IMG/VR virus record: IMGVR_UViG_3300045391_005020
DNA length: 64,000 nt
Direction: 5' to 3' (one strand)
DNA from: a virus
Taxonomy: Duplodnaviria; Caudoviricetes
In this document: positions 1 to 64,000 of the stretch, in pieces
Position numbering within the stretch: position 1 is the stretch's first letter
Layout of the letters: each line of letters opens with the position of its first letter
Notes under the pieces: generated by a model
Seen by the model: the letters and a program-made list of their open reading frames with translations, nothing else
What the model was told of the DNA's origin: nothing
Databases searched by the model: none
Made by a program: the position numbers and the translations under genes

Positions 1-12
1 AAGGCGCTTTAT

Positions 13-26
13 GGGGGGGGGGGGGG
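13..26 (+). repeat. G14 homopolymer tract
   Basis: 14 consecutive G at the window edge, followed by AT-rich intergenic DNA. Confidence 0.9.
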
Positions 27-98
27 TACCATAACAATATATTTGATTCAAAGTATATAGACGTACAATTGGCCGGCCAGCAAAGGCCATGTCCATGT

Positions 99-749
99 AT
101 GCCAAGTAAGCCGAAATATACCAAAGAAGAAATGATAGAGAGAAGAAGGGATCGGAACAGAGTCTCGCGCGTGGGTCAAAGATATGGTGAGCTACAGGTT
201 ATCTCCCAGCGGTGGAATCCGCCGTCAGAACCTGGCGCCCGCGACGGCATGGTAATATGCACCCTTCGATGCAGCTGCGGTAAAATTGTCGAGTTGTCTT
301 CCCACGAGCTTGGAAGGCGTAAGCGTACTAACTGCGGATGCGCGACTGCTCCGATTCCAGCACGCGCGGATGTGGAGAACGATCAGGGCTGTGAGTTCAA
401 AGTCGGGTCAGTCGGATACGACATAGTGACCAACCGAATGCTGTGGTACATCGATAGTGCCTGTCGGCGTAATCTCGATTTTACGCTAACGCGAGTCCAA
501 TTCGAAAAGTTACTGTTCGGATCTTGCCATTACTGCGGGGCCCGCGGTCTATCGGAGGCTTCGAACCCAGCGCAGGGAATCCTCATCAACGGCGTGGACA
601 GAACTAACAACGGCCGCGGGTACCTGGATGGAAATTGTGTTTCATGCTGCAAGTACTGCAATATTGCCAAAAATACTCGTCCACCGCAGGTGTTCTTGGA
701 ATGGGTGGAGCGAATAGTAGCCATACACCCTCTACCTAAGGCGTCCTGA
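99..749 (+). CDS. HNH-family (homing-type) endonuclease
   Basis: N-terminal GQRYGELQV...CSCG...CGC module; C-terminal CHYCG...NGVDR...GY...NCVSCCKYCNIAK nuclease motif; ATG at 99 preferred over TTG at 69. Confidence 0.8.
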   Translation: MPSKPKYTKEEMIERRRDRNRVSRVGQRYGELQVISQRWNPPSEPGARDGMVICTLRCSCGKIVELSSHELGRRKRTNCGCATAPIPARADVENDQGCEFKVGSVGYDIVTNRMLWYIDSACRRNLDFTLTRVQFEKLLFGSCHYCGARGLSEASNPAQGILINGVDRTNNGRGYLDGNCVSCCKYCNIAKNTRPPQVFLEWVERIVAIHPLPKAS

Positions 750-750
750 T

Positions 751-1494
751 ATGCCTGTGGTCGAAACAGTCGGGCAGCGCTTTGGTCGTTTGACGGTTAT
801 CTCGGAGCACAACGTGCGCTCGCCGGGCGGCGGGTACCCTAAGCGGTGTCGAGTTAGATGTGATTGTGGCAATGAATATGAAACTTGGGCATCCACGTTA
901 TTCGGCCCCAATTGCCCAAAAAGCTGCGGTTGCCTGCGTCCGGACGGCGCGCTCGGGCCGAGCGACCGCGACTCTATAGTAGGTCAGAAATTTACCAAGC
1001 TACTGGTGCTTTCGCAGTGTAATGACGGGCATCCTTCGTGTGAGTGCCTGTGCGACTGTGGAAAGACAATTACAGCTAAACCATCCGCTCTTAAAAACGG
1101 TAATAAGGTGAGCTGTGGATGTTGGAAAAGAAGTGCCAGGAGAAAGACGCCGGAGGAGGCAGTCCCTGCCAGCCTGTGGCACGCATACAAGCAAGGCGCC
1201 TTACGTAGGGGTCTATCGTTCGATCTAACAAAAGACGAGTTCAAAGCCCTCATCCTATCGCCATGTCACTACTGCGGCGCCGTAGGAAGTTGCAAGACCA
1301 AGATACGCAAGCATGTTCTAGCGCGAAACGGGGTCGACCGCATCGATAGCGATCAGGGGTACTCCCGTACCAACTGCGTGCCATGTTGCGAAGACTGCAA
1401 CACCGCCAAGGACGATCTTCCAGTGGAGATGTTTTTGGGATGGGCCCATCGCGTTTCGGCCCACCAGGCCGGTCTCGTAAATACACTGGCCTAG
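751..1494 (+). CDS. HNH-family (homing-type) endonuclease, paralogue of upstream gene
   Basis: Two GQ(R/K)F..L.V...CxCDCG...SCGC modules plus CHYCG...NGVDRIDSDQGYSRTNCVPCCEDCNTAK. Confidence 0.85.
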   Translation: MPVVETVGQRFGRLTVISEHNVRSPGGGYPKRCRVRCDCGNEYETWASTLFGPNCPKSCGCLRPDGALGPSDRDSIVGQKFTKLLVLSQCNDGHPSCECLCDCGKTITAKPSALKNGNKVSCGCWKRSARRKTPEEAVPASLWHAYKQGALRRGLSFDLTKDEFKALILSPCHYCGAVGSCKTKIRKHVLARNGVDRIDSDQGYSRTNCVPCCEDCNTAKDDLPVEMFLGWAHRVSAHQAGLVNTLA

Positions 1495-1591
1495 TCAAGT
1501 GTAATGTCCTGACTGGACTGCTCTAAGAGACAATGAAGTTGCCAGGGCTACAGCCCATCGAGACAATAGTGTTGTCTCCAGGGGAAGCCAC

Positions 1592-2326
1592 ATGGCGGAG
1601 CAGCCCGACAGAATACAGGTAACCGCGGAAGAGCTGCGTGATGAGATGATCACGATCATGGCCGACCTGGTCATGGAGCGAGATGCCCTCAAGTTCGGCA
1701 AGTTCCTGCTGCGAGCCAATAAGTCGAGTCCGTACCAGATCGACGTCGGGGCCATGTGCCGCGGTCGCGATACCTTCACGATCGGCCGCGCCTACGCGCT
1801 TGCCATCAACCACAACTTCGGTCCAGATCTGAAGACTCTGGTCGGGGTTCCGGGCCGCGGAATCGCGATGGCGACTGTAGCCTCGTTCTACTACGCCCAC
1901 ATGTATAACTACGACTGCGCGTGGTCGTTTCCGAACCTCGCCGCGGCCAAACCGGACGAGCCGATCCCGTTCTGCGGCGCCCCGCTCGACGAAGAGTCGG
2001 CCGTGGTGATCGTCGATGACATCCTGTCCGACGGTACGGCGATCCGGGACACTATCGAGATGGTGAAGAAAACCGGCGCCAAGATTATGGGGGTCTGCTG
2101 CCTCATCGATCGCCGCGATCGCACAAAATCGAACCGGTTGGCTTCGACCGATATCGAACGCGAGACCGGCGTGCCGGTGGTCAGCTGCTGCACAGTCGCG
2201 GACCTCGTCCGTAAAATGCCTAGTTCGTACCTATCTGATGAAAAGCGCGAGCTGGTAATCAAGCACGTGACGGTGGAAACTGGTCCGCCCTTGCTACCGC
2301 CGTTCAATAAGCTGACGAACCTTTAG
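1592..2326 (+). CDS. pyrE: Orotate phosphoribosyltransferase-like type I PRTase (divergent)
   Basis: ALKFGKFLL...SPY N-terminal motif, PRPP-binding VVIVDDILSDGTAI, C-terminal GVCCLIDR; flexible catalytic loop not canonical. Confidence 0.7.
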   Translation: MAEQPDRIQVTAEELRDEMITIMADLVMERDALKFGKFLLRANKSSPYQIDVGAMCRGRDTFTIGRAYALAINHNFGPDLKTLVGVPGRGIAMATVASFYYAHMYNYDCAWSFPNLAAAKPDEPIPFCGAPLDEESAVVIVDDILSDGTAIRDTIEMVKKTGAKIMGVCCLIDRRDRTKSNRLASTDIERETGVPVVSCCTVADLVRKMPSSYLSDEKRELVIKHVTVETGPPLLPPFNKLTNL

Positions 2327-4755
2327 GCCTGACTGCGGGACCAGGCTCCGACCAGGTCCCACATGTTCTGGCTCACGATCCAGTGACCTACGTCGGATCC
2401 GACTAGCATTCCTGCCTGAGCTAGCTGCTTGGTCAGGCGCCCAATGTCCGCCGGCGCCAATACCGGGCTCGCAAATGCGGCCCTGACGTCAGCGTGTTCG
2501 ATCCTGATTCCGTCTTGGGTCTGCCGGATCGGCAAGATGTTCTCGTCGGCGAGTCTGCGGAGTAACCCGAGCGTCTTGGTTCCGATCGTGTGCTCAGACA
2601 GGATCCAGTTTGAATCCAATTGGGCAGCGCAGCTGAGCAGCAGGTGCTGTGGCCGGCTGAGGCTGACCACTGGTCCGACGATTTCGGCGATGCTGGTGAA
2701 GAAGCAGTCTGGTTTTATCAGGTCAGCGGTCGCGATCAGGATCGGGAGCGCCCGAAATACCCACCGGAGTGCCTGGAAGTCGCAGACGGATTCGACCGGG
2801 AGCCTGAGCCACTCGGGGTTCACCGCCAAGAGCTCGAACGAGCGCCGATCCAGCGACAGCATGACGTGCTTCGGCCCCGGATGGCGCATCAGTTCGACCA
2901 ACTTCTCATCCGACCATCGGCCCATAACCGGGAGGGGCCACATGGCTTCATTTTGGACGCGCTCGACCGAGGGATCGACTGAGGCCGACATCGCGAAGGC
3001 TTCGGCGGTGCGTTCCACCACGTGATTTGCCGACTGGACCGCGATGCAGAACGGTTGCTGGCCCGCATGGGTCCTGACCAGGTTGCCCAGCAGGGCCAAA
3101 ACCATCATGCAGAACCCTGGATCCAGGAATGCTTCCCACTCGGCGGGACTCAGGTTCTCCGGGTATGGGATATCGGGGCCTGCGACGCGCGACACCGCGT
3201 GCGAGACCGAATCCGAGTCGACCATGAAGCGCTGGAACCGCAGCACATCGCCTTCCCATCCGAACGGATGATCTGACGAGTAGGTCTTGATCGAGTCCTT
3301 GGAGAATTCGCGCCCGATATCGAGCAACCGAGCTCCCCACTTGGGTCCGTACCGGAACCACCCACCGTGCCTGGTGAGCAATTGCTCGAGCCACTTCACC
3401 GTTGCGGCTCCGCGGATCTTGGCTTTGTCTTCTTGGAACGGCACGACCTTGTCGTCGAACGACACGATGCCGCGCATGATCGAGTGACCCGACTTGGTGT
3501 CGTTGTGAATCTCGTCGATCCGGATCACCGCGTTGCTGACCAGCTTGCCATCCTGGGTCCAGCCGGATTTCGACTCGTCGATGCGGTCGCCATCAAATTC
3601 GATCGAGCGGCTGGTTGACGAATTACCGAAGTAGCGCGTCAGTTCGGCCGCGTCCTGGCCGGTGAAATGCGATTTGACCTGATTCTGCTCGGTGACGGTC
3701 AGACTCAGGTCTGCCGCACGTCGCGAACCTTCGGCGCCAGCACGTAGCAGGTAGGTTCCGATCGCCTGATAGGCCGGAACCGCAAGATTGGTCAGATGCC
3801 GGATCAGCGATTTCGACGTGTCCTTCTCGCGGTAGTCGGTCAGGAGCGAAAACTTCAAATCCCACTCCTGCACGGTGTGGGCGCCGTCATACCGGAGCGC
3901 CCGTTTGAGCCAGTGATGGATCGGCTGGTTATTCGATGATACCGGCAGGAACATAACGCGCTGATTCGCCAGCTGGTGTATCGGCTCTTCGTGACCAACC
4001 GGGATCGCGAACACCGTCATGCTGTTCTGATTGTCGACTGTTTGACGAACCATGAACCGCAAGGCGACTCGCGGGTCGTTGACCATCACGACTTGATCCT
4101 GCCCGATCCGGAGTGCATGTCCGTACGCGAGCGCCGCAGTGTAGCGCTGCAGTTTCACGAACATGTACCCCTGCGGGATCTTCTTGGGGTTCACCAGGTA
4201 GAGACCGACCAGACGGGACTGCTCCCAGACCGGTATCGCGAACGCGTGGTAGTTGCCCAGATCGGCCCGGAGCCGTTTCCGCTCCTCCTTGTCGAGGAAC
4301 AACTCCTCCAGGTCTGCCGCACCAAGGATCGAGTGGTTCCGTGCCAGGAGGTTTCCGTGGATCGCAAGGCTCATGCACCGAAGTTCGGTCAGGATCGCCT
4401 TCGCGGGCAGCGACATCCCTCCCTCAAGGCGCTTCTGGCCTTCCCGCCAGACCTTCAGGCAACGCTGGTTATAGTCCCGCTCCATCTGGTACGTGGACTG
4501 GCCAGCCTGGGTCATCTCAAGCCGCGCATCGATCTGGAGTTCGGCGACCGCCGCCGGCAGCTCCTGGCCGGATTTGCGCGCGTACAGCTCAACCACGTCC
4601 CCGATGAACCCGCACTGCTGGCAAATCAGGGTATCGGATCCCCGAACTTCTAACGCATCAACGGTTTGACACAAAGGGCATTGACACGAGAATGGTAGTA
4701 CATTCCGGTCACGGATTCCGCATTTTGCCAGAGCAAGGCTGAGGTCAATCTTCAT
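2323..4755 (-). CDS. Primase-like protein with N-terminal Zn finger, apparently degenerate TOPRIM and long C-terminal region
   Basis: CPLC...CQQCGFIGDVVELYA...AVAEL resembles the DnaG Zn-binding domain; FAIPVW...LVGL and YG...VVMV resemble the primase core; ATG 4755 (TTG 4767 alternative). Confidence 0.55.
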   Translation of the reverse strand: MKIDLSLALAKCGIRDRNVLPFSCQCPLCQTVDALEVRGSDTLICQQCGFIGDVVELYARKSGQELPAAVAELQIDARLEMTQAGQSTYQMERDYNQRCLKVWREGQKRLEGGMSLPAKAILTELRCMSLAIHGNLLARNHSILGAADLEELFLDKEERKRLRADLGNYHAFAIPVWEQSRLVGLYLVNPKKIPQGYMFVKLQRYTAALAYGHALRIGQDQVVMVNDPRVALRFMVRQTVDNQNSMTVFAIPVGHEEPIHQLANQRVMFLPVSSNNQPIHHWLKRALRYDGAHTVQEWDLKFSLLTDYREKDTSKSLIRHLTNLAVPAYQAIGTYLLRAGAEGSRRAADLSLTVTEQNQVKSHFTGQDAAELTRYFGNSSTSRSIEFDGDRIDESKSGWTQDGKLVSNAVIRIDEIHNDTKSGHSIMRGIVSFDDKVVPFQEDKAKIRGAATVKWLEQLLTRHGGWFRYGPKWGARLLDIGREFSKDSIKTYSSDHPFGWEGDVLRFQRFMVDSDSVSHAVSRVAGPDIPYPENLSPAEWEAFLDPGFCMMVLALLGNLVRTHAGQQPFCIAVQSANHVVERTAEAFAMSASVDPSVERVQNEAMWPLPVMGRWSDEKLVELMRHPGPKHVMLSLDRRSFELLAVNPEWLRLPVESVCDFQALRWVFRALPILIATADLIKPDCFFTSIAEIVGPVVSLSRPQHLLLSCAAQLDSNWILSEHTIGTKTLGLLRRLADENILPIRQTQDGIRIEHADVRAAFASPVLAPADIGRLTKQLAQAGMLVGSDVGHWIVSQNMWDLVGAWSRSQA

Positions 4756-6283
4756 GAACGCGATCAATTATCACAAGATGAGTCGCCTGCTGGCTGTAAC
4801 TGGCCGTCCTGCATATGTTAAGGTGGCCGGCGAGCAAGTCGACCCCGCAACTCCGGTGTATGCCGATCCCATCAAGAAGTTGTATCCCGTCCAGACCAAA
4901 GAAGCTACGTTCCTATCGTTTGTCAACGCTATTGATCAGAATGCTGACTCCCAGCAAATTCAGGAGATCCGCAAGTACGCGGCCTTCTGGAAAATCGAGG
5001 CTGACCTGGACGCCGCTGAGCAGGCCCTGATCGCCGACCGGACCGAGATGAGCCTGTCCGAGCTCCCCGACAGCGACTTTGCCCTGTGTCAGAAGCACGG
5101 CTCCGAAACGATCCGTAAATACGCCGCCGTCGACCCGACCACGACCGTCGAAGCCGCAATTGCGTTCTACGAGAACCGCACCCGCTACCCGCTCGAGTGG
5201 CGCAAGCAGGCCGCCGTGAACCTGCTGGCCCGCGCTGACCAGTTCGCGACACCGCTGCCGGCCTACGTCTCAGAATACCTCCACAAGGCCGCCGGCTACG
5301 CTGTCGCGACCACTGAAGCGATAGACCAGGCCCTCGGGGCCCGGATCGACCTGACGCCGGCGCGCGACCACGAGGCCCTCAACAAGATCGCGGTCGTCCT
5401 GAATAAGATCGCCGAGTCCGAAGAGCTCCGGTACAACACCGAGCTGGTCGCGGAAGTCCTGGGCGCGATGGATGAATACGATCGCGACATCAAACTCGCC
5501 CAGCATTACGAATCCGGCCGCCTTCCGCTCCCGGAAGAGATGCTGGCCATGACCGAAACCAGTCTCCAGAAGTACGCTGGTTGCCAGAACCGCATCGTGC
5601 GCCTCGTGAACGGCCATGAAGTCGACGTCGCCGATTTGTCGGTCGACGCGCTCGACGCGGTCGACGAGAAGCTCGCGGGCATGAGCCTGTCGAAGCTCGC
5701 CGAGGTTCTCCCGACTCTGCCAAAACCGGAAGCCGATCTCCTGATCGAGCTCCTCCCGGCTGCGCAGCACTGGAAGACGGCTGGCGACGAGACCAAGGCG
5801 GTCACTCCGGCCCCGACGCCGAATCCTGCTCCCGCTCCGGCCCCGACGCCGAATCCTGCTCCCGCGCCTGTGAATCCCAGCTTCGGTACTCCGGCCGCCG
5901 CGACCCCGGCACCGGTCACTCCGGCGCCAACCTCGGCCCCGGCGGTTCAGCCCGCCGCCCAGCCCGCGGCGACCCCGGTCGGCAACAATGCCTCGCCGGA
6001 TGAGTCGATCGATGACTACATCAACCGCATCAGCGCCCCCAAGACGGCGCCGGCGCCGACGATGAACAACACGCTCGACAACAGCACCGATATGGACGCC
6101 GACGCCGCGGCATTCGCTGCGAGTCCGGTGAAGAACTTCCAACCGGTCAAGCAGGTGGTCCCCGGCGCAACGCTTCCCAACGGCAACATCAAGGTTCCGC
6201 CCGGCAAGCTGTGGGTCGACACCCCAGAAGGCCGGCGCGCGACCGCTCGCGATCCGAACTTCCATCGCGGTTCGAACAAATAA
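4754..6283 (+). CDS. Hypothetical phage protein, helical K-x-A-rich body with Pro/Ala-rich tail; predicted internal head protein
   Basis: 509-aa ORF with phage-typical codon usage; 14 of 26 Lys in K-x-A context; start may be ATG 4778. Confidence 0.7.
   Translation: MNAINYHKMSRLLAVTGRPAYVKVAGEQVDPATPVYADPIKKLYPVQTKEATFLSFVNAIDQNADSQQIQEIRKYAAFWKIEADLDAAEQALIADRTEMSLSELPDSDFALCQKHGSETIRKYAAVDPTTTVEAAIAFYENRTRYPLEWRKQAAVNLLARADQFATPLPAYVSEYLHKAAGYAVATTEAIDQALGARIDLTPARDHEALNKIAVVLNKIAESEELRYNTELVAEVLGAMDEYDRDIKLAQHYESGRLPLPEEMLAMTETSLQKYAGCQNRIVRLVNGHEVDVADLSVDALDAVDEKLAGMSLSKLAEVLPTLPKPEADLLIELLPAAQHWKTAGDETKAVTPAPTPNPAPAPAPTPNPAPAPVNPSFGTPAAATPAPVTPAPTSAPAVQPAAQPAATPVGNNASPDESIDDYINRISAPKTAPAPTMNNTLDNSTDMDADAAAFAASPVKNFQPVKQVVPGATLPNGNIKVPPGKLWVDTPEGRRATARDPNFHRGSNK
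5805..5865 (+). repeat. 30-bp perfect tandem repeat x2 encoding PAPTPNPAPA
   Basis: ctccggccccgacgccgaatcctgctcccg occurs twice head-to-tail. Confidence 0.9.
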
Positions 6284-6286
6284 TCC

Positions 6287-6997
6287 GTGCAACACGCCAG
6301 CGACCAGCTTCGGCGCGTCGCTGGACAGTTCCTGTCCGGCGAGCGTGAAACCTACGCCACCGTCCTGTTGGGCATCCTGTTCCAGGTCTACGGCGCGGAG
6401 TGTTTGAACTGGGATCCGCTCACTCTCCAGGCGCAGATCACCGAGGATTTCGGGGTCCACATGCCTGATGTGGTGAATGATCAGCTGATGGCGATGGTGG
6501 CTGCTATGACCAGCGACACAGTATACACATCGGTCCACGCATTCGACCAAACCGTGAACGCGTTCTGCCGCGTCGGCGTCGATCACGATCAGGATATGCC
6601 GGCCCCGGAAGAAGTCGCTTGGACCGTGTTCGAACTGACTATGAACGATCCGGATCCGTACGGTCAGACCTCAGAGTGGCCGTTCAGCCCGGATATAGCG
6701 CGCTACGTTGGCGTGGTGCTGGCGGACGCTGGCCTGAAGCGCGCCCCCGAGACCCTAGAGTTTGCGATCATGCCCGAGTGGGTTCCGAAGAATCTCGGGG
6801 ATCACCCGCAAGAATTCGCCGAGGCCTATCATTCGGCTGAAGAACAGTCCGCCCAGATCGACCAGTTCGTCCAGAAGCACTTCCAGGTGCTCGTCAGCCA
6901 CCTGCACGAGATCGGGGTCGAACCGGCTCCGCCAGCCCTGGCACAAGCAGAGGATCTGCCTGAAGAAAGCCCGCTAGATCGGCTGCTTCCTGGCTGA
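6287..6997 (+). CDS. Hypothetical acidic phage protein
   Basis: 236-aa ORF starting 3 nt after the upstream stop, globular composition. Confidence 0.75.
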   Translation: MQHASDQLRRVAGQFLSGERETYATVLLGILFQVYGAECLNWDPLTLQAQITEDFGVHMPDVVNDQLMAMVAAMTSDTVYTSVHAFDQTVNAFCRVGVDHDQDMPAPEEVAWTVFELTMNDPDPYGQTSEWPFSPDIARYVGVVLADAGLKRAPETLEFAIMPEWVPKNLGDHPQEFAEAYHSAEEQSAQIDQFVQKHFQVLVSHLHEIGVEPAPPALAQAEDLPEESPLDRLLPG

Positions 6998-7190
6998 ACA
7001 GGTGCGATCGCACGATCGCGCTGAACAGGTCATCGGAAAGTTCCGAGGTTTCGGTTTGTTTTCCGCATTCCCCGCACGGCTTCTGGGCACGCACGCGTTT
7101 CACGTATGCCGCGGCCGGCTTGAGCGAATTGAATTTCCCCAAGAGCGCGGTGCTGACCAACAGTTCCTTGGTCAGGACCTTACTAGACAT
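6894..7190 (-). CDS. Small CxxC-containing hypothetical protein
   Basis: Start overlaps upstream stop; PCGECG motif; 3' end overlaps the convergent gene by about 100 nt. Confidence 0.55.
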   Translation of the reverse strand: MSSKVLTKELLVSTALLGKFNSLKPAAAYVKRVRAQKPCGECGKQTETSELSDDLFSAIVRSHLFSQEAADLAGFLQADPLLVPGLAEPVRPRSRAGG

Positions 7191-7593
7191 CGGTGGTCAG
7201 GTCCGAAGTGATCGCGATCGTGCTGATCACGCTCAAGTCGGAATTGATCTTCGCCATCTCGTCGGCAAGGACCTTGAGCTCGGCCAGGATCTCGTCCTGG
7301 ATCTCGAGGGCCTCGATCTTGCTGCCAAATACCAGATCGATTTCGGCTGAGCGGAACCAGCCGGTCTTCTCGTCCGGCAGATCGATCTGGAAATCGACCA
7401 GGTCGGACGGACGGCAGATCGCGCTGAACATGTCGGCTTCGCCTTGGCGCTGGAACAGGAACACGGCACCATCGGCGAAACCGCGGACCGGACTGCACAC
7501 CATTTTGATCCTGTAACCCTGCGTGCGGCCATCGACGAAGTCGGTGGTCTGCTGGGAGGCGATCGAAAGTTCAAATGCTGGAACTGCGGTCAT
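7183..7593 (-). CDS. Hypothetical protein
   Basis: 136-aa ORF coupled to both neighbours. Confidence 0.7.
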   Translation of the reverse strand: MTAVPAFELSIASQQTTDFVDGRTQGYRIKMVCSPVRGFADGAVFLFQRQGEADMFSAICRPSDLVDFQIDLPDEKTGWFRSAEIDLVFGSKIEALEIQDEILAELKVLADEMAKINSDLSVISTIAITSDLTTDV

Positions 7594-7849
7594 GGAACAC
7601 CTGTTTGGCGCTAGCGATCAATTGTGGGACGAGTGATTTTAGGGCCGGGTTGGCCTCGACGAAATTGGCAATCTCGATCTGGAGATGAGTCAGCCGTTCG
7701 ATGCGTTTCCGCTCCTCGCAGGCGCTGCACCCTTCTTTGACGGTGCCAGCTTCGATGACGCGTTTCCGGTACGGCGTCAACTCTGGCGCCATCCCGTCGA
7801 GCAGCGGCGAGTCGAGCATAATCAGTAGGTCAAAATCGTTGTCGCTCAT
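7571..7849 (-). CDS. Small CxxC-containing hypothetical protein
   Basis: ATGA overlap with upstream gene; GCSACEE motif in a helical context. Confidence 0.7.
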   Translation of the reverse strand: MSDNDFDLLIMLDSPLLDGMAPELTPYRKRVIEAGTVKEGCSACEERKRIERLTHLQIEIANFVEANPALKSLVPQLIASAKQVFHDRSSSI

Positions 7850-8622
7850 GCGAGGTAGGCCTTCCAGCGAACGCGTCCGCCTGCCTGGACTGCAGCGCGC
7901 TCCAGTGTGACGGTATCGCCCTGAATCATCGGTTCTCGATCGGCGTTCACGATCTCGTTTTGGCTAGCATCCAGCTGTTCACCGACGTCTCCGAGAATTC
8001 CGGCGTTATCGACAACCGGGACTTCAGCACCAGGTGCGTACGCGGTCGCGCAGCACGCACTCGCCATCGGGCTGGTGGTGCCTCCTACCGTGTCGGTTCC
8101 GACCGTGAATCCGGTGCCGCCGTCGGTCGGGAGTGTTGCGTTGATGGTGAGCCCGGCTCCGCACTGGTTGTTGTCGCGATTGCTGGTCGGCGGGTCTACC
8201 GTGATACCCGACGGGTACCCGGTCGCCGAATTCACGCTCGCACTGATAATCGTGCACGGGAACTTCAGTTTCTGGATCAGGGTTGGACGACACGCGTCAC
8301 CGTTTCGGTGCGTAACCGAGTGTTCGACCGATCCTGCATCGCCGGTTTCGATCTCGATGTCCTGCTGGATGGTCGGGCAGTGGGTTCCGAGGCTGGGCGG
8401 GAATGGCGGCAACTGCGGATGCAGGGGGCGCGGCTGCTTGAGCTTTCCGAGCGGTTCGGTCACGAACGCATACGGCCGCACCTTAAACAGCGGTGTCGCG
8501 TGACACGACTTGGTCTCGAACGGCTGCGCGTCCACGCACGAAGCGGAATGCGCTACCGTCGGATACTTGTCAGTATCGTCCAGGTCAGGCAGCTCGACTG
8601 GGCCGAAGTCAAGGTTGGGCAC
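7846..8622 (-). CDS. Cys/Thr/Pro-rich putative virion (baseplate-associated) protein
   Basis: 258-aa ORF at the end of the baseplate operon, 8 Cys. Confidence 0.6.
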   Translation of the reverse strand: MPNLDFGPVELPDLDDTDKYPTVAHSASCVDAQPFETKSCHATPLFKVRPYAFVTEPLGKLKQPRPLHPQLPPFPPSLGTHCPTIQQDIEIETGDAGSVEHSVTHRNGDACRPTLIQKLKFPCTIISASVNSATGYPSGITVDPPTSNRDNNQCGAGLTINATLPTDGGTGFTVGTDTVGGTTSPMASACCATAYAPGAEVPVVDNAGILGDVGEQLDASQNEIVNADREPMIQGDTVTLERAAVQAGGRVRWKAYLA

Positions 8623-9685
8623 GTTTCAAATCCTGCGCGTTGATCAAAACCAAGATCCGGTGTCCAGCCGGGTCCGGGACCAGCGTCACGCCATCGCCAG
8701 CCACGAGTGTGAAATTACCATCTTGGGTGTGCGCACCATTGATCGATTTCACACAATCCTTGGCCAGGGTCCCCAGATCCGGGAACCCTTTCACCTCTGC
8801 ACAATCGACCCCGAGTCCGGCGCCGAGCCGATAGCCAAGCCGGATCAGGTTCTGGGACAGATCCCCGTTCAGGACCGTATTGTGGCCAGCCTCCAGGAGT
8901 GGTGCGCTCGCGAGGGCCCCTGAGCCATCGACTTCGGCATCATGCGTGGTTGGCAGAGACGGGATCTCATCGTCGATCGTCACCGCGTGGGTTGTGATGG
9001 TCACCACGGATGAATTGACGTAGTGGGTGTACTCAGTCTCGGGCGGTTCGACCGCGACATCTACTGTGGATGTACCCTGAACCGTCGGGGTGACCTTTTC
9101 CTGTGTTTCCACTGGTTCGGTCGTGACCTCGACGCAGCCAGCCACCACGGCCGCAGTGCGATTCTGCAGCATGAATGACGATGCAGCGCCTTCAGTCTCG
9201 TCACACGATGACGGACCGGCATGAACCTTGTTCGCAACCCGGAGCGTGGTGACGTGTCCAGTATCAGAGACGCGGACTACCGACGGATCGAGTTGATCCG
9301 AGAGTCCGGTCAGGCTCGCGACCCAGCTGTCGAGCGATGCGGGATTTCCGATAAACGCGATCCCGTATCCGAGTTCCGGGTGCGGAACCGAGCTGCTGTC
9401 CTGAAGGCTCAAGATGATACGGGTGTCCTCTTCATCGGATGTACTGAACGATCCGACCAGCTTGTAGCCCGTCTTAGCCGACGACACGATCGCGAACGTG
9501 AGTTCGACGGTCGATCCATCTGATTCCACCTCGTTCAATTCGATCCCGCCATTATCGAGGAACAGCTGAAACTCGCTCGAGAGCACACACAGCATGTCGA
9601 CGAGGATATCGTCATTGAACGGCGGCGTCGCGTCGAGTCGGAACGGGAATTTCCGGTAATGATTTTCGGTTAGCCACTGGTTCAC
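8609..9685 (-). CDS. Putative baseplate/short-fibre protein, paralogue 5 of 5
   Basis: N-term NQWLTENHYRKFPF...DDILVD; C-term VKSINGAHTQDGNF. Confidence 0.7.
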   Translation of the reverse strand: MNQWLTENHYRKFPFRLDATPPFNDDILVDMLCVLSSEFQLFLDNGGIELNEVESDGSTVELTFAIVSSAKTGYKLVGSFSTSDEEDTRIILSLQDSSSVPHPELGYGIAFIGNPASLDSWVASLTGLSDQLDPSVVRVSDTGHVTTLRVANKVHAGPSSCDETEGAASSFMLQNRTAAVVAGCVEVTTEPVETQEKVTPTVQGTSTVDVAVEPPETEYTHYVNSSVVTITTHAVTIDDEIPSLPTTHDAEVDGSGALASAPLLEAGHNTVLNGDLSQNLIRLGYRLGAGLGVDCAEVKGFPDLGTLAKDCVKSINGAHTQDGNFTLVAGDGVTLVPDPAGHRILVLINAQDLKRAQP

Positions 9686-10425
9686 GTGTTCTCCCCAGTG
9701 AGCTCGATCGTCAGCTGCGCTTCGCCCGGAGTCAGGTTGATCCGGAACGGCAAGCCCGCGGCAATGAAAGTGGAACCGACGAAGTTGCTTGTCGAGAGTC
9801 CAATCAGGTTGACGTTGCCGTTCGCGTCAGGAACGCGGCCACTTAGAGTCTGGAGTCCGCGCGCCGGCGCGGTGCGGCCGGCAAATGGGTTTCCTGAGCA
9901 ATGCAGTCTGGCGCCGTTCACGGTTCGCTCAAACCACAGATCTGTCTCGGCGACCAAGTAGACGTCACCGGTCAGGATCGTGCCATCTGGGAGCTGCACA
10001 CCGGGCTGCCAATTCGGATCCGAGACGACCAGCAAATGCGGAATGACCTGAACGTCAGTGAGGAGGTGTTCGGTCTCGCGCCAGACCAAGACCATCTGGA
10101 TCACCGCGGGCGTGACGCGCGCATACCCGACCACCAGACCGTTGCGGCTGACCGGTTCGATGTCTTGCATGGAGCTCGACACGGTCAGGACGCCAACCAG
10201 GTTTGTGTCGACGTCGGTGAACCGGAGCTCCGCGGTGCCGCTGCCGGAGAGAACGATGCTGGACAGGAAGACATCGGTGGTGTCGCTGCCAACCATCAAG
10301 TTCAGATCCAGGATCGCGTCGTTATCCAGGATGTGGCCCGTATCGGTCTCGATCGCGCCGGTGCCCTGAAACGGGTACCGTTCTCCGCGTAGGGAATCTT
10401 CCCATTGTTCGTTTAGGACCCGCAT
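9682..10425 (-). CDS. Putative baseplate/short-fibre protein, paralogue 4 of 5
   Basis: NEQWEDSLRGERYPF...NDAILD; LQTLSGRVPDANGNV. Confidence 0.7.
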   Translation of the reverse strand: MRVLNEQWEDSLRGERYPFQGTGAIETDTGHILDNDAILDLNLMVGSDTTDVFLSSIVLSGSGTAELRFTDVDTNLVGVLTVSSSMQDIEPVSRNGLVVGYARVTPAVIQMVLVWRETEHLLTDVQVIPHLLVVSDPNWQPGVQLPDGTILTGDVYLVAETDLWFERTVNGARLHCSGNPFAGRTAPARGLQTLSGRVPDANGNVNLIGLSTSNFVGSTFIAAGLPFRINLTPGEAQLTIELTGENT

Positions 10426-11171
10426 GGTTCACCCTCGTCGGTCCAGACGTCACCCTCGTCGGTTGAGATCTCCACGATTCCCGGATCGGTCGGGATTTCC
10501 CGCACGTTCACGATTTCGAGATCGAGATTTCCATCGCAGTCCGGCACCACGCCATTGATGGACGTGATGGGGCGAACCTTCGGATCACCCTCGGCCGGCC
10601 GCAGGCAGCCCGGGATAGGGTCGACCGCGATCGCGGCGTCGATCGCTCGCACTACACCGGCCGTCACGGTCACGATTTCATCATCCTCGCGCTTGATCCG
10701 CAGGGTCTCTGGCACGATCTCGAGACCAGTTCCAGCTTCCAGTCGGACGAGTCCAATCAGGCTGTGCGGTCCGACGCGCATTGTCGCGGTCGCGAGCGAA
10801 TCCTGGTAGGACAGCAGTGCTTCCGGGAGGAATTCGTAGGATCCGTCAACGCGCAGACGCTGGCGACGCACACCTTCACCGAATGCCATGAATCCAGTAA
10901 CGCCGAACAGGATCGGGGTCACGGCGATTGGGGCGTGGGTGGTCAGGGCGCTCTGCAGAGTGGTCAGATACGCAGCCGGCTGGCCGTCTATCGCTAACAC
11001 GCACGATACGACCAGGTCGGTGACCGACATGCTGATCAGAGTCAGCTGGTCGCCGTAGCTGGCCGGCGCCTGGATGATGGTGTCGACGATCAGATCCTGC
11101 GCTATCGCGCCGTCATCGTTGCCGACCAGCGGGAAGGCGCGAAGCTCATTGGAGTCGTAATACGTCATCAC
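10413..11171 (-). CDS. Putative baseplate/short-fibre protein, paralogue 3 of 5
   Basis: YYDSNELRAFPL...QDLIVD; ITSINGVVPDCDGNL. Confidence 0.7.
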   Translation of the reverse strand: MMTYYDSNELRAFPLVGNDDGAIAQDLIVDTIIQAPASYGDQLTLISMSVTDLVVSCVLAIDGQPAAYLTTLQSALTTHAPIAVTPILFGVTGFMAFGEGVRRQRLRVDGSYEFLPEALLSYQDSLATATMRVGPHSLIGLVRLEAGTGLEIVPETLRIKREDDEIVTVTAGVVRAIDAAIAVDPIPGCLRPAEGDPKVRPITSINGVVPDCDGNLDLEIVNVREIPTDPGIVEISTDEGDVWTDEGEPCGS

Positions 11172-12424
11172 GCCTCCGTGGCCGGATCAGCCGGCTCGAA
11201 TATGACTTTGAACTTCTTCGACCAGGTGTTGTCGGCCGGCAGGGTGGCACAGCCGCCCATGTAATTGATGGTCGCGTCGACATGCCAGCGGCCACTCGCC
11301 GCTACTGAGTCGTCAATAGTCGCGAGATGGACTTCTGCTGAAACCGATACGGTTTCACCGGGGCTCACCGTAACCGTGATGGTGCCAGGCAGCCCGTCAT
11401 GGGTACTGGTGCTCGCACCTTCCGGTCCAAACCGCTGCACCAGCATCGATCCGCTCACGCCAGCCAGCAGAGTCTGTAGAGCCGTCGGCTTGACGATCGC
11501 AGTCAGGTCGACCGACAGCTCGTAGGTTGAAGTGTTGGTCACAGCAACCACCAGCTGGCTGAAGTAGGGACGATTGAACGATCGGCCGGCGATCTGAACG
11601 ATTCCACACGTGTGAGCGAAGGTCCCCGAGATGTTCTCGAGAGTTTCTTCGACTCGGTTCGCGGCCACCAAGGCAGTCTGGTAGCGGTTGAACTGATCGT
11701 GGTGGATCGCGGCCAGGTGATACGAGTAGTCGGCTTGTTCGGCAAACTTCGCATTGAGCTCGTCGATGTCGTCGCAGTCCAGGCACGGTTCGCACAGGTT
11801 GTAGAGCAGCAGCTTGTGCGGCTCGGTCGGGTGCGGAACAGCGCGGTGACAGCCGTCGTTCGCGAGCACAAACGAGCCGAATCCGTCCGGCTGGATTCCA
11901 GAGAGGGAGAAGACGTTGTCGCAGTCGGTTTCAGAGCAATCGACCCGGTCGACCGGATCCTGGGCTGACACGACCGTGTTGGTGTCGTTCTGAATCGAGA
12001 CGAATTTGTCGAAGGTGAGTTCGACGTCGCCGTCGAGCCCGTTCAGACTGGTCACCACCGGGTTGACGGTCACGCACGCATTCGGGGCGAATTCGACCGG
12101 CGTCGTCAGTAGGGCGTAGGTTTGGATCGCTGCAGACGAGACGATGAACCGGTAACGCGAACCGCGCGCGGTGTCGACGCCCTCCATGACCTTGTAGTCG
12201 CCCATGGTCGTCACGGTCGCGGTCGTGGTCTCGAGGATGACGGTTGCACCCTGTTTGACCTGCACGTGCGCGTTCGTGAGTGCTTGCGGATCGAAGATTG
12301 TGAGGGTGAAGATCCCAAGCGCCGGCGCGGCCACGAAACCGTCCGCGATCACGTGCGTGATCGGGTCAGTGACCTGATCACCCAGCGGATACGCGAGGTT
12401 GAGGTTTCCGGCAAGCCATTCCAT
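11168..12424 (-). CDS. Putative baseplate/short-fibre protein, paralogue 2 of 5
   Basis: EWLAGNLNLAYPL...VIAD; VFSLSGIQPDGFGSF, CEPCLDC then coiled coil and beta-sandwich-like end. Confidence 0.7.
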   Translation of the reverse strand: MEWLAGNLNLAYPLGDQVTDPITHVIADGFVAAPALGIFTLTIFDPQALTNAHVQVKQGATVILETTTATVTTMGDYKVMEGVDTARGSRYRFIVSSAAIQTYALLTTPVEFAPNACVTVNPVVTSLNGLDGDVELTFDKFVSIQNDTNTVVSAQDPVDRVDCSETDCDNVFSLSGIQPDGFGSFVLANDGCHRAVPHPTEPHKLLLYNLCEPCLDCDDIDELNAKFAEQADYSYHLAAIHHDQFNRYQTALVAANRVEETLENISGTFAHTCGIVQIAGRSFNRPYFSQLVVAVTNTSTYELSVDLTAIVKPTALQTLLAGVSGSMLVQRFGPEGASTSTHDGLPGTITVTVSPGETVSVSAEVHLATIDDSVAASGRWHVDATINYMGGCATLPADNTWSKKFKVIFEPADPATEA

Positions 12425-13311
12425 TAGCCCACCAGGAAGTTCTGGAGTGATCGCAGCGCGGATTCCAGGTCAGCGGACTTGTTGGCCTGAGTAGCCAGGA
12501 TCGATTGGATATCGCGCGCTGCTGCTTCCAGGATCTGGATTTCAGCGGTCCCGCAGCACGGCTGGGCGCAGGTATCTTTGAGGGCAAGCTGATTGGTTCC
12601 GGCTTCTATGTCGACGCATCCGACCGGAATTATCTCGAGGTTGCCCGACTCATCCGGCGTGACGCCATTGATCGATTTCACTGCCGTGCGGGCCCTCCCG
12701 CCGGTGTCGGTGCACGGGCACGGATCTTCGATCAAGACGCCGGTTTCGAGTTCGACCTCGATGGTCTGGCCGTCGACATCGATCGCGACGTTGTCGCCGG
12801 CCTGCAGAGTGACGGCGCCAGTGAGGCGTGTCTGGGCTCCGAACGCGTCCACGACTGTGATGGATGTCACGCTCGGAGCGGCTGGGAAGATGATGGTGGG
12901 GACCAAGCGGGTCGCGGCCAAGGTGAACGTGTAATTGCCAGACGCCGCGGCGATGACCGAAGCTGCGGTTCCGAATACGAACGAACCGCCGACGTCGGTG
13001 TACCCGGGTAAACCGCTGACCGTGTAGGCCGTGAACTCCTCGAAGCCCGCGAGCGGCACCGTTACGGACGCCACATCGGCGACCCCGTCGACCGCAACGG
13101 TCAGAACCATGCCGGCCCCGAAGGCCGCGATCTGGCGAATGTAAAACTTGGTCGAATCCAGATTCGGCGGAGCCACCAGGCGCGCGTCGACGATCACATC
13201 GTTCGGGAGCTCGAAGGTAGCGGTGGTGTCGAGACGAGTAGCGAAGTCGACGAGCGGGTAGGCTCGATCAGAGTTTTGGTCGTACCAGTTTTGGTTGATG
13301 ACTTGCGTCAT
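12424..13311 (-). CDS. Putative baseplate/short-fibre protein, paralogue 1 of 5
   Basis: NWYDQNSDRAYPL...NDVIVD; VKSINGVTPDESGNL, CAQPCCG then coiled coil. Confidence 0.7.
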   Translation of the reverse strand: MTQVINQNWYDQNSDRAYPLVDFATRLDTTATFELPNDVIVDARLVAPPNLDSTKFYIRQIAAFGAGMVLTVAVDGVADVASVTVPLAGFEEFTAYTVSGLPGYTDVGGSFVFGTAASVIAAASGNYTFTLAATRLVPTIIFPAAPSVTSITVVDAFGAQTRLTGAVTLQAGDNVAIDVDGQTIEVELETGVLIEDPCPCTDTGGRARTAVKSINGVTPDESGNLEIIPVGCVDIEAGTNQLALKDTCAQPCCGTAEIQILEAAARDIQSILATQANKSADLESALRSLQNFLVG

Positions 13312-13326
13312 GGGACTCCATGGCTG

Positions 13327-15036
13327 TTACACCAGCGTGAACCCGAGTCGCAGGAACCCGAGATTGCCCGTGAATCCGTCGGTTGAGAGGCGGTTGATTC
13401 GCACCTGGACGATCGCGCCGGCGGGGACGTTCGCGATATCAGGGGTGACATCGAATTCTGCCGCTTGTCCGGCCACGACCGCGCGGCCCGCGAGCGTCGC
13501 GAGGCTGGTCCAACTGGTTGGCAGCGCGGCGTTGGTCGAGCTCGGAGCGACGATGCGGTAATCGATCGTGACGCCGGCCGGCACCGTGCCGGTTAGGCTG
13601 CTGTACAGCCACGGCTTGAGCCGAAGGGTCGCGGTCGGAGGCGCGAGGCGCGAGACTTCGAGGTTGAAGATCGGGTTCGAGGTGCGGCCGGCTGCCAGCG
13701 TGATGACTTGGATACCGTTGATCGAGTCCTGACGAGCATTCGCGAGATCGACCAGGTCGGCGTTGCCCTGGAGGGCGTCCGAGTTGGTGACGCTCAGCGT
13801 CATCGGACCGTAGTAGCCTTCGGTCGCGGTTCCGTTCGCGGCATTGATGGTCACGCCGGCGCCCGGGATGATGCGGCTCACTACCGGTCCGCGGCGATGC
13901 TTACCGGCGCTGACGCTCTTGAGTCCAAGCGCACCTTCGTCGGTGTCATTCAGGTTTGGGAGGACGTCGGTTACTTTCGCGAGCAGGCGACCCGAGGAGG
14001 CCGGCTGTCCCGAGGCGTTCACGTACTGGATATCCAGGACGGACTGTGGGTGCTTCTCGAGGCGCGTCACAACTGCGTTCGAAGTCGCGAAGAGCAGGCG
14101 CGAGAACCAGAACTGTACGACTTCCGCGGTCAGGCTGACGCTATAATCGACCGGCCACGGCGCGGTGCCGTAATCATCGGTCATCCACCAGATGCCGAAC
14201 TGATTCACTACGATGGTACCAGAATCCAGGATGGCGCCGCCCTGATCGAAGCTCACGCCCTCGAGCGGAATCGGTGGGAACGAGGCGCGGAGTTCGGCTT
14301 CGTCCGGATGTTGGATGTTGTATCCGAACTTGGCGCCTGCCGGAATCTGGATGGTCGGGAAATACGGAGCAGCGGCGGGCAGCCAGCCGCGGACGGCGGT
14401 GTTGGGCGTATTGACCAGATGCGGATTTCCGACTGACGGATCCACGACAGTTCCGGCTGGATCGCCAACCAGGTCGAACTGGAAGTGCGTGTGGGAGCCG
14501 TACACGGGCGGCGCCGGCTTGGCCAGGAACGTGCCGTCCGGTAGCGCTTGCCCGACGTAGATCGCGAGCGGTCCCGGTTCGAGCGAGATCTTGCCCTCGT
14601 CCTCGCTGGACAGGAAGTAGTGCCCCGGCGCGAAGACCGCGTCTTCCATGACGGCGGCCCACTGGACCTCGGTGATGCTGGAGATGCGGCCACTGAGCGC
14701 GACCGTTCCGGAGGTGGCGGTGTCGAGCGCCAGCAGGATTCCGAACACGTAACCGGATCCGGCGGTCAGACCGCCAACGGTGTCATCGGCGATCGCGGCG
14801 AGCGCGGGTTTGAAGACGTTGTCTGTGTCGAGATACAGCGGAGTACCGACGACCATGCCGGATTGCAGGACCGCATTGGTCATGCGCAGCAGCTGGCCGG
14901 CCTCGAGCGCATCCAAGACCTCCTTGAGGTGCTGGGTACGCTGCGTCAGGTCCTGAGTCGGTTTGTTGGTTTCCGACGCGCTGACCGGATCGCCATCCGT
15001 GAGCAGATGAACGGTGTCTTTGAAAGGCGTCGTCAT
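13327..15036 (-). CDS. Baseplate-associated fibre/attachment protein
   Basis: N-terminal DGDPVSA...NKP..DL..RT..LK typical of fibre N-termini; beta-rich; follows the wedge genes. Confidence 0.6.
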   Translation of the reverse strand: MTTPFKDTVHLLTDGDPVSASETNKPTQDLTQRTQHLKEVLDALEAGQLLRMTNAVLQSGMVVGTPLYLDTDNVFKPALAAIADDTVGGLTAGSGYVFGILLALDTATSGTVALSGRISSITEVQWAAVMEDAVFAPGHYFLSSEDEGKISLEPGPLAIYVGQALPDGTFLAKPAPPVYGSHTHFQFDLVGDPAGTVVDPSVGNPHLVNTPNTAVRGWLPAAAPYFPTIQIPAGAKFGYNIQHPDEAELRASFPPIPLEGVSFDQGGAILDSGTIVVNQFGIWWMTDDYGTAPWPVDYSVSLTAEVVQFWFSRLLFATSNAVVTRLEKHPQSVLDIQYVNASGQPASSGRLLAKVTDVLPNLNDTDEGALGLKSVSAGKHRRGPVVSRIIPGAGVTINAANGTATEGYYGPMTLSVTNSDALQGNADLVDLANARQDSINGIQVITLAAGRTSNPIFNLEVSRLAPPTATLRLKPWLYSSLTGTVPAGVTIDYRIVAPSSTNAALPTSWTSLATLAGRAVVAGQAAEFDVTPDIANVPAGAIVQVRINRLSTDGFTGNLGFLRLGFTLV

Positions 15037-15037
15037 G

Positions 15038-15589
15038 TCAGTTCGCCTTCGTGATCCAGGTGCAGCTGGCTTGCCCGCCGCCGGTCACCGGGACCGCCGT
15101 GCTGAGCACGAAGCGGGCGTACAGGACGTCCTGGAGATGGTTCGAACCGGCCGGGGCTGCCACCAGGCAGACTGCGAAGATTTTGGAGTCCGAACCGGCG
15201 CTGAACGGCAGGCTGTTGAGCAAGCCGGTCGACGAGGTCGTGAGCGCGTGGAACGTGACCTGGTTGCCATCGTGGTCGCCGTCAGCGGCTTCGATCAGAG
15301 GCTCGGCGATAAGGGCGGCCCGGATGATGTCGCGCGGCGCAGTGTAACCGTGGATGTCGGCCGCACGGTCGGTGCGGGCGACCGCGCCGGCGCTCGGGGT
15401 GCCGGCGGTATTCTCGTATTCGAAGTAGACGTGCGAGATTCGGTAGTTGGATTTGCCGGCCAAGAGCTGCGCGATCACGTCACCGCCGGTGTAGACCACA
15501 TCGTTGTGGCCATCTGCTTCGGCGCCGGCGTCGTTGCGGACCAGTACGCGACCGGTCAACCGTTCTGGAATCTCGAATGTGTCGCGCAT
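15038..15589 (-). CDS. Baseplate/tail-fibre attachment protein
   Basis: N.VVY.G...IA.LL N-terminus and LYARF...V...WI C-terminus, as in tail-collar-type proteins; position after wedge genes. Confidence 0.55.
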   Translation of the reverse strand: MRDTFEIPERLTGRVLVRNDAGAEADGHNDVVYTGGDVIAQLLAGKSNYRISHVYFEYENTAGTPSAGAVARTDRAADIHGYTAPRDIIRAALIAEPLIEAADGDHDGNQVTFHALTTSSTGLLNSLPFSAGSDSKIFAVCLVAAPAGSNHLQDVLYARFVLSTAVPVTGGGQASCTWITKAN

Positions 15590-17043
15590 CAGTTCACCAT
15601 GATCACGGGATCAAAGTCAGTATAGGTCAGCCCTGGTCCCGTCGTATCCATGGTCTCCGTCGGGGCCTGGATGGCATCGTAGACCGTGGCCGAGGCGTCG
15701 GACGTCTCTGTAAGATTTAACAGATCATCCACGGGTTGTAACGCGGATTGTACCACCAGGAGGGTGCCAGCCGGCAGCAGGGTCTGGATTCTGGTCAGGA
15801 ACCCGGGTTCGAAGCCCAGGAAGTGTTCCGGTTTGACCACTACCACGATCAGGTTCTGGCCCACGATATTCTCGACCATGAACTTGAGCGGATTGACCGC
15901 GACTTCGTCGGAAATGTCGTCCACGCCGACCCATTCAGCCAGGAGCTTGCCGGCGTCGAGGCCGCGCTGGTGGGTCTGGGCCCAGAAGGCCTCGACCGCC
16001 GCCTGGTCGCCGTACACCGTGAACCGGACGTCCTGGGTCTCGGTATCGAACTGGAATGTTTCATCCACATTCGGGAAGACCAGGCTATTGGACCCCACGG
16101 AAAGGCCCGGCAGGGACGAATACGGCCGCGCTGAGCCACTCGAGCACTCGAAGACCTGCACGGTGTCGACCAGGAGCTGACCTGGCTCCAGAGCGTCTCC
16201 AACGGTCACCAAGGGGGTGGCATCGGCATGGGCCCGGTAGACCCGCTTGTCGGTCACGATCGCCAGGCCTTCGTCGTCGACCTCGATCAGCTCGACGGTT
16301 TCGTCGCCGACCGCGTCCTGGAGCCCGACCGAGCCCAGGATACCGCGCTGGAGGTCAGCGATCGACGGTCCCTGGACCAACATCGACCAAGCCGACAGGA
16401 GGGTCTTGCAGTAGGCTTCGCTGGACTGGCCGTGGATCCCCAGGACAGCTCCGTACCGGAGGAACGGGAGGTTCTCGTCCTGCTGGACGTTGCGGGCCCA
16501 CAGCAGGACTTGGTGGTCCACTACGGCGCCGGTCGAGTCGTAGATCGGGAGCCGCGGCAGGAGCTCGAACGGGTTCTGGGTGAACCGGATCACCTGGGTC
16601 TTGGGATCGAACTGGAAAGTCGAGGCATCAAAGACGTGGTCCGGATCCAGAATCTGGTCGACCAAGATTCCGATGCCTCGGATGTCGGCCGCAAGCTGCC
16701 ACGCGTAGGGCTGTGATTCGATCTGGCCGTACACCAAACCATCGCCATAGGTTCGTCCGGACCCATACCGGACCATATTCGTCTCTAGGGTCAATTCGGA
16801 CTCTAGGAGACGGATCAGGCGCCACTGGCGAGCCACGAACGGTTTGATGGTCTGGATCGATCCGGCCGACGCGGTCTCGATCGCTCGCAGGTACACGTCG
16901 GCGTTGACCTGCAGGTCGGCCCAGGTGTGCTTGCGCAGCAGTTCGGCGTCTTCCAGGTAGTCGCGCCAGAACGTCCCGAGCTGGTTGTACAGCTGATCGG
17001 GATTGCTGAGCGTACCGGTCAGGATCGGATCAGCGGGAAACAA
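15589..17043 (-). CDS. Baseplate wedge protein (gpI/gp7-like position)
   Basis: Directly after the baseplate J-like gene; C-terminal ..LLPAG motif. Confidence 0.55.
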   Translation of the reverse strand: MFPADPILTGTLSNPDQLYNQLGTFWRDYLEDAELLRKHTWADLQVNADVYLRAIETASAGSIQTIKPFVARQWRLIRLLESELTLETNMVRYGSGRTYGDGLVYGQIESQPYAWQLAADIRGIGILVDQILDPDHVFDASTFQFDPKTQVIRFTQNPFELLPRLPIYDSTGAVVDHQVLLWARNVQQDENLPFLRYGAVLGIHGQSSEAYCKTLLSAWSMLVQGPSIADLQRGILGSVGLQDAVGDETVELIEVDDEGLAIVTDKRVYRAHADATPLVTVGDALEPGQLLVDTVQVFECSSGSARPYSSLPGLSVGSNSLVFPNVDETFQFDTETQDVRFTVYGDQAAVEAFWAQTHQRGLDAGKLLAEWVGVDDISDEVAVNPLKFMVENIVGQNLIVVVVKPEHFLGFEPGFLTRIQTLLPAGTLLVVQSALQPVDDLLNLTETSDASATVYDAIQAPTETMDTTGPGLTYTDFDPVIMVN

Positions 17044-18637
17044 TGGTCAACTCCACGCTGGCGGGGTCGCAGCAGAAGTAGGTGTTGGCTGCCCCTATGC
17101 CGTTCTCGGGCGATTCGACGAGCGTCAGTTCGGGGCCCGTCTCGATCGCGTGGTCGGTCTGGTCTGGAGCCAAGATGGTTCCACGCAGCACGGTATTCAC
17201 GACGTCGCCACGCGGCACTAGGTCCGCGATGGCGCGGTGGATCACGAATGAGCTCAGGGACGAGGTGCCGAACGGAGTTTCGTTCACGGCCGCAACGATC
17301 GCGCTCCGAAGATCCGCGATCGTAGGAGGGACAACGCTGGACGGGATCCTGATCGTTGCCTGCACGCTGATTTGGCACGGCACGCCGGCGCGGACCAACA
17401 GATCTTGTCCGGCAGGCCGGCGCGTCGAATCGGTCACGTACGCGTTGACCGCATCGATCGAGGGCATGTAGACCAGATCGACGTCGTACTCGCGCTGTTC
17501 ATTGAGCGTATACGGCGCTTCGCCGGTGGTGTCGATGAACAGAACGTTCAATGTCGCGTACGCCGAGTAGGCCGCGTCTTGCGCGGTCACGAACGTCGGT
17601 TGGTACAGCGGCTCGGTCGAGACCCCGATCGTGACGGATTCCGGCTGATTGCCGCCCAGTGCCGACAGGCCCGCGGCCCGAATCGCAGTGACCCGGTACA
17701 CGCCCGAGCTGTCAGCACGGGGAATTGAGAGCAGCACGCGCTGCGCCGACGCCTCCACGACGGTGCCGGTCATCCGGAGCGTCTTGGTGCGGGGGAACTC
17801 AGTCGTGCGAACGTAGATGTCTTGCTTGCCGCCTTGGCTGATGCCGAACAGGTTTCCAGCATCGCGAACCATCAGCGGACTTCCGACGCCGATCACGGCA
17901 GCGGTCGTTCCTGGGAACGCGTCTGCCAGGCTGGCCTGTATGTGCTCGGGTCCGGCCAGGACTTTCGCGGTGATGCCGGCCGCGGCGCGGGCCAGCAACT
18001 CCTCGTTGGTTTCGCGGGTGTCGCCGCCTTCGAAATCGGCCGCGACGATCGCTTCTTCCATACCGGTCAGCGGATCGGTGATGGTCAGGACCGTGTCGGC
18101 CAGCAGCCGGCCGTCAGAGCCGGTCTTCTGGGCGGTCACCGAGATGGTGAACTCGTAGCGGTTGTCCGAACGGAGGATCAGGCGGCGTACGTTGGCGCTC
18201 TCTTGAACCCCGACCGAGTCCGGAGCGTAGATCCGGTAGTCCACGGTAGTCGCGAAGGCTTGGTTGTTGTAGGTGAACGCGAAACCAGCCGGGATCTGGT
18301 ACGGGATCGCGGCCGATACGATGATCCGGACCGGGCCGCTCGCGGCGGTTGCGTCACGGCGCACGATGAAGTAGTTCGAGACCAGTCGGTCGACTTCCTC
18401 GTCGGTCACGGTCACAATGTTGTCCGAGATGGCCTGCAGGCTCATCGAGTTCGACAGCGACACCAGGCGGGCCTGGTGGCCAGCCGCCAGCAATGCTTCG
18501 GGTTCAACCAGGAGACCGTCGAGGGCGGAACCAGGCGAAACGTCGAGGTTCGGTTTGGATTCGACCAGGATTGATTTCACCAATTCGCGATTGGAGTCGA
18601 GCTCAGTCAGCGAAACGGATGTGACAAGGTCAGTCAT
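17030..18637 (-). CDS. Baseplate J-like wedge protein
   Basis: DVSPGSALDGLL, R..AT.ASG.V, IPAG..F, VTAQKTG..G, FEGG..RETNEEL..R motifs. Confidence 0.85.
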   Translation of the reverse strand: MTDLVTSVSLTELDSNRELVKSILVESKPNLDVSPGSALDGLLVEPEALLAAGHQARLVSLSNSMSLQAISDNIVTVTDEEVDRLVSNYFIVRRDATAASGPVRIIVSAAIPYQIPAGFAFTYNNQAFATTVDYRIYAPDSVGVQESANVRRLILRSDNRYEFTISVTAQKTGSDGRLLADTVLTITDPLTGMEEAIVAADFEGGDTRETNEELLARAAAGITAKVLAGPEHIQASLADAFPGTTAAVIGVGSPLMVRDAGNLFGISQGGKQDIYVRTTEFPRTKTLRMTGTVVEASAQRVLLSIPRADSSGVYRVTAIRAAGLSALGGNQPESVTIGVSTEPLYQPTFVTAQDAAYSAYATLNVLFIDTTGEAPYTLNEQREYDVDLVYMPSIDAVNAYVTDSTRRPAGQDLLVRAGVPCQISVQATIRIPSSVVPPTIADLRSAIVAAVNETPFGTSSLSSFVIHRAIADLVPRGDVVNTVLRGTILAPDQTDHAIETGPELTLVESPENGIGAANTYFCCDPASVELTIVSR

Positions 18638-19044
18638 TACAACCTCTCGATCGGGATGATGAAGTCAGTCTCGCCGTCCTGAGTGGTCAGCCGAACTGTC
18701 AGAGATAAGGAATCTTCGAAGAGCGCATGGGTCACCAGGTCGGCGCTGACGATCTGCTCCGATTTCGGGAGCGTCGATTGATCGCCTAGTTGCCGGATGA
18801 GCCTGAAGGTAGACGACGTGAACTCGAGCTGGATGGCGGCGTCGGTGTTGAGCTTGCCGGTCTTCATCGCGATCGGGAAGTTGGTACCGCGGTCGCGGGT
18901 CGCGTCGAACTCGCGCAGGAACAGATTGGTGAACTTCTGGGCCGCTTTCGCGGTACCGTCGAGCGCACGTGCAGGGTCAGCATACGCCAATCGGGATGGC
19001 GTCGGCTGATTGTTGCCGCGGATGATCTGTATATCGAGCGTCAC
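18637..19044 (-). CDS. gp25/GpW-like baseplate wedge subunit (sheath initiator)
   Basis: 135 aa, G..K.AQKF...FL...RGT.F...E.I pattern, immediately upstream of baseplate J. Confidence 0.65.
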   Translation of the reverse strand: MTLDIQIIRGNNQPTPSRLAYADPARALDGTAKAAQKFTNLFLREFDATRDRGTNFPIAMKTGKLNTDAAIQLEFTSSTFRLIRQLGDQSTLPKSEQIVSADLVTHALFEDSLSLTVRLTTQDGETDFIIPIERL

Positions 19045-19448
19045 TGGACGCTTCCGATCTTGTCGGTGCCGACGATCTGCTGTTTGAACAGACCGTCGTA
19101 TTTGTCCTCTTGTTCGAGGGTATATCGGAGGTGTACCAGCATTTCACGGCGGCCTTGCTTGCGCGCCAGGTTCGAACGTCGGAATGCCTCAAGAGCATCG
19201 ATCTGAAGCAGCAGCCCGATCTGGTCGTCGCTCGAGTACTCACCTGTCTGGCTGGTATGAGCAGCCAGCAAGGTTTTCTCGAGTTCCTCCGTGACCGGCA
19301 TCCCGTATTTTCCAGGGTCCAAATCAAACGGTTGTGGCTCGACTTCAGCAAAATCGGCCGACTCCAAAGCATTACTCAGTTGGACGCGCGACTGTTTGCG
19401 AGCCTTGATAAATTCCTTGGTCTCATCGTAGATCTGACGCTTACTCAT
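19041..19448 (-). CDS. Hypothetical protein
   Basis: ATG 19448 overlaps the sigma stop; helical, charged. Confidence 0.65.
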   Translation of the reverse strand: MSKRQIYDETKEFIKARKQSRVQLSNALESADFAEVEPQPFDLDPGKYGMPVTEELEKTLLAAHTSQTGEYSSDDQIGLLLQIDALEAFRRSNLARKQGRREMLVHLRYTLEQEDKYDGLFKQQIVGTDKIGSVQ

Positions 19449-20307
19449 AGAACTGGTCCAATCTCGCCTGGATCCTGGCAGCACGTTGGCTCACGGCCGA
19501 CGGCGACAGCTTGAGGCGTTTGGCAATCTCTTGGTTCGACAGCTCGGGTGCGTTTCGGTAGCCGGTACGGTACTGCAGGATCAGACGATCGATGTCGCCG
19601 AGATCGTGGTAGACCGCGTCGAGCCAATCCTGCTCGGGTGTGCTGGCGTTCTGGACGTGGTCGTAAGAGGAATCGTCCTCGTCGTTCTCGTCTTGGTTCT
19701 CGATTACGCTGAGCGGAACGCCCTGACGCATCTTTGCCCGTACTTTGACGACACGCTTGACGGGAAGGCCAGTCGAGTCGGCGATCTCTTCGTCTGAGGC
19801 TTCGCGACCCAGGTTGTTCTGGATGTCGTCGATGGCGCGCAGAACAGCGCCGCGGTCCTGCCGCAGCTGTCTCGGCAGCGCGAGCGGCTCCTGAATCTGC
19901 GAGGTCGTGTGGCGAAGTTCCTGGAGGTGTTGGGAGACGTGCGTCTTGAGGTTCGCCCCGAGAGTCGGGTCGAACGACTTCACGGCCTTGACTGCGAGCA
20001 GCTTGGCGCGCTGACGGATGATCGGGTTGTCGGTACCAGCGTAGTGTTTGACGGCCGCGTCGATCGAGGGCTGCAGCTCTTTGATGACAGCCTGCATGGT
20101 GTCGCGGCCCGGCTTTGTCCGGTACGCGTCAATCGGCTTGATTTCGGACTTCGCCTCTGGTCCAGTCTCGCCCAACAGATCGAACGCGTGCCCCAGTGCC
20201 GGCTTAGGCGGGCGGCTGGGTGAGGGAAGCGCCCCGGTATTGCTCGGTCCAAATGGGGTGAGTGTAGGACTCGAACTCGAGGTTTTGTTGTGCGGTCGAT
20301 CGAACAT
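19441..20307 (-). CDS. Phage-encoded RNA polymerase sigma-70-family factor (FliA/SigF-like architecture)
   Basis: Region 2 AVKSFDPTLGANLKTHV, region 3 LGREASDEEIADSTGLP, region 4 HTH LSNQEIAKRLKLSPSAVSQ; true start may lie downstream of 20307 because of a 100-nt overlap. Confidence 0.85.
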   Translation of the reverse strand: MFDRPHNKTSSSSPTLTPFGPSNTGALPSPSRPPKPALGHAFDLLGETGPEAKSEIKPIDAYRTKPGRDTMQAVIKELQPSIDAAVKHYAGTDNPIIRQRAKLLAVKAVKSFDPTLGANLKTHVSQHLQELRHTTSQIQEPLALPRQLRQDRGAVLRAIDDIQNNLGREASDEEIADSTGLPVKRVVKVRAKMRQGVPLSVIENQDENDEDDSSYDHVQNASTPEQDWLDAVYHDLGDIDRLILQYRTGYRNAPELSNQEIAKRLKLSPSAVSQRAARIQARLDQFYE

Positions 20308-21679
20308 ACCCGACTTCTAACACTGTCCCGGCGGTTTTTGACACGGCATCTGCCGTTAGCTTAACCATTTGGACCGATCCGTAAACCGCAGTATTACCAC
20401 CAAACCCGGCAATCGTAGGGTATTGTATTTTAACTGGCGTCAGGCACCCGATATCCAGTCGCAATGGGCACACCACCTGGAGGGTGCGGCCCACGTAGGC
20501 CTGCTCGAGCGCCAGTTCTTTGCAGTATCCGTCGGTGATGTCCTTCTGGGCGCTCGCGGTCCCGATGACCTGACCGGTGCGGTTGATGAGCTGGCCCATC
20601 CAAGCGGGCGACTGGACCGGCATCACAATCCCGAGCGGCTTTTGGTCGAGTCCAGGTCGGATGTGGCTTCCGATCACCAGGTTCTTTGAACCGCGGGTCT
20701 CGATGCTGCTTGGGCCGGACTGGGTCATCACGACGCCTCCGCAGCTCTCCGGTTGCTGATCCTGCCACTCGACCGCGATGATGCTGCTGGGCATGATCGA
20801 GACTGCGTGGCTGCTCGGAAAGAACGGGCTATACGGAACCACGGCGATCCCGAGTGGACTCTCAACGGTCCTGAATTTGAACTCCTGCCCAAGGCTGACG
20901 ATGCGCGTGAAGAACGAGTGCATCCTGAAGTCGCCGGAGAACAGGGCTGTTAGGTAGCGCGCCAGATTACTGCTGAAGGTAACACTAGCCCAGCTCCCCT
21001 TTGGGGTGAGGCGCCCTCTGATGGTCCCAAGAATTTCGGCGGCAGTTGTGTTGGTGGATCGCAGGACAGCCGCGAGTTGGTTGAGCGCGAGCGGATCCGT
21101 CGACCGTCCGGCGCCTGAGGTTGCGATGGCGTTCAGAACGCGCCGCAGTTCCACCCAGAAATCTTTGCTGAGCTCGGCCCCGATGAAGTTTGGATTGTTG
21201 TTGGCGATCTGCGGATCGCGGTCCGTCTGACCGATCGGAACCGTAGTGTCCAGGAACGAGTTGGGTACCAACTTGCTCAACTGGAGTGTTCCTGTGTTGA
21301 GCTTGGCAGCGTTGCTGACCAGAGCGATCTGAAGGTTGAAGGCACCCTTCGAGAGATTCGATGGGCCCGTATCGTTGACTACGCCATCGAAAATCTTGTG
21401 CGACCCGGCGGGAACCAACGTGGTGTTTTCAGCTGGGTCCTTCACCGTTTCCTCTACGTCCATCCAGACAGTGGCCGGGGTACCGCGAGGAAATTCGAAT
21501 TGAGTGACGCCAGTCTTGCCGTCAGCGCGCAACCCGACCGAGAAGTCTGCAGTCGCGACCGACAACGTATTGGATAGGAACGTTACGTCGAACTTCGCGA
21601 GCGGATACGACTGTCCACCGATGTCGACCCGCGCCGTGAACGGTATCGCCGTCGTCTTGATGATGTCAGCGTCGCTCAT
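20204..21679 (-). CDS. Putative baseplate hub protein
   Basis: 491 aa, IFDGVV motif near the N-terminus, position downstream of tape measure. Confidence 0.5.
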   Translation of the reverse strand: MSDADIIKTTAIPFTARVDIGGQSYPLAKFDVTFLSNTLSVATADFSVGLRADGKTGVTQFEFPRGTPATVWMDVEETVKDPAENTTLVPAGSHKIFDGVVNDTGPSNLSKGAFNLQIALVSNAAKLNTGTLQLSKLVPNSFLDTTVPIGQTDRDPQIANNNPNFIGAELSKDFWVELRRVLNAIATSGAGRSTDPLALNQLAAVLRSTNTTAAEILGTIRGRLTPKGSWASVTFSSNLARYLTALFSGDFRMHSFFTRIVSLGQEFKFRTVESPLGIAVVPYSPFFPSSHAVSIMPSSIIAVEWQDQQPESCGGVVMTQSGPSSIETRGSKNLVIGSHIRPGLDQKPLGIVMPVQSPAWMGQLINRTGQVIGTASAQKDITDGYCKELALEQAYVGRTLQVVCPLRLDIGCLTPVKIQYPTIAGFGGNTAVYGSVQMVKLTADAVSKTAGTVLEVGYVRSTAQQNLEFESYTHPIWTEQYRGASLTQPPA

Positions 21680-22377
21680 CGGTCAGCAAGCCCCACCACA
21701 ACCGCGGCCAGCCGGTCCAGCTTGAGCGGAGTGTGGAGATACCAGTGCATGAGCTCTGGCGTCAAAACCGCAGCCGGATTCACTCGATCTAGTTTGTCGA
21801 GTGCGTCCGCAACCCAATTGGCACCGTGGCGCTTGTACGACACCGTCCACGAATCTCCGGTCTGCGGCGCGTTTCCGTAGACGCGCACCGCTCCGCGATC
21901 GAGTGGGAGATTGATGAGGCTCGAAATTCCGTCGTTCATCGAAAACGAGGAGGGCCTGGAGTTTCCGAGATCGTCGGTCGTCGTCGCCGTAGTGGTGGAC
22001 GTGAGAGTCACGGTCCACTCAGCGGTGTCCGGGGTGTCGGAGTTGATCACCAAGTTGAGCGACGATGGATTGGAATTCGACCCGGTGTACTGAACCACTA
22101 TTCCGGAGAGCGCGAGGCGGTCCTGGATCGCTTTCGGCGAGTAGGTGACGCGATGGTCTTTGGCGGTGATGTGGTGCGTCAGCGGAGACTCGGCCACGAG
22201 TGCGGTCAGTTGCAGACAGCGCAGAAAGTGTTCTTCGCGTGACAGGCCGGTTCCGATCACGGTGGCGCGGATACTCGCCTCTTCGGGCGAGACGACGCGT
22301 TCGGTGAATTCGGGCCACACGAAGCCGCCCGGCGCGATCGGGTTGTTATCCAGGGTGGCGAGGAAGTGATTGATCAT
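21676..22377 (-). CDS. Hypothetical tail/baseplate protein
   Basis: ATGA overlaps at both ends. Confidence 0.65.
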   Translation of the reverse strand: MINHFLATLDNNPIAPGGFVWPEFTERVVSPEEASIRATVIGTGLSREEHFLRCLQLTALVAESPLTHHITAKDHRVTYSPKAIQDRLALSGIVVQYTGSNSNPSSLNLVINSDTPDTAEWTVTLTSTTTATTTDDLGNSRPSSFSMNDGISSLINLPLDRGAVRVYGNAPQTGDSWTVSYKRHGANWVADALDKLDRVNPAAVLTPELMHWYLHTPLKLDRLAAVVVGLADR

Positions 22378-22832
22378 TGGGCCAACCAAGCTGCGAACTG
22401 GAGGGTGCCCGCAAACAGGTAGCCGGATTCGCTAGCGGCCGACAGTTTGAATCCGGTCACGTATCCCAGGAACGTCTTCTTCCCGATGGTCAGCTGACCC
22501 GGCAGTGGGTTAGTCGGGCTCAGGCGTTTCTCGGCGTAGTACTGAATCAGTTGGTCAGTGCCGCGTTCCGAATCACCGCCGGAGTCACCGCATGAACTGT
22601 TCAGGATCATGCTGACCAGCATGGTTCCGATATTGTCGCCGAATGGCACCACGTAGATGGCCCGATCCAGCGAGGCCTGAAACTGAGCGGCGACGGATTG
22701 ATCGACCTCGAGCTTGGTCACCACGCCGTGCAGCTGTGCTCCGTTGAGGTCGATCGATAGCGCCATGGCCTGCGGATTGTGCGATTTAATCGCAACCAGA
22801 CGTCCTGGAGTTCCGTCGAAGATAACGCTCAT
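22374..22832 (-). CDS. Tube-like tail initiator/baseplate protein
   Basis: 152 aa beta-rich, YVVPFGD..G motif, immediately after tape measure. Confidence 0.5.
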   Translation of the reverse strand: MSVIFDGTPGRLVAIKSHNPQAMALSIDLNGAQLHGVVTKLEVDQSVAAQFQASLDRAIYVVPFGDNIGTMLVSMILNSSCGDSGGDSERGTDQLIQYYAEKRLSPTNPLPGQLTIGKKTFLGYVTGFKLSAASESGYLFAGTLQFAAWLAQ

Positions 22833-25120
22833 TTGGTACCACCTGGCCCGACGCCGTGGACCTGTCTGAAGCGTGCGTCAGGCGTAATACTGGCAGTCGC
22901 GGTCGCCTTCGACGAAGGAATTTCCTGTCCGTTCTCGTCCATGATCTTGATCATGACCTGCACGGCCATCGGTTCCTTCTCGGTGCTGCTCGCAGATCCA
23001 ACCTTTCCAGCTTCAGCGGCCTGATCCTTCGCGACTTCCGCGGCGCCCTTGGCAGCTGGGTCATACTTCTGCTCCAAGAAGTTCGAGATCTGGGTGTCAC
23101 CGGCCATCAGGGTCTTGTTCGCTTTTCCGAGCTTCTCGATCGCAGCCTTGCGCTGCTCCGGAGTCGCGTCCTTCGAGTCCAAAATCTTCTGGGCATCTTC
23201 GGCGTCCGTCTCGGCCTTCGAATACGCCTCCCTGTCTGCCTTGTCCATCGCCTCGAGCGCTTGCTGGAGTTCTTCTGGAGCGGCGAGTCCGGCGCTCGCC
23301 GCCGCGGCAGCGAAGTTTCCGGTCTTGAGTAGCGTCTGGAGATTTTTGATCAGACCAGCACCATGAGCCTCGTGCAGCGCGTCGCCGATCATATCCGAAG
23401 TGCTGAGTCGACGACCCTCTTCCTTGACCGCTTCATCCGACTGTCCGACACCGCGAGCCTGCGCCGCGCGAGACAAGTACTGTTGGAAATACGGATCCTC
23501 CGACATGCCGGATCGCAGCACTTCCTTCACATCGCCGCCAACCGACAAACCGTTCAGGGCGGCATCGAAGTCCATCGACTGGTAGCCGAGCAGCATCTTG
23601 TTTTGCTCTTCTCGGTTGAGCGCTTTGAACGCGCGAAGCTTCGGGTCATCCTCGCCGAGCATCTCTTCGATCTCGCGCATCGCCAGGCCCGGGAAGGTAC
23701 GGCTGAGGTCGAAGCCTCGCATGCGACCCTGCTTGGCAAGTTCGCCGCTCACGATGCTGAATTGAGCGTCCGTCGCGTTCACGCCGGCAGCCTGCATTGC
23801 GCGAGCTTTTCCGGACGTCGCCTTCTGAATTCCGGTGAGGTATTCCGCGATCTCGTCCGAATCGCCGCGCTGCAGCACATCCATCAGGTGTTCTTTATCG
23901 GCCGCGTCGCCGGCGATCATGATTCCAGCCATGGTGCGCATGTATCCGGCTTTTCCGTATTCGGCAGTCGCTTCCGCTGCCTCCTGGCCGCGTAATTCAG
24001 CAATACCTCCCATGAGTCCGCGATGCTCAGCAGCAGCGCCGGTGCGCATGGTGCGCTCGACCAGTTTTCCTTGCGCTGCGGCTTCCATGTTGAACAGCAA
24101 GCTTCCGCCGCTGTGCATCTGGAGAGCGCGGCCTGCGTTCATCATCTCTTGGGCCGTCATACCGGCGGCACGACCGAGGCCTTCCAACTCATTCAGGAGC
24201 TTGGTGATCGCGTGGGACTCGGTTCCCGAGTTTGCGGTCAGTCCCATCTGCTGTTGAATCATCGCGATCTCGCCAGCACTCGCCCCGGGAGCAATCGAGT
24301 TACGGATTGCCCGCCCGATCTCGGCCTGATTCTTGCCAACGCGCATACGTTCCATGGCGTCTATGTCGGCCTGCGATTTTCCTGCCGCACGCATTCGGTT
24401 ACGATCTTCCTGCGTGAAATCGGTATCGATCAGGCCCAAGTCGGCCCCGAGCTCTACAAAAGTTGCGAAATCGTCGCGAGTGAACCCGGCCATGTTGGTG
24501 GCGCGGCGGTATCGCCGGCCGTCCTTCTCTCCGACCGTGAATTCGTCGAACGCCGCGCCGAGCGCATCCATGCGGTGCTGATTGAACCGACCCATCGGAT
24601 CCATCATCTGAGCCGTCGTGGCCAGTGTCCGACCGGCGTCGAAGACGGCAGTAGGAGACATCGCGAGCTGGAGGTTCCTGAGCTCGGGCATCATCTGCAT
24701 CATCATCGGGCTCATGCCGCTCAGCATTTTCCCAAAGCCTTGGGTAGGATCCATTCCGAGCGCTCGAACCATGTCGGTCCCTTGCGCACCGAGGCTAAAC
24801 GAGCCCACCGCGCGCTGCAGAGCGAGCTGCTCACGCTGCAGGTACGTGTTTGCGAATGGCGACATCTGGTAGGGGGTCAGGTCGATGTTGAACGACTGCC
24901 CCAACATGGCTGCGACCATCGCAGCGGTCTGGCCGGTTTGTCCCCCGCCGGCGAGAGTGCCGAACAGACCGCCTCCACCCTGGCCGTACATGCTCGGCAT
25001 CGACATGCGTGGCACGTACGTGCTCGGTCCGCCCATCCCGGCCTGACCCTGGGTCAGTGCCTGGAGGATGACCGGCATCATCGCCATCATCATCGATTGG
25101 AAGTCTAGTTCGTCAGCCAC
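22829..25120 (-). CDS. Putative tape measure protein
   Basis: 763 aa, Ala/Gly/Met-rich helical protein, preceded by an overlapping chaperone pair and followed by baseplate genes. Confidence 0.7.
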   Translation of the reverse strand: MADELDFQSMMMAMMPVILQALTQGQAGMGGPSTYVPRMSMPSMYGQGGGGLFGTLAGGGQTGQTAAMVAAMLGQSFNIDLTPYQMSPFANTYLQREQLALQRAVGSFSLGAQGTDMVRALGMDPTQGFGKMLSGMSPMMMQMMPELRNLQLAMSPTAVFDAGRTLATTAQMMDPMGRFNQHRMDALGAAFDEFTVGEKDGRRYRRATNMAGFTRDDFATFVELGADLGLIDTDFTQEDRNRMRAAGKSQADIDAMERMRVGKNQAEIGRAIRNSIAPGASAGEIAMIQQQMGLTANSGTESHAITKLLNELEGLGRAAGMTAQEMMNAGRALQMHSGGSLLFNMEAAAQGKLVERTMRTGAAAEHRGLMGGIAELRGQEAAEATAEYGKAGYMRTMAGIMIAGDAADKEHLMDVLQRGDSDEIAEYLTGIQKATSGKARAMQAAGVNATDAQFSIVSGELAKQGRMRGFDLSRTFPGLAMREIEEMLGEDDPKLRAFKALNREEQNKMLLGYQSMDFDAALNGLSVGGDVKEVLRSGMSEDPYFQQYLSRAAQARGVGQSDEAVKEEGRRLSTSDMIGDALHEAHGAGLIKNLQTLLKTGNFAAAAASAGLAAPEELQQALEAMDKADREAYSKAETDAEDAQKILDSKDATPEQRKAAIEKLGKANKTLMAGDTQISNFLEQKYDPAAKGAAEVAKDQAAEAGKVGSASSTEKEPMAVQVMIKIMDENGQEIPSSKATATASITPDARFRQVHGVGPGGTK

Positions 25121-25464
25121 TGCTCAAGGTCCTTCGGATCAGCGAACTCGAGGTACCATTGGACGATCGGGTCGAGGCTGTCGCGCATCTGTACATTTTG
25201 CTTCTTTGGATCACCAAACCAAGGCATGGCTTCAGCTTGGAACCGTTCGATGGCGTCGATCGCGTAGTTCTGACGGAACTCGGCATCCTGGCCCAGATCG
25301 GTCATGGCCTGGACTCCAATTGCCCGCTGGGCAACCAGTTCCATCACTCGTAGGTAGATCTGGCGCTCAACGTCCCGCATCCGGAGTCGAGCACCGACCC
25401 ACCACCGTTGGGACTGATCACAAGCCTTGAAGTCGATCGCGCCGATATCCGAGGCACGCACCAT
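25105..25464 (-). CDS. Tail assembly chaperone, downstream (T-like) ORF
   Basis: -1 frame relative to the upstream chaperone, open from 25548; ATG in TGATG overlap. Confidence 0.65.
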   Translation of the reverse strand: MVRASDIGAIDFKACDQSQRWWVGARLRMRDVERQIYLRVMELVAQRAIGVQAMTDLGQDAEFRQNYAIDAIERFQAEAMPWFGDPKKQNVQMRDSLDPIVQWYLEFADPKDLEQWLTN

Positions 25465-26291
25465 CAGGTGCCGGATACGGCTTTCCAAAAATCCGGGTTG
25501 TTGGCGTTCAGGGTCATTTTGGCGACCAGGATTTCGAATCGGACCCACTCGGTCCGGAGCGCCACCACGAGCGGATGCGGCAGGTCCTTGAGGAGCTGAT
25601 CATACGCGACCCGGATGGCGCCGCGGTACTGGTCGTCCTCTTTGGTTTTGGCCTCGAACGGTTTGAATATGCGCGGCACGCCGCCTGGAGACTGAAGTGT
25701 CATCAGTGCGGCGGTGAACTGGTAGTCGCGCAAGCGACGCAACCGATCGGCAGCCACGATCTCACTCGCGGCAGGTCCGACCAGACCGTCGCGACGTTCG
25801 TCGCGGTAGGTCTGTTGACCGCACTCTTCTTCCTCGGCCGCGCTGCGAGTCCGGAAGGTGACTTCGATGTTGCCGTCGAATAGTTTGTAGGACTTGCTGA
25901 AGAACGGCGCACCGAGCAAGAGGGCCAGGAACTTCTTCTTGTCGTCGGCCTCGACCGGCTGCTCGGCTTCCTTGGTCGCCCAATCCGGATTGATACCACT
26001 GAGTCCAGCCGCGGATGCCCCGCCGTCGGTCCCGCCTACTTTCTTTGCGTTGTCCTCGGGACGCGGACCTTCGGTTTCGTGGGTGAAGCTGGTTTCGAGC
26101 TTCTTGGCAGTCTTGATGCGCTCGATCACACCTGGAGGCGGAACTGGAACCGAGACCTTTGCGGCTTGCTCAGCCGGCTTCTCATCTGCGGCAGGAACCA
26201 CGCGGTCGCCGACGATCCGGCCGGTGCCGGCGAGTGCGTCGAGTTCATCTTGGGTCAGTTCAGTTACTTTGAGGCCTTGAGGCTGATTCAT
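25464..26291 (-). CDS. Tail assembly chaperone (G-like) with disordered N-terminus
   Basis: Position before tape measure; VTFRTRS..EE motif; ends NPDFW. Confidence 0.65.
   Translation of the reverse strand: MNQPQGLKVTELTQDELDALAGTGRIVGDRVVPAADEKPAEQAAKVSVPVPPPGVIERIKTAKKLETSFTHETEGPRPEDNAKKVGGTDGGASAAGLSGINPDWATKEAEQPVEADDKKKFLALLLGAPFFSKSYKLFDGNIEVTFRTRSAAEEEECGQQTYRDERRDGLVGPAASEIVAADRLRRLRDYQFTAALMTLQSPGGVPRIFKPFEAKTKEDDQYRGAIRVAYDQLLKDLPHPLVVALRTEWVRFEILVAKMTLNANNPDFWKAVSGT
25488..25494 (-). other. Candidate -1 ribosomal frameshift slippery site G GAT TTT
   Basis: GGATTTTTGG near the end of the first chaperone ORF; the -1 frame is open into the next ORF. Confidence 0.5.
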
Positions 26292-28639
26292 GGTTTCTTC
26301 CCGATGCGGTAGTTGCGGTCTACGGTCACGTTGGTTTCATTCTCGAGCTCCGGTTCCGTCTCGTCGGTGGCTGGCTTGACCTCACCGGTCGCAAGGTCGA
26401 CGAACAGATCGACGTTGTGCAGCCGGAACGTGGATTGGGTACTCCACGCCTCGTAACCCGGAAGCGCCGATGTCGGCCGGCTGTCGCCGGCGGGCGACAG
26501 GATGGTCTTCTCGACCCACGTTTCGGATGCTCCGCGATTGCCGCGACGCGCGATGGTCTGCCAGCGCGACTCTGGTAATTCGAACGAGCGTTCGTGGTCG
26601 AGATTCAACTGCTGCGAGGTCATGAAAGAGAAGCCGAGCTTCGGCGACAGTTCTTGATTGAGCGGGGTCCTGAGACCCAGGAGTTTGGTCAGCTTGGTGA
26701 TCGCGGCGGTCACGAGTTTGCCCGCCAGGGTCTGGAGCGTGTCGGCCTGCTTGGAGTAAGGTGAGGTGTTGAAGCTCTTGATCTGGCCAACGCCTCCGAC
26801 GGCCCCGACTCCGCCCGTTGCGCTGACGTTTCCATCGACTGCGATGTCGCCGTCGACAAAGAAACCTTCGCTCACGTAGGCAGGACCGTCGACCGAGAGC
26901 TGCCCTGGCATTGTGGCGGAATCAGCCAAGAACGAGTAGTGGCTGACCTCTCCGACCGCGACCAGCATCTGGTTATCGAGCTTGAACGTCATCGAGACTG
27001 ACTTCACCACGGTGTCGCCGGTGAGGGCCTGCAGGACCAAGTCACCGCTCGTGGCGGTCACGCCCACTTGCGTGCCTTCGCCGTACAGGCCGGTCTTGCT
27101 CTTGAGCACAATGCCACCGATCTGCTGATCTGTACCGGTCCCGGACTTGGATGTGTCGGCGGTTGAACGCGATTCGATAAGGACGCCGCCCTGCCCGCCA
27201 TTGGCGCCCAGAAGTGCGAGCTGATCTTCCGCTTTTACACTGACGCGACCGGTATTTGCGGCCACGTCGATATGCCGGTTAGCGCGCAGTCCAGCATCGC
27301 GGCCCGCGATCGCGACCAGGTTTCTTCCGGCCGCGAGCACGATGTCGTTCGGGGCGCTGATCATGACCGATCCGCCGCTCATCAGCACTTGGCTATGGAA
27401 TGCGTCCTCGACCAGAACTGATCCGTCGGGCATCAGGGCCACGAGCGAGCGGCCCACGTAGAACCGCTTGGTCTTCTCGTGTTCGTCGACCGTGATGTCG
27501 AATCCGGCGGCGCGCGGCATGCGGCGCCACATGTCCGCGGTGTAGACCGTGTGGGTCAGGTCCGCAGGGACTTCTTCCGGGCTTCCGTTATCCGGCCACT
27601 GTTCGGGCAGGCGCTCGACTCCGCCGCGGCCCTTGAACGACGTCACCGAGTGGACGACGTCCAGTGCACGTTGGGCCCACGTCAGACCATCCGCATCGCC
27701 CGTCAGGGCTTTGCGTGGATCGGTCACGACGCCTTCACGAACGTCCGGTTCGTCGAGCGGTTGCTCTTCCAGAAGAGCCGGATCGCTTGGTACTTCGGCC
27801 TGCGATTCTTCCGGAACCACGATGCCAGCGTAGCGCTGTAGGTACACTCCGGCCGCGCTGGTAACCGAGTAGGATCCGTCGGTCCCGACAAACTCATGGA
27901 ACAGGGCCGGGCGCGCGACGCCTCGCTCGGCGCTTGGAGCGACGAAGCGATGACGACCACCGTGCACGGCCCCGCCCAGCTCGAGCGTGCGAGGCTGCAT
28001 GTCCTGCACGGCCTCATACGGGTAGAACACGCGGCCGGCAGAATCCACGATCGCGTTTCCAAGCCGACGGTCGTAGGCGGTCTCGGCCAAGGTTAGGAAC
28101 TCGAAATCGAGGCCGGCCAGGCGCGTTACTTGGGAATCGTGCCAGCACCAGAGACCGCAATACGGACCGCCGCGGATCCAGCTGCGGAACAGCTCGACTC
28201 CAACGCCTCCGCCTCCGTGCGGGCTGGTCATCGCCCACTCGCCGTTCACGAGGTCGTGCATCGCGTCGTTTGGACGGGTGGTCAGCTGATGGATCGTCTG
28301 GTCGTACATCCGGCCGATCGCGCGCTCGTGGCTTTTGAAACCGGAGACCTGCGGGTACACGGACGGCTGCTGAGGATCGACTGCCGAATCCATGGGGAAG
28401 ATCGGGAGGGTCGTGGCGATGATATGGCAGAGCCATTCGCCCGGGTTGAAGGCAACCCACACGTAGGTTCCAGCCACGATGGTACCGGACTCCACTATTC
28501 CGCCCGGGCCGCGCGATGTGCCGCTGTAGGTGCCTCGGAAACGGCCGAAATCGGTGATGACCTCGTAGTGGTTGGTACCCTGGTAGACGCCGACAATTTG
28601 CCCTATGGTGATCTGGAAGGGCTGATAGATACCCGGCAT
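26288..28639 (-). CDS. Baseplate central spike (gp5/VgrG-like) protein
   Basis: N-terminal OB-fold-like region followed by beta-helix-type repeats (VMISAPNDIVLAAGRNL, VSVKAEDQL, IVLKSKTG). Confidence 0.65.
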   Translation of the reverse strand: MPGIYQPFQITIGQIVGVYQGTNHYEVITDFGRFRGTYSGTSRGPGGIVESGTIVAGTYVWVAFNPGEWLCHIIATTLPIFPMDSAVDPQQPSVYPQVSGFKSHERAIGRMYDQTIHQLTTRPNDAMHDLVNGEWAMTSPHGGGGVGVELFRSWIRGGPYCGLWCWHDSQVTRLAGLDFEFLTLAETAYDRRLGNAIVDSAGRVFYPYEAVQDMQPRTLELGGAVHGGRHRFVAPSAERGVARPALFHEFVGTDGSYSVTSAAGVYLQRYAGIVVPEESQAEVPSDPALLEEQPLDEPDVREGVVTDPRKALTGDADGLTWAQRALDVVHSVTSFKGRGGVERLPEQWPDNGSPEEVPADLTHTVYTADMWRRMPRAAGFDITVDEHEKTKRFYVGRSLVALMPDGSVLVEDAFHSQVLMSGGSVMISAPNDIVLAAGRNLVAIAGRDAGLRANRHIDVAANTGRVSVKAEDQLALLGANGGQGGVLIESRSTADTSKSGTGTDQQIGGIVLKSKTGLYGEGTQVGVTATSGDLVLQALTGDTVVKSVSMTFKLDNQMLVAVGEVSHYSFLADSATMPGQLSVDGPAYVSEGFFVDGDIAVDGNVSATGGVGAVGGVGQIKSFNTSPYSKQADTLQTLAGKLVTAAITKLTKLLGLRTPLNQELSPKLGFSFMTSQQLNLDHERSFELPESRWQTIARRGNRGASETWVEKTILSPAGDSRPTSALPGYEAWSTQSTFRLHNVDLFVDLATGEVKPATDETEPELENETNVTVDRNYRIGKKP

Positions 28640-28646
28640 AGCCTCT

Positions 28647-28674
28647 AAAGTAACATTACTGCCGGTAAAAGCAA
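28647..28674 (-). promoter_or_regulatory. Putative promoter TTGCTT-N16-TACTTT, probably leaderless
   Basis: -10 ends 7 nt before ATG 28639. Confidence 0.5.
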
Positions 28675-28744
28675 ACCTATTGAACCGATGAACCGATCGT
28701 GTAGCTGGCCGTAACCGTCGGGCCCTCCGTAGGATACGGTTTTC

Positions 28745-28773
28745 TTGCGATTAGACAACTTCTGGGGTACATA
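28745..28773 (+). promoter_or_regulatory. Putative promoter TTGCGA-N17-TACATA
   Basis: -10 ends 5 nt before ATG 28779; no SD. Confidence 0.4.
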
Positions 28774-28778
28774 GCTAC

Positions 28779-29570
28779 ATGGTACGTACCTTAGTCATCG
28801 GCCTGTTTTTCTTACTCGTTTCGCGCCTGGCAGCCAGTGAAGCGGACCTGCGTGCCTACCTAGACGCATATACTCGGGAGTCGTTCGAAATCAGCGTGCG
28901 AGCCTTCGAGTCCTCCTCCCAATGGCTCACGCGACTCAAAACCAACGACATTGGTCGTAACATGGAAACCGACGATAACCGCAACAAGCTCGTCGTTCTG
29001 GCTTCCTACATGGAGCGTGATCATGAAGCCGTGAAAGATTTCATAGCGGCGAGCGGCGGTTCCTTACGCAACAAGATGTTGTCAAAGCTGGACCCTGAGG
29101 AAGACGAGACCAAGGGGATCGCACAGCTCGATGAGTTAATACGAAACAATTACCTAAAGAACTTCATGGCTTTCTCTTCGAATCCGAAATTGGTCGATCT
29201 GTATTTCGAGATCCATTCGGAGGACGTGGGCGACAAGGAAACGGTCCAAAAGATCTATAGCGATTTCGCCGCATCTGATCTAGCAAACAATCGTCGTGCC
29301 GTGACTGGCTTTTATAACTGGATTAAGTCCGCTGACCTTAGCCCGATCGATGGGGAAAAATCGCTCAACTATAAACTAAAAAACTTGCAGTCGTTTAAGA
29401 AAAAGCTCGAGGCGATGGACGGCACCTTGGACGAAAAGTTGGATCAGCTCGACAAACCGAAAGGAAAGCGTCACGCGTTTGACGAGACCTTCTCCGAGGA
29501 GTTGTTTAACGCCGTACGAGAATTCGTGAACTTTGATAAAGCCAAAATCTACTTCGAGAACCGTCCGTAA
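28779..29570 (+). CDS. Exported/periplasmic hypothetical protein (moron-like insertion)
   Basis: Sec-type signal peptide MVRTLVIGLFFLLVSRLAA; opposite strand; visibly lower GC than the flanks. Confidence 0.75.
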   Translation: MVRTLVIGLFFLLVSRLAASEADLRAYLDAYTRESFEISVRAFESSSQWLTRLKTNDIGRNMETDDNRNKLVVLASYMERDHEAVKDFIAASGGSLRNKMLSKLDPEEDETKGIAQLDELIRNNYLKNFMAFSSNPKLVDLYFEIHSEDVGDKETVQKIYSDFAASDLANNRRAVTGFYNWIKSADLSPIDGEKSLNYKLKNLQSFKKKLEAMDGTLDEKLDQLDKPKGKRHAFDETFSEELFNAVREFVNFDKAKIYFENRP

Positions 29571-29599
29571 ACGAAAACGGGACCGATGAACGGTCCCGT
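29569..29599 (-). terminator. Intrinsic terminator after the tail tube gene
   Basis: acgggaccg-N5-cggtcccgt stem followed by a T-rich run on the minus strand; lies between convergent genes. Confidence 0.8.
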
Positions 29600-29625
29600 C
29601 TCCTGCTTCACTCGCGTCGACTGGT

Positions 29626-30084
29626 TTACAGCGACATGCCGGTGAACATCAGGACGAGTCCCGAATTCACCACGAATTCCGCCGAGTTGGCGCCCATCGA
29701 GACCGAGGTCGCGACCGGACCAGCCAGCTGCATGGTCGCTTCCGCTTCGACGCCGCACGAACCGGCGCGATTGCCAGCGGTGAGCGTGAGCGCGCGGCTC
29801 GTCGCTTTACAGATGTCGCTCAGCTCGGACAGGAGACCGGTGACGATCCCTTTCGGGCCGACGATCTGCTGCAGCGAACCTTGTCCCTGAGTACGCCCTT
29901 CGACGTAGTACTGGTTACGCGAGCCCAGTTCCCAGATGCGCGTCAGCTGACGCTCATACTGGATCTGGACCTGCTGGACCAGCGCGCCTTCGAGACTTCC
30001 ACTGCCTCCGCCCAGCGTCAGGCGGAACGTCGTGCCCTTGAAGACACCAGCCAATTTTGAATCGGTTCCAAATACGTCAGCCAT
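29626..30084 (-). CDS. Tail tube protein
   Basis: 152 aa directly after sheath; LVQQVQIQY.R...RIWELGS...YYV.GR..G pattern. Confidence 0.8.
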   Translation of the reverse strand: MADVFGTDSKLAGVFKGTTFRLTLGGGSGSLEGALVQQVQIQYERQLTRIWELGSRNQYYVEGRTQGQGSLQQIVGPKGIVTGLLSELSDICKATSRALTLTAGNRAGSCGVEAEATMQLAGPVATSVSMGANSAEFVVNSGLVLMFTGMSL

Positions 30085-30095
30085 GGTGTCCTCTA

Positions 30096-32390
30096 TTAGA
30101 CGATGATGTCCAGTGTACCGTTGTTGAGCGGGATCGGCAGGTTCAGCTGCATGCGCGCGACAACGCGGTCGAGCAAGGTCGCGTGCGGACGCAGGAAGAC
30201 GAGCGAGCCATCGGTCACCTGTCCGCCGAGGGTCACGCTGAACTGCGACGACTTCATCTCGTTGATGCCGGCGATGATGTCGGCTTCCATCTTGTCGAGG
30301 TTCGACTGCACCACGTTGGTGCGGCCGACTGACGGAGCCAGGATGCCTTTGAAGAAGTAGCTGATCGAGTCCAGATTGACCGTCGCGCTGTCTTCAGCGC
30401 GCTTGGTGTCGGTCAGGTCGGTCGTGAGCTGCTTGCGGATGTAGACGCGACCGTCCGGCGCCTGCGTGACGATGTAGCCGCCGTAGTTGGCGACTTCGTC
30501 GAGCAGTTCCCCGAAGGTCTCGCTGGCTTCCTTGAGATCGTCCCAGTCCAGCACTTCCGCGTTGGACAGGCCCTGGTGCGGAGCCGAGGCGCCGCGCAGA
30601 GCGGCGAGGCTGCAAGCCAGGAAGTAGCTGGCGACGCGAGTGCCGACGCGGCCCGGGTTGGGCGGGAACACGCTTGTGACGCGGCGATTGCTGCGTGCGC
30701 GGGTACGGGTGCCCCAGTCGACAACCTGTTCGGTCGGATTCAGATCGCGCCACACTTCATAGGTGCTGGCGGTGTTGACCGGGCTGGCAGGACCAGCCAG
30801 GAGGCGAACTTCTTCCTCGGACAGGACCGCGTCGACCGTGAAGGTCGAGTACGAGTCGTTGCCGAAACCGTCGGTCGTGTACAGCGCGCGGACCTTATCG
30901 CCCGGACGAACGCCGTTGGTGATGAACAGGCCGTCATCGTCGTGAACCACCAAGTTGGAGGTTCCGTCGATCGTGGCCATGCCGGTCTGGAGCTGCTTGG
31001 TCGTGTTCAGCGCGAGCGCCATCATGCAGGTCGTCCAGCGGCCAACCAAGGCACCGGAGCGCTGGTTCGCCACCCCGATGCAGGCGTCGATCGACGCTTC
31101 ATCGTGGGTCAGAGGAACGATGCGGTAGAAGTCTTCACGTTCCTTGAGCTTACCCAGGGCGGCGAGGTAGCCGTCGACGTCGTCGGACGCGACCGCGATC
31201 GCCTTGACCGTGGTTCCGGCCGCGTTCGAGAGAGCGCGGTAGCAGCCGTAGCTGAGGACGCAATCCGGATCATCGAGACCGGCGAAGTTGTCAGCAACGT
31301 CGGTGACGTCATCGATATCGTGCACGACGTTCGCGTCAGCGGTGCGCAGCGCGCGGTAGCTGACGTAGCCGGTGCCCAGGATCACGTCGAGCTCGAGTGA
31401 GCCCGTACGCGCATGGGTGGCCAGAATGCCGGCCTTGAGAGTGATCTCGGTCGCGTCGCCTTCCCAGTTCAGTTCGGGAGCGTGGCCGAGGCGATTCTTG
31501 TTCACCACGATGTCATCCGGGATCGCGATCTCGGTTTCGAGGTTGGTGGCCCACAGGGCTTCGATGACGTTGTTGGCCAGGATCAGTTCGTGGACCGCGC
31601 CTTCGGTAGCAGCGGTGACGTTGATCGTCCACACGTCGCCTTCCTTGAGCTCATCGCCGCCGAACGTGATCGTCACGCCGAGCGAGCCCAGCGGAACCGC
31701 GACTGCGTCGGTGACCGCGTACGGACCGCCGGCGTCGACGTTCGTCGAAGTGCTGAAAGTCACCTTGGCGGTGCCGTCGGTATCTCCGCCGGTCGTGCAG
31801 CGCACGATGTAGACGGTGTCTTCAGTGCCCGTGTAGGTACCGGCCGAGCTGGTCAGCGGCTGAGTGTAGCCACCGCCATCCGGCTCATTGTCTCCGTCGG
31901 CGACTGGATCGTCGATGTCGGCCGCGACTTCGTCAGCCACGAAACCGGTGACGCTGGTCAGCTGGGTGGCGCCGCCACCGAGCTTGGTCAAGCGAACGAT
32001 GTCGCCGACCTTGACGTCGCACGGGATGGCGCTGGTGCGCGGGAAGCCCGGCTTGTCGACCCAGTTGATCGCAGTGTTGCGGATATGGTTCAGCCCATCT
32101 TCCAGATTCTGGGTGCCGCTGGTTTCGTCGTCGAGATACCGGAGAGCCGCGTCATCGAGACGAACGGTGGTGAACAGCTGATCCACGACTTCGCCAGCCT
32201 GGCGACCAGGCCACGCGACGGTGAGATCTGCCCCGGCGTAAGCGCCCAGCAGGACCGCTTCCTTGCCATCTTCGTACTTACGGACGGCGTAGTCCGGCCC
32301 GATCAAGAGGGCGCGGAGCTGGTTGACGGTAGCATCGGTAGCCAGCGTGAACTGCTGGTTAATCTCAAACTGCGGGACGACTTGAACCAT
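30096..32390 (-). CDS. Tail sheath protein
   Basis: 764 aa; YRIVPLT, LACSLAAL, PHQGLSN, YIRKQLTT, NLDSIS, C-terminal LPIPLN. Confidence 0.88.
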   Translation of the reverse strand: MVQVVPQFEINQQFTLATDATVNQLRALLIGPDYAVRKYEDGKEAVLLGAYAGADLTVAWPGRQAGEVVDQLFTTVRLDDAALRYLDDETSGTQNLEDGLNHIRNTAINWVDKPGFPRTSAIPCDVKVGDIVRLTKLGGGATQLTSVTGFVADEVAADIDDPVADGDNEPDGGGYTQPLTSSAGTYTGTEDTVYIVRCTTGGDTDGTAKVTFSTSTNVDAGGPYAVTDAVAVPLGSLGVTITFGGDELKEGDVWTINVTAATEGAVHELILANNVIEALWATNLETEIAIPDDIVVNKNRLGHAPELNWEGDATEITLKAGILATHARTGSLELDVILGTGYVSYRALRTADANVVHDIDDVTDVADNFAGLDDPDCVLSYGCYRALSNAAGTTVKAIAVASDDVDGYLAALGKLKEREDFYRIVPLTHDEASIDACIGVANQRSGALVGRWTTCMMALALNTTKQLQTGMATIDGTSNLVVHDDDGLFITNGVRPGDKVRALYTTDGFGNDSYSTFTVDAVLSEEEVRLLAGPASPVNTASTYEVWRDLNPTEQVVDWGTRTRARSNRRVTSVFPPNPGRVGTRVASYFLACSLAALRGASAPHQGLSNAEVLDWDDLKEASETFGELLDEVANYGGYIVTQAPDGRVYIRKQLTTDLTDTKRAEDSATVNLDSISYFFKGILAPSVGRTNVVQSNLDKMEADIIAGINEMKSSQFSVTLGGQVTDGSLVFLRPHATLLDRVVARMQLNLPIPLNNGTLDIIV

Positions 32391-32406
32391 TTGCGTTCTC
32401 TCTGGC

Positions 32407-33114
32407 TTAGGTTATATCGATGTTAAGGCTCTTCAGGCGGGGTGCCAAGGGCTGTATTGTCCAGGCGTCTTCATAGGCGTAGGTTATATCGATGGGCACG
32501 CCAATCCGGTTGCCTAGCCCGTCGAGCACCCCGAGTTCACCCATTCCGACGACCTGGAAGTCCATCAGGTAAGGCAGTCCGACCAGGGCCGGGCTCAGGA
32601 ACGTGAGGGTGTGGAACACCTCGAGCGCGATGTTCTCGGCTTCGCCGTCGGTCTCGGCGATGCAAAAGACGCGATGGTTGCCACTTACGAAACGCACGTG
32701 GTCGACCGCTCCGGTTTCACGGTTCGAGACGCCCATCCGATCACCCATCAACTTGCGCTGCGACTGCAAATCACCGCGTTTTATGATCAGGGCCGGCATC
32801 TGACCGGCGTTCTTCGGATCGAACCGGGTATTTGGTGTGATCCGAATCTTCGACAGCGTCGCGTCCGATGACCACACGTATTGCTTGAGATCAGGATCCA
32901 TGATCAGGGCCGGATTGGCGAAGTGATTCGCCAGCACGCGCATGATCAGGCCGGTGATCAGCAGCGGCGTCAGGCCGGAGCAGCAGAGCGGCTGCAGATC
33001 CTGTAGGTTGTGCATCTGTACAAACTCCGCGGTCGAGCCTTCGCCGGACGCGGTCGCGAAGTCGATCTGGTGGCCTTCGCCATCATTGTGCGGTTCGCAG
33101 GTTTCGTTGCTCAC
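32407..33114 (-). CDS. Putative tail terminator/completion protein
   Basis: PALIIKRG motif; immediately upstream of sheath. Confidence 0.55.
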   Translation of the reverse strand: MSNETCEPHNDGEGHQIDFATASGEGSTAEFVQMHNLQDLQPLCCSGLTPLLITGLIMRVLANHFANPALIMDPDLKQYVWSSDATLSKIRITPNTRFDPKNAGQMPALIIKRGDLQSQRKLMGDRMGVSNRETGAVDHVRFVSGNHRVFCIAETDGEAENIALEVFHTLTFLSPALVGLPYLMDFQVVGMGELGVLDGLGNRIGVPIDITYAYEDAWTIQPLAPRLKSLNIDIT

Positions 33115-33329
33115 GAGAATCTCAACGGCTTCGGAACAATAGAGTAGGTTTTAAGCGATTCGGTGCAGAGAGGTTGCGTCGAGACTGGTTCCCTACGCGG
33201 AGAGACCGGTGCCGGCGGGGTCGCTACGGCAGTGGTGACTGCGGCAGGCGCCGCCGGCGCCGGCGGGGTCATCGGTTCGACCGGCTTGGCGCCGTTCTTG
33301 GATTTCCGGAGCGTCGGCTTGCGGCTCAT
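33111..33329 (-). CDS. Small Pro/Ala-rich hypothetical protein
   Basis: 4-nt start/stop overlaps with both neighbours. Confidence 0.55.
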   Translation of the reverse strand: MSRKPTLRKSKNGAKPVEPMTPPAPAAPAAVTTAVATPPAPVSPRREPVSTQPLCTESLKTYSIVPKPLRFS

Positions 33330-34132
33330 GGGGTCGGAACCTGGTACACGATGCTCGACTGCGGCACCTCTTCGAGGTGCAGATTCAGGACCAGATCGAT
33401 GCCGCGGTGGCGCGCGATCGCGGTGATGTCATCGACGATGCGGTACCGCTTGTTCGAGCCCTTCTGGACCCACACGTCGTTGCCTTCCGGCGCCGGCCAG
33501 GCCAGGGCCCGGACGGTTTCCATGACGGCCGTGATGAGACCTTGCTCGTTCGTGAGGCGGCGCAGGCGCTGCGACGGATCCATCGTGACCGCGTACTCGA
33601 GGGCCGGGTAGTACCCGCCTTCGACACCGGTCCCGAAACAAGTCTCGCAGTGCGCGTTGGTGGTCATTCCGGTATTCGGATCGGTGCAGTCCGGACACGG
33701 GTCGCCCCACTGGCGGCGCTTGAGCAGCCAGCCGGCCGTTCCGGCGCGTTTCTTCTGCAGCATGGTTTCTTTCCGGATGATCTCACGGGCCAAGCGCCAG
33801 TCGTAGTGGGACCAGTCCATATAGGCCGAGACCGCCTGGGACTCGTACGAGACGCCGTTGCCGTCGACCAGGATGATCCGGTAGAAGGTTGATTGGTCGT
33901 GCTGGGCGAACACCGGATGGTTGTCGTACAGCCACGGCTGATCGACGGTCTGGCTGATGTTCTCCCAGGCAGTGTCGTTAACGGCGCGACCGCGCTGCAG
34001 CGTGAACTGGTACGGTCCGGGCTCGGCGAACGCTTCGTTCATGGCCCAGCTGACCAGGACGCGCTGCTGGGTGATGACGTTGAAGTGATTCTCCACCGAC
34101 AGTCGTTTGAAGGGGCGCGGCTTATCGGTCAC
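33326..34132 (-). CDS. Putative neck/head-closure protein with Zn-ribbon insertion
   Basis: N-terminal FN3-like part, LLKRR..G..CPDC...CETCFGTG..GGY; position in the neck cluster. Confidence 0.55.
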   Translation of the reverse strand: MTDKPRPFKRLSVENHFNVITQQRVLVSWAMNEAFAEPGPYQFTLQRGRAVNDTAWENISQTVDQPWLYDNHPVFAQHDQSTFYRIILVDGNGVSYESQAVSAYMDWSHYDWRLAREIIRKETMLQKKRAGTAGWLLKRRQWGDPCPDCTDPNTGMTTNAHCETCFGTGVEGGYYPALEYAVTMDPSQRLRRLTNEQGLITAVMETVRALAWPAPEGNDVWVQKGSNKRYRIVDDITAIARHRGIDLVLNLHLEEVPQSSIVYQVPTP

Positions 34133-34133
34133 G

Positions 34134-35000
34134 TCAGAGTCCGATGCCCCAGGCTTTGTCGATGTTGATCTTGATCTTCTCAGCCAACATCCACTGACGG
34201 AATTCTTCCATCAAGGAATCGGAGATTGCCTGGTATTCCTGCGACTTGTTCTGGTCGTCGATCGTCATTCCGCCGGCGCTGTAGTTGAGCTGGTTGCGGC
34301 GATACGAATGCGCACGCATCCGGTACAGCTGCGCGATGGTGCCCTGGATCCAGCGGTACCGATACGGGAAGCTCTTGACGGTATGGCGTGCGACGGGCGG
34401 CGGAGTTTCGTTCCACAGATCAACGACCTGACGGATCGCGTGCATGATCTGTTCATCCGAGAATTCGACGCCATCGAGCAAGCTGACTTCCGTCGGGAGC
34501 AGATCGTCGAGGCCTAGTCTGACTTCAGCGATCGTGAGCGTGCCGGATCCACGCATCTCGCTGAACACCGTCGGTTCAAGCGCGAGGTAGCAGGGCCAGG
34601 TGTCGACCAGGTAGTCGGGGTTGGAGAAGCGGCCGACTTCGCATACGTACACGCCCGGGTGGCAGGTCATGTCGTTCGTAAGGATGAACTCGATCATCCC
34701 TTTGCATTCCGGTTTTGCGACTTCGAGGATCGTGCCCTCGACATCGAACAAAACCTTGCTGGACGAGAATGATTCCTTGGCGCGCAGCCGCACCTTTGCG
34801 GTGCCTTCACTCAGCTCGTGCTGGTAGTCGAACTTCGCGGTCGGGGCGTCTTCGTTGGTGGGCTCGGCCACGAGCGTGACGGCTTTGCCGTTCTCGTCAG
34901 TGAGCCGGAACACGATCTGTTTGCGACCGGTCGCGGGTAGACGGATGGTTTTCACCTGGGCCGCTTTGGATCCAGGCTTGAGTTCGACCGGATCAATCAT
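34134..35000 (-). CDS. Putative head-tail adaptor (neck) protein
   Basis: LLD..EFSDEQI...WN..PP...RNQLNYSAGG..IDD helical adaptor-like C-terminal domain. Confidence 0.6.
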   Translation of the reverse strand: MIDPVELKPGSKAAQVKTIRLPATGRKQIVFRLTDENGKAVTLVAEPTNEDAPTAKFDYQHELSEGTAKVRLRAKESFSSSKVLFDVEGTILEVAKPECKGMIEFILTNDMTCHPGVYVCEVGRFSNPDYLVDTWPCYLALEPTVFSEMRGSGTLTIAEVRLGLDDLLPTEVSLLDGVEFSDEQIMHAIRQVVDLWNETPPPVARHTVKSFPYRYRWIQGTIAQLYRMRAHSYRRNQLNYSAGGMTIDDQNKSQEYQAISDSLMEEFRQWMLAEKIKINIDKAWGIGL

Positions 35001-35003
35001 GGG

Positions 35004-36023
35004 TTAGACCTGACGGACCGTGCGGTCGCCGAGGACGACTTGTTGATCGGTCGTGCGCATGATTCCCAGCGCGGTACCGATCCGCTGCGTGACCGCGTCT
35101 TGCCATTCGGCAGCCGCAACCTGCGCCCAGTCGGAGTGGCCCTGAGATGTGAAGCGCTTGGTGACTTTCATGCCAGACTTGATGGGACGCATGTCCTGGG
35201 CCAGGAACACGCCGGCCGGATTGTCGTTGGTCTGACCGAAGGTTCCGCCGAAGTCGACGACCGCGGGGCCGTAGCGTTCGACCAACTTCTGGTCGATGTG
35301 ATTGAGGTCGATTCCGATCGTGGCGTCGATGGCGCCGTTGATTGCTTCGAGTTCCTCGCGGACGACCGAGCTGAGCGGGTAGTTGTCGTTCGGGGTGCCG
35401 AGACGCGAACCGTTGGTGACCGGGTAGTCTGTGAACGCCACGATGTCGTAGCCGGCTGACTGCCAGTCGCCGATCGAGGGATTGTAGGTGAACGTGATGG
35501 TGTCGCCGTAGCTGAATCCGCCCGGGAAGGTGATGCGGAGCTGGCGCGGATCTTGGCCCAGTTCGACGGTGTCGAACGGCACCGAGAACCCGTTGGCCTT
35601 GACCGATAGCCCAGCTTCGAAGTCCGTCGAGGACAGCGGCATGCTGGTCACCAGGGTGATGACGTTCGGTTCGATGATCGAGAGCGCGCAAACCGCGGCC
35701 AACAGGGCGGCGTGCTGGGACTGGTTGGTTGCGCCCACGTCGGTGAACGACGGCGCGAGCTCGTCAGACAGATTCTCAATGTTCGAGACATCGTCGTCGT
35801 AGCTGACCAGAACAGTGTCTTCGTTTGAGATCACGCCAGCCATCTGGAACGTGATGGTGTCAGCCGCCGTCAGGTCAGCCGAGTTGGCGAACTTCTGGGC
35901 GCCGTTGACCTTGAACGTGAACCCTTCGCCGGGCCGGTTAGTCGAACTAGTGATCGCCTGGTCGTAAACGACGTCGATGGTCGTTTCCCGGGCGATGATG
36001 ATGCTGACGGAGGGGGTAGTCAT
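35004..36023 (-). CDS. Virion surface protein with two SwmB-like beta-sandwich repeats
   Basis: Two repeats of F..K.NG...(I/L)T...G...DT(V/I)...Y...(S/A)FTD...TN. Confidence 0.6.
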   Translation of the reverse strand: MTTPSVSIIIARETTIDVVYDQAITSSTNRPGEGFTFKVNGAQKFANSADLTAADTITFQMAGVISNEDTVLVSYDDDVSNIENLSDELAPSFTDVGATNQSQHAALLAAVCALSIIEPNVITLVTSMPLSSTDFEAGLSVKANGFSVPFDTVELGQDPRQLRITFPGGFSYGDTITFTYNPSIGDWQSAGYDIVAFTDYPVTNGSRLGTPNDNYPLSSVVREELEAINGAIDATIGIDLNHIDQKLVERYGPAVVDFGGTFGQTNDNPAGVFLAQDMRPIKSGMKVTKRFTSQGHSDWAQVAAAEWQDAVTQRIGTALGIMRTTDQQVVLGDRTVRQV

Positions 36024-36029
36024 ACCGTA

Positions 36030-36057
36030 ACTTTAGATCCAGGCTGGACCCCAGCAA
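36030..36057 (-). promoter_or_regulatory. Putative leaderless promoter TTGCTG-N16-TAAAGT
   Basis: -10 ends 6 nt before ATG 36023; near-copy of the element at 61836-61864. Confidence 0.65.
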
Positions 36058-36065
36058 CTCGCTTA

Positions 36066-37064
36066 TTACAGATCGTCGTCAGAAGTGCTGTTTTTGTTAC
36101 GATTCAGCAGGTCTTTGAGGGGGTCGGGTTCGGTGGGTTCAATCTCGAGGGTTGGGTTGACCTTGAGGGGGTCCGGAGTGGCGCGATCGAGCGCCAGGAT
36201 CTCGTTCGAGAGCCTGAAGAGCATCAGGACCAGGACTTCGCGGATGCGCTCGACCTGCTGAACGTCAGTCAATTTGTCGGCCAGGCAGGCCTCGCGGCAC
36301 TGCTGGTAAAACTTGCCCAGCAGGTCATTGTTCCAGCGGTCCAGGAAGGTCTTCTGGGCCGCGGATGGGATCTTGGATTCCAGGAATTCGTCACGGATAT
36401 CCAGGAGGACGCGGTCGAGCGCCGCCTGGAGCCGTTCCCAAGCCAGCTGACCGGCCCCGAGGAACATCTGGGCCTCGCAGTTGCGCATGAAGCCGTACCA
36501 CTGCGAACAGTAGATCTCCATCATGGTCCGGAGCTCGCGGTTGCGCAGCTGTGGGATGTGGGTGTCGAGCAGCAGGACCATGTCGCGTGCATACGACATC
36601 GCCTCGGTGTTGTCCGAGCTGAAATGGAACCCGTAGCTGCGGGCCTTGCGGGATACGGTGCTCAAAACCTTGGCTGCGTACGGGATCGGGAGTCCCAACA
36701 TGACCAGGTTCTCGGTAATCGAGAGGATCTCGGTCGCGGCCAGAAGTCCGAGCGCGCCGGTGGTGCAGAACTGAGTGTCTGAGATGGTGTGTTCCGCAAC
36801 CGCGATGCCGCACACGAAGGCGGCATAAAGGAGCAGCTTACCGATCCCCTTGCGCATCCCTTCGCTCGATAAGGTGCGGGTCTTACGAGCCACCCAGACC
36901 CCGCAACCGAAGTCGAGGGCGAGCAGGATCCCGAGGCCCTGGAGAGCCAGCGCGTGTGGCATCAGGGCGGCGCAAATAACAGCGACCCCGAGTTTGTACC
37001 AGATCACCTGGCCAGCTTGGACCAGGAAGTCAGAAATTGCCGTTTTGATAAGCGCGAGATTCAT
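36066..37064 (-). CDS. Holin (phage holin family 4-like) with long C-terminal soluble extension
   Basis: LDF..G...A.....SS..MRKG..KL...E..SI.EN...LG.PIP signature with 3-4 hydrophobic segments in the first ~140 aa. Confidence 0.8.
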   Translation of the reverse strand: MNLALIKTAISDFLVQAGQVIWYKLGVAVICAALMPHALALQGLGILLALDFGCGVWVARKTRTLSSEGMRKGIGKLLLYAAFVCGIAVAEHTISDTQFCTTGALGLLAATEILSITENLVMLGLPIPYAAKVLSTVSRKARSYGFHFSSDNTEAMSYARDMVLLLDTHIPQLRNRELRTMMEIYCSQWYGFMRNCEAQMFLGAGQLAWERLQAALDRVLLDIRDEFLESKIPSAAQKTFLDRWNNDLLGKFYQQCREACLADKLTDVQQVERIREVLVLMLFRLSNEILALDRATPDPLKVNPTLEIEPTEPDPLKDLLNRNKNSTSDDDL

Positions 37065-37149
37065 GGCCAACCACCCGTAGGCCACCCCGGCCCAGACCCC
37101 CAATTTATCAACTCGGGGTAATGGTTGGAAGTTCCAATGATATAAGAAC

Positions 37150-37632
37150 TTAGACTTTTACTGCGAGTTGCAGCAAGTCAAATAGCGCCCCTGGCGAAAT
37201 CCCGCCCGGGACTTGAGTTCGGAGCTTTTCGATGACCGGATCCCAATCACAGGGCACCGGGAGCTCGCGGCTGGCATCGACCAGCATGCGGGCCACCAGC
37301 TCGCTACAGATCAGCTGATGGCGCCCTGGTGGATGTCGGAACCGAAACCCAAAGGCCAAAATATCGCGCCAGTCATAGGCCGAACCAAGGTACAGCGACA
37401 GCCATCCGAAGAACCATTCATCCGTGATCCATGGGACCGGGAAGCAGAAGTCTGGCTGATCGACTCGATCGGCGCGCCAGGTGCAGGTCCCGTACTGCTG
37501 GTGTGCCTGCGCGACCATTGGAATTCCGTTCACCGTATGGTTGACCACGACGTGGCAGAAGGGCGATCCAGTCACGATGCTGACGATGCGTCCGATGATT
37601 CCGCGCGGACGATAGAACCCGAGCGTGATCAC
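37150..37632 (-). CDS. Permuted papain-like (YiiX/YebB, NlpC/P60 superfamily) amidase/peptidase
   Basis: SPFCHV (His), G..YD, ICSELVA (Cys), ISPG.L motifs; GTG start overlapping the upstream TGA. Confidence 0.8.
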   Translation of the reverse strand: MITLGFYRPRGIIGRIVSIVTGSPFCHVVVNHTVNGIPMVAQAHQQYGTCTWRADRVDQPDFCFPVPWITDEWFFGWLSLYLGSAYDWRDILAFGFRFRHPPGRHQLICSELVARMLVDASRELPVPCDWDPVIEKLRTQVPGGISPGALFDLLQLAVKV

Positions 37633-38405
37633 GGCAACGTGGTGAGATTCGCCGCGGCCGAGTATGCGAAACAAGCTGCGTTGAGGGTGCACTTGCAGCG
37701 GACTTTGTAATCGTCGGATGCGGACAAGGTTGGGGTCTGATAGGACGTGCTGGTAGCGCCGTTGATATCGGACCAAGTCGTTCCTCCATCGGTCGACTTC
37801 TGCCACTGATGGGTGCGCGCCGGATGTCCGGCCGACACGATCGTGAACGTTGCAGTTTGGCCGGTGGCTTTGATCTGATCCGACGGTTGAGTGGTAAACC
37901 AGGGCGTGTTGACCAGCACCATGACTTCCGTGAACGTATAAGGCGCATCACCGACGACGCCGCTGTAGTCGAGCTCGACCGTGCCACCGGCCAAAATCGT
38001 CGGCTTGTAGACCATAAGGTAGAGACCCATCACGGCGTCGATCCAGGCGATCACCGCATCAATCGCATCTTTACCTGCCTGGTTGCTGGTGCTGTCGATG
38101 CTCCATTTGACGAAACGGAGCATCCCGCCGACGTCGTACCATTCCAAAACCGTGTCCCACGCAGCTTGCCATGCGTCGTGGACGAGGGTCAGGCGACGCT
38201 TCTGTTCGACTTCTTCGGCCTTCATCGCCGCGTATTCGGCTTGTTGGTCGGCCATCAAATCCTGAAACTCCGCCCACGTCACTGTGACCCAAGGAGCCGA
38301 GGGCTCAGGGTTAGCGTCCTGAATCGACTCGGCCACCCAAGTCTCCGGGAAGTCCTCCGGGTTTGGAGCATCAGCGTAGGTCAGATAGGAAACGTTCGTC
38401 GGCAT
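37629..38405 (-). CDS. Fibre-associated protein with C-terminal immunoglobulin-like domain
   Basis: P.FTTQPSDQ...GQTATF...QWQKSTDGG.TW..I.GAT..SY...Y.VRC. Confidence 0.75.
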   Translation of the reverse strand: MPTNVSYLTYADAPNPEDFPETWVAESIQDANPEPSAPWVTVTWAEFQDLMADQQAEYAAMKAEEVEQKRRLTLVHDAWQAAWDTVLEWYDVGGMLRFVKWSIDSTSNQAGKDAIDAVIAWIDAVMGLYLMVYKPTILAGGTVELDYSGVVGDAPYTFTEVMVLVNTPWFTTQPSDQIKATGQTATFTIVSAGHPARTHQWQKSTDGGTTWSDINGATSTSYQTPTLSASDDYKVRCKCTLNAACFAYSAAANLTTLP

Positions 38406-38406
38406 A

Positions 38407-40614
38407 TCAGCTCGCAAAGTTCGCGATGTAGGAGTCGACCAGCAGACTGCGGTTCGCGTTTCCGGTCGCAGTCATGCGCGTGATCGAGAACATCGGCGCG
38501 AACTCGTTGCCGGCCGCGGTCGGCAGCGTGCCTGCCACGGTTCCGATCGAGGTTCCGTTCACGTAGAACGTGATGGTGTCATTCGCCGCGTTAGCACGCG
38601 CCTCGAGAACCTGCCATCCGGTCGCGACTGCAGTCGATGACGTCGTGGTGGTACGCGCGGCAGACGCTGCGCTCTTGAGACGCCAGTTCACCGATGACGA
38701 GTGTTCGTATTCGAAATAGAAACCGTTGTTCTGATCAGTTGTGCTGTTGGCGACGATCAAATCGCCGAACCCTATTCTGAGGCGGTACGGGTTCGTCGCG
38801 TCTGACAGCGCTTCGATATTGACGACCGCAATGAATCCAATGCTCCGGCCCATCAAGAACGGCAGCACGCCCTGGTACAAATTAAGCTGAGCGCGGTTGT
38901 TCACGTTTCCGCTATTCGCGGTCATGCGAGCGACGCCACGGTGAGCAGTGGTCTGAGCCGCCGAATCCCACGTGACCGAGCCGCCGCCGGTAGTAACGGT
39001 CCAGCCGAGGAGGCCGGTATTTGCGCCGGTCAACCAGTCATCGACGATGTGCGAAGTGTTGCTCGCCAGTGCAGTGACGAGACCTTTTGCGTTGGCAGTC
39101 ACCACCGCGTATGGGAATGTTCCTACATTCGAGTTGACGGTCGCGAGCGTGAGCACGGTCGATCCGTTCGGCGACGACGCGTCACCGCTGAATGCCGGCA
39201 TTTCTGCGGTCTTGAGCAGACTTCCTGCGGTAAGACCAGCGTAGCCGTTTGCGGCATCTTTTTCGGAACGGAACTGGACTACGGTAGGATCCGCGTTCAC
39301 CGCTGGATTTCCGGACACACCGTCACCGTCCGTTACCGTCGTGCCGGTTCCGGCCACGATGGAACGCTTTGTGAACGTGTCAGCCGCAGTCTCGACAACG
39401 AGACCGGCGGTGGAGTTGAGCCCCGCCAGTGCCGTCAGGGTAGCGTCGAGTGGCTGTTTGGTCGCCAATGCAGTCACGACCGCTGACTGGCTGGGAACGC
39501 GGGACGCGGAGTTCGCCGATAGTGTTCCATCGGTGTCGAGCGCAATTCCACCCTTAATGAGTTTTCCGGTAGTGCCGTCGAACTGGGCGAAGTGGCCGTC
39601 AGTCGCGGACGCCGGACCGATCACCGCGCCGTCGAGGTTCTTCTGAATGACGTTCCAATTCGCGCCGACACCGGCCTGCGTTCCCGAGGCCGTGCCGTCA
39701 GTCGTGCAGATCGCCATATCGCCGACTTCGACGTTTACGCCCGACGCTCCGCCGATCTTTCCGGCGACCGAGATGAGGTAGAACCAGCCGGCGTCAGCAG
39801 CCGGATAATTTGGGCTCGCCGAGCAGTCGATGACGCCCTTGTAGACAACCGCGTTGGCGGTCGCGATCAGTTGATCAGCGTAGGTCTTGATAGCCTTCTC
39901 GGACGGGATCGTCGCATCCGAATTGCCGGCGAGCGTTCCGTCGGTCGAGAACGTCAACTGGCCGAAGGTATCGGTGCCGGTCGAGTAGGGGATTTTGTTA
40001 GAGCCCGTCGCGAGGCCGGAGAGAGCTGCCAGCGTGGCGTCGTAGGCCTGAACGTCGGTTCCCGGAGTCAGGTTCAGGACAGCCCGTGCAACTGCCACAC
40101 TCGATGCGATGAAGAGGGCGTCGCCGACCGTCGTCGATCCTAGAGCCGCGCGCTGTGCAGCCTGAGTGGATGCGGCCAAGAATGTGCGCGCTACCGAGGT
40201 TAGATCAGTTGTCGAAAATGCGTCGCTGCCGGTGGCGTAGATCAACTTGTCGGCCGCGGTCGCAACAGCCGCGAGAGCCGTCAGAGTCGCGTCGAGCGGC
40301 TGTTTGCCAGCCAGGTCGGTGACCAGATTCGTGATATCTGATTCGGGGTGCGTGTGATTGAACGGCGCGTAGCGTGACCAGGTCGCGACGCCGGCCGCGA
40401 TGTTGGTCAATGTGTAGACGACGTGGTTGGTCGTCTCGAGCCAGTTGGTGCCAAGCGGATAGCTATTGTCCGAGCCAGTCGGGGCCGAAGCGCTCCGGAC
40501 ATGGACCTGCACCAAATTTCCGTCGCCATCAAGGGCCTCTTCGCCGGCCGTGATGACGCGGCTCTGGTCCTTGGTTTCATCATTGATGATCAGAGCTTTG
40601 TTGAGATCCGTCAT
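38407..40614 (-). CDS. Tail fibre protein 2 with lectin-like C-terminal domain
   Basis: [12 protein letters not shown] repeats, H.H..SDIT.L motif, Gly/Thr/Ala-rich shaft, beta-sandwich tip. Confidence 0.8.
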
Positions 40615-40615
40615 A

Positions 40616-41011
40616 TCACGTCTTCTTGTTGCGATCCACGTAGGTCATGGGTTCGCGCGGACGCGTCCGGACTGGTTCGTAGTTGAGGCGGGTCAGTAAT
40701 TTCTTGGCGTCGACCAGAACGTTCGCGACGTCGCCGCGCAGGTAGAGGAACGCCTGCTTGCGCCGCATCTCGAGCATGAAGTCCTCGAGGATCAGGAAGA
40801 GCTGTCCGAGCTGGTGCACGACCTCGTCGTTGGGTTTGATCTCGGGGCTCTGAATCACGACCAGGTTGTCCTGCTGGACGGCTTTCAGGCGCGCCTCGGC
40901 GTCGGTCAATTCAGCCATCGCTGCATCCCAGACGGTCTGGCCAACCTTCTTGCCATTCATGACTTGCTCTAAAACGAGCCTGATGTTGTCCACCGACACC
41001 TCACTGTACAA
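40616..41011 (-). CDS. Hypothetical helical protein
   Basis: 131-aa ORF; real start probably a GTG slightly downstream because the TTG overlaps a -10-like box. Confidence 0.6.
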
Positions 41012-41059
41012 ATTACAGGTGGGCCCCTGTAATGCACCAAAACCGGCCCCGTGAGGCGC

Positions 41060-42016
41060 TTACTGGACCTGGAAGGTCAGGATCGAGTCGAACTGGGCTG
41101 GGTTCATGCCCGTGATGGACTTCACGTGGGTCCAGGTTTCGCCGTCGTTCGACCCCTCGATCTCGAGACCCGAGGTGCCAGGCCAATAGGGTCCGATCAC
41201 CAGTCGGATCGACCTGATCGTCTGGGCATGCTGGAGATCGCAGCTCCACCAGGCCTGGCTGTGATCGCGCAGCACGTTTGTGGACCAGTGGGTCCCGAGA
41301 TTGCCGTCGATCGCGTAGTGGGCCGGATTGTTTCCGCTGTTGTCCGAGTTGGTATCGGCGGTGACGCCGTACTCGGCCAGCGCGATGTTGTTCACGAACG
41401 GGTACTCGCACGCGAGTCCGATCTCGTGGTACGACCAGTTGCCCTTCTGCTTCGAGTTGCTGGTCAGACGCCAGTAACGGAAGCAGTAGAGCTGGTTGGG
41501 GCCGCGGCCACTCGGGACGCGAGCGACTGGCTCGTTCGACAACGTAGACTTTTTGGCCGACTTGCGCTCGGGAGCTTTCTGTTCCAGAGGCTTGTGCTTC
41601 TCCACCTTCGGCTTCTGCAATTTCTGCGGCTTCGGGGCTTCCGGCTTCGGCTTCTTGGGCTGCGAAACTTCCTGACCCAGGTTGAAGACCCGGCCCTTTC
41701 GGCCCGGCGTGACTTCCTGTTTCGGCAGTTTCGGCTCGGCCGGCTTTTCGACCTTCTTTACCGCGGGCTTCGCGACCGGCTTCATCACCGGTTTCGGCGG
41801 AAGTTTCGGAAGCGGTTTCGGGTTCGGGGACAGCTGCTTACCGCTTTGATCGAACACGCGACCACGGCGTCCGACGTGAACCTTGGGTTCAGTCGGTTTG
41901 GCTTCAGGAGCCTTTGGGGCGGGCGCTTTCGGTGTCGGAGCCTTAGGGGCTTCTGTCTTCTGGTTCGCCGGGAACACGCGCCCGCGGCGTCCAACGTGTG
42001 GATGCTTGTCCGTCAT
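41060..42016 (-). CDS. Protein with Lys/Pro-rich repetitive N-terminus and C-terminal discoidin (F5/8 type C)-like domain
   Basis: GR(R/K)GRVF x3; AIDGN..T.WS...W..CDL...I..I.L...IEGSNDG.TW. Confidence 0.75.
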   Translation of the reverse strand: MTDKHPHVGRRGRVFPANQKTEAPKAPTPKAPAPKAPEAKPTEPKVHVGRRGRVFDQSGKQLSPNPKPLPKLPPKPVMKPVAKPAVKKVEKPAEPKLPKQEVTPGRKGRVFNLGQEVSQPKKPKPEAPKPQKLQKPKVEKHKPLEQKAPERKSAKKSTLSNEPVARVPSGRGPNQLYCFRYWRLTSNSKQKGNWSYHEIGLACEYPFVNNIALAEYGVTADTNSDNSGNNPAHYAIDGNLGTHWSTNVLRDHSQAWWSCDLQHAQTIRSIRLVIGPYWPGTSGLEIEGSNDGETWTHVKSITGMNPAQFDSILTFQVQ

Positions 42017-42022
42017 GACTCG

Positions 42023-42508
42023 TTACGGCTCCGTCGGCCAGGTTGGGGTATAGGCGATGAGGGCAGCTTCGTCGGCGCAGGCATCGATCTCGGTGTCGGC
42101 GGTTTCGGGAAGATCGCGAAGCGCCTGCCGGAAGGCCGCGTAATCGTCCTTCTCTTGCTGGGTTCCTACGGCCTGCAGGCGCAGCCACTCTTTGTCGGAG
42201 GCATCGAGACGCTGGTCGCGTTGAGCGCGGACGTCAGCTTTCGCCTGTATCTTCGCAAGCGAGACATCGGTCGTGACGACATCATCGTCGAGACGCCAGC
42301 ACGACCGGAACCTGCGCGAAGTAGGGACGTCGTCTGCATCAACCTTCACGTAGTCGAGATCACCGAACTGCTCCGGCGCATCCTCTTGGAGCTTAGTTGC
42401 GATTCGATCGAGGTATTGATCCTCGGTCTCGCCCTCGATCATCTCCTCAAGTGGCGTGGTGACAGAGACAGTGCCGTCATCATTTTCCCAGACGATTACT
42501 TTGCTCAT
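42023..42508 (-). CDS. Tail fibre assembly chaperone
   Basis: VRAQRDQRLDASD...RQALRDLP...WPTEP signature. Confidence 0.85.
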   Translation of the reverse strand: MSKVIVWENDDGTVSVTTPLEEMIEGETEDQYLDRIATKLQEDAPEQFGDLDYVKVDADDVPTSRRFRSCWRLDDDVVTTDVSLAKIQAKADVRAQRDQRLDASDKEWLRLQAVGTQQEKDDYAAFRQALRDLPETADTEIDACADEAALIAYTPTWPTEP

Positions 42509-42897
42509 TATTGGTCTCCGAAAACGACGACCGAGTTAAAGCCCATGTCGTCAAGGGAACCCGTATTGGAGACGGTGGCCTGAATACGGACAGCACTACC
42601 GCTGAAGGACTGAGAGGTAAACGAACGGTTAGCCGTCGATCCGCCCATAGCAACGGCGGCATAGGAGCTGCCGCTCATCGGTGTGGTAAAGTTAACCGTT
42701 GCGTCACCGACCCCATTATCCGTCATCGACGTCACATTGTAGCTGGCGGCGATCGTTATAGTGGACGAGTTAGAATAACGCACCCATGCCTTAGCGACGC
42801 CCGGATGATTACGAACGCGATTCGGATATACGGGACGCACCGATGCCGACTCCGCTTCCAACTCTGCTTGGGTAGCTTGCCCAGGTTTATAAGTCAT
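42508..42897 (-). CDS. Stand-alone fibre-tip-like domain, copy B
   Basis: AKAWV...SYNVTS.TDNG.GD.TVNFT..M...Y motif; 129 aa. Confidence 0.75.
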   Translation of the reverse strand: MTYKPGQATQAELEAESASVRPVYPNRVRNHPGVAKAWVRYSNSSTITIAASYNVTSMTDNGVGDATVNFTTPMSGSSYAAVAMGGSTANRSFTSQSFSGSAVRIQATVSNTGSLDDMGFNSVVVFGDQ

Positions 42898-43286
42898 TAT
42901 TGATCCCCAAAAACGACGACCGAATTGAAGCTCATATCGTCGGCTGCGCCCGAGGTAGATACGGTCGCCTGGACGCGAACGCTTCCTGTATTGAAAGCTG
43001 TAGACGTGAAAGAGCGGCCAGCACTTGCGCCGCCCATAGCAACAGCTGCATACGACGTGCTGCTCATTGCTGTCGTAAAGTTAACCGTTGCGTCACCAAC
43101 TCCGTTGTCGGTCACCGACGTGACGTTGTAACTGTTGGCAATCGTGAGAGTGGACGCGTTGGTGTAGCGCACCCATGCCTTCGCAACACCTGGGTGGTTG
43201 CGAAGGCGATTAGGCGGAACAGGCCGTACCGATGCCGATTCCGCCTCCATCTCTGCTTGGGAAGCCTGCCCAGGTCTGTACGTCAT
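42897..43286 (-). CDS. Stand-alone fibre-tip-like domain, copy A
   Basis: 129 aa from ATG 43286, about 78% identical to copy B; TAATG coupling. Confidence 0.75.
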   Translation of the reverse strand: MTYRPGQASQAEMEAESASVRPVPPNRLRNHPGVAKAWVRYTNASTLTIANSYNVTSVTDNGVGDATVNFTTAMSSTSYAAVAMGGASAGRSFTSTAFNTGSVRVQATVSTSGAADDMSFNSVVVFGDQ

Positions 43287-43296
43287 CTCATATTCC

Positions 43297-46200
43297 TTAG
43301 ATGATGTGCCAGTTGGTGCCGTCGCTTTGGACGGTGGTGGCGTCGTACTGATCGGTGATCGGAATCGACGACTGACCGTCAATGTTTCCGCTCGTCGCTG
43401 TAATGTTGAGCGTGTTGGCCGAGGCCGTCTTCTTAATCACGAACATGCGACCCGTATGACTCGACGCCGCCGGTAGCGTCGCGGTCAGGGTCGCTGAGGT
43501 GGTATCGAACAGGACCGTGTGGTCTGTTTCGATCAGCGAGTAGTTGCCCGACTTGGACGAGATCGCCTGAACCCAGCCGGTACCCTTGATGCTTCCGATA
43601 ACCTGGAGCAGGTTGACGGAGTCGTCGGTCGACGTTCCGAGCAGCAGTCTACCGCTGGTCGTAAACATCGCGCGATAGGTGTTGTTGGTCAGGAAGCCGA
43701 TGCCGGTGGTGGACTGGAGATGCAGTGCCGACCCGCCTGCGTTGGCCGTGTTGTTTCCGCCGTTGGTGAAGACAAAGCCCGCGTTCGAGGTGATATCGTT
43801 GCTGAGACGCAGCGCAGTCGTCGCGCTGCTTCCGGTGCTGGTGTTCTCGATCGTGAGAAGATTGAGACCGCCGTTGTTTGCTCCGGTACCAATCATGGCG
43901 CCGGTTACCGTCATCGTGGATGAGCCGTTATTCCATGTGAAGGCTGACGACGCCCCGAATGCACCGGAGTTGTTATACTGGATCTGGGTGTTCGATCCGG
44001 CTGGCGTCGAGCCCGATCCATTGGATGCTGCAGTGATGCGGCCCTTGGCATCGACCGTGATGTTTGCGCTGGTGAACGAACCGACGTTCGAGTTGACCGT
44101 CGCTAGCGTGGTGGCGACCGAGCCAGCCGACGTCGTGATATCGCCCGTGAGGGCCGGCATGCGCGCGGCCAACAAGGTGCCGGCATTGAGGTTGCCGGCG
44201 TCGCGATAGAACGAGCCGTTCTGTCCGCCCAGTAGTTCGACGTTCAGATTGCTGACCTGAGTCGTGCTAGCGATAACCAGCGGAGCCGTTCCGGTGCTGA
44301 CAGTGGAGGTGATCTGACCGCTCGAGCTGACCGCTCCCGCTGTCAGGGTTCCGCCGTTCAGGTTCAGCGGAGATGCGCCACCCGAGGCATAGAGACCAAG
44401 GTTGATCAGCGCTGTGCGGAGATCAGTCGTGTTGGTCGGCTGTACAACCGCGCTTGCGCCAAAGAAACCAAGCATTGCGGCGGTGCCGCTGGCTTCAGCA
44501 CGGATGCACTCGCGTGCGGCAGTGTCGTATGCGGAGAGAGTGAGCCGCGCTTTTCTGGTAGCGTCAGTAGCTGTTGCCCAAGACGACGAGATAAATGCCT
44601 GGTCTCGATCATTCGTCGTGTCTGACTTAGCGCGTAGCGAGATACCCGAGCCGAAACCAGTTGTCGGCGTTCCCGAGCTATTGTGTGCGGCGATGATTGT
44701 GTTGGTTGCCGTGTTGGTGGCCGAGTCGCTCACGGTAAGCGATGCCGCGGATGTCGATCCACTTCCCGTTATGGCGATAGATCCGCCCGAGGCCGACAAG
44801 GTTGTAGCATTAAGCGTTGTGAAGGTTGCAGCGCCCGGCGTTCCGCCGCCGATTGTTCCGGGAGACGCGAAGGTCGCGCCGCTGAGCGACGAGGCATTCA
44901 GATTCGCTACGTTGGTCGTGCTAGCGACGACGAAAGGTGCTGTACCGGTCGAGACCGTAGAAGTGATCTGGCCGGAAGCCGACAGCGTCGTGAACGTACC
45001 GGAGCCAGGGGTGCCGTTACCGATTGAACCCGGCGACGCAAAGGTCGCCCCGTTCAGCAAGTTTGCGTTCAGGTTCGCGACGACAGTGGTGCTCGCGACA
45101 GTCATCGGCGCGGTGCCGGTGGCCTGCGTCAGGTTAAGCGTCGTCATTCGGGATTCGCCGTTGACGATAAGGAATGTGGAGGCCACGTCTGTCGTGGTGT
45201 TGATCAACAGGTGGCCGCTGCTGTTCAGCGTCATCCGTTTCGTCGGCGACACACTACCAGCGCCGGCGTTCGTGTAGAATTCGACCTGACCAGGAACGGT
45301 CGTTGAGTTATTTATCGTGCCAGACGGACTCACGGCCAAGCGGATTTCACCAACCTGGACGTAGTTCAGGCCGTCAGCGGCCCAGCCGCTCAACCCAAGA
45401 ACGGGATCGCTGTTGTTAACAACAGTCGGAGCGCCAGTAAGGCCAGTCGAGCGATTCTTGAAGCACTGAATCTGTGCGAAGTTTTGATTCGCACCGTTCA
45501 CGATGTAGGAGGCCAGCGCCTGGGCCGAATTGGTGGCCACGTAGCCGTGTTGCGGAGTACCAATGATCGCCGTTAGCGCAGCGTTGAACGAAGCGCCCGT
45601 GCTGCCGCTGATGAACGGATCGACATTATTGATGCTGACACCGGTGATGGTGCCGCCCGTGATCGAGACGTTGTCGGAGGCCTGAGTCGAGATTGTCCCA
45701 AGACCAAGCGTCCCTCTCGCGACCGAATTCGACGTATCGTCGAGCAGGCTTCGGGCAAATGGTGTGCAGGTGATCTCTTCGATCACGCCCGCTCCGGCGC
45801 TCGAACGACCGAGTAATTTATCCGTCGCGCTAACGTCCTGAATCTTAGAGTACGTGACGGTGCTGTTCGCTAGCTTGGCACCGGTAATCCCGAGATCCTT
45901 GACGCGAAGGATGTTCGAGTTGATTTCGATCGTAGAGCCATCGACGTTGACCGAGAACTGATTACCAGTCAGGGTGAGACCCGACCCGGCCGTGTAGGTT
46001 CCGGCGCCGCTGAACTGCGTGAAGGTGATCGGGTCGGTACCGAGAACGCCGCCCGTATTGGATGTGCAGACCCAGCCAGTGTTGTCGTTGGTCGTACCTT
46101 GTTCGACGAACACGAAAGCGGCCGGAGCTTCAGGATACGTGTCCATATCGAGAGCACGGGTCCACGAACCCGACGCGACCACGTAGATGCCGTTGTTTTC

Positions 46201-47322
46201 CGTCAGGGTCTGGTTCTTGACCAGTACGCGGTTACCAACGATCAGCGAAACGCCGTCAACGGTCTGAGTTCCCGAGAGTGTGATGTTCGCGGTTGTAGCG
46301 GCCCTTACCGAATCCTTGGCGTCCAGGCCCTGCACCCTTGCATCGACGTACGCTTTGGTCGCGGCATCTTGCGGGCTGACCGGATCCAAGAGATTAGTCA
46401 GGAGCTGGCTGTTCCAGCTGACCGATGAAAGAGGCGCGGCCATCTGATCGAGACGGCTGAGACGGACCTGCGTATCGAAATCGCTAATCGTCGACGCGGG
46501 TTGCGCGTTGATGTGATTGGAGCGGTCGAGGTAGTAAGCGCCGTTGTGAAGCTGGAGAGTATCGGCGTCGTTTGTGCCGGTGTGGTTGGCTCGGTCGAGA
46601 TAATACGCACCGTCTTGGTTTTCGAGCAGCGAGGCGTTGCTCGCAGTTCCCGTAATTCCACCAGTCGCCGACAGCGTAGTGAAGTAGCCAGGTGCCGGAT
46701 TAGTGCTTCCGATATCAGGAGGGGACGCCAGTGCGTTTGCGAGGTCGTCAGCGACTATGAATCTGAAACCAGGCGCTGCATTGGCGCCGCTCACTGGTCC
46801 GGCGAACACGCGATTTGCACCGGTCGTTGACTGACCAGTACCGCCATTCGCAACGGCCAGCTGACCGGTGAGGGTCGAAACCGACTGAGTTCCAGTGTGA
46901 TTAGCGCGGCTCAAGTAGTAGGCGCCGTTCTGACCTTGCAGAAGAGCAGAGTCAGCAGCGTTGGTCGCGTTCGTGGCAGTATCGGCGTTACCGAACAGGT
47001 TTCCGGTCACATCGCCGGTCACGTCACCCGTAAGGTTGCCTGTCACGTCGCCAGTCAGATCGCCTGCGAACTCATCGGCGGCAGCCTGTCCTTGAACGTA
47101 TATACCGGCGGTGGTGATGGCCAGCCGCTCCATGCCCAAAACAACAAAGCCCATCTTCTCCGCACTGACGGTGCGGTCGAAGTAGTAGCCGATCCGGCCC
47201 GAATCCGTGTGGGCCGTGGTCGCGTAGTTGTTGTTGCTCAGCGGGGCGGCAACGGCGAGCGACGAGGCGCTGCCGAGGATACCGCTACGAATGCCGAGAC
47301 GAGCTAAGAGCGACTGTTCCAT
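43297..47322 (-). CDS. Long tail fibre protein 1
   Basis: 1341 aa Gly/Thr/Ser/Asn-rich; DAATKAYVD, VRAATTANITLSG.QTVDGV...RVLVKNQ....NGIY module, internal repeats, C-terminal SDGTNW. Confidence 0.88.
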   Translation of the reverse strand: MEQSLLARLGIRSGILGSASSLAVAAPLSNNNYATTAHTDSGRIGYYFDRTVSAEKMGFVVLGMERLAITTAGIYVQGQAAADEFAGDLTGDVTGNLTGDVTGDVTGNLFGNADTATNATNAADSALLQGQNGAYYLSRANHTGTQSVSTLTGQLAVANGGTGQSTTGANRVFAGPVSGANAAPGFRFIVADDLANALASPPDIGSTNPAPGYFTTLSATGGITGTASNASLLENQDGAYYLDRANHTGTNDADTLQLHNGAYYLDRSNHINAQPASTISDFDTQVRLSRLDQMAAPLSSVSWNSQLLTNLLDPVSPQDAATKAYVDARVQGLDAKDSVRAATTANITLSGTQTVDGVSLIVGNRVLVKNQTLTENNGIYVVASGSWTRALDMDTYPEAPAAFVFVEQGTTNDNTGWVCTSNTGGVLGTDPITFTQFSGAGTYTAGSGLTLTGNQFSVNVDGSTIEINSNILRVKDLGITGAKLANSTVTYSKIQDVSATDKLLGRSSAGAGVIEEITCTPFARSLLDDTSNSVARGTLGLGTISTQASDNVSITGGTITGVSINNVDPFISGSTGASFNAALTAIIGTPQHGYVATNSAQALASYIVNGANQNFAQIQCFKNRSTGLTGAPTVVNNSDPVLGLSGWAADGLNYVQVGEIRLAVSPSGTINNSTTVPGQVEFYTNAGAGSVSPTKRMTLNSSGHLLINTTTDVASTFLIVNGESRMTTLNLTQATGTAPMTVASTTVVANLNANLLNGATFASPGSIGNGTPGSGTFTTLSASGQITSTVSTGTAPFVVASTTNVANLNASSLSGATFASPGTIGGGTPGAATFTTLNATTLSASGGSIAITGSGSTSAASLTVSDSATNTATNTIIAAHNSSGTPTTGFGSGISLRAKSDTTNDRDQAFISSSWATATDATRKARLTLSAYDTAARECIRAEASGTAAMLGFFGASAVVQPTNTTDLRTALINLGLYASGGASPLNLNGGTLTAGAVSSSGQITSTVSTGTAPLVIASTTQVSNLNVELLGGQNGSFYRDAGNLNAGTLLAARMPALTGDITTSAGSVATTLATVNSNVGSFTSANITVDAKGRITAASNGSGSTPAGSNTQIQYNNSGAFGASSAFTWNNGSSTMTVTGAMIGTGANNGGLNLLTIENTSTGSSATTALRLSNDITSNAGFVFTNGGNNTANAGGSALHLQSTTGIGFLTNNTYRAMFTTSGRLLLGTSTDDSVNLLQVIGSIKGTGWVQAISSKSGNYSLIETDHTVLFDTTSATLTATLPAASSHTGRMFVIKKTASANTLNITATSGNIDGQSSIPITDQYDATTVQSDGTNWHII

Positions 47323-47360
47323 TGTGGATCACCAATTCTGCCAATTACCAATTCGAAATC

Positions 47361-47765
47361 TTAGTCGAGACCTTCGGTCGTGTACTCGATCATCCAATCC
47401 AGCACGACCAGGAGCGTGTGCGGGATGTCCGCGTTCTTGTCGAGCTGCAGCCATTCTTCTTTGATGGCTCCGCACTCGACGTCATGTTTGACCTCGAGCA
47501 TCTTCTTGTACTCGATATTGAACTTCTCGATCGCCTCTTTGTCGTCCTGTTTCTTGTCGAGACCGCACTCCTTGAGCAGCGCTTCGCGTTGCTCATCCAG
47601 GAGCTGGACGACTTCGATCAGTTTCTTGAGACGCTTAGCGAACACGATCTTCGCTTTGGCGTCGAACTTGTAGAGGGCCTTGCCGTCTTTGTCGACGATG
47701 GACAGCCGCTTGATGGCGTCGGCCGACTCGATGGCCTCTTGGCCGGTGATGCTATACTTGGACAC
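47361..47765 (-). CDS. Small helical fibre-adjacent phage protein (DUF1617-like)
   Basis: Strong SD AAAGGA before GTG; K..K.L..........R..L...G pattern. Confidence 0.6.
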   Translation of the reverse strand: MSKYSITGQEAIESADAIKRLSIVDKDGKALYKFDAKAKIVFAKRLKKLIEVVQLLDEQREALLKECGLDKKQDDKEAIEKFNIEYKKMLEVKHDVECGAIKEEWLQLDKNADIPHTLLVVLDWMIEYTTEGLD

Positions 47766-47827
47766 TTGGGTTCCTTTCCCCGCAAGAGTTTTGAAATAAC
47801 CGCTGTTAGATTAGGTCAAAACTATTG

Positions 47828-48316
47828 TTACGCATCACTTGTATGGCGCCGGATGTGAGCGGCCCAGCCGCTCGAGCCGGCCGTGGCTCGAAGACGAAAC
47901 GCAGTGCCGGAGATATCCACATCCAGGGTTACATCGATGGTTCCGGCTGTCAGGACCACGTTGTTCTGGGTATGGAAAGCCGAGATGTTGTCGTGCACGG
48001 CCCGGATGGTCGTGCTGTACCGTTCATTGCCTTTTACCAGATTCACCGACCACTCGACGTCTCCGACCGCGGACTTCAGGACCGAGTCGAGAGTCTGGGC
48101 GCCTGGCGCCAGCGCGACCGAAGCGACCGTGCCGGCCTTGAGGCCGAGCTCCTGGAGTGCCGCCTCGACATCGGTTCCGACGAAGTAATCGCCGGTATCC
48201 GTGATCGAGCTGTTGGCCGCCGTGTTTGGCGGCAGCCAACCCGGATCGAGCTTGCCGAGACCATCGGCGATGGGGACGCGGTTTGCGCCTGGATTCGGGG
48301 TTGCATACGTGGTCAC
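47828..48316 (-). CDS. Putative virion protein
   Basis: GKLD..WLP and D.G.YF.GTDVEAALQEL fibre/decoration motifs. Confidence 0.65.
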   Translation of the reverse strand: MTTYATPNPGANRVPIADGLGKLDPGWLPPNTAANSSITDTGDYFVGTDVEAALQELGLKAGTVASVALAPGAQTLDSVLKSAVGDVEWSVNLVKGNERYSTTIRAVHDNISAFHTQNNVVLTAGTIDVTLDVDISGTAFRLRATAGSSGWAAHIRRHTSDA

Positions 48317-48549
48317 GGAAGCACCTGGATAGGAGTCGAGTCGGCGAGATTGAGGACCAGCGAATCGTCCGAGAGATCGCGCAGGTAATCAGTGGTGTCG
48401 TCGACACTGGTGAAATACCGCAAGATGAACGCCGGCGTCATTACCGGAATACCCGCGCGCACACGATTGATCGGCGATCTAGGCACCAGACGGATCTCGG
48501 GAATCGAGATCGTTCTTTTGCCGTTGGTGTCGCGAAACCGTCTACTCAT
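48313..48549 (-). CDS. Small hypothetical protein
   Basis: 78 aa, GTGA overlap with the next gene. Confidence 0.55.
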   Translation of the reverse strand: MSRRFRDTNGKRTISIPEIRLVPRSPINRVRAGIPVMTPAFILRYFTSVDDTTDYLRDLSDDSLVLNLADSTPIQVLP

Positions 48550-48572
48550 GGGTCAAAGTCCTCTGCGGTAAC

Positions 48573-48607
48573 AAAAGAGGCCGAGTCCGCGTAGCGAACC
48601 CGGCCTC
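48573..48607 (-). terminator. Intrinsic terminator
   Basis: gaggccgggttcgc/gcggactcggcctc stem (with G-U pairs) followed by TTTTGTT. Confidence 0.75.
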
Positions 48608-48630
48608 CTTCAGTCGGGCCTCAGAAGGGA

Positions 48631-50724
48631 TTAGCCCTGAGTACCGATTGCCACGAAGTTCGTGTTGATGTCCGTCGGAGTCAGCGACGCGCCGGTACCG
48701 GTCCACGTCGACAGAGCGATGTAGGCGGTGTGGCGATCCGTGCCCGACTTGGTCGGATTCTGGACGGTGTCGTCATTGTCGATCCAGATGTCGCCCTTGG
48801 TGACGACGTAGCCGTTTTCACCCAGGCCGCTCGACGTAGCGTCGGTCGACTTGAAGTGGATGCCGACCTGCTGGGTCTTCTCGGCCGGAACGATCTGGTT
48901 CGGTTCGCCGATGCGAACGAGCAGCTGGGTTGCGGTGATCGCAACGCCAACCGGGATGATCCAGTACCCGAGGGTCGTCGGGACCGTCGAGGTAATGTCG
49001 CCCGGGTTGGCCGGGTCGGCGTAGTACGCCGCGCCCGGAGTCAGGCCGGTGAAGCCGGGCAGGAGGCCCGAGAACACCACGCCATCGCCCTGGTCGATCG
49101 TATCTTCGTCGACGTAGTCATCGCCAGTCGCGAAGCCGATCGGTTCAGCCAGAGTGGACTGGCTGGCGTCGAGCAGCGAAACGTGGTTGGACGAAGCGCC
49201 GTAACCGACGAGGCGAGGGCCGTCCGAGGTCGCGTCGATCGCGCCTTCCGCAACCAGGGTCTTATCCAGGAGGCGGTTGGTGACGAAGTTCGAGACCGCA
49301 GCGTCCAGCTTGCCGATCGCGACAACGAGCGAGTCATTGTCGGCGACGTAGGTGTTGGACGAGTAGTCGCGCGTCGTCGAGTTGGTGCCGCCGATGGCAG
49401 CAGCCAATTCGGTAAGCGCAGCTTCGACCTGCGTGCCAGTGTAGTAGTTGCCAGCGTCGGCGATCAGGACTTCGGCAGCCGTGTGGCTGATGTCCAGAAC
49501 CTTGCTGTAGTGACCCGAGCTGGTGCCGTTACCGGTCAGGATGTAGATGCCGCGCTCGGCTTCGTTGCCGGTCGTGCCCTTGATGATGACGTACTCGCCG
49601 GCCGAGAAGGCAGTGATGCCGGCCTGAGTGATCGCGAGCGCGATGGTGTCGAAGTTGCGGACGCGGTTCTGGGCCTTGGTCCAGAGTTCCGCGAGAGCGG
49701 CTTCGACGTCGGTGGCGGTGAAGTTGCCAGCCGCGTCTTCGATCTTGATGCGCGACGCGCCGTTGCCGGTCGTGGTCAGGCCGAGGCTGTCAACCCGGAG
49801 GTTGACCGCTTCCTGCGTGGCCATGCCGGTCAGCATGCCGGTGAACGAAGGAACGTTCGTGACGACCTGTTCGTCAGAAATCGTGCCGACCGCGCCAGCT
49901 TCATCGCCGAAGAATTCGCTGTCAGTGACGCCGGCGAAGGCGGGGAGCTTCATGAAGTCCATCGACGCGAGCACGAAGCCCAGGTCGAGAGACTGCGACG
50001 GCATGTTGAAGGCCGTTTCGACGCCCGAGATGTAGCTATAGAAGCTGATCACGTACTCGGTCGTGTAGGTCAGACGGGCATAGACTTCGTTGTTCGAGCC
50101 ATCGGTAACGATGTCGCGCGAAGCCGCCTTGCGGACCGGGATCTGGTAACCGAACTCGGTCGTCAGGATGACGCCGTTGACAGTCGAAGTACCGGCGCCA
50201 GTGGCGTCGGTGAAGGAACCGTTGTCGAGCACGAGAGCAGCGATGGCGGAGTCCCACGCGTTCGAGCTAGTACCGGAAGCGGTGACGCCGCGCAGGCTGG
50301 TGTCGCCGCGCTTGTAGAACACCTGCTTGGTGCCGATTTCATCGAGAGCGGTTTCGACCGTCGAGCCGGCGTAGAAGCCGTTCGTGTCGAGGATGTTCAC
50401 TTCCGACGCCTTGTCGGTGCCGTCGAGAACCTTCGAGTAGTCCGAGGCGCTCGCGCCCTGGTTGGTGTTGACCTTCCAGACGCCCTTGTCGGCGTTCGGG
50501 AAGCCGGTCGACGCATTGTCGCCGCCGTTGATCATCACGAATTGGCCATTGTACAAATTGGCCGTGTCGGCGATCGCCGCTGCGAGGGTTGCGTAAGCGG
50601 CCAAGATACCGGCCGGGCTGCCGCGCAGCACGAAGGGGACGTTGTTGTTGTCGGTCAGGACATCGGACCCGTTCAGGGGGCCGTGCGTGTCGCCAAGGTC
50701 AACGAATACAGTGCGGTTAGTCAT
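48631..50724 (-). CDS. Large virion decoration/head-fibre-like protein
   Basis: 697 aa, three D..G.(Y/F)....VE.AL.E repeats, capsid-cement-like GLTPG..YY...G.IT domain; own promoters and terminator. Confidence 0.7.
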   Translation of the reverse strand: MTNRTVFVDLGDTHGPLNGSDVLTDNNNVPFVLRGSPAGILAAYATLAAAIADTANLYNGQFVMINGGDNASTGFPNADKGVWKVNTNQGASASDYSKVLDGTDKASEVNILDTNGFYAGSTVETALDEIGTKQVFYKRGDTSLRGVTASGTSSNAWDSAIAALVLDNGSFTDATGAGTSTVNGVILTTEFGYQIPVRKAASRDIVTDGSNNEVYARLTYTTEYVISFYSYISGVETAFNMPSQSLDLGFVLASMDFMKLPAFAGVTDSEFFGDEAGAVGTISDEQVVTNVPSFTGMLTGMATQEAVNLRVDSLGLTTTGNGASRIKIEDAAGNFTATDVEAALAELWTKAQNRVRNFDTIALAITQAGITAFSAGEYVIIKGTTGNEAERGIYILTGNGTSSGHYSKVLDISHTAAEVLIADAGNYYTGTQVEAALTELAAAIGGTNSTTRDYSSNTYVADNDSLVVAIGKLDAAVSNFVTNRLLDKTLVAEGAIDATSDGPRLVGYGASSNHVSLLDASQSTLAEPIGFATGDDYVDEDTIDQGDGVVFSGLLPGFTGLTPGAAYYADPANPGDITSTVPTTLGYWIIPVGVAITATQLLVRIGEPNQIVPAEKTQQVGIHFKSTDATSSGLGENGYVVTKGDIWIDNDDTVQNPTKSGTDRHTAYIALSTWTGTGASLTPTDINTNFVAIGTQG

Positions 50725-50760
50725 GGAACAATACTCCGAATTTCAGCTGAGGAGATGTTA

Positions 50761-50789
50761 ATTATACCGATGCGGGCGCTGCCCTACAA
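50761..50789 (-). promoter_or_regulatory. Putative promoter TTGTAG-N17-TATAAT
   Basis: Consensus -10, 17-nt spacer, upstream of GGAG SD and ATG 50724. Confidence 0.65.
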
Positions 50790-50846
50790 CCTCGGGTGCT
50801 CTAAGACCTTGGGACATTCCAGGTGGCTTAGAGCCAACTGCTGTAC

Positions 50847-50875
50847 AAATTACGGGTCTCAGCCAGGACCAACAA
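50847..50875 (-). promoter_or_regulatory. Putative promoter TTGTTG-N17-TAATTT
   Basis: Spacer GTC...GACCC resembles the elements at 57016-57044 and 61836-61864. Confidence 0.55.
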
Positions 50876-50901
50876 GTCCTGTTGCTCTAAGGGGAAAGGT
50901 A

Positions 50902-51111
50902 TTAGAGCTTGGAAATGAAGCGCTCGACTTCCTTCTGCTGATCTTCAGACAGACGGGTCTTCATGGCTCCGTAGATGGCCTCGACAATGACCTTGTTCAT
51001 ATTCGCCTGACCGCCATTTTTCTTGGCGGCCTGGACGGCGGCTTCCTTGATGAGCCGATGCAGCGGCTCGGGGAATCGGGCATTGAAGGCTTTGCCGGTA
51101 CGCAGAGACAT
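50902..51111 (-). CDS. Arc-like ribbon-helix-helix DNA-binding protein
   Basis: KAFNARFPEPLHRLIKEAA...NMNKVIVEAI matches the Arc/RHH pattern. Confidence 0.75.
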   Translation of the reverse strand: MSLRTGKAFNARFPEPLHRLIKEAAVQAAKKNGGQANMNKVIVEAIYGAMKTRLSEDQQKEVERFISKL

Positions 51112-51113
51112 GG

Positions 51114-51716
51114 TTAGTTCTGCCTACCGATGGCGACCCAGTCGGCGGTCGTGTGGGTGATGGTGGTGGCCTTGCACACATAGACTGTGCAGGCGTTTGT
51201 GGTCGGATCAGTCCAGCGATCGCCCTTACGATACGTCAGCGGCAGGACGGTCGCGGCGTCGCCGTAGTAGTCCTTGATCTCGCGCTCGATCGAAACGACC
51301 GGCTTTTCCCACCGATCCTTGACCCAGCAGTACAGATCGTCTTCGTCGGTGTCGTAGAACCGCCAACCGGTGTCAGCGAGCGTCAGGGTGGCCCCGAACG
51401 CGATTCTGTCAGCGGTGGTGCCGTGGCGAGGCCACAGATCGCTGATGTGCTTGGCGATAATCGACAAGCCGATGAACGCGCCCTGCGGATGCGATTCCGC
51501 GGTGGTGCCATCGTACCCGCGGGTCACGCCCGTCAGGGTATTGCCGGTGATTCCGGTGTAGAGGACGACTTCGTTGGTGTACGGGTCTACGCCGCCCGCG
51601 ATCGAGGCCACGCCGGCGGACGGAAATTTGGACGCGTCCAGCAGCGCAATAGAAGTGTCGGTGTCGCTGATCGGCGCGGCGAGCACGCCATAGACGTTGT
51701 TCTTGACCGGTAACAC
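51114..51716 (-). CDS. Putative virion protein
   Basis: E...YTG.TGNTLTGVTRG.DGTTA..H..GA module common in phage structural proteins. Confidence 0.7.
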   Translation of the reverse strand: MLPVKNNVYGVLAAPISDTDTSIALLDASKFPSAGVASIAGGVDPYTNEVVLYTGITGNTLTGVTRGYDGTTAESHPQGAFIGLSIIAKHISDLWPRHGTTADRIAFGATLTLADTGWRFYDTDEDDLYCWVKDRWEKPVVSIEREIKDYYGDAATVLPLTYRKGDRWTDPTTNACTVYVCKATTITHTTADWVAIGRQN

Positions 51717-51748
51717 GCTCGGTTACCTCGTGGCCAAATACCCTCTCG

Positions 51749-52060
51749 TCACAGCACGGCCCCCAGGAGCTTCCGGATCTTCGTGATCTCGTCGACGACC
51801 CCGCGCACCACGAGCTTCGCATAATCCTGTCCGCCCGAGTTGTGTGAGAAAACGACGACGAGTTGGGCGAATCCGGTTATTGGGGTGGTGATGTTCGAGA
51901 GCGGGAACTGATAGATGCCGGGGATCGCGGACTCAACCGCGACGTTGCTGGACAGGGCCAGGACCGTGTTGGTGTCCTGTCTGAGCACCTGGACCGTAAC
52001 GGAACCCGCCGCGGGAAGGACTGCTGCGGCGATCGGGTTTTCGTATTGGGCGTAGCGCAC
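51749..52060 (-). CDS. Small beta-rich putative virion protein
   Basis: 103 aa, PGIY motif, GTG start just after a promoter-like element. Confidence 0.6.
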   Translation of the reverse strand: MRYAQYENPIAAAVLPAAGSVTVQVLRQDTNTVLALSSNVAVESAIPGIYQFPLSNITTPITGFAQLVVVFSHNSGGQDYAKLVVRGVVDEITKIRKLLGAVL

Positions 52061-52066
52061 GCAAAG

Positions 52067-52094
52067 ATATTAGACCTTTGCTGCCAGGAAACAA
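52067..52094 (-). promoter_or_regulatory. Putative leaderless promoter TTGTTT-N16-TAATAT
   Basis: -10 ends 6 nt before GTG 52060; no SD. Confidence 0.55.
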
Positions 52095-52117
52095 ATTTAT
52101 TGGTCCGATTCGGACGC

Positions 52118-52498
52118 TTAGTCCCACTCGATGCGGCGCGAGACCGCAGTGACCGTGTCGACCTGGACCGTGAATAGGTACCACAGGGTGGTCGTGACGT
52201 TCATGGTATCGGTGACGGTCAGCTCCACGCAGGCGTAGCGGCCGTTGTCGCCGGGCGGGTACAGATAGGCCCAGGAATTTCCGGTTCCGACGCCCGAGCC
52301 ATCGGCGCGTTCGAACCGCGACAGGAACTCGCTGTGGGTATTGGGCTTGGACTCGGGACCGAGCGAGCTTCGCAGCTCCCACGTGTACGACACGATCGGG
52401 GCCGTGCATAACTCCAGTATCGTGATCTGTTGGGTGCCGGTGAAGTTGTTGATGACGACCTGGAATGGCAGGCCGGCGAAGAGGGCCGAGCCAAACAT
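52118..52498 (-). CDS. Small Ig/PKD-like putative virion protein
   Basis: SYTW...Y...G.Y..V.LTVTD pattern; TGATG coupling. Confidence 0.55.
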   Translation of the reverse strand: MFGSALFAGLPFQVVINNFTGTQQITILELCTAPIVSYTWELRSSLGPESKPNTHSEFLSRFERADGSGVGTGNSWAYLYPPGDNGRYACVELTVTDTMNVTTTLWYLFTVQVDTVTAVSRRIEWD

Positions 52499-53238
52499 CA
52501 GACCGCCGTCCTGGTGACCGACTCGAGTTCTTCGTCCACATCCCAGGCGTAGTTCAGGATCAGCTGCTTGTTATCCGAGGCGCGCGTGATGGTCTTCTTC
52601 GACAGCAGGCCGGTCATGTTGCTCCACTCGTAAGCGATCGTGAAGAGCAGCACGACCTTGGCGGGCGTGTCGTAGTGACGCTTGTAATCAAGGTCGCCGG
52701 TGGTGCCGTTCCAGGTGTACTCGGTGTAGTAGTGCGGGTACTGGGACTTGAACTGCAGCTCCATCTCGAGCTCGGAGTTCAGCTCCTCGCTCTCGGGCGG
52801 CGGCTCTGGTGGCGAGTTGTCCGCCAGCTTGGTGTACTGGAGGTTGCCCTGCAGGATCGTGATCTCGCGCTGGGCGTTGAAGAGGCCCAGGATGCGATAC
52901 TGGAGCTCTTGCGGGTGCAGGGACGTGATGACATCGAAACCTGTGTGGTCGCCCGGGATGTGCCAGCCAATACGGCCCGACTGCGGTCGCTCGAGCGGCC
53001 AGTTGGTCACACCCGGCGTGAACGTGATCGAGACCAGCTGGGCGCCCTTCTTGTCGAAAATCGCGAGCCGCGGGTACGGCAGGTTGATCGGGAAGGTATT
53101 GTCGTCGAACGTGAGGATGAAGTTCAGGTCCAGGTTCTGGTCAGACGCCATCTCGACCGGATGTGCCGGGACCGGTACTCCATGCGAAAACGCACGGGCG
53201 ATCTCGACCGTCTGTTCGACCGTGATGAGCTCGGTCAT
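52498..53238 (-). CDS. Putative virion protein
   Basis: 246 aa, two beta-rich domains separated by an acidic/Pro linker. Confidence 0.6.
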   Translation of the reverse strand: MTELITVEQTVEIARAFSHGVPVPAHPVEMASDQNLDLNFILTFDDNTFPINLPYPRLAIFDKKGAQLVSITFTPGVTNWPLERPQSGRIGWHIPGDHTGFDVITSLHPQELQYRILGLFNAQREITILQGNLQYTKLADNSPPEPPPESEELNSELEMELQFKSQYPHYYTEYTWNGTTGDLDYKRHYDTPAKVVLLFTIAYEWSNMTGLLSKKTITRASDNKQLILNYAWDVDEELESVTRTAV

Positions 53239-53241
53239 GCG

Positions 53242-53391
53242 TTACCTACGCGGAGAGACGGGCTTCTTGTGGAGCCCACTAAGCTTCTTCAGTACCGCGT
53301 CGTCGGCCAGACTGGACTTGCTCTTGCGCTTGGCCGCGGCGGTTTTGACGTGAAGCAGAACGTACAGGGTAGCGAGCGCTGGGTATTCCAT
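53242..53391 (-). CDS. Unannotated 49-aa basic peptide
   Basis: MEYPALATLYVLLHVKTAAAKRKSKSSLADDAVLKKLSGLHKKPVSPRR; fills the gap and stops 3 nt before the next ATG; below the ORF-track cutoff. Confidence 0.55.
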   Translation of the reverse strand: MEYPALATLYVLLHVKTAAAKRKSKSSLADDAVLKKLSGLHKKPVSPRR

Positions 53392-53420
53392 AGAGCCGTC
53401 CACAGATGAGATTACCAACA

Positions 53421-53450
53421 AGAAAGCCCGGGGAAATCCCCGGGCTTTCT
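53421..53450. terminator. Intrinsic terminator after the major capsid gene
   Basis: Perfect 13-bp inverted repeat agaaagcccgggg-aaat-ccccgggctttct. Confidence 0.85.
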
Positions 53451-53473
53451 CTAGTGCAGTCCGTTACGGACTA

Positions 53474-54409
53474 TCAGCTCGTTGCGATGCGGACGCGGGC
53501 GACAGCGGCAGGGTTGCCGATCGTGGCGCCGCGCTCACAGTACGCGTAGAACTCCAGGTTGAACGCCTTCTTGTCGACGTACATCGTGGTGTCTTCGAGC
53601 ACGTAGCTCTTGCCGAGGAACTCGGGGCTGGCGAACAACCAGAACTCCGACTCACCGACCAGCTCGTGCTTGTTGGTGATGACCCAGTTGACGCCCAGCA
53701 GTTTCTTCTGCTGGAAGCCGTCGACGAACATCGACTCGCTGAGGTCGCCGCCGGCCGTGTCGCGGCCGAACTTGGCAACATCTTCGATCGTGATGTTGTT
53801 GCAGAGGATCGTGACCGCTTCGAGGTGCGCGAAGGTCCGCTTCAGGATCTTCTTCATCTCGAAGAGCGAGGAACGGGTGATGCCGTTCGCGTCGACGATC
53901 TTCTTGTTCTGGATGATGCCCGTCTCAGGGACGGTCGAGCCTTCGGAGCCGACGATGCTCTGGCACGCGGCCAGCATCTTGCGGTCGAACTCGAAATCCA
54001 TGTCGAGGATCGCGTTGTCCGAGATCACCTGGCGGATGTCCATTCCGTACGTGCGGAGTTCGGACATGTCCTTGGTGAATTTCGGGGTGACGATGCGATC
54101 GAAGTACACCGGGTAGCGGTCGCCGCGGAAGTAGTACTGGATCGGCTGCTGGCCGAGCGGGATCGTGATGGCGGCCGGCGAATTCGGTTCGCGTTCGACC
54201 AGCTTCACGTTCTTGTCGGTGTTGAGCTGCGGGGTGAGTTCGTCATCACCGATCTTCACCGCGGGCATGATCTTCTCGAAGAAGCTGCTTTCGCGGATGC
54301 GGATGCGGGTGAAATCCGTCACCATATCGGCGGCTTCTTTGATCTGCCCGGCTTCGAGCATACCATAAAAAGCGCGGTTTGACTGTTGTGCGCTGACTTT
54401 AGTGGTCAT
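53474..54409 (-). CDS. Major capsid protein (HK97 fold)
   Basis: 311 aa after protease-scaffold-decoration genes, followed by a strong terminator; RESSF..KI.P N-arm, E-loop-like EREP, C-terminal G.TIGN..AV. Confidence 0.82.
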   Translation of the reverse strand: MTTKVSAQQSNRAFYGMLEAGQIKEAADMVTDFTRIRIRESSFFEKIMPAVKIGDDELTPQLNTDKNVKLVEREPNSPAAITIPLGQQPIQYYFRGDRYPVYFDRIVTPKFTKDMSELRTYGMDIRQVISDNAILDMDFEFDRKMLAACQSIVGSEGSTVPETGIIQNKKIVDANGITRSSLFEMKKILKRTFAHLEAVTILCNNITIEDVAKFGRDTAGGDLSESMFVDGFQQKKLLGVNWVITNKHELVGESEFWLFASPEFLGKSYVLEDTTMYVDKKAFNLEFYAYCERGATIGNPAAVARVRIATS

Positions 54410-54439
54410 GACTATCTGTTTCTTTTCTGGTATGTTGGT

Positions 54440-54982
54440 TTAGGCGACAGGAACCGTGGTGCCGGCGACGTATGCCGGGTAGAACGCCAAGGTCGCGTAG
54501 CCGTCGGGGCCAGTGTACTTGCCGCGCGGGCTGACGTAGCCGACGATGACGTCGGTTGCGCCGGCCAAGCAGAGCTTGCCGCGGTCCGCGTCGGCGGTCG
54601 CAGCGTTGCTGAGGCAGGTCAGAGGAGCATCCGGAACCAGGCCAGCGTCGTCGACGAACTCGGTCGAGCTCAGTTCGGCGGCGGCCTTCCAGCTGATGCA
54701 GCCGAAGCGCGGTTCGCCGGCGTACGGCATGCCGCGGTCGCGGGTCACATCAGGATAGTTGTTGAGGTCAGTACCGGACCACGCGTACAGCGGGGTGCGG
54801 CCGACGTCGAGACCTGGTTCGAGCTTGCCGCCCGAGGTGATCGACATCACGCGGCCGGCCACGGCTGCTGCGACGGCGAGGGGGTCGCTGTCCAGGATAC
54901 CAGTGTGGTCGACGATGGAGTTGCGGTCGCCCTTCAGCACTTCGAGCTTGTGGGCGCCCATTGAGGTTTGGATACCAGTCAT
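54440..54982 (-). CDS. Putative capsid decoration/cement protein
   Basis: 180 aa immediately upstream of MCP; E..(S/T)TEF...PL......G.L......VG.V pattern. Confidence 0.6.
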   Translation of the reverse strand: MTGIQTSMGAHKLEVLKGDRNSIVDHTGILDSDPLAVAAAVAGRVMSITSGGKLEPGLDVGRTPLYAWSGTDLNNYPDVTRDRGMPYAGEPRFGCISWKAAAELSSTEFVDDAGLVPDAPLTCLSNAATADADRGKLCLAGATDVIVGYVSPRGKYTGPDGYATLAFYPAYVAGTTVPVA

Positions 54983-55022
54983 TTGATGATTCCTACTTGG
55001 GACTTCTTTTTGGGGTTATGGA

Positions 55023-55466
55023 TTACCGGGCGCCAGGCAGACGATTCAGGGCGGAAACCGTGTGGCGATCCCACACGTCGTCTGCCGTCTCTGGTTTGGT
55101 CTCGTTGATCACAACGGTGCCGACCTTGGGGGCCGAATCGATGTAATCCGCGACTTTGGTGAGCGCGTCGAGAGCCTTCTCATGGCTCAGGACATTGGCC
55201 GCGAACTGGTCGCGACGCTCAGGGGAGGAGAGCAGGCCGCGATCGAACAGCTTGTCCGCGGCCGTCTTGGCCAGCGGGGCGATCTTGGCTGCCGCTTCTT
55301 GGGCTGCCTGATCGCGCTTCGAGCCGGCGTCTTTCGACGAGCTCAGCTCAGCTGCGAGCTTGGTGTTCTCTTCCGTTTTGGTTGTGAGGGCTGACTCGAG
55401 CTCGGCGATTTTGGTCGCCTGGGCTTCGATGGTGTCAGCAGCCTGCTTGATCAGTTTGGCGCTCAT
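55023..55466 (-). CDS. Small coiled-coil scaffold-like protein
   Basis: 147 aa helical; 7 of 14 Lys in K-x-A context. Confidence 0.65.
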   Translation of the reverse strand: MSAKLIKQAADTIEAQATKIAELESALTTKTEENTKLAAELSSSKDAGSKRDQAAQEAAAKIAPLAKTAADKLFDRGLLSSPERRDQFAANVLSHEKALDALTKVADYIDSAPKVGTVVINETKPETADDVWDRHTVSALNRLPGAR

Positions 55467-55474
55467 GGGGTCCC

Positions 55475-56986
55475 TTATTTCGCAGCCGCGGTTTCGAGTT
55501 CGGCGACCTTGCTCAGGATCTGCCGGCGGACTTCGATCCGCGCAGCCGCCATCTTGGCAGCGGCGGGGTCACTGTGGTGATGAGCCTTCTGGGCCATGAG
55601 GGCCTTGAGGTCATCCATGGTCAGGCCCATCTCGTGCAGGACTTGCTCGAGGGCCTGTTGCTCTTCCGGGCTCTTGGGGGCGAGAACCGACGAGTCGTTC
55701 GTCATGGCGTCAGCCGGGTGAGCGGCAGGGGCGTCATGCTTCGGAGCATCGTGCGCGGGAGCATCATGAGGGGGCAACGCTTCGGCTTTCTTCTCGCCCT
55801 TGTCGGCCGGAAGATCCTTCTTGGCGTTGTTGTCGACTTCAGCTTTGGTACCGACCGCTTCGCCTTCGGCAGGCTTCAGCTCGGCCTTCTGGACCTTCGG
55901 GGCTTCGATGCCGCCTTCAGCGTCTTTGGTACCGTCTTCGACGTTGTCGCCGATCATGCCTTCCGCGATCTTGACCGCGTAGGCGTAACCAGCATCGACC
56001 GCCTCCTTGTGGAGGGTGGCGATCTTTTGGAGATAGAGGGGATGCTCGGGGCCGATGTTGGCCGCGGCCATCTTGGCTTCGAGGCCTGGATCTTCGACCA
56101 TCTCGCCGCCGGCAGCAGCCGGATCAGCGGCAGGAGCCGGAGCGCCCATCGGGGCCGGGGCACCCATCGGAGCAGGAGCCGCGCCGCCAGCTGCAGCGGC
56201 CGGATCGCCGGCAGGAGCAGCAGCGCCGCCCGCGCCGTGCAGTTCCTGCATGGCCTGGGTCAGCTCTTGTTCGCTGATCGCGCCGCTCTGGACGGCTTCG
56301 AGCAGAATCTTTTCAGCATCTTCCTCGGAGAGAGCGCCGGATTGAATGGCCTGCATGAGGCCATCGGCCGACTGGTCGGCAACAGCGGGATCGGCCATTC
56401 CGGCCGCAACCTTGTTGGTCGCGCGGGCCTGCTTGACCAGGAATTTCTCCAGGCCGCTCAGCTCGCGGGTCTCTTCGGAAGCTTTCTTATTGAGGATCGC
56501 AGCCAGCTTGGCTTCCGCTTTCGCGGTGTCGGGCTTCGCCGGCTCTTCAGCTTTTTTTGCGGAGGCTTCCATTTCGGAAGCGACCTTGCGCAGTTCTTCG
56601 ACCAGGGCCGACGCGGTCTTCTTGTCGTCGCCCTTGATCCCGCCTTCGGGGCCGTTGGCGGCTTCGTGTTTCACTTCGAGCTCAGCGCCCTCGGTGCCCT
56701 TCTGGCCGTCAGTCGAAACCGCGGTCGCGCCGTCGGTCGACATTTCGAGCGAAGCGCCGGACGGGTTGGTCTTGGCGCCGCCGTCGACCATCGCCTTGGT
56801 GCCCTTCGCCGCTTCAGACTTGTTCGACGCCATCTGGGCGCCGGTCTCGACCGCTTTGGTACCATCTTCGGCGCCGTCGCCGGGAGAGGCGGTTTTGACC
56901 GCAGCTTCAGCGGTCTTCTTGTGATCATCGCCAACCTTGTTGATCAACGTGTTCAGGCGCTCGAGGATTTGCTTGCGGTGCGACAT
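55475..56986 (-). CDS. Low-complexity scaffold/internal core protein
   Basis: Ala/Glu/Lys/Pro-rich, between protease and MCP; ATG 56986 has an AGGA SD; many K-x-A motifs. Confidence 0.7.
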   Translation of the reverse strand: MSHRKQILERLNTLINKVGDDHKKTAEAAVKTASPGDGAEDGTKAVETGAQMASNKSEAAKGTKAMVDGGAKTNPSGASLEMSTDGATAVSTDGQKGTEGAELEVKHEAANGPEGGIKGDDKKTASALVEELRKVASEMEASAKKAEEPAKPDTAKAEAKLAAILNKKASEETRELSGLEKFLVKQARATNKVAAGMADPAVADQSADGLMQAIQSGALSEEDAEKILLEAVQSGAISEQELTQAMQELHGAGGAAAPAGDPAAAAGGAAPAPMGAPAPMGAPAPAADPAAAGGEMVEDPGLEAKMAAANIGPEHPLYLQKIATLHKEAVDAGYAYAVKIAEGMIGDNVEDGTKDAEGGIEAPKVQKAELKPAEGEAVGTKAEVDNNAKKDLPADKGEKKAEALPPHDAPAHDAPKHDAPAAHPADAMTNDSSVLAPKSPEEQQALEQVLHEMGLTMDDLKALMAQKAHHHSDPAAAKMAAARIEVRRQILSKVAELETAAAK

Positions 56987-57015
56987 TGGGGTGGGTTCCT
57001 GATGATCTGGTGTAA

Positions 57016-57044
57016 AAATTACAGGGGTCAGTTTAGACACGCAA
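57016..57044 (-). promoter_or_regulatory. Putative promoter TTGCGT-N17-TAATTT for the scaffold-capsid operon
   Basis: Spacer GTC-N6-GACCC shared with 61836-61864. Confidence 0.55.
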
Positions 57045-58373
57045 GTCGTTACTTGCGGCAACAGCGGTTAGGACGGCTTCGTCCGCTCGGTTGCTTGGAT
57101 ATGCAGCGAAAGCCAGCTTGTAATGCAGATACAATCGCGAGAGCCCGAGATGCTCGGCGCGATCGATTGCGATCCCGGCCGACTTGACTGAATCGGCTGG
57201 TTTCATGATCGTGATGCGAACAATTCGAGCCCCGACCGGTTGCGCCTTCATCGACGCCTTCTCGTTCAGCTCGGACGCAGTATCTTCACCGAAGTCCAGA
57301 TTTGACACGTCGTTGTGTCCATCCAGTGAGGACATCTCGGGATCCTGTTCTTCCAGGAGTCCACTGAAGCCGCCCTGCACATCGGGTTCGCCGCACATGC
57401 AGGCCAACTTGGATTGGCCGACGATGATCTCGGTGAAATCCTGGAACGACAGCATGTGACCAGCGCGGTGAAGGGTGGTCAGCACCGCTTCAACTCCGTG
57501 CAAATCTGCTGCCTGCTTGATCTGTTTGACCGCGCGATCCGAAAGCTTCATCGGACCCGCGCCCGACACGGCCTTGCCGTGACCCGCGACGCGCTTCTCA
57601 ATTTCAGCCAACCGGACGAGGGTCGCCTTCTTGACCTGATCGTCGTCGAGCCCGTACGCCTCTGCCAATTCGTGGCCGCCAATCACGCCATTTTGTGACG
57701 CGACCTTGGCCAGCGCGTACCCGATCCTGTCGGCCGGCTTGTAGACCGTGCTGATGTCGAAGTACTTCGGGTTCGGATTCTGCATGTAGATCTGGCGACC
57801 GTCCGCCAGCACTTCACCCAGCTTGGTCTTGATGTGATCGCAGTGGTGGCGCGCGGTCGGGGCCTTATGGCCGCAATAGCTGCAAACGTCGTAGTCCTGC
57901 TTGGAACCCATCGAAACCGGAATGTCTTCACCCCGCGCGAACGCGTCGAGTTCTTCTGCGTACTTCGTGTTGTCGAGTGCGATCAGAAGTTCGATGCGGC
58001 GCATGTCCGGATTGTGGGCAGTCGCCAGCACTTCGCCGGTTTTCAGGATCGGCGAGTGGTTCTTGTGGTTCTTGAAAACGTGACCGTTTTCTTTGAATCC
58101 AGTATGGGCCGTGACATTGTCTTTTTCGCTGAAGCCGTCGCAGTTGCGGTTCGGGCCGTACGCTTCTTCGTCGCCGACCGCGAGCACGTGCAGAACCGAG
58201 TGGCCCTTCACGCCGCCTTCGTCGGCGATCTTCTGCAGAGTCTTGCTGAATAGTCCATCGGCCGCTCGCTTCTCGAGCCAGCCCGCGTCGACGCCGCGGC
58301 GATGCAGCGGAACCAACGCGACGTTAAGATCGTTGAAGTCGTACGAGTCGGTGAGGATCAGTTTGCGAATCAT
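57033..58373 (-). CDS. Putative prohead (capsid maturation) protease
   Basis: N.N.D.F, VF.NH.N (His), VSMG (Ser), CSYCG...C.H Zn site, FDIS.V..PAD; upstream of scaffold and MCP. Confidence 0.72.
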   Translation of the reverse strand: MIRKLILTDSYDFNDLNVALVPLHRRGVDAGWLEKRAADGLFSKTLQKIADEGGVKGHSVLHVLAVGDEEAYGPNRNCDGFSEKDNVTAHTGFKENGHVFKNHKNHSPILKTGEVLATAHNPDMRRIELLIALDNTKYAEELDAFARGEDIPVSMGSKQDYDVCSYCGHKAPTARHHCDHIKTKLGEVLADGRQIYMQNPNPKYFDISTVYKPADRIGYALAKVASQNGVIGGHELAEAYGLDDDQVKKATLVRLAEIEKRVAGHGKAVSGAGPMKLSDRAVKQIKQAADLHGVEAVLTTLHRAGHMLSFQDFTEIIVGQSKLACMCGEPDVQGGFSGLLEEQDPEMSSLDGHNDVSNLDFGEDTASELNEKASMKAQPVGARIVRITIMKPADSVKSAGIAIDRAEHLGLSRLYLHYKLAFAAYPSNRADEAVLTAVAASNDLRV

Positions 58374-59320
58374 GGGCGAGCGAGCTGTTCGGGCGGGAAG
58401 AATTTGTTGGCGGTGTACCCGAGCGCCGACCCGAGACCGAGCGATAGTCCCACACGGCCCTTGCTGGCAATCGGGTCGCGTGCAGCGCGAATGTCCGAGA
58501 AGCCCTTCTGGAGACGCGGGAGGGTTACATCAGAGCCGGTGCGCTTCTGCAGTTCTGCCTGAACTGCCGGGACGGTGTAGTCCCAGCCGCCGATGCGCTG
58601 CTTCGCGCCTGGGTTCTTGTTCGCCCAATCCAATGCCTTCAGCATCTGGTTGGTGTTCGGATTCTTGTAAGCCAGGTTCTTGGCCTGCGTGTACATCCGA
58701 TAGATAGCAGTCAGCGGGTCGAGACGCGCATTGCCGGTCATCGGATTTTCAGGCGTGCTGCCTGGCGCGTTGAGGTGATCCATGATCAACCTGCTGAGAT
58801 TCTCTTTACCACCGAGCGCGGTGTTGAGCTGACGGGCTGGCGCGACTGCAGGCGATTCGCCCGACGCCGGCGCGGTTGCGGTTGCGGCCTGCAGGGCGAC
58901 ATCATTCATGCCCTGCATGTTTCCGGTCATCTTCCGTGCCGAGTCGAAGAAATTCCGGACTAGCGGAAGTTTTGAAAGAAACGGAGCTGCGGTACCGGCG
59001 GAGAATCCGCCGAGACCAGCGAGATTTACCGGGCCATTTCTGGCCGCTTCGAGATTCGCTTCAGGAGTGCCCGGGGCCGGAGGCGGAGTAGTCTTGGGCA
59101 CGATGCCGGTAGCTTCCATCGCGGGACGCCAGTGCTTCCATCCGTAGTATCCGGCTGCACCAACGCCGCCCAGAATCCCGAGGGCCGCGAGCCACTTCTT
59201 CCAGTGCTCCTTCTTGGCCTGTTGGACTTCGGGATCGTTGTCGTTGTCGGTCGATTCGACGTCTTCGTCGAACATATCCGGCTGGATCACGTCTTCAGCG
59301 GCGAGCTTCTCGAAGGTCAC
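58370..59320 (-). CDS. Hypothetical protein with Gly-rich hydrophobic segments
   Basis: Acidic N-terminus, WLAALGILGGVGAAGYYGW and GLSLGLGSALGY segments. Confidence 0.65.
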   Translation of the reverse strand: MTFEKLAAEDVIQPDMFDEDVESTDNDNDPEVQQAKKEHWKKWLAALGILGGVGAAGYYGWKHWRPAMEATGIVPKTTPPPAPGTPEANLEAARNGPVNLAGLGGFSAGTAAPFLSKLPLVRNFFDSARKMTGNMQGMNDVALQAATATAPASGESPAVAPARQLNTALGGKENLSRLIMDHLNAPGSTPENPMTGNARLDPLTAIYRMYTQAKNLAYKNPNTNQMLKALDWANKNPGAKQRIGGWDYTVPAVQAELQKRTGSDVTLPRLQKGFSDIRAARDPIASKGRVGLSLGLGSALGYTANKFFPPEQLARP

Positions 59321-59321
59321 G

Positions 59322-60779
59322 TTAGACGTCTTTCTTGCCGCGGGCGCGAGCCAGCGTGTCGAACGGGAGTGAACCTTCGGAGGCGAGCGACTGACGCATC
59401 AGGCTCGACAGCTCAGCGGTGCTGAGATTCGGGTTCACGCCTTTGACCTTGTTGTATGCGCTGACGACATCCTGGATCGGATGTTCACGGATGTACGGGT
59501 CGGCTAGCAGTTCCTCGATATTGCCGCGCGAGTCGGCGTTCGAGATCTGCTGACGAATGCTAACCGGCAGCGCGGTTTCCTCGGTGAGGGGTTCCGGTTT
59601 ATCCTTGCTCGGATCAGCGACCGAACCGGCGGCGCCGCCGTACAGATCGATCTGATCGTTCGGATCCATGCCGGCGCCAGTCATTTTGTCCGGCAGGTTC
59701 GCGATATCGCCCGACAGAGCCTTGACGCCTTCCGCGGCGCTGCCCAACCCGAGACCGATCGTGACGGCAGTCTTGAGATATTCGTCGGCGTTTTCGAGAC
59801 CGGCGCGCAGCAGGTCGCGCGCAGCCAGCTTCTCGCCCGCGATCAGGTACGCGGCTTCAACGCTGTGCATCGCGTCGACTAGTGACTGTTCGCGCGGCGA
59901 CACATCATTGAGGCCGGCGAGCTTCTCGCCCGAGGCGCGCTTGTGGCCCAGACGATCGAGGCTGCCCGCTTCGAACAGCATCGCGATCGTTTCGTCGCTG
60001 ACGCCCGAGAGGATCGCGAGCTTTTCGATCCGATCGAAACGCGGGGAGTCGGTGCGGCGGAATTCATCCGCGAGCTTGAAGAGGCCGTCGAGTGCAATGT
60101 CGTAGGCCTTGGTGTAGGCCAGCGACGCTTCGTCGGCCGCGTGCTTGATCGCGGTGAGCTGATGAAACGGATTGCCGGTCGTGCGGCCTTCGCCCGAAAT
60201 GTCGACTTTGACTTGGTGATGATCGCCCACCGTGACCGCAACCTTGGTGGTCTTGTGGGTCAGCGGATCCGGTCCGCCGAGCGCGTTCTGGAATGCGGCG
60301 GCGTGGTCTTCCTTGTTGCCGGCCAGGTACGAACCCTTGTCGTGATTGGATTCCAGAGCGGCCTTACGACGACGCTTCAGCTTCGGAGCGTTGGTGACCG
60401 GCATGTCGAGCGCGGCAGCCAGCTTGGGCTCCATCGCGTCGGTCTTCTCGTTCTTCTCGGCGTCCTTCTCGTCCTTCTTGGCCGCGGCGTCTGAGGCCGG
60501 GTCGGCGTCGTAGAGGCGCTGGTTCACCACTTCGGCGTTGGTGATCGGGAAGGCTTTGTCCTTCTCGTTGGCGTCCGAGTTGGCCAGCACCGAGAGGGTC
60601 TTGGAGTTGTTGATCGCGTGGCTGACCCGGAGGACTTCGTTCGAGGTCAGTTCGCCGTCGCGGGCGACTTTCAGGAGGGCGGCGTTGGGGTCGATCCCGA
60701 TATTCATCAGACCGATCGCCTGCTCGGCGCACTTGATCAGGTGCTGGTGCCGATCATCGGACATCAATTGGAGTGACAT
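59322..60779 (-). CDS. Hypothetical head-module protein, K-x-A rich
   Basis: 485 aa helical; about 12 K-x-A motifs. Confidence 0.7.
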   Translation of the reverse strand: MSLQLMSDDRHQHLIKCAEQAIGLMNIGIDPNAALLKVARDGELTSNEVLRVSHAINNSKTLSVLANSDANEKDKAFPITNAEVVNQRLYDADPASDAAAKKDEKDAEKNEKTDAMEPKLAAALDMPVTNAPKLKRRRKAALESNHDKGSYLAGNKEDHAAAFQNALGGPDPLTHKTTKVAVTVGDHHQVKVDISGEGRTTGNPFHQLTAIKHAADEASLAYTKAYDIALDGLFKLADEFRRTDSPRFDRIEKLAILSGVSDETIAMLFEAGSLDRLGHKRASGEKLAGLNDVSPREQSLVDAMHSVEAAYLIAGEKLAARDLLRAGLENADEYLKTAVTIGLGLGSAAEGVKALSGDIANLPDKMTGAGMDPNDQIDLYGGAAGSVADPSKDKPEPLTEETALPVSIRQQISNADSRGNIEELLADPYIREHPIQDVVSAYNKVKGVNPNLSTAELSSLMRQSLASEGSLPFDTLARARGKKDV

Positions 60780-61584
60780 CTTTTACCTCTGGTGTAGCCA
60801 AGTAGTCCGCGGCCCGCGGTTCGATCGCAGGTAGTGTTAAATTACGTACATCGGTTGGGTCGGCAACTTTGAACGGAACGCTTCGGACGAATTCGGCCAG
60901 GACAGCCTGGCTGGATTCGTCGGCGCCGATGTTCTTGACGGTCTCTTTAATCTGGCGGTCAACGTCGATGAAGACCCGGAGGACCTCGATATCGACCTCT
61001 CCGCCATGGCCTGCCAGGCACATGGAGCTGATTAGGGACTGCTTCGCGACAATGTCCTTGATCCGCTCCGCCATCTTTTCCCGCAGAGCGGGATCCTGGT
61101 TGCCGGTGGCGTAAGCCTCGAAAATCTGGGGACCCGCCATCCAGGCCAGGCGATGGACCACGCCGGCCCTATCTCGCAGGTTCATAGGGCCGTACAGGCC
61201 GCCGTGGAATAGCTGGCCGACGATCCAGGCCGGAGCCTCAAGGCGGGGCCGGACGTCGAAAAAGAGATCGTGGTAGGCTTGGACGTCCGCCGGCGCGCAC
61301 GGCACCTTGGCGGCGAAATCCTCGTTCTTGGCGCCGGCGAGCAGCATGCCCTCAACGAACAACCGCTCTTCGAAGCGGTTCGGCTGGATGAATAGCTCGT
61401 AGGCTGCGGCCGTCGGGGTGTCGGGCCATGGTTCGCCGCGGTCGACCGCGCGCTTGAACCGGTAGGCGTCTACAGTGGCAGCGTCCGCGCCGCGGAGATG
61501 GTAAACCGCCTGGGAGTCAGTGTATTCAGCGACCTCGGACGCTTTGGCCCAACGCCAATCGAGACGGCCGGGGGCTAGGGACAC
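60754..61584 (-). CDS. Hypothetical phage protein
   Basis: 276 aa; DWRW and Y..LFFDV..RL motifs. Confidence 0.7.
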   Translation of the reverse strand: MSLAPGRLDWRWAKASEVAEYTDSQAVYHLRGADAATVDAYRFKRAVDRGEPWPDTPTAAAYELFIQPNRFEERLFVEGMLLAGAKNEDFAAKVPCAPADVQAYHDLFFDVRPRLEAPAWIVGQLFHGGLYGPMNLRDRAGVVHRLAWMAGPQIFEAYATGNQDPALREKMAERIKDIVAKQSLISSMCLAGHGGEVDIEVLRVFIDVDRQIKETVKNIGADESSQAVLAEFVRSVPFKVADPTDVRNLTLPAIEPRAADYLATPEVKDVTPIDVR

Positions 61585-61587
61585 GGA

Positions 61588-61791
61588 TTACTTCGCGGGA
61601 GTCGCAGCCGCGCGTTCGGTTTCCTGAATTTTCAGGGCGTGCGCGTGGAACTGAGCGAACTGCTCTTCATTCAAGCCCATGTCCTGGGCGGCTTTGATGA
61701 AGCCCAGCTCGTAGGCGTCATTGCGCTCGCGAGCGTCCTGCTCGGCGATCTTGGTCAACGCTTCTTGGTGGGCCTGCTTGGTGAACGACAT
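61588..61791 (-). CDS. Small head-module protein
   Basis: 67 aa with GAGGA SD; KQA, KIA, KAA motifs. Confidence 0.7.
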   Translation of the reverse strand: MSFTKQAHQEALTKIAEQDARERNDAYELGFIKAAQDMGLNEEQFAQFHAHALKIQETERAAATPAK

Positions 61792-61835
61792 ACAGATATC
61801 CTCGAGGTGGAAGCCGTTAGCTACGTAGGACTTTC

Positions 61836-61864
61836 ACTTTAGGGTCCAGATTGACCCCCAGCAA
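61836..61864 (-). promoter_or_regulatory. Putative promoter TTGCTG-N17-TAAAGT
   Basis: Spacer contains the GGGTC-N6-GACCC dyad; near-copy at 36030-36057. Confidence 0.65.
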
Positions 61865-61878
61865 GCCTATTGTAACGA

Positions 61879-63999
61879 TCAGCCCTGCATGGTGGCGTTG
61901 AGGCCGAGTCCGTAGAACTCGGGGTCGCCGGCCAGTGAGCGCTTCTTCATGAACAACACGAGCTCACCCAGGGACTCGAACGAGGCCTTGAGGTCGTCGG
62001 TGAATTCAACCAGGTCTTCCTTGCCGTACCGTTCGGTGAACTCGTCGTAGTGCCAGTGCAGGAGGAACAGGAGGCGGCCCAGGCGGTCCATGCCCGAAAC
62101 GATCGTCGGGAGGAATCGCTCGACCATGTCGGTCGGGTTATGGGTCTTGATCAGCGAGCTCAGGACCGAGGCGTCGAACACTTCCTTCTGGCCGGTCTGA
62201 CTGGCGCGCTGGACGGCTTGGCTGGTCGACTCGGTGTCGGTGTCGCCGTCATCAGAGCCGCCGAACGGCGAGTGGTACTGGTAGAACGCGCGGTTGTCTT
62301 CGCTGGGCTCACGCTCGACCCCGTAGGACGGGAACTTGGTCGTGTGATGGTTCGACATCAACCCGCCCTCGGTCTCGTCGGTGACTTCCGGGAACGGCAG
62401 AAGATTGGCGGCGTACTTGACTCGGTACTCGGTCGGGGCGTCCGCTTCCTTGATCAGGATCTTGGCGTCGTGTGCGGACAAGCCGTGCCGGCGCATCAAG
62501 TAGCTGAGGGCACCGACTTTGGTATATGAGTCAGAACCGTCGAGGTCCTTAATCCCGATCTCGTCGTTCATCTTCCACACTTTGATCGGCGACGCGGTCT
62601 TCTCGAGCTCGGTCAGGATCGTGTTGTGGTCGCCGAAGTCGGAGTGGTGCAGCTGCGATTCCGAGATCGGAGTCTTGTACGAGTAATCTTTCTCAGTGAA
62701 CCGGTTCAGCACGATGGCGCGGAAGCGTCGCTCGTTGACGACCAACTTCTCGGCCAGGTACCGGATCTGACCAGAGCCAGCTTCGGTGACGACAATTTCG
62801 CGCACTCGTTGGTCCGGAGCGCCGTAACGCCACGGCGCCGGGCCATTCAGGACCGACCATGGATGATTGCGTCCGCACCAGTCGCGGGTGATGTAGTACG
62901 ATCCGCGGACCTTGAGGGTCTTGATCTCGTTCACGCCGTCGACCGAGCTGTCGATCTCGAATCCGAGCGTGGAATCGCCGGTCTGATTGCAGAACACCAC
63001 GCAGTCGCCCGGACGGACTTTATCGGGCGAAACCGATTCATCGTCCAGGAGCTTGCGGAAATCCGCGCCGTCGTGTTGGCGCAGCGTGTAGATATGGCGA
63101 GTCGAGACCATGCCGTGACGGCCGCTCGACGGCTCGTACACCAGCATCTGGTCAGCGTCTTCCGCTTTGGTGCCGCTGATGCGGAGAATCAGGCATTCCG
63201 CGATCGAACCGTCGGCCATCAGGACATCGTAGAGTCCGCCCTGGGTTGGGTTCTGGAGAACTTGCGGGACGGTCGTGCGGTACACGATCGACTTGTTCAT
63301 CTCGGGACGCTTATCGACGACGGCGGTTCCGCCCGTGATCAGCTCTTCCTTCTGGGCATCGGTCAAATCCTTCGCACCATCCTGAGCGACCGAGCTGATG
63401 ATCGTGATGTCGTCTTCCTTCTTCTCGGCCGTCTTGGTCGGCACGTAGAAATCGACCAGGTTGTAGAACTGTTCGACGTACGAGGCGAGCTTGGGAAATT
63501 TCTGCAGGTCGCCGATGAAGCCGCGCGCGACTTCGGGACCGAACGATGCGATCGCATCCGGGAGCGACGGCAGATCCGGCTCCATCGTCATGTCCTGCAT
63601 CGAGTGGATCGCTTCACCGCTCTTCTGGAGATTGAGTCCGCCCTGTCCGCCGCCCGGAGGCAGCTGGCGCAGCTTCGAATAGTTCGGCTGACGAACACCC
63701 CGTTCTTGCTTGGACTTGGTGTCGACTTCGCCGAGTTGATTCGGACGACGATTGATGATCTGGTTGACCCAGTCTTCGGTGAGCGGGACGAACAGGTCGG
63801 AGTCGACGCTGTACAGGGCATCGAGGCCCTTGATCTCGCCGTTCATGAAGAACACGGGAGCGTAGTGCCACCCGTCGCCGATCTCGAACCCGAAGATACC
63901 GACCGCTTTGGAACCGTCGTCGTTCGACTTCACCAGCTGGAAGCCGACCAGATAGTCCAGGAGTGCCGGCGACTTATCGCGCAGACGGGCATTGGCCAA
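61879..63999 (-). CDS. Large hypothetical head-module protein, 5'-truncated by the window edge
   Basis: Open frame >706 aa running off the window; globular N-terminal part and helical C-terminus. Confidence 0.75.
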   Translation of the reverse strand: MANARLRDKSPALLDYLVGFQLVKSNDDGSKAVGIFGFEIGDGWHYAPVFFMNGEIKGLDALYSVDSDLFVPLTEDWVNQIINRRPNQLGEVDTKSKQERGVRQPNYSKLRQLPPGGGQGGLNLQKSGEAIHSMQDMTMEPDLPSLPDAIASFGPEVARGFIGDLQKFPKLASYVEQFYNLVDFYVPTKTAEKKEDDITIISSVAQDGAKDLTDAQKEELITGGTAVVDKRPEMNKSIVYRTTVPQVLQNPTQGGLYDVLMADGSIAECLILRISGTKAEDADQMLVYEPSSGRHGMVSTRHIYTLRQHDGADFRKLLDDESVSPDKVRPGDCVVFCNQTGDSTLGFEIDSSVDGVNEIKTLKVRGSYYITRDWCGRNHPWSVLNGPAPWRYGAPDQRVREIVVTEAGSGQIRYLAEKLVVNERRFRAIVLNRFTEKDYSYKTPISESQLHHSDFGDHNTILTELEKTASPIKVWKMNDEIGIKDLDGSDSYTKVGALSYLMRRHGLSAHDAKILIKEADAPTEYRVKYAANLLPFPEVTDETEGGLMSNHHTTKFPSYGVEREPSEDNRAFYQYHSPFGGSDDGDTDTESTSQAVQRASQTGQKEVFDASVLSSLIKTHNPTDMVERFLPTIVSGMDRLGRLLFLLHWHYDEFTERYGKEDLVEFTDDLKASFESLGELVLFMKKRSLAGDPEFYGLGLNATMQG

Positions 64000-64000
64000 G

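Follow-up and report, generated by a model that had tools for sequence, protein, structure and literature searches.

The head proteins of this large uncultured phage share a short Lys-x-Ala motif (K-x-A), which is probably the recognition and cleavage site of its prohead serine protease. In this reading Lys would occupy P3 and Ala P1, and the bond behind Ala would be cut. The motif is common to unrelated prohead proteins, namely the putative portal, p67, p485, the protease, the scaffold-like protein, p147 and the N terminus of the major capsid protein (MCP), and it recurs in ORF 4754-6283. The window, which is the whole stretch of 64,000 nucleotides analysed here, carries the head genes in the order putative portal, p67, p276, p485, p316, protease, scaffold, p147, p180 and MCP (Table 1). 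Apart from small differences, the nine related loci examined (L001-L009) share this order. We found no published report of a K-x-A head-protease specificity for any phage.

Table 1. Features of the window. K-x-A numbers are observed against expected; p-values are from composition-corrected shuffles of 204 ORFs.
Feature	Position	Strand	Remarks
ORF 4754-6283	4754..6283	+	extra predicted substrate, 509 aa, outside the head module; K-x-A 14 against 4.3, p=0.0005 (lowest of the genome)
Sheath-like tail protein	30096..32390	-	negative control; 3 K-x-A among 20 Lys against 2.1; sheath identity from the first-pass annotation and N-terminal sequence only
MCP	53474..54409	-	311 aa, HK97-like; profile match to Arash MCP gp226 (4e-121)
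MCP K24-E-A26	54332-54340	-	candidate maturation site; low-confidence N-terminal 40 residues, just past a helix break at Gly21
p147	55023..55466	-	small helical head protein; 7 K-x-A among 14 Lys against 2.7, p=0.0075
Scaffold-like protein	55475..57061	-	Ala/Lys/Glu-rich; K-x-A 18 against 10.1, p=0.004; role from position and composition only
Prohead protease	57033..58373	-	446 aa; PHROG 18299 'head maturation protease', E=3.9e-10; K-x-A 11 against 3.5, p=0.001
Protease K223-V-A225	57699..57707	-	candidate release site at the catalytic/C-terminal domain boundary; context L-A-K-V-A-S
Catalytic domain, aa 56-215	57729..58208	-	His62, His103, Ser154 and Cys cluster; coordinates confirmed by translation
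Cys164-x2-Cys167-x10-Cys178	57840-57884	-	three Cys kept in 96-98 of 98 representatives
Ser154, in PVSMGS	57912-57914	-	kept in 98/98 representatives; invariant in 90 homologues
His103	58065-58067	-	kept in 97/98 representatives; invariant in 90 homologues
Protease K35-R-A37	58263..58271	-	candidate site of N-terminal autoprocessing, shortly before the catalytic domain; context L-E-K-R-A-A
p316	58370..59320	-	N-terminal tag MTFEKLA-A, acidic stretch, then Gly/Ala-rich hydrophobic segment
p485	59322..60779	-	head-module protein without family assignment; K-x-A 13 against 4.8, p=0.002
p67	61588..61791	-	small protein; 3 K-x-A among 5 Lys; N terminus MSFTKQA
Putative portal	61879..63999	-	721 aa; start just beyond the window end; role from size, position and Arash gp218 similarity only

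The excess of K-x-A is confined to a few genes. Composition-corrected shuffles of the 204 ORFs of the whole genome (148.6 kb) show a two- to threefold over-representation in the protease, the scaffold-like protein, p485 and p147, and these four adjacent head genes are among the five lowest p-values. The head set holds 78 K-x-A against 35.5 expected, while the remainder of the genome, with the five top ORFs and p67 left out, has no excess (171 against 170). Not every head gene is enriched: 60754-61584 has 3 against 1.6, and 58370-59320 and 54440-54982 have one each. In 8 of 10 head proteins, compared with 31 of 194 others, a K-x-A already occurs among the N-terminal 50 residues (Fisher p=3e-5). 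The first-pass annotation had noticed the motif from hand counts, and recounting changes these by at most one or two: its roughly 17 in the scaffold and 12 in p485 become 18 and 13, about 11 in the protease are 11, and the KEA of the MCP is present at residues 24-26. Its negative control, the tail sheath, has the motif at 3 of 20 Lys, with 2.1 expected. A Pfam search of this sheath-like protein gave no match.

A blind scan over all 2,000 combinations of residue, gap of 0-4 and residue places K-x-A at rank 1 in the head module of this phage (56 against 26.3, p=3e-7). When this phage is pooled with nine relatives, the other spacings are flat (KA 0.88x, KxxA 1.04x and KxxxA 1.24x; 0.79-1.24x overall) and so are the related pairs AxK (0.85x), RxA (0.78x) and KxS (0.66x). 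Arg is no substitute for Lys in the motif, and Ser and Gly are likewise not accepted. Because only the gap-1 spacing is enriched, helical periodicity is excluded, and no i+3/i+4/i+7 periodicity is found around the motif. The signal persists after the correction for Ala content and helical periodicity, under which the first-pass annotation had reckoned that a spurious enrichment would disappear. The same scan was run on T4 gp67/68/21/22 as a positive control. T4 gp21 cuts at L/I-x-E, and the scan indeed returns this established motif, with IxE at rank 1 and LxE at rank 2, while KxA is at rank 51. The Glu-ending code of T4 and phiKZ is absent in the head set studied here ([LI]xE 46 against 33.8, 1.36x; [SAG]xE 74 against 70.9, 1.04x).

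It is very improbable that the excess is a functionless by-product of composition, of local Ala/Lys-rich helices or of a DNA-level signal. Such an origin would fit the scaffold-like proteins, which are 19-21% Ala and rich in Lys, and the T4 head proteins, where K-x-A is mildly and non-significantly raised (25 against 16.7, 1.5x). However, the flat K..A spacings in the same proteins control for local co-occurrence, and an Ala-rich helical tail protein of 763 aa has only 3 K-x-A against 5.1 expected. In addition, codon choice at the motif Lys and Ala resembles that at other places, and both the ranking of the motif in phages differing in host and base composition and its retention in alignments, described below, argue against a by-product. 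Given the mild excess in T4, helical proteins rich in Ala and Lys may owe a small part of their signal to a generic effect.

The information content is limited to positions -2 to +4, and the fuller motif, wider than the bare K-x-A, reads [L/F/M]-x-K-[V/T/L/I]-A-[S/A/G/E]. Leu or Phe is found at -2, the residue between Lys and Ala is beta-branched or hydrophobic, and the residue after Ala is enriched in Ser (2.6x), Glu (2.1x) and Ala (1.9x). This footprint is that of a protease subsite. An Ala followed by a small residue makes the motif compatible with herpesvirus-type cleavage after Ala.

K-x-A is independently at rank 1 in Salmonella phage Arash (39 against 17.5) and Vibrio phage D69 (43 against 16.1), and also in gp15-21 of Bacillus phage G (17 against 8.0), the MCP of which has zero K-x-A. 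Four metagenomic relatives with 54-58% GC show the excess in the same orthologues; in Catera the signal is weak except in gp94. The scaffold orthologues of L003, L004, L005 and L006 hold 12-15 K-x-A each (all p<=0.005) and the p485 orthologues of L003-L006 10-13 (p<=0.002), with p485 counterparts in Arash (gp220, 10 against 3.0) and Vibrio D69 (11 against 4.0). In the p147 orthologues the number is kept (6-10) and the site positions move. Motif conservation in alignments, proposed as a check in the first-pass annotation, is evident: the K-x-A pair is kept in 40% of orthologue cells, the best of 81 frequent pair types (median 16%), with retention of Lys at 47% in the motif versus 33% elsewhere and of Ala at 56% versus 33%. 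For p67 the motif Lys is kept in 83% of orthologue cells and other Lys in 38%. These alignments indicate that K-x-A is under purifying selection. Among the relatives, only Arash has a virion proteome; it was searched without processing analysis (PMC10585845) and bears neither way on K-x-A cleavage.

The protease consists of an N-terminal segment (residues 1-37), a catalytic domain (about 56-215) and a helical C-terminal domain (233-446). Its AF2 model (pLDDT 85.5) has the beta-barrel catalytic domain of the herpesvirus assemblin/T4 gp21 fold, MEROPS clan SH. VIA-align superposes residues 56-228 on the proteases of VZV (1vzv, Z 11.3), PrV (4v08, Z 10.9) and HSV-2 (1at3, Z 9.4) and on T4 gp21 (5jbl, Z 10.5, with an rmsd of 2.9 A over 138 residues). 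Foldseek alone yields weak rows only (E >= 0.09). A relation to T4 gp21 is not detectable at the sequence level (hhalign probability 0.2%), Pfam S21, S77 and S78 give no match at E<=0.01, and the PHROG family is the sole curated match. The family of this protease comprises 2,814 clusters at 50% identity. Candidates for the third catalytic residue are His62 (kept in 84 of 98 representatives) and Asp162, Asp206 and Asp215 (92-95 of 98). The protease call of the first-pass annotation is borne out by the fold, by the near-universal Ser154 (VSMGS) and His103, and by the conserved Cys164, Cys167 and Cys178.

The two best-conserved K-x-A sites lie on either side of the protease's own catalytic domain. 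Of 90 homologues, 88 keep both K35 and A37, with a variable residue between them (R/H/T/A). Position -2 is L/M/F, position +3 is S/G/A, the pair is kept in 85/98 of a wider set and the model pLDDT is about 62. K223 and A225, also kept in 88 of 90 homologues, lie within residues 221-231, the one internal stretch that the model leaves disordered (pLDDT below 50). A K-x-A is found within 8 columns of K223 in 98/98 representatives, with L/F/I/M at -2 in 95/98 and S/A/G at +3. These candidate sites mirror the R-site of herpesviruses and the self-cleavage of the phiKZ and SPN3US proteases at their C termini (PMC5694885). In two further cases, KPADR (212-216) and HYKLAF (417-422, with Phe after Ala), K-x-A lies in confidently folded parts of the model. 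The earlier reading is supported in part: the motif is real, head-specific and conserved in a large clade, but not all K-x-A can be sites.

The N-terminal tags MSFTKQA and MTFEKLA open the two unrelated proteins p67 and p316. The single K-x-A of p316 lies at residues 5-7. BLAST detects no p316 orthologue, and the gene at the same position starts with a K-x-A-A/R tag in six of nine relatives (TFAKQAA, NWAKEAA, HYAKTAA, LAKRAA, RVKVAR and, in Vibrio D69, MDKVAS); L004 and L009 lack a starting tag and Arash has LLKAAG farther in. In the MCP, A26 is found in all 116 homologues and K24 in 115 of them, with a variable residue in between (E70/Q29/R6/K5/A3/S2). The MCP profile also matches the solved phage G gp27. 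The likely true start of the scaffold is the ATG at 56986, which gives 503 aa; a family search of the scaffold found no match. The putative portal has 5 K-x-A against 2.4 expected, the first at residue 185, far from the N terminus. Its motif Lys/Ala are kept in 76% of orthologue cells versus 33-34% for other Lys/Ala, and three portal orthologues are enriched (7 against 2.6, 8 against 2.4 and 9 against 3.0).

We infer the following order of events, together with the position of the scissile bond. The protease would be incorporated into the prohead and release its own catalytic domain by cutting at K35-x-A37 and, in the disordered linker, at K223-x-A225. It would then cut about 26 residues off the MCP and trim short N-terminal tags on some head proteins. 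The scaffold-like proteins would be chopped to peptides of about 20-30 residues, able to exit the shell ahead of DNA packaging.

It is improbable that the bond is cut after Lys instead, in a trypsin-like or HK97-type manner with Lys at P1 and Ala at P2'. Lys is more strongly fixed than Ala, and in HK97 a protease with the same general fold reportedly cuts the capsid protein behind a Lys, a precedent that would favour this bond. Nevertheless, it would need a strong P2' preference with a nearly free P1' (V/T/L/I/R/H/E/Q), which is unusual, and the failure of Arg to stand in for Lys is unlike typical basic-P1 proteases. Furthermore, the characterised proteases of the assemblin/gp21 fold or homologous to gp21 that are cited here read P3-x-P1: T4 reads L/I-x-E, SPN3US cuts at A-x-E and favours Ser as the P1' residue (PMC10052503), and the herpesvirus PrV sites YLQA-T and VQA-S are cut after Ala (PMC4498786).

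K-x-A could also be a docking or capsid-targeting signal, by which a common partner (the inside of the shell, the scaffold core or a protease surface away from the active site) recruits proteins while any cleavage occurs elsewhere. We consider this unlikely. The motif sits on unrelated head proteins, often N-terminally, as does the T4 capsid-targeting sequence (PMC9958956); many conserved K-x-A lie within predicted helices or folded domains, and the portal sites are well conserved despite their distance from the N terminus. On the other hand, targeting sequence and cleavage motif coincide in T4, hence docking is not exclusive of cleavage. The narrow footprint, the fixed P3-x-P1 pair and the Ala followed by Ser/Ala/Gly fit the substrate rules of the fold (PMC4498786, PMC10052503). 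Cleavage is also favoured by the two sites around the catalytic domain, of which K223-x-A225 falls in a disordered linker. To be noted, cleavage is unlikely at the folded protease sites and at the far-in portal sites, and part of the K-x-A excess may therefore be a structural or docking signal.

A comparison with T4 gp21 (MEROPS S77) shows the same fold, the same neighbourhood of portal, small core proteins, protease, scaffold and MCP, and, as predicted here, a P3-x-P1 pair across scaffold, core proteins, protease and MCP N terminus. The scan picks up both codes alike. T4 gp21, with a His-Ser-Asp triad (PMC5694885), is activated by self-cleavage (PMC9958956). The differences are the predicted P1 Ala and P3 Lys in place of Glu and Leu/Ile, and a protease of twice the length, which has an inserted three-Cys cluster in its catalytic domain and, C-terminally, a helical domain of 220 residues. 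The best structural matches are the herpesvirus assemblins (pUL26, R-/M-sites; MEROPS S21), which likewise have a release site directly past the catalytic domain (a candidate site here) followed by a long C-terminal extension, and cut after Ala with a small residue next, as predicted here from the motif. Two conserved His (His62 and His103) accompany Ser154, and the third triad residue is a His in herpesviruses. In contrast, herpesviruses have a hydrophobic P3 (Val/Leu) with no need for Lys, and the C-terminal domain in this phage is not a scaffold copy (against the downstream scaffold, BLASTP finds no similarity, with E=4 at best), hence there is no nested in-frame scaffold. In the giant phages with virion RNA polymerases, phiKZ gp175 and SPN3US gp245 (MEROPS S80) are similar in that a single tripeptide code marks many head proteins. 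Both cut their own C terminus and prefer Ser at P1' (PMC5694885, PMC10052503). They differ by cutting after Glu (S/A/G-x-E, A-x-E), and no sequence similarity to the protease of this phage was found. Multisubunit RNA polymerase genes are a further likeness; in relatives of this phage they adjoin the head module.

The chances are roughly balanced that a very large, mostly uncultured head-protease family (about 2,800 clusters), with a Cys cluster in the catalytic domain, cuts after Ala in Lys-x-Ala. To our knowledge, all characterised T4 gp21 relatives cut after Glu. If true, tailed phages would possess a herpesvirus-like P1 specificity, and sequence alone would reveal the head-packaged and head-processed proteins of uncultured large phages. 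ORF 4754-6283 would be such a case, a candidate protease substrate singled out by its motif, for which a family search found no match. Thirteen of its K-x-A fall within the first 345 residues, which are followed by a Pro/Ala-rich tail. Its 15 homologues, which are 34-64% identical to it, each have between 8 and 16 K-x-A (p<=0.002 in every case), and the majority of the K-x-A positions are conserved in the alignment.

Sequence analysis points to a probable prohead-protease cleavage code of a predicted new specificity, Lys-x-Ala (K-x-A), in the head proteins of this phage. The genome analysed is a 148,649-bp contig of 60% GC, to whose reverse strand window positions 25-64000 correspond. Nearly all genes of the contig share one direction, the minus strand of the window. 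Both the protease and the ORF at 4754-6283 recur in identical form on a second contig, of 214,858 bp. Thus the 148,649-bp genome may be incomplete and may belong to a jumbo phage of >200 kb.

Features discussed in the text (proteins named p are designated by their length)
Feature	Position in the window	Strand	Remark
Putative portal	61879 to beyond 63999	-
p67	61588-61791	-
p276	60754-61584	-
p485	59322-60779	-
p316	58370-59320	-
Protease	57033-58373	-	PHROGs 'head maturation protease', E=3.9e-10
Scaffold-like protein	55475-57061	-	probable real start is the ATG at 56986
p147	55023-55466	-
p180	54440-54982	-
Major capsid protein (MCP)	53474-54409	-
Tail/baseplate gene	17030-18637	-
Tail/baseplate gene	26288-28639	-
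Tail/baseplate gene	43297-47322	-
Tail sheath	30096-32390		K-x-A control
ORF 4754-6283	4754-6283	+	509 aa

None of the ten head-module proteins from the putative portal to the MCP matches Pfam, and the portal assignment found no confirmation against known portals by Pfam, PHROGs or profile comparison. Besides the protease, the only PHROGs match among head-module proteins is a borderline RecT-like one of p147 (E=9e-4), which is probably spurious. Profile comparison links the MCP to gp226, the MCP of Arash, and to the phage G MCP, whose HK97-fold structure has been solved. A PDB sequence search gave no match for the protease and only chance matches for the MCP. The tail/baseplate genes of the window include a Baseplate_J match (E=6e-16), a weak DUF2345 (VgrG-like spike) match and a 1,341-aa protein with PHROG matches to head-decoration and tail-fibre proteins.

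The K-x-A count of each of the 204 ORFs called on the whole contig was set against those of 2,000 shuffled versions of its own protein. Five proteins stand out with the lowest p-values: the protease (11 observed vs 3.5 expected), p485 (13 vs 4.8), the scaffold (18 vs 10.1), p147 (7 vs 2.7) and the product of the distant, opposite-strand ORF 4754-6283 (14 vs 4.3). The remaining genome, minus these five and p67, has no excess (171 vs 170 expected), and enrichment is absent from all three tail/baseplate genes. The hand counts of the first-pass annotation, which had described K-x-A as over-frequent in head proteins, agree with ours to within one or two, and its sheath control is as stated (3 of 20 Lys, 2.1 expected). 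When all 2,000 residue-gap-residue combinations were scanned blind in the head module, K-x-A came first (56 vs 26.3, p=3e-7). Furthermore, K-x-A is found within the first 50 residues of 8 of 10 head proteins vs 31 of 194 others (p=3e-5).

Sister spacings were used as the control for local Ala/Lys-rich segments and helical periodicity. In the pooled proteins of the phage and nine related loci, the one-residue gap alone is enriched among K..A spacings (2.68x). The other spacings (KA 0.88x, KxxA 1.04x, KxxxA 1.24x, KxxxxA 0.93x), the reversed pair (AxK 0.85x) and substitutes of Lys or Ala (RxA 0.78x, KxS 0.66x, KxG 0.66x) show no such enrichment. Since the sister spacings are flat or depleted, the excess persists after the corrections for Ala content and periodicity under which the first-pass annotation had allowed that it might disappear. 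The motif profile, from 365 instances in 41 proteins with Lys as position 0, prefers Leu (2.9x) and Phe (2.3x) at -2, and Val (2.6x), Thr (1.9x), Leu (1.7x) and Ile (1.6x) at +1, where Asp is depleted. Ser (2.6x), Glu (2.1x) and Ala (1.9x) are preferred at +3, and Glu, Asp and Ala at +4. The flanks outside -2 to +4 hold almost zero information, and the footprint is a compact seven residues, not a helical repeat. Shuffles, spacing scan and footprint together rule out composition and helical periodicity as the source of the excess. Codons of the motif Lys and Ala are ordinary, the same as elsewhere; this rules out a DNA-level origin, and the signal therefore resides in the protein.

T4 served as the positive control. 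T4 gp21 reads its substrates as L/I-x-E, and this IxE/LxE motif is experimentally established. The same blind scan of T4 gp67, gp68, gp21 and gp22 ranks IxE first, LxE second and K-x-A 51st. Seven T4 head proteins show a mild, non-significant K-x-A excess (25 vs 16.7), so a small part of the signal in Ala/Lys-rich helical proteins may be generic.

Cultured relatives were found by tblastn with the protease: Vibrio phages D69, D181 and D148 and Salmonella phage Arash (gp222), all at 35% identity, Bacillus phage G (gp19, 31%) and cluster C mycobacteriophages (e.g. Catera gp94, 30%). Metagenomic homologues number 173, on contigs of up to 235 kb, and an exhaustive search gives 2,814 clusters at E<=1e-3, of which 563 reach E<=1e-30. 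A search for related loci among viral contigs with the protease alone found none. By the blind scan, K-x-A is the top pair in Arash (39 vs 17.5), Vibrio D69 (43 vs 16.1) and phage G gp15-21 (17 vs 8.0), and ranks eighth in Catera gp93-95. Four metagenomic loci of 54-58% GC have each of the p485, protease, scaffold and p147 orthologues enriched (p ~0.02 or below, most p<=0.005), with no enrichment in their tail and other genes. Three of them also show enrichment in the putative portal, of which no orthologue was identified in the fourth.

Conservation in alignments, which the first-pass annotation had proposed as a check, bears the motif out. Across nine orthologue groups, the motif Lys is kept in 47% of alignment cells (33% for other Lys) and the motif Ala in 56% (33% for other Ala). 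The pair is retained in 40% of cells, the highest of 81 frequent pair types (median 16%), vs 9-18% for K..A at other spacings. The excess agrees in direction in eight of the nine protein families, by counts that are not tree-corrected.

An AF2 model of the protease from 90 homologues (pLDDT 85.5) consists of a catalytic domain (~residues 56-215), a disordered linker (221-231), which is the sole internal segment with pLDDT <50, and a helical C-terminal domain (233-446). With VIA-align the catalytic domain matches herpesvirus assemblins (VZV Z 11.3, PrV Z 10.9, HSV-2 Z 9.4) and T4 gp21 (Z 10.5, 138 residues, 2.9 A). The fold assignment is based on VIA-align because Foldseek against the PDB gave weak matches only, with no row at E<=0.001. 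By hhalign the protease profile shows no relation to T4 gp21, and the C-terminal domain has no similarity to the scaffold. Ser154 (in PVSMGS), His103 and Cys164/167/178 are essentially universal among the homologues, and His62 nearly so. Two of the eleven protease K-x-A recur in 88 of 90 homologues, where the residue between Lys and Ala varies. One lies just before the catalytic domain (L-E-K35-R-A37-A) and the other just after it, inside the disordered linker (L-A-K223-V-A225-S). The linker position also carries K-x-A in 98 of 98 more distant representatives.

Self-processing is known from relatives. The T4 gp21 protease is activated via N-terminal self-cleavage (PMC9958956), the phiKZ and SPN3US proteases cleave their own C termini (PMC5694885), and in herpesviruses the protease domain is immediately followed by the release site (PMC4498786). 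These layouts match the predicted K35 and K223 sites around the catalytic domain. The SPN3US protease recognises A-x-E with Ser preferred at P1' (PMC10052503), and herpesvirus proteases V/L-x-A followed by Ser or Thr (PMC4498786); the cited proteases of assemblin fold or T4 gp21 homology read substrates through P3 and P1. By analogy, K-x-A followed by Ser, Ala or Gly would fit this register, Lys being P3 and Ala P1. Because of this match a cut after Ala is favoured, and cleavage after the Lys of the motif seems quite improbable to us. K-x-A is thus probably a cleavage signal, as the first-pass annotation proposed, with the predicted cut after Ala. Cleavage would release the catalytic domain, remove ~26 residues from the MCP and trim short N-terminal tags from head proteins. 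The scaffold (18 sites), p147 (7), p485 (13) and the ORF 4754-6283 product (14) would be broken into small peptides. A complex prediction of protease residues 40-222 with MCP residues 1-60 scored 0.00 and gives no verdict.

Not every K-x-A can be a site, because several conserved ones sit in folded regions, such as KPADR (212-216) and HYKLAF, with Phe after Ala, in the protease. The five K-x-A of the putative portal lie far from its N terminus and may also be within folded parts. These folded protease motifs and the portal sites would suit a docking or targeting signal, a reading that we consider rather unlikely.

The predicted cleavage site of the MCP falls within its first 40 residues, which are modelled with low confidence, and closely follows a helix break at Gly21. 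Of 116 homologues, 115 have K24 and all 116 have A26, with E, Q, R, K, A or S between them. The public MCP gene call begins at Met17 (295 aa). The 311-aa reading is likelier, since the 16 residues before Met17 are conserved in >100 homologues, with Asn11 invariant.

BLAST finds no orthologue of p316, encoded just upstream of the protease. The gene at this position opens with a K-x-A-A/R tag in six of nine relatives; L004 and L009 have no such N-terminal tag, and in Arash the motif is further in. p316 and its counterparts are built alike without detectable sequence similarity, with (in most) the K-x-A tag at the N terminus, then an acidic stretch and a hydrophobic segment rich in Gly and Ala. 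As a head protein p316 evolves fast, and it may be internal or membrane-associated.

ORF 4754-6283 lies far from the head module and has 13 K-x-A within its first 345 residues, internal repeats (IRKYAA and LNKIA, twice each) and a Pro/Ala-rich low-complexity tail. Its family has 15 members, all metagenomic and without family annotation. All 15 homologues (34-64% identity) keep 8-16 K-x-A, and most site positions are conserved. No homologue is detectable in Arash, Vibrio D69 or phage G.

To our knowledge, head-protease cleavage codes are experimentally known for only a few phages, and the characterised relatives of T4 gp21 all cut after Glu. A Lys-x-Ala code, if true, would be a new specificity for the assemblin/gp21 fold. 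Its likeness to herpesvirus assemblin at P1/P1' would add to the kinship between phages and herpesviruses that is already known for the fold. Head genes of this clade are almost all annotated as 'hypothetical', and K-x-A could help to annotate them by pointing out proteins of the prohead interior and probable sites of maturation. Salmonella phage Arash, Vibrio phage D69, Bacillus phage G and Bxz1-type mycobacteriophages are cultured relatives in which the code is open to direct test.

No phage protease rule of the K-x-A or Ala-P1 kind turned up in our literature search. The Arash virion proteome paper, with 116 of 272 proteins detected after a single sucrose gradient, holds no analysis of processing, and its supplement gives annotation without peptide lists (PMC10585845). 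The 'coverage' column there seems untrustworthy, with 100% given for 2 peptides. This proteome does not bear on K-x-A cleavage. No cleavage data were found in the phage G literature, the 6wkk deposit (gp27 residues 1-280) is silent on processing, and a search on Bxz1 capsid processing gave nothing useful.

Synteny of the head module extends to the seven metagenomic relatives, six of which (L003, L004, L006-L009) have genes for a multisubunit RNA polymerase (Pfam Rpb2_6, Rpb1_2, Rpb1_5) directly upstream of it. Arash has an RNA polymerase gene two genes upstream of its portal homologue; the corresponding region of this genome falls just outside the window. One relative has a weak LAGLIDADG match within its beta-prime gene. 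Many protease homologues are 800-880 aa long (e.g. P0257-P0259), the query match being split near Ser154-Asp162, and the 634-aa homologue P0054 carries the intein-splicing domain PF14890. It therefore seems that inteins interrupt members of this family at or close to the catalytic serine. Unlike the window, L004 (16672-17451), L007 (14904-15698) and L008 (14630-16537) have Endonuclease VII-type genes (PF02945, HTH domains) just downstream of the MCP, which look like mobile homing-endonuclease insertions.
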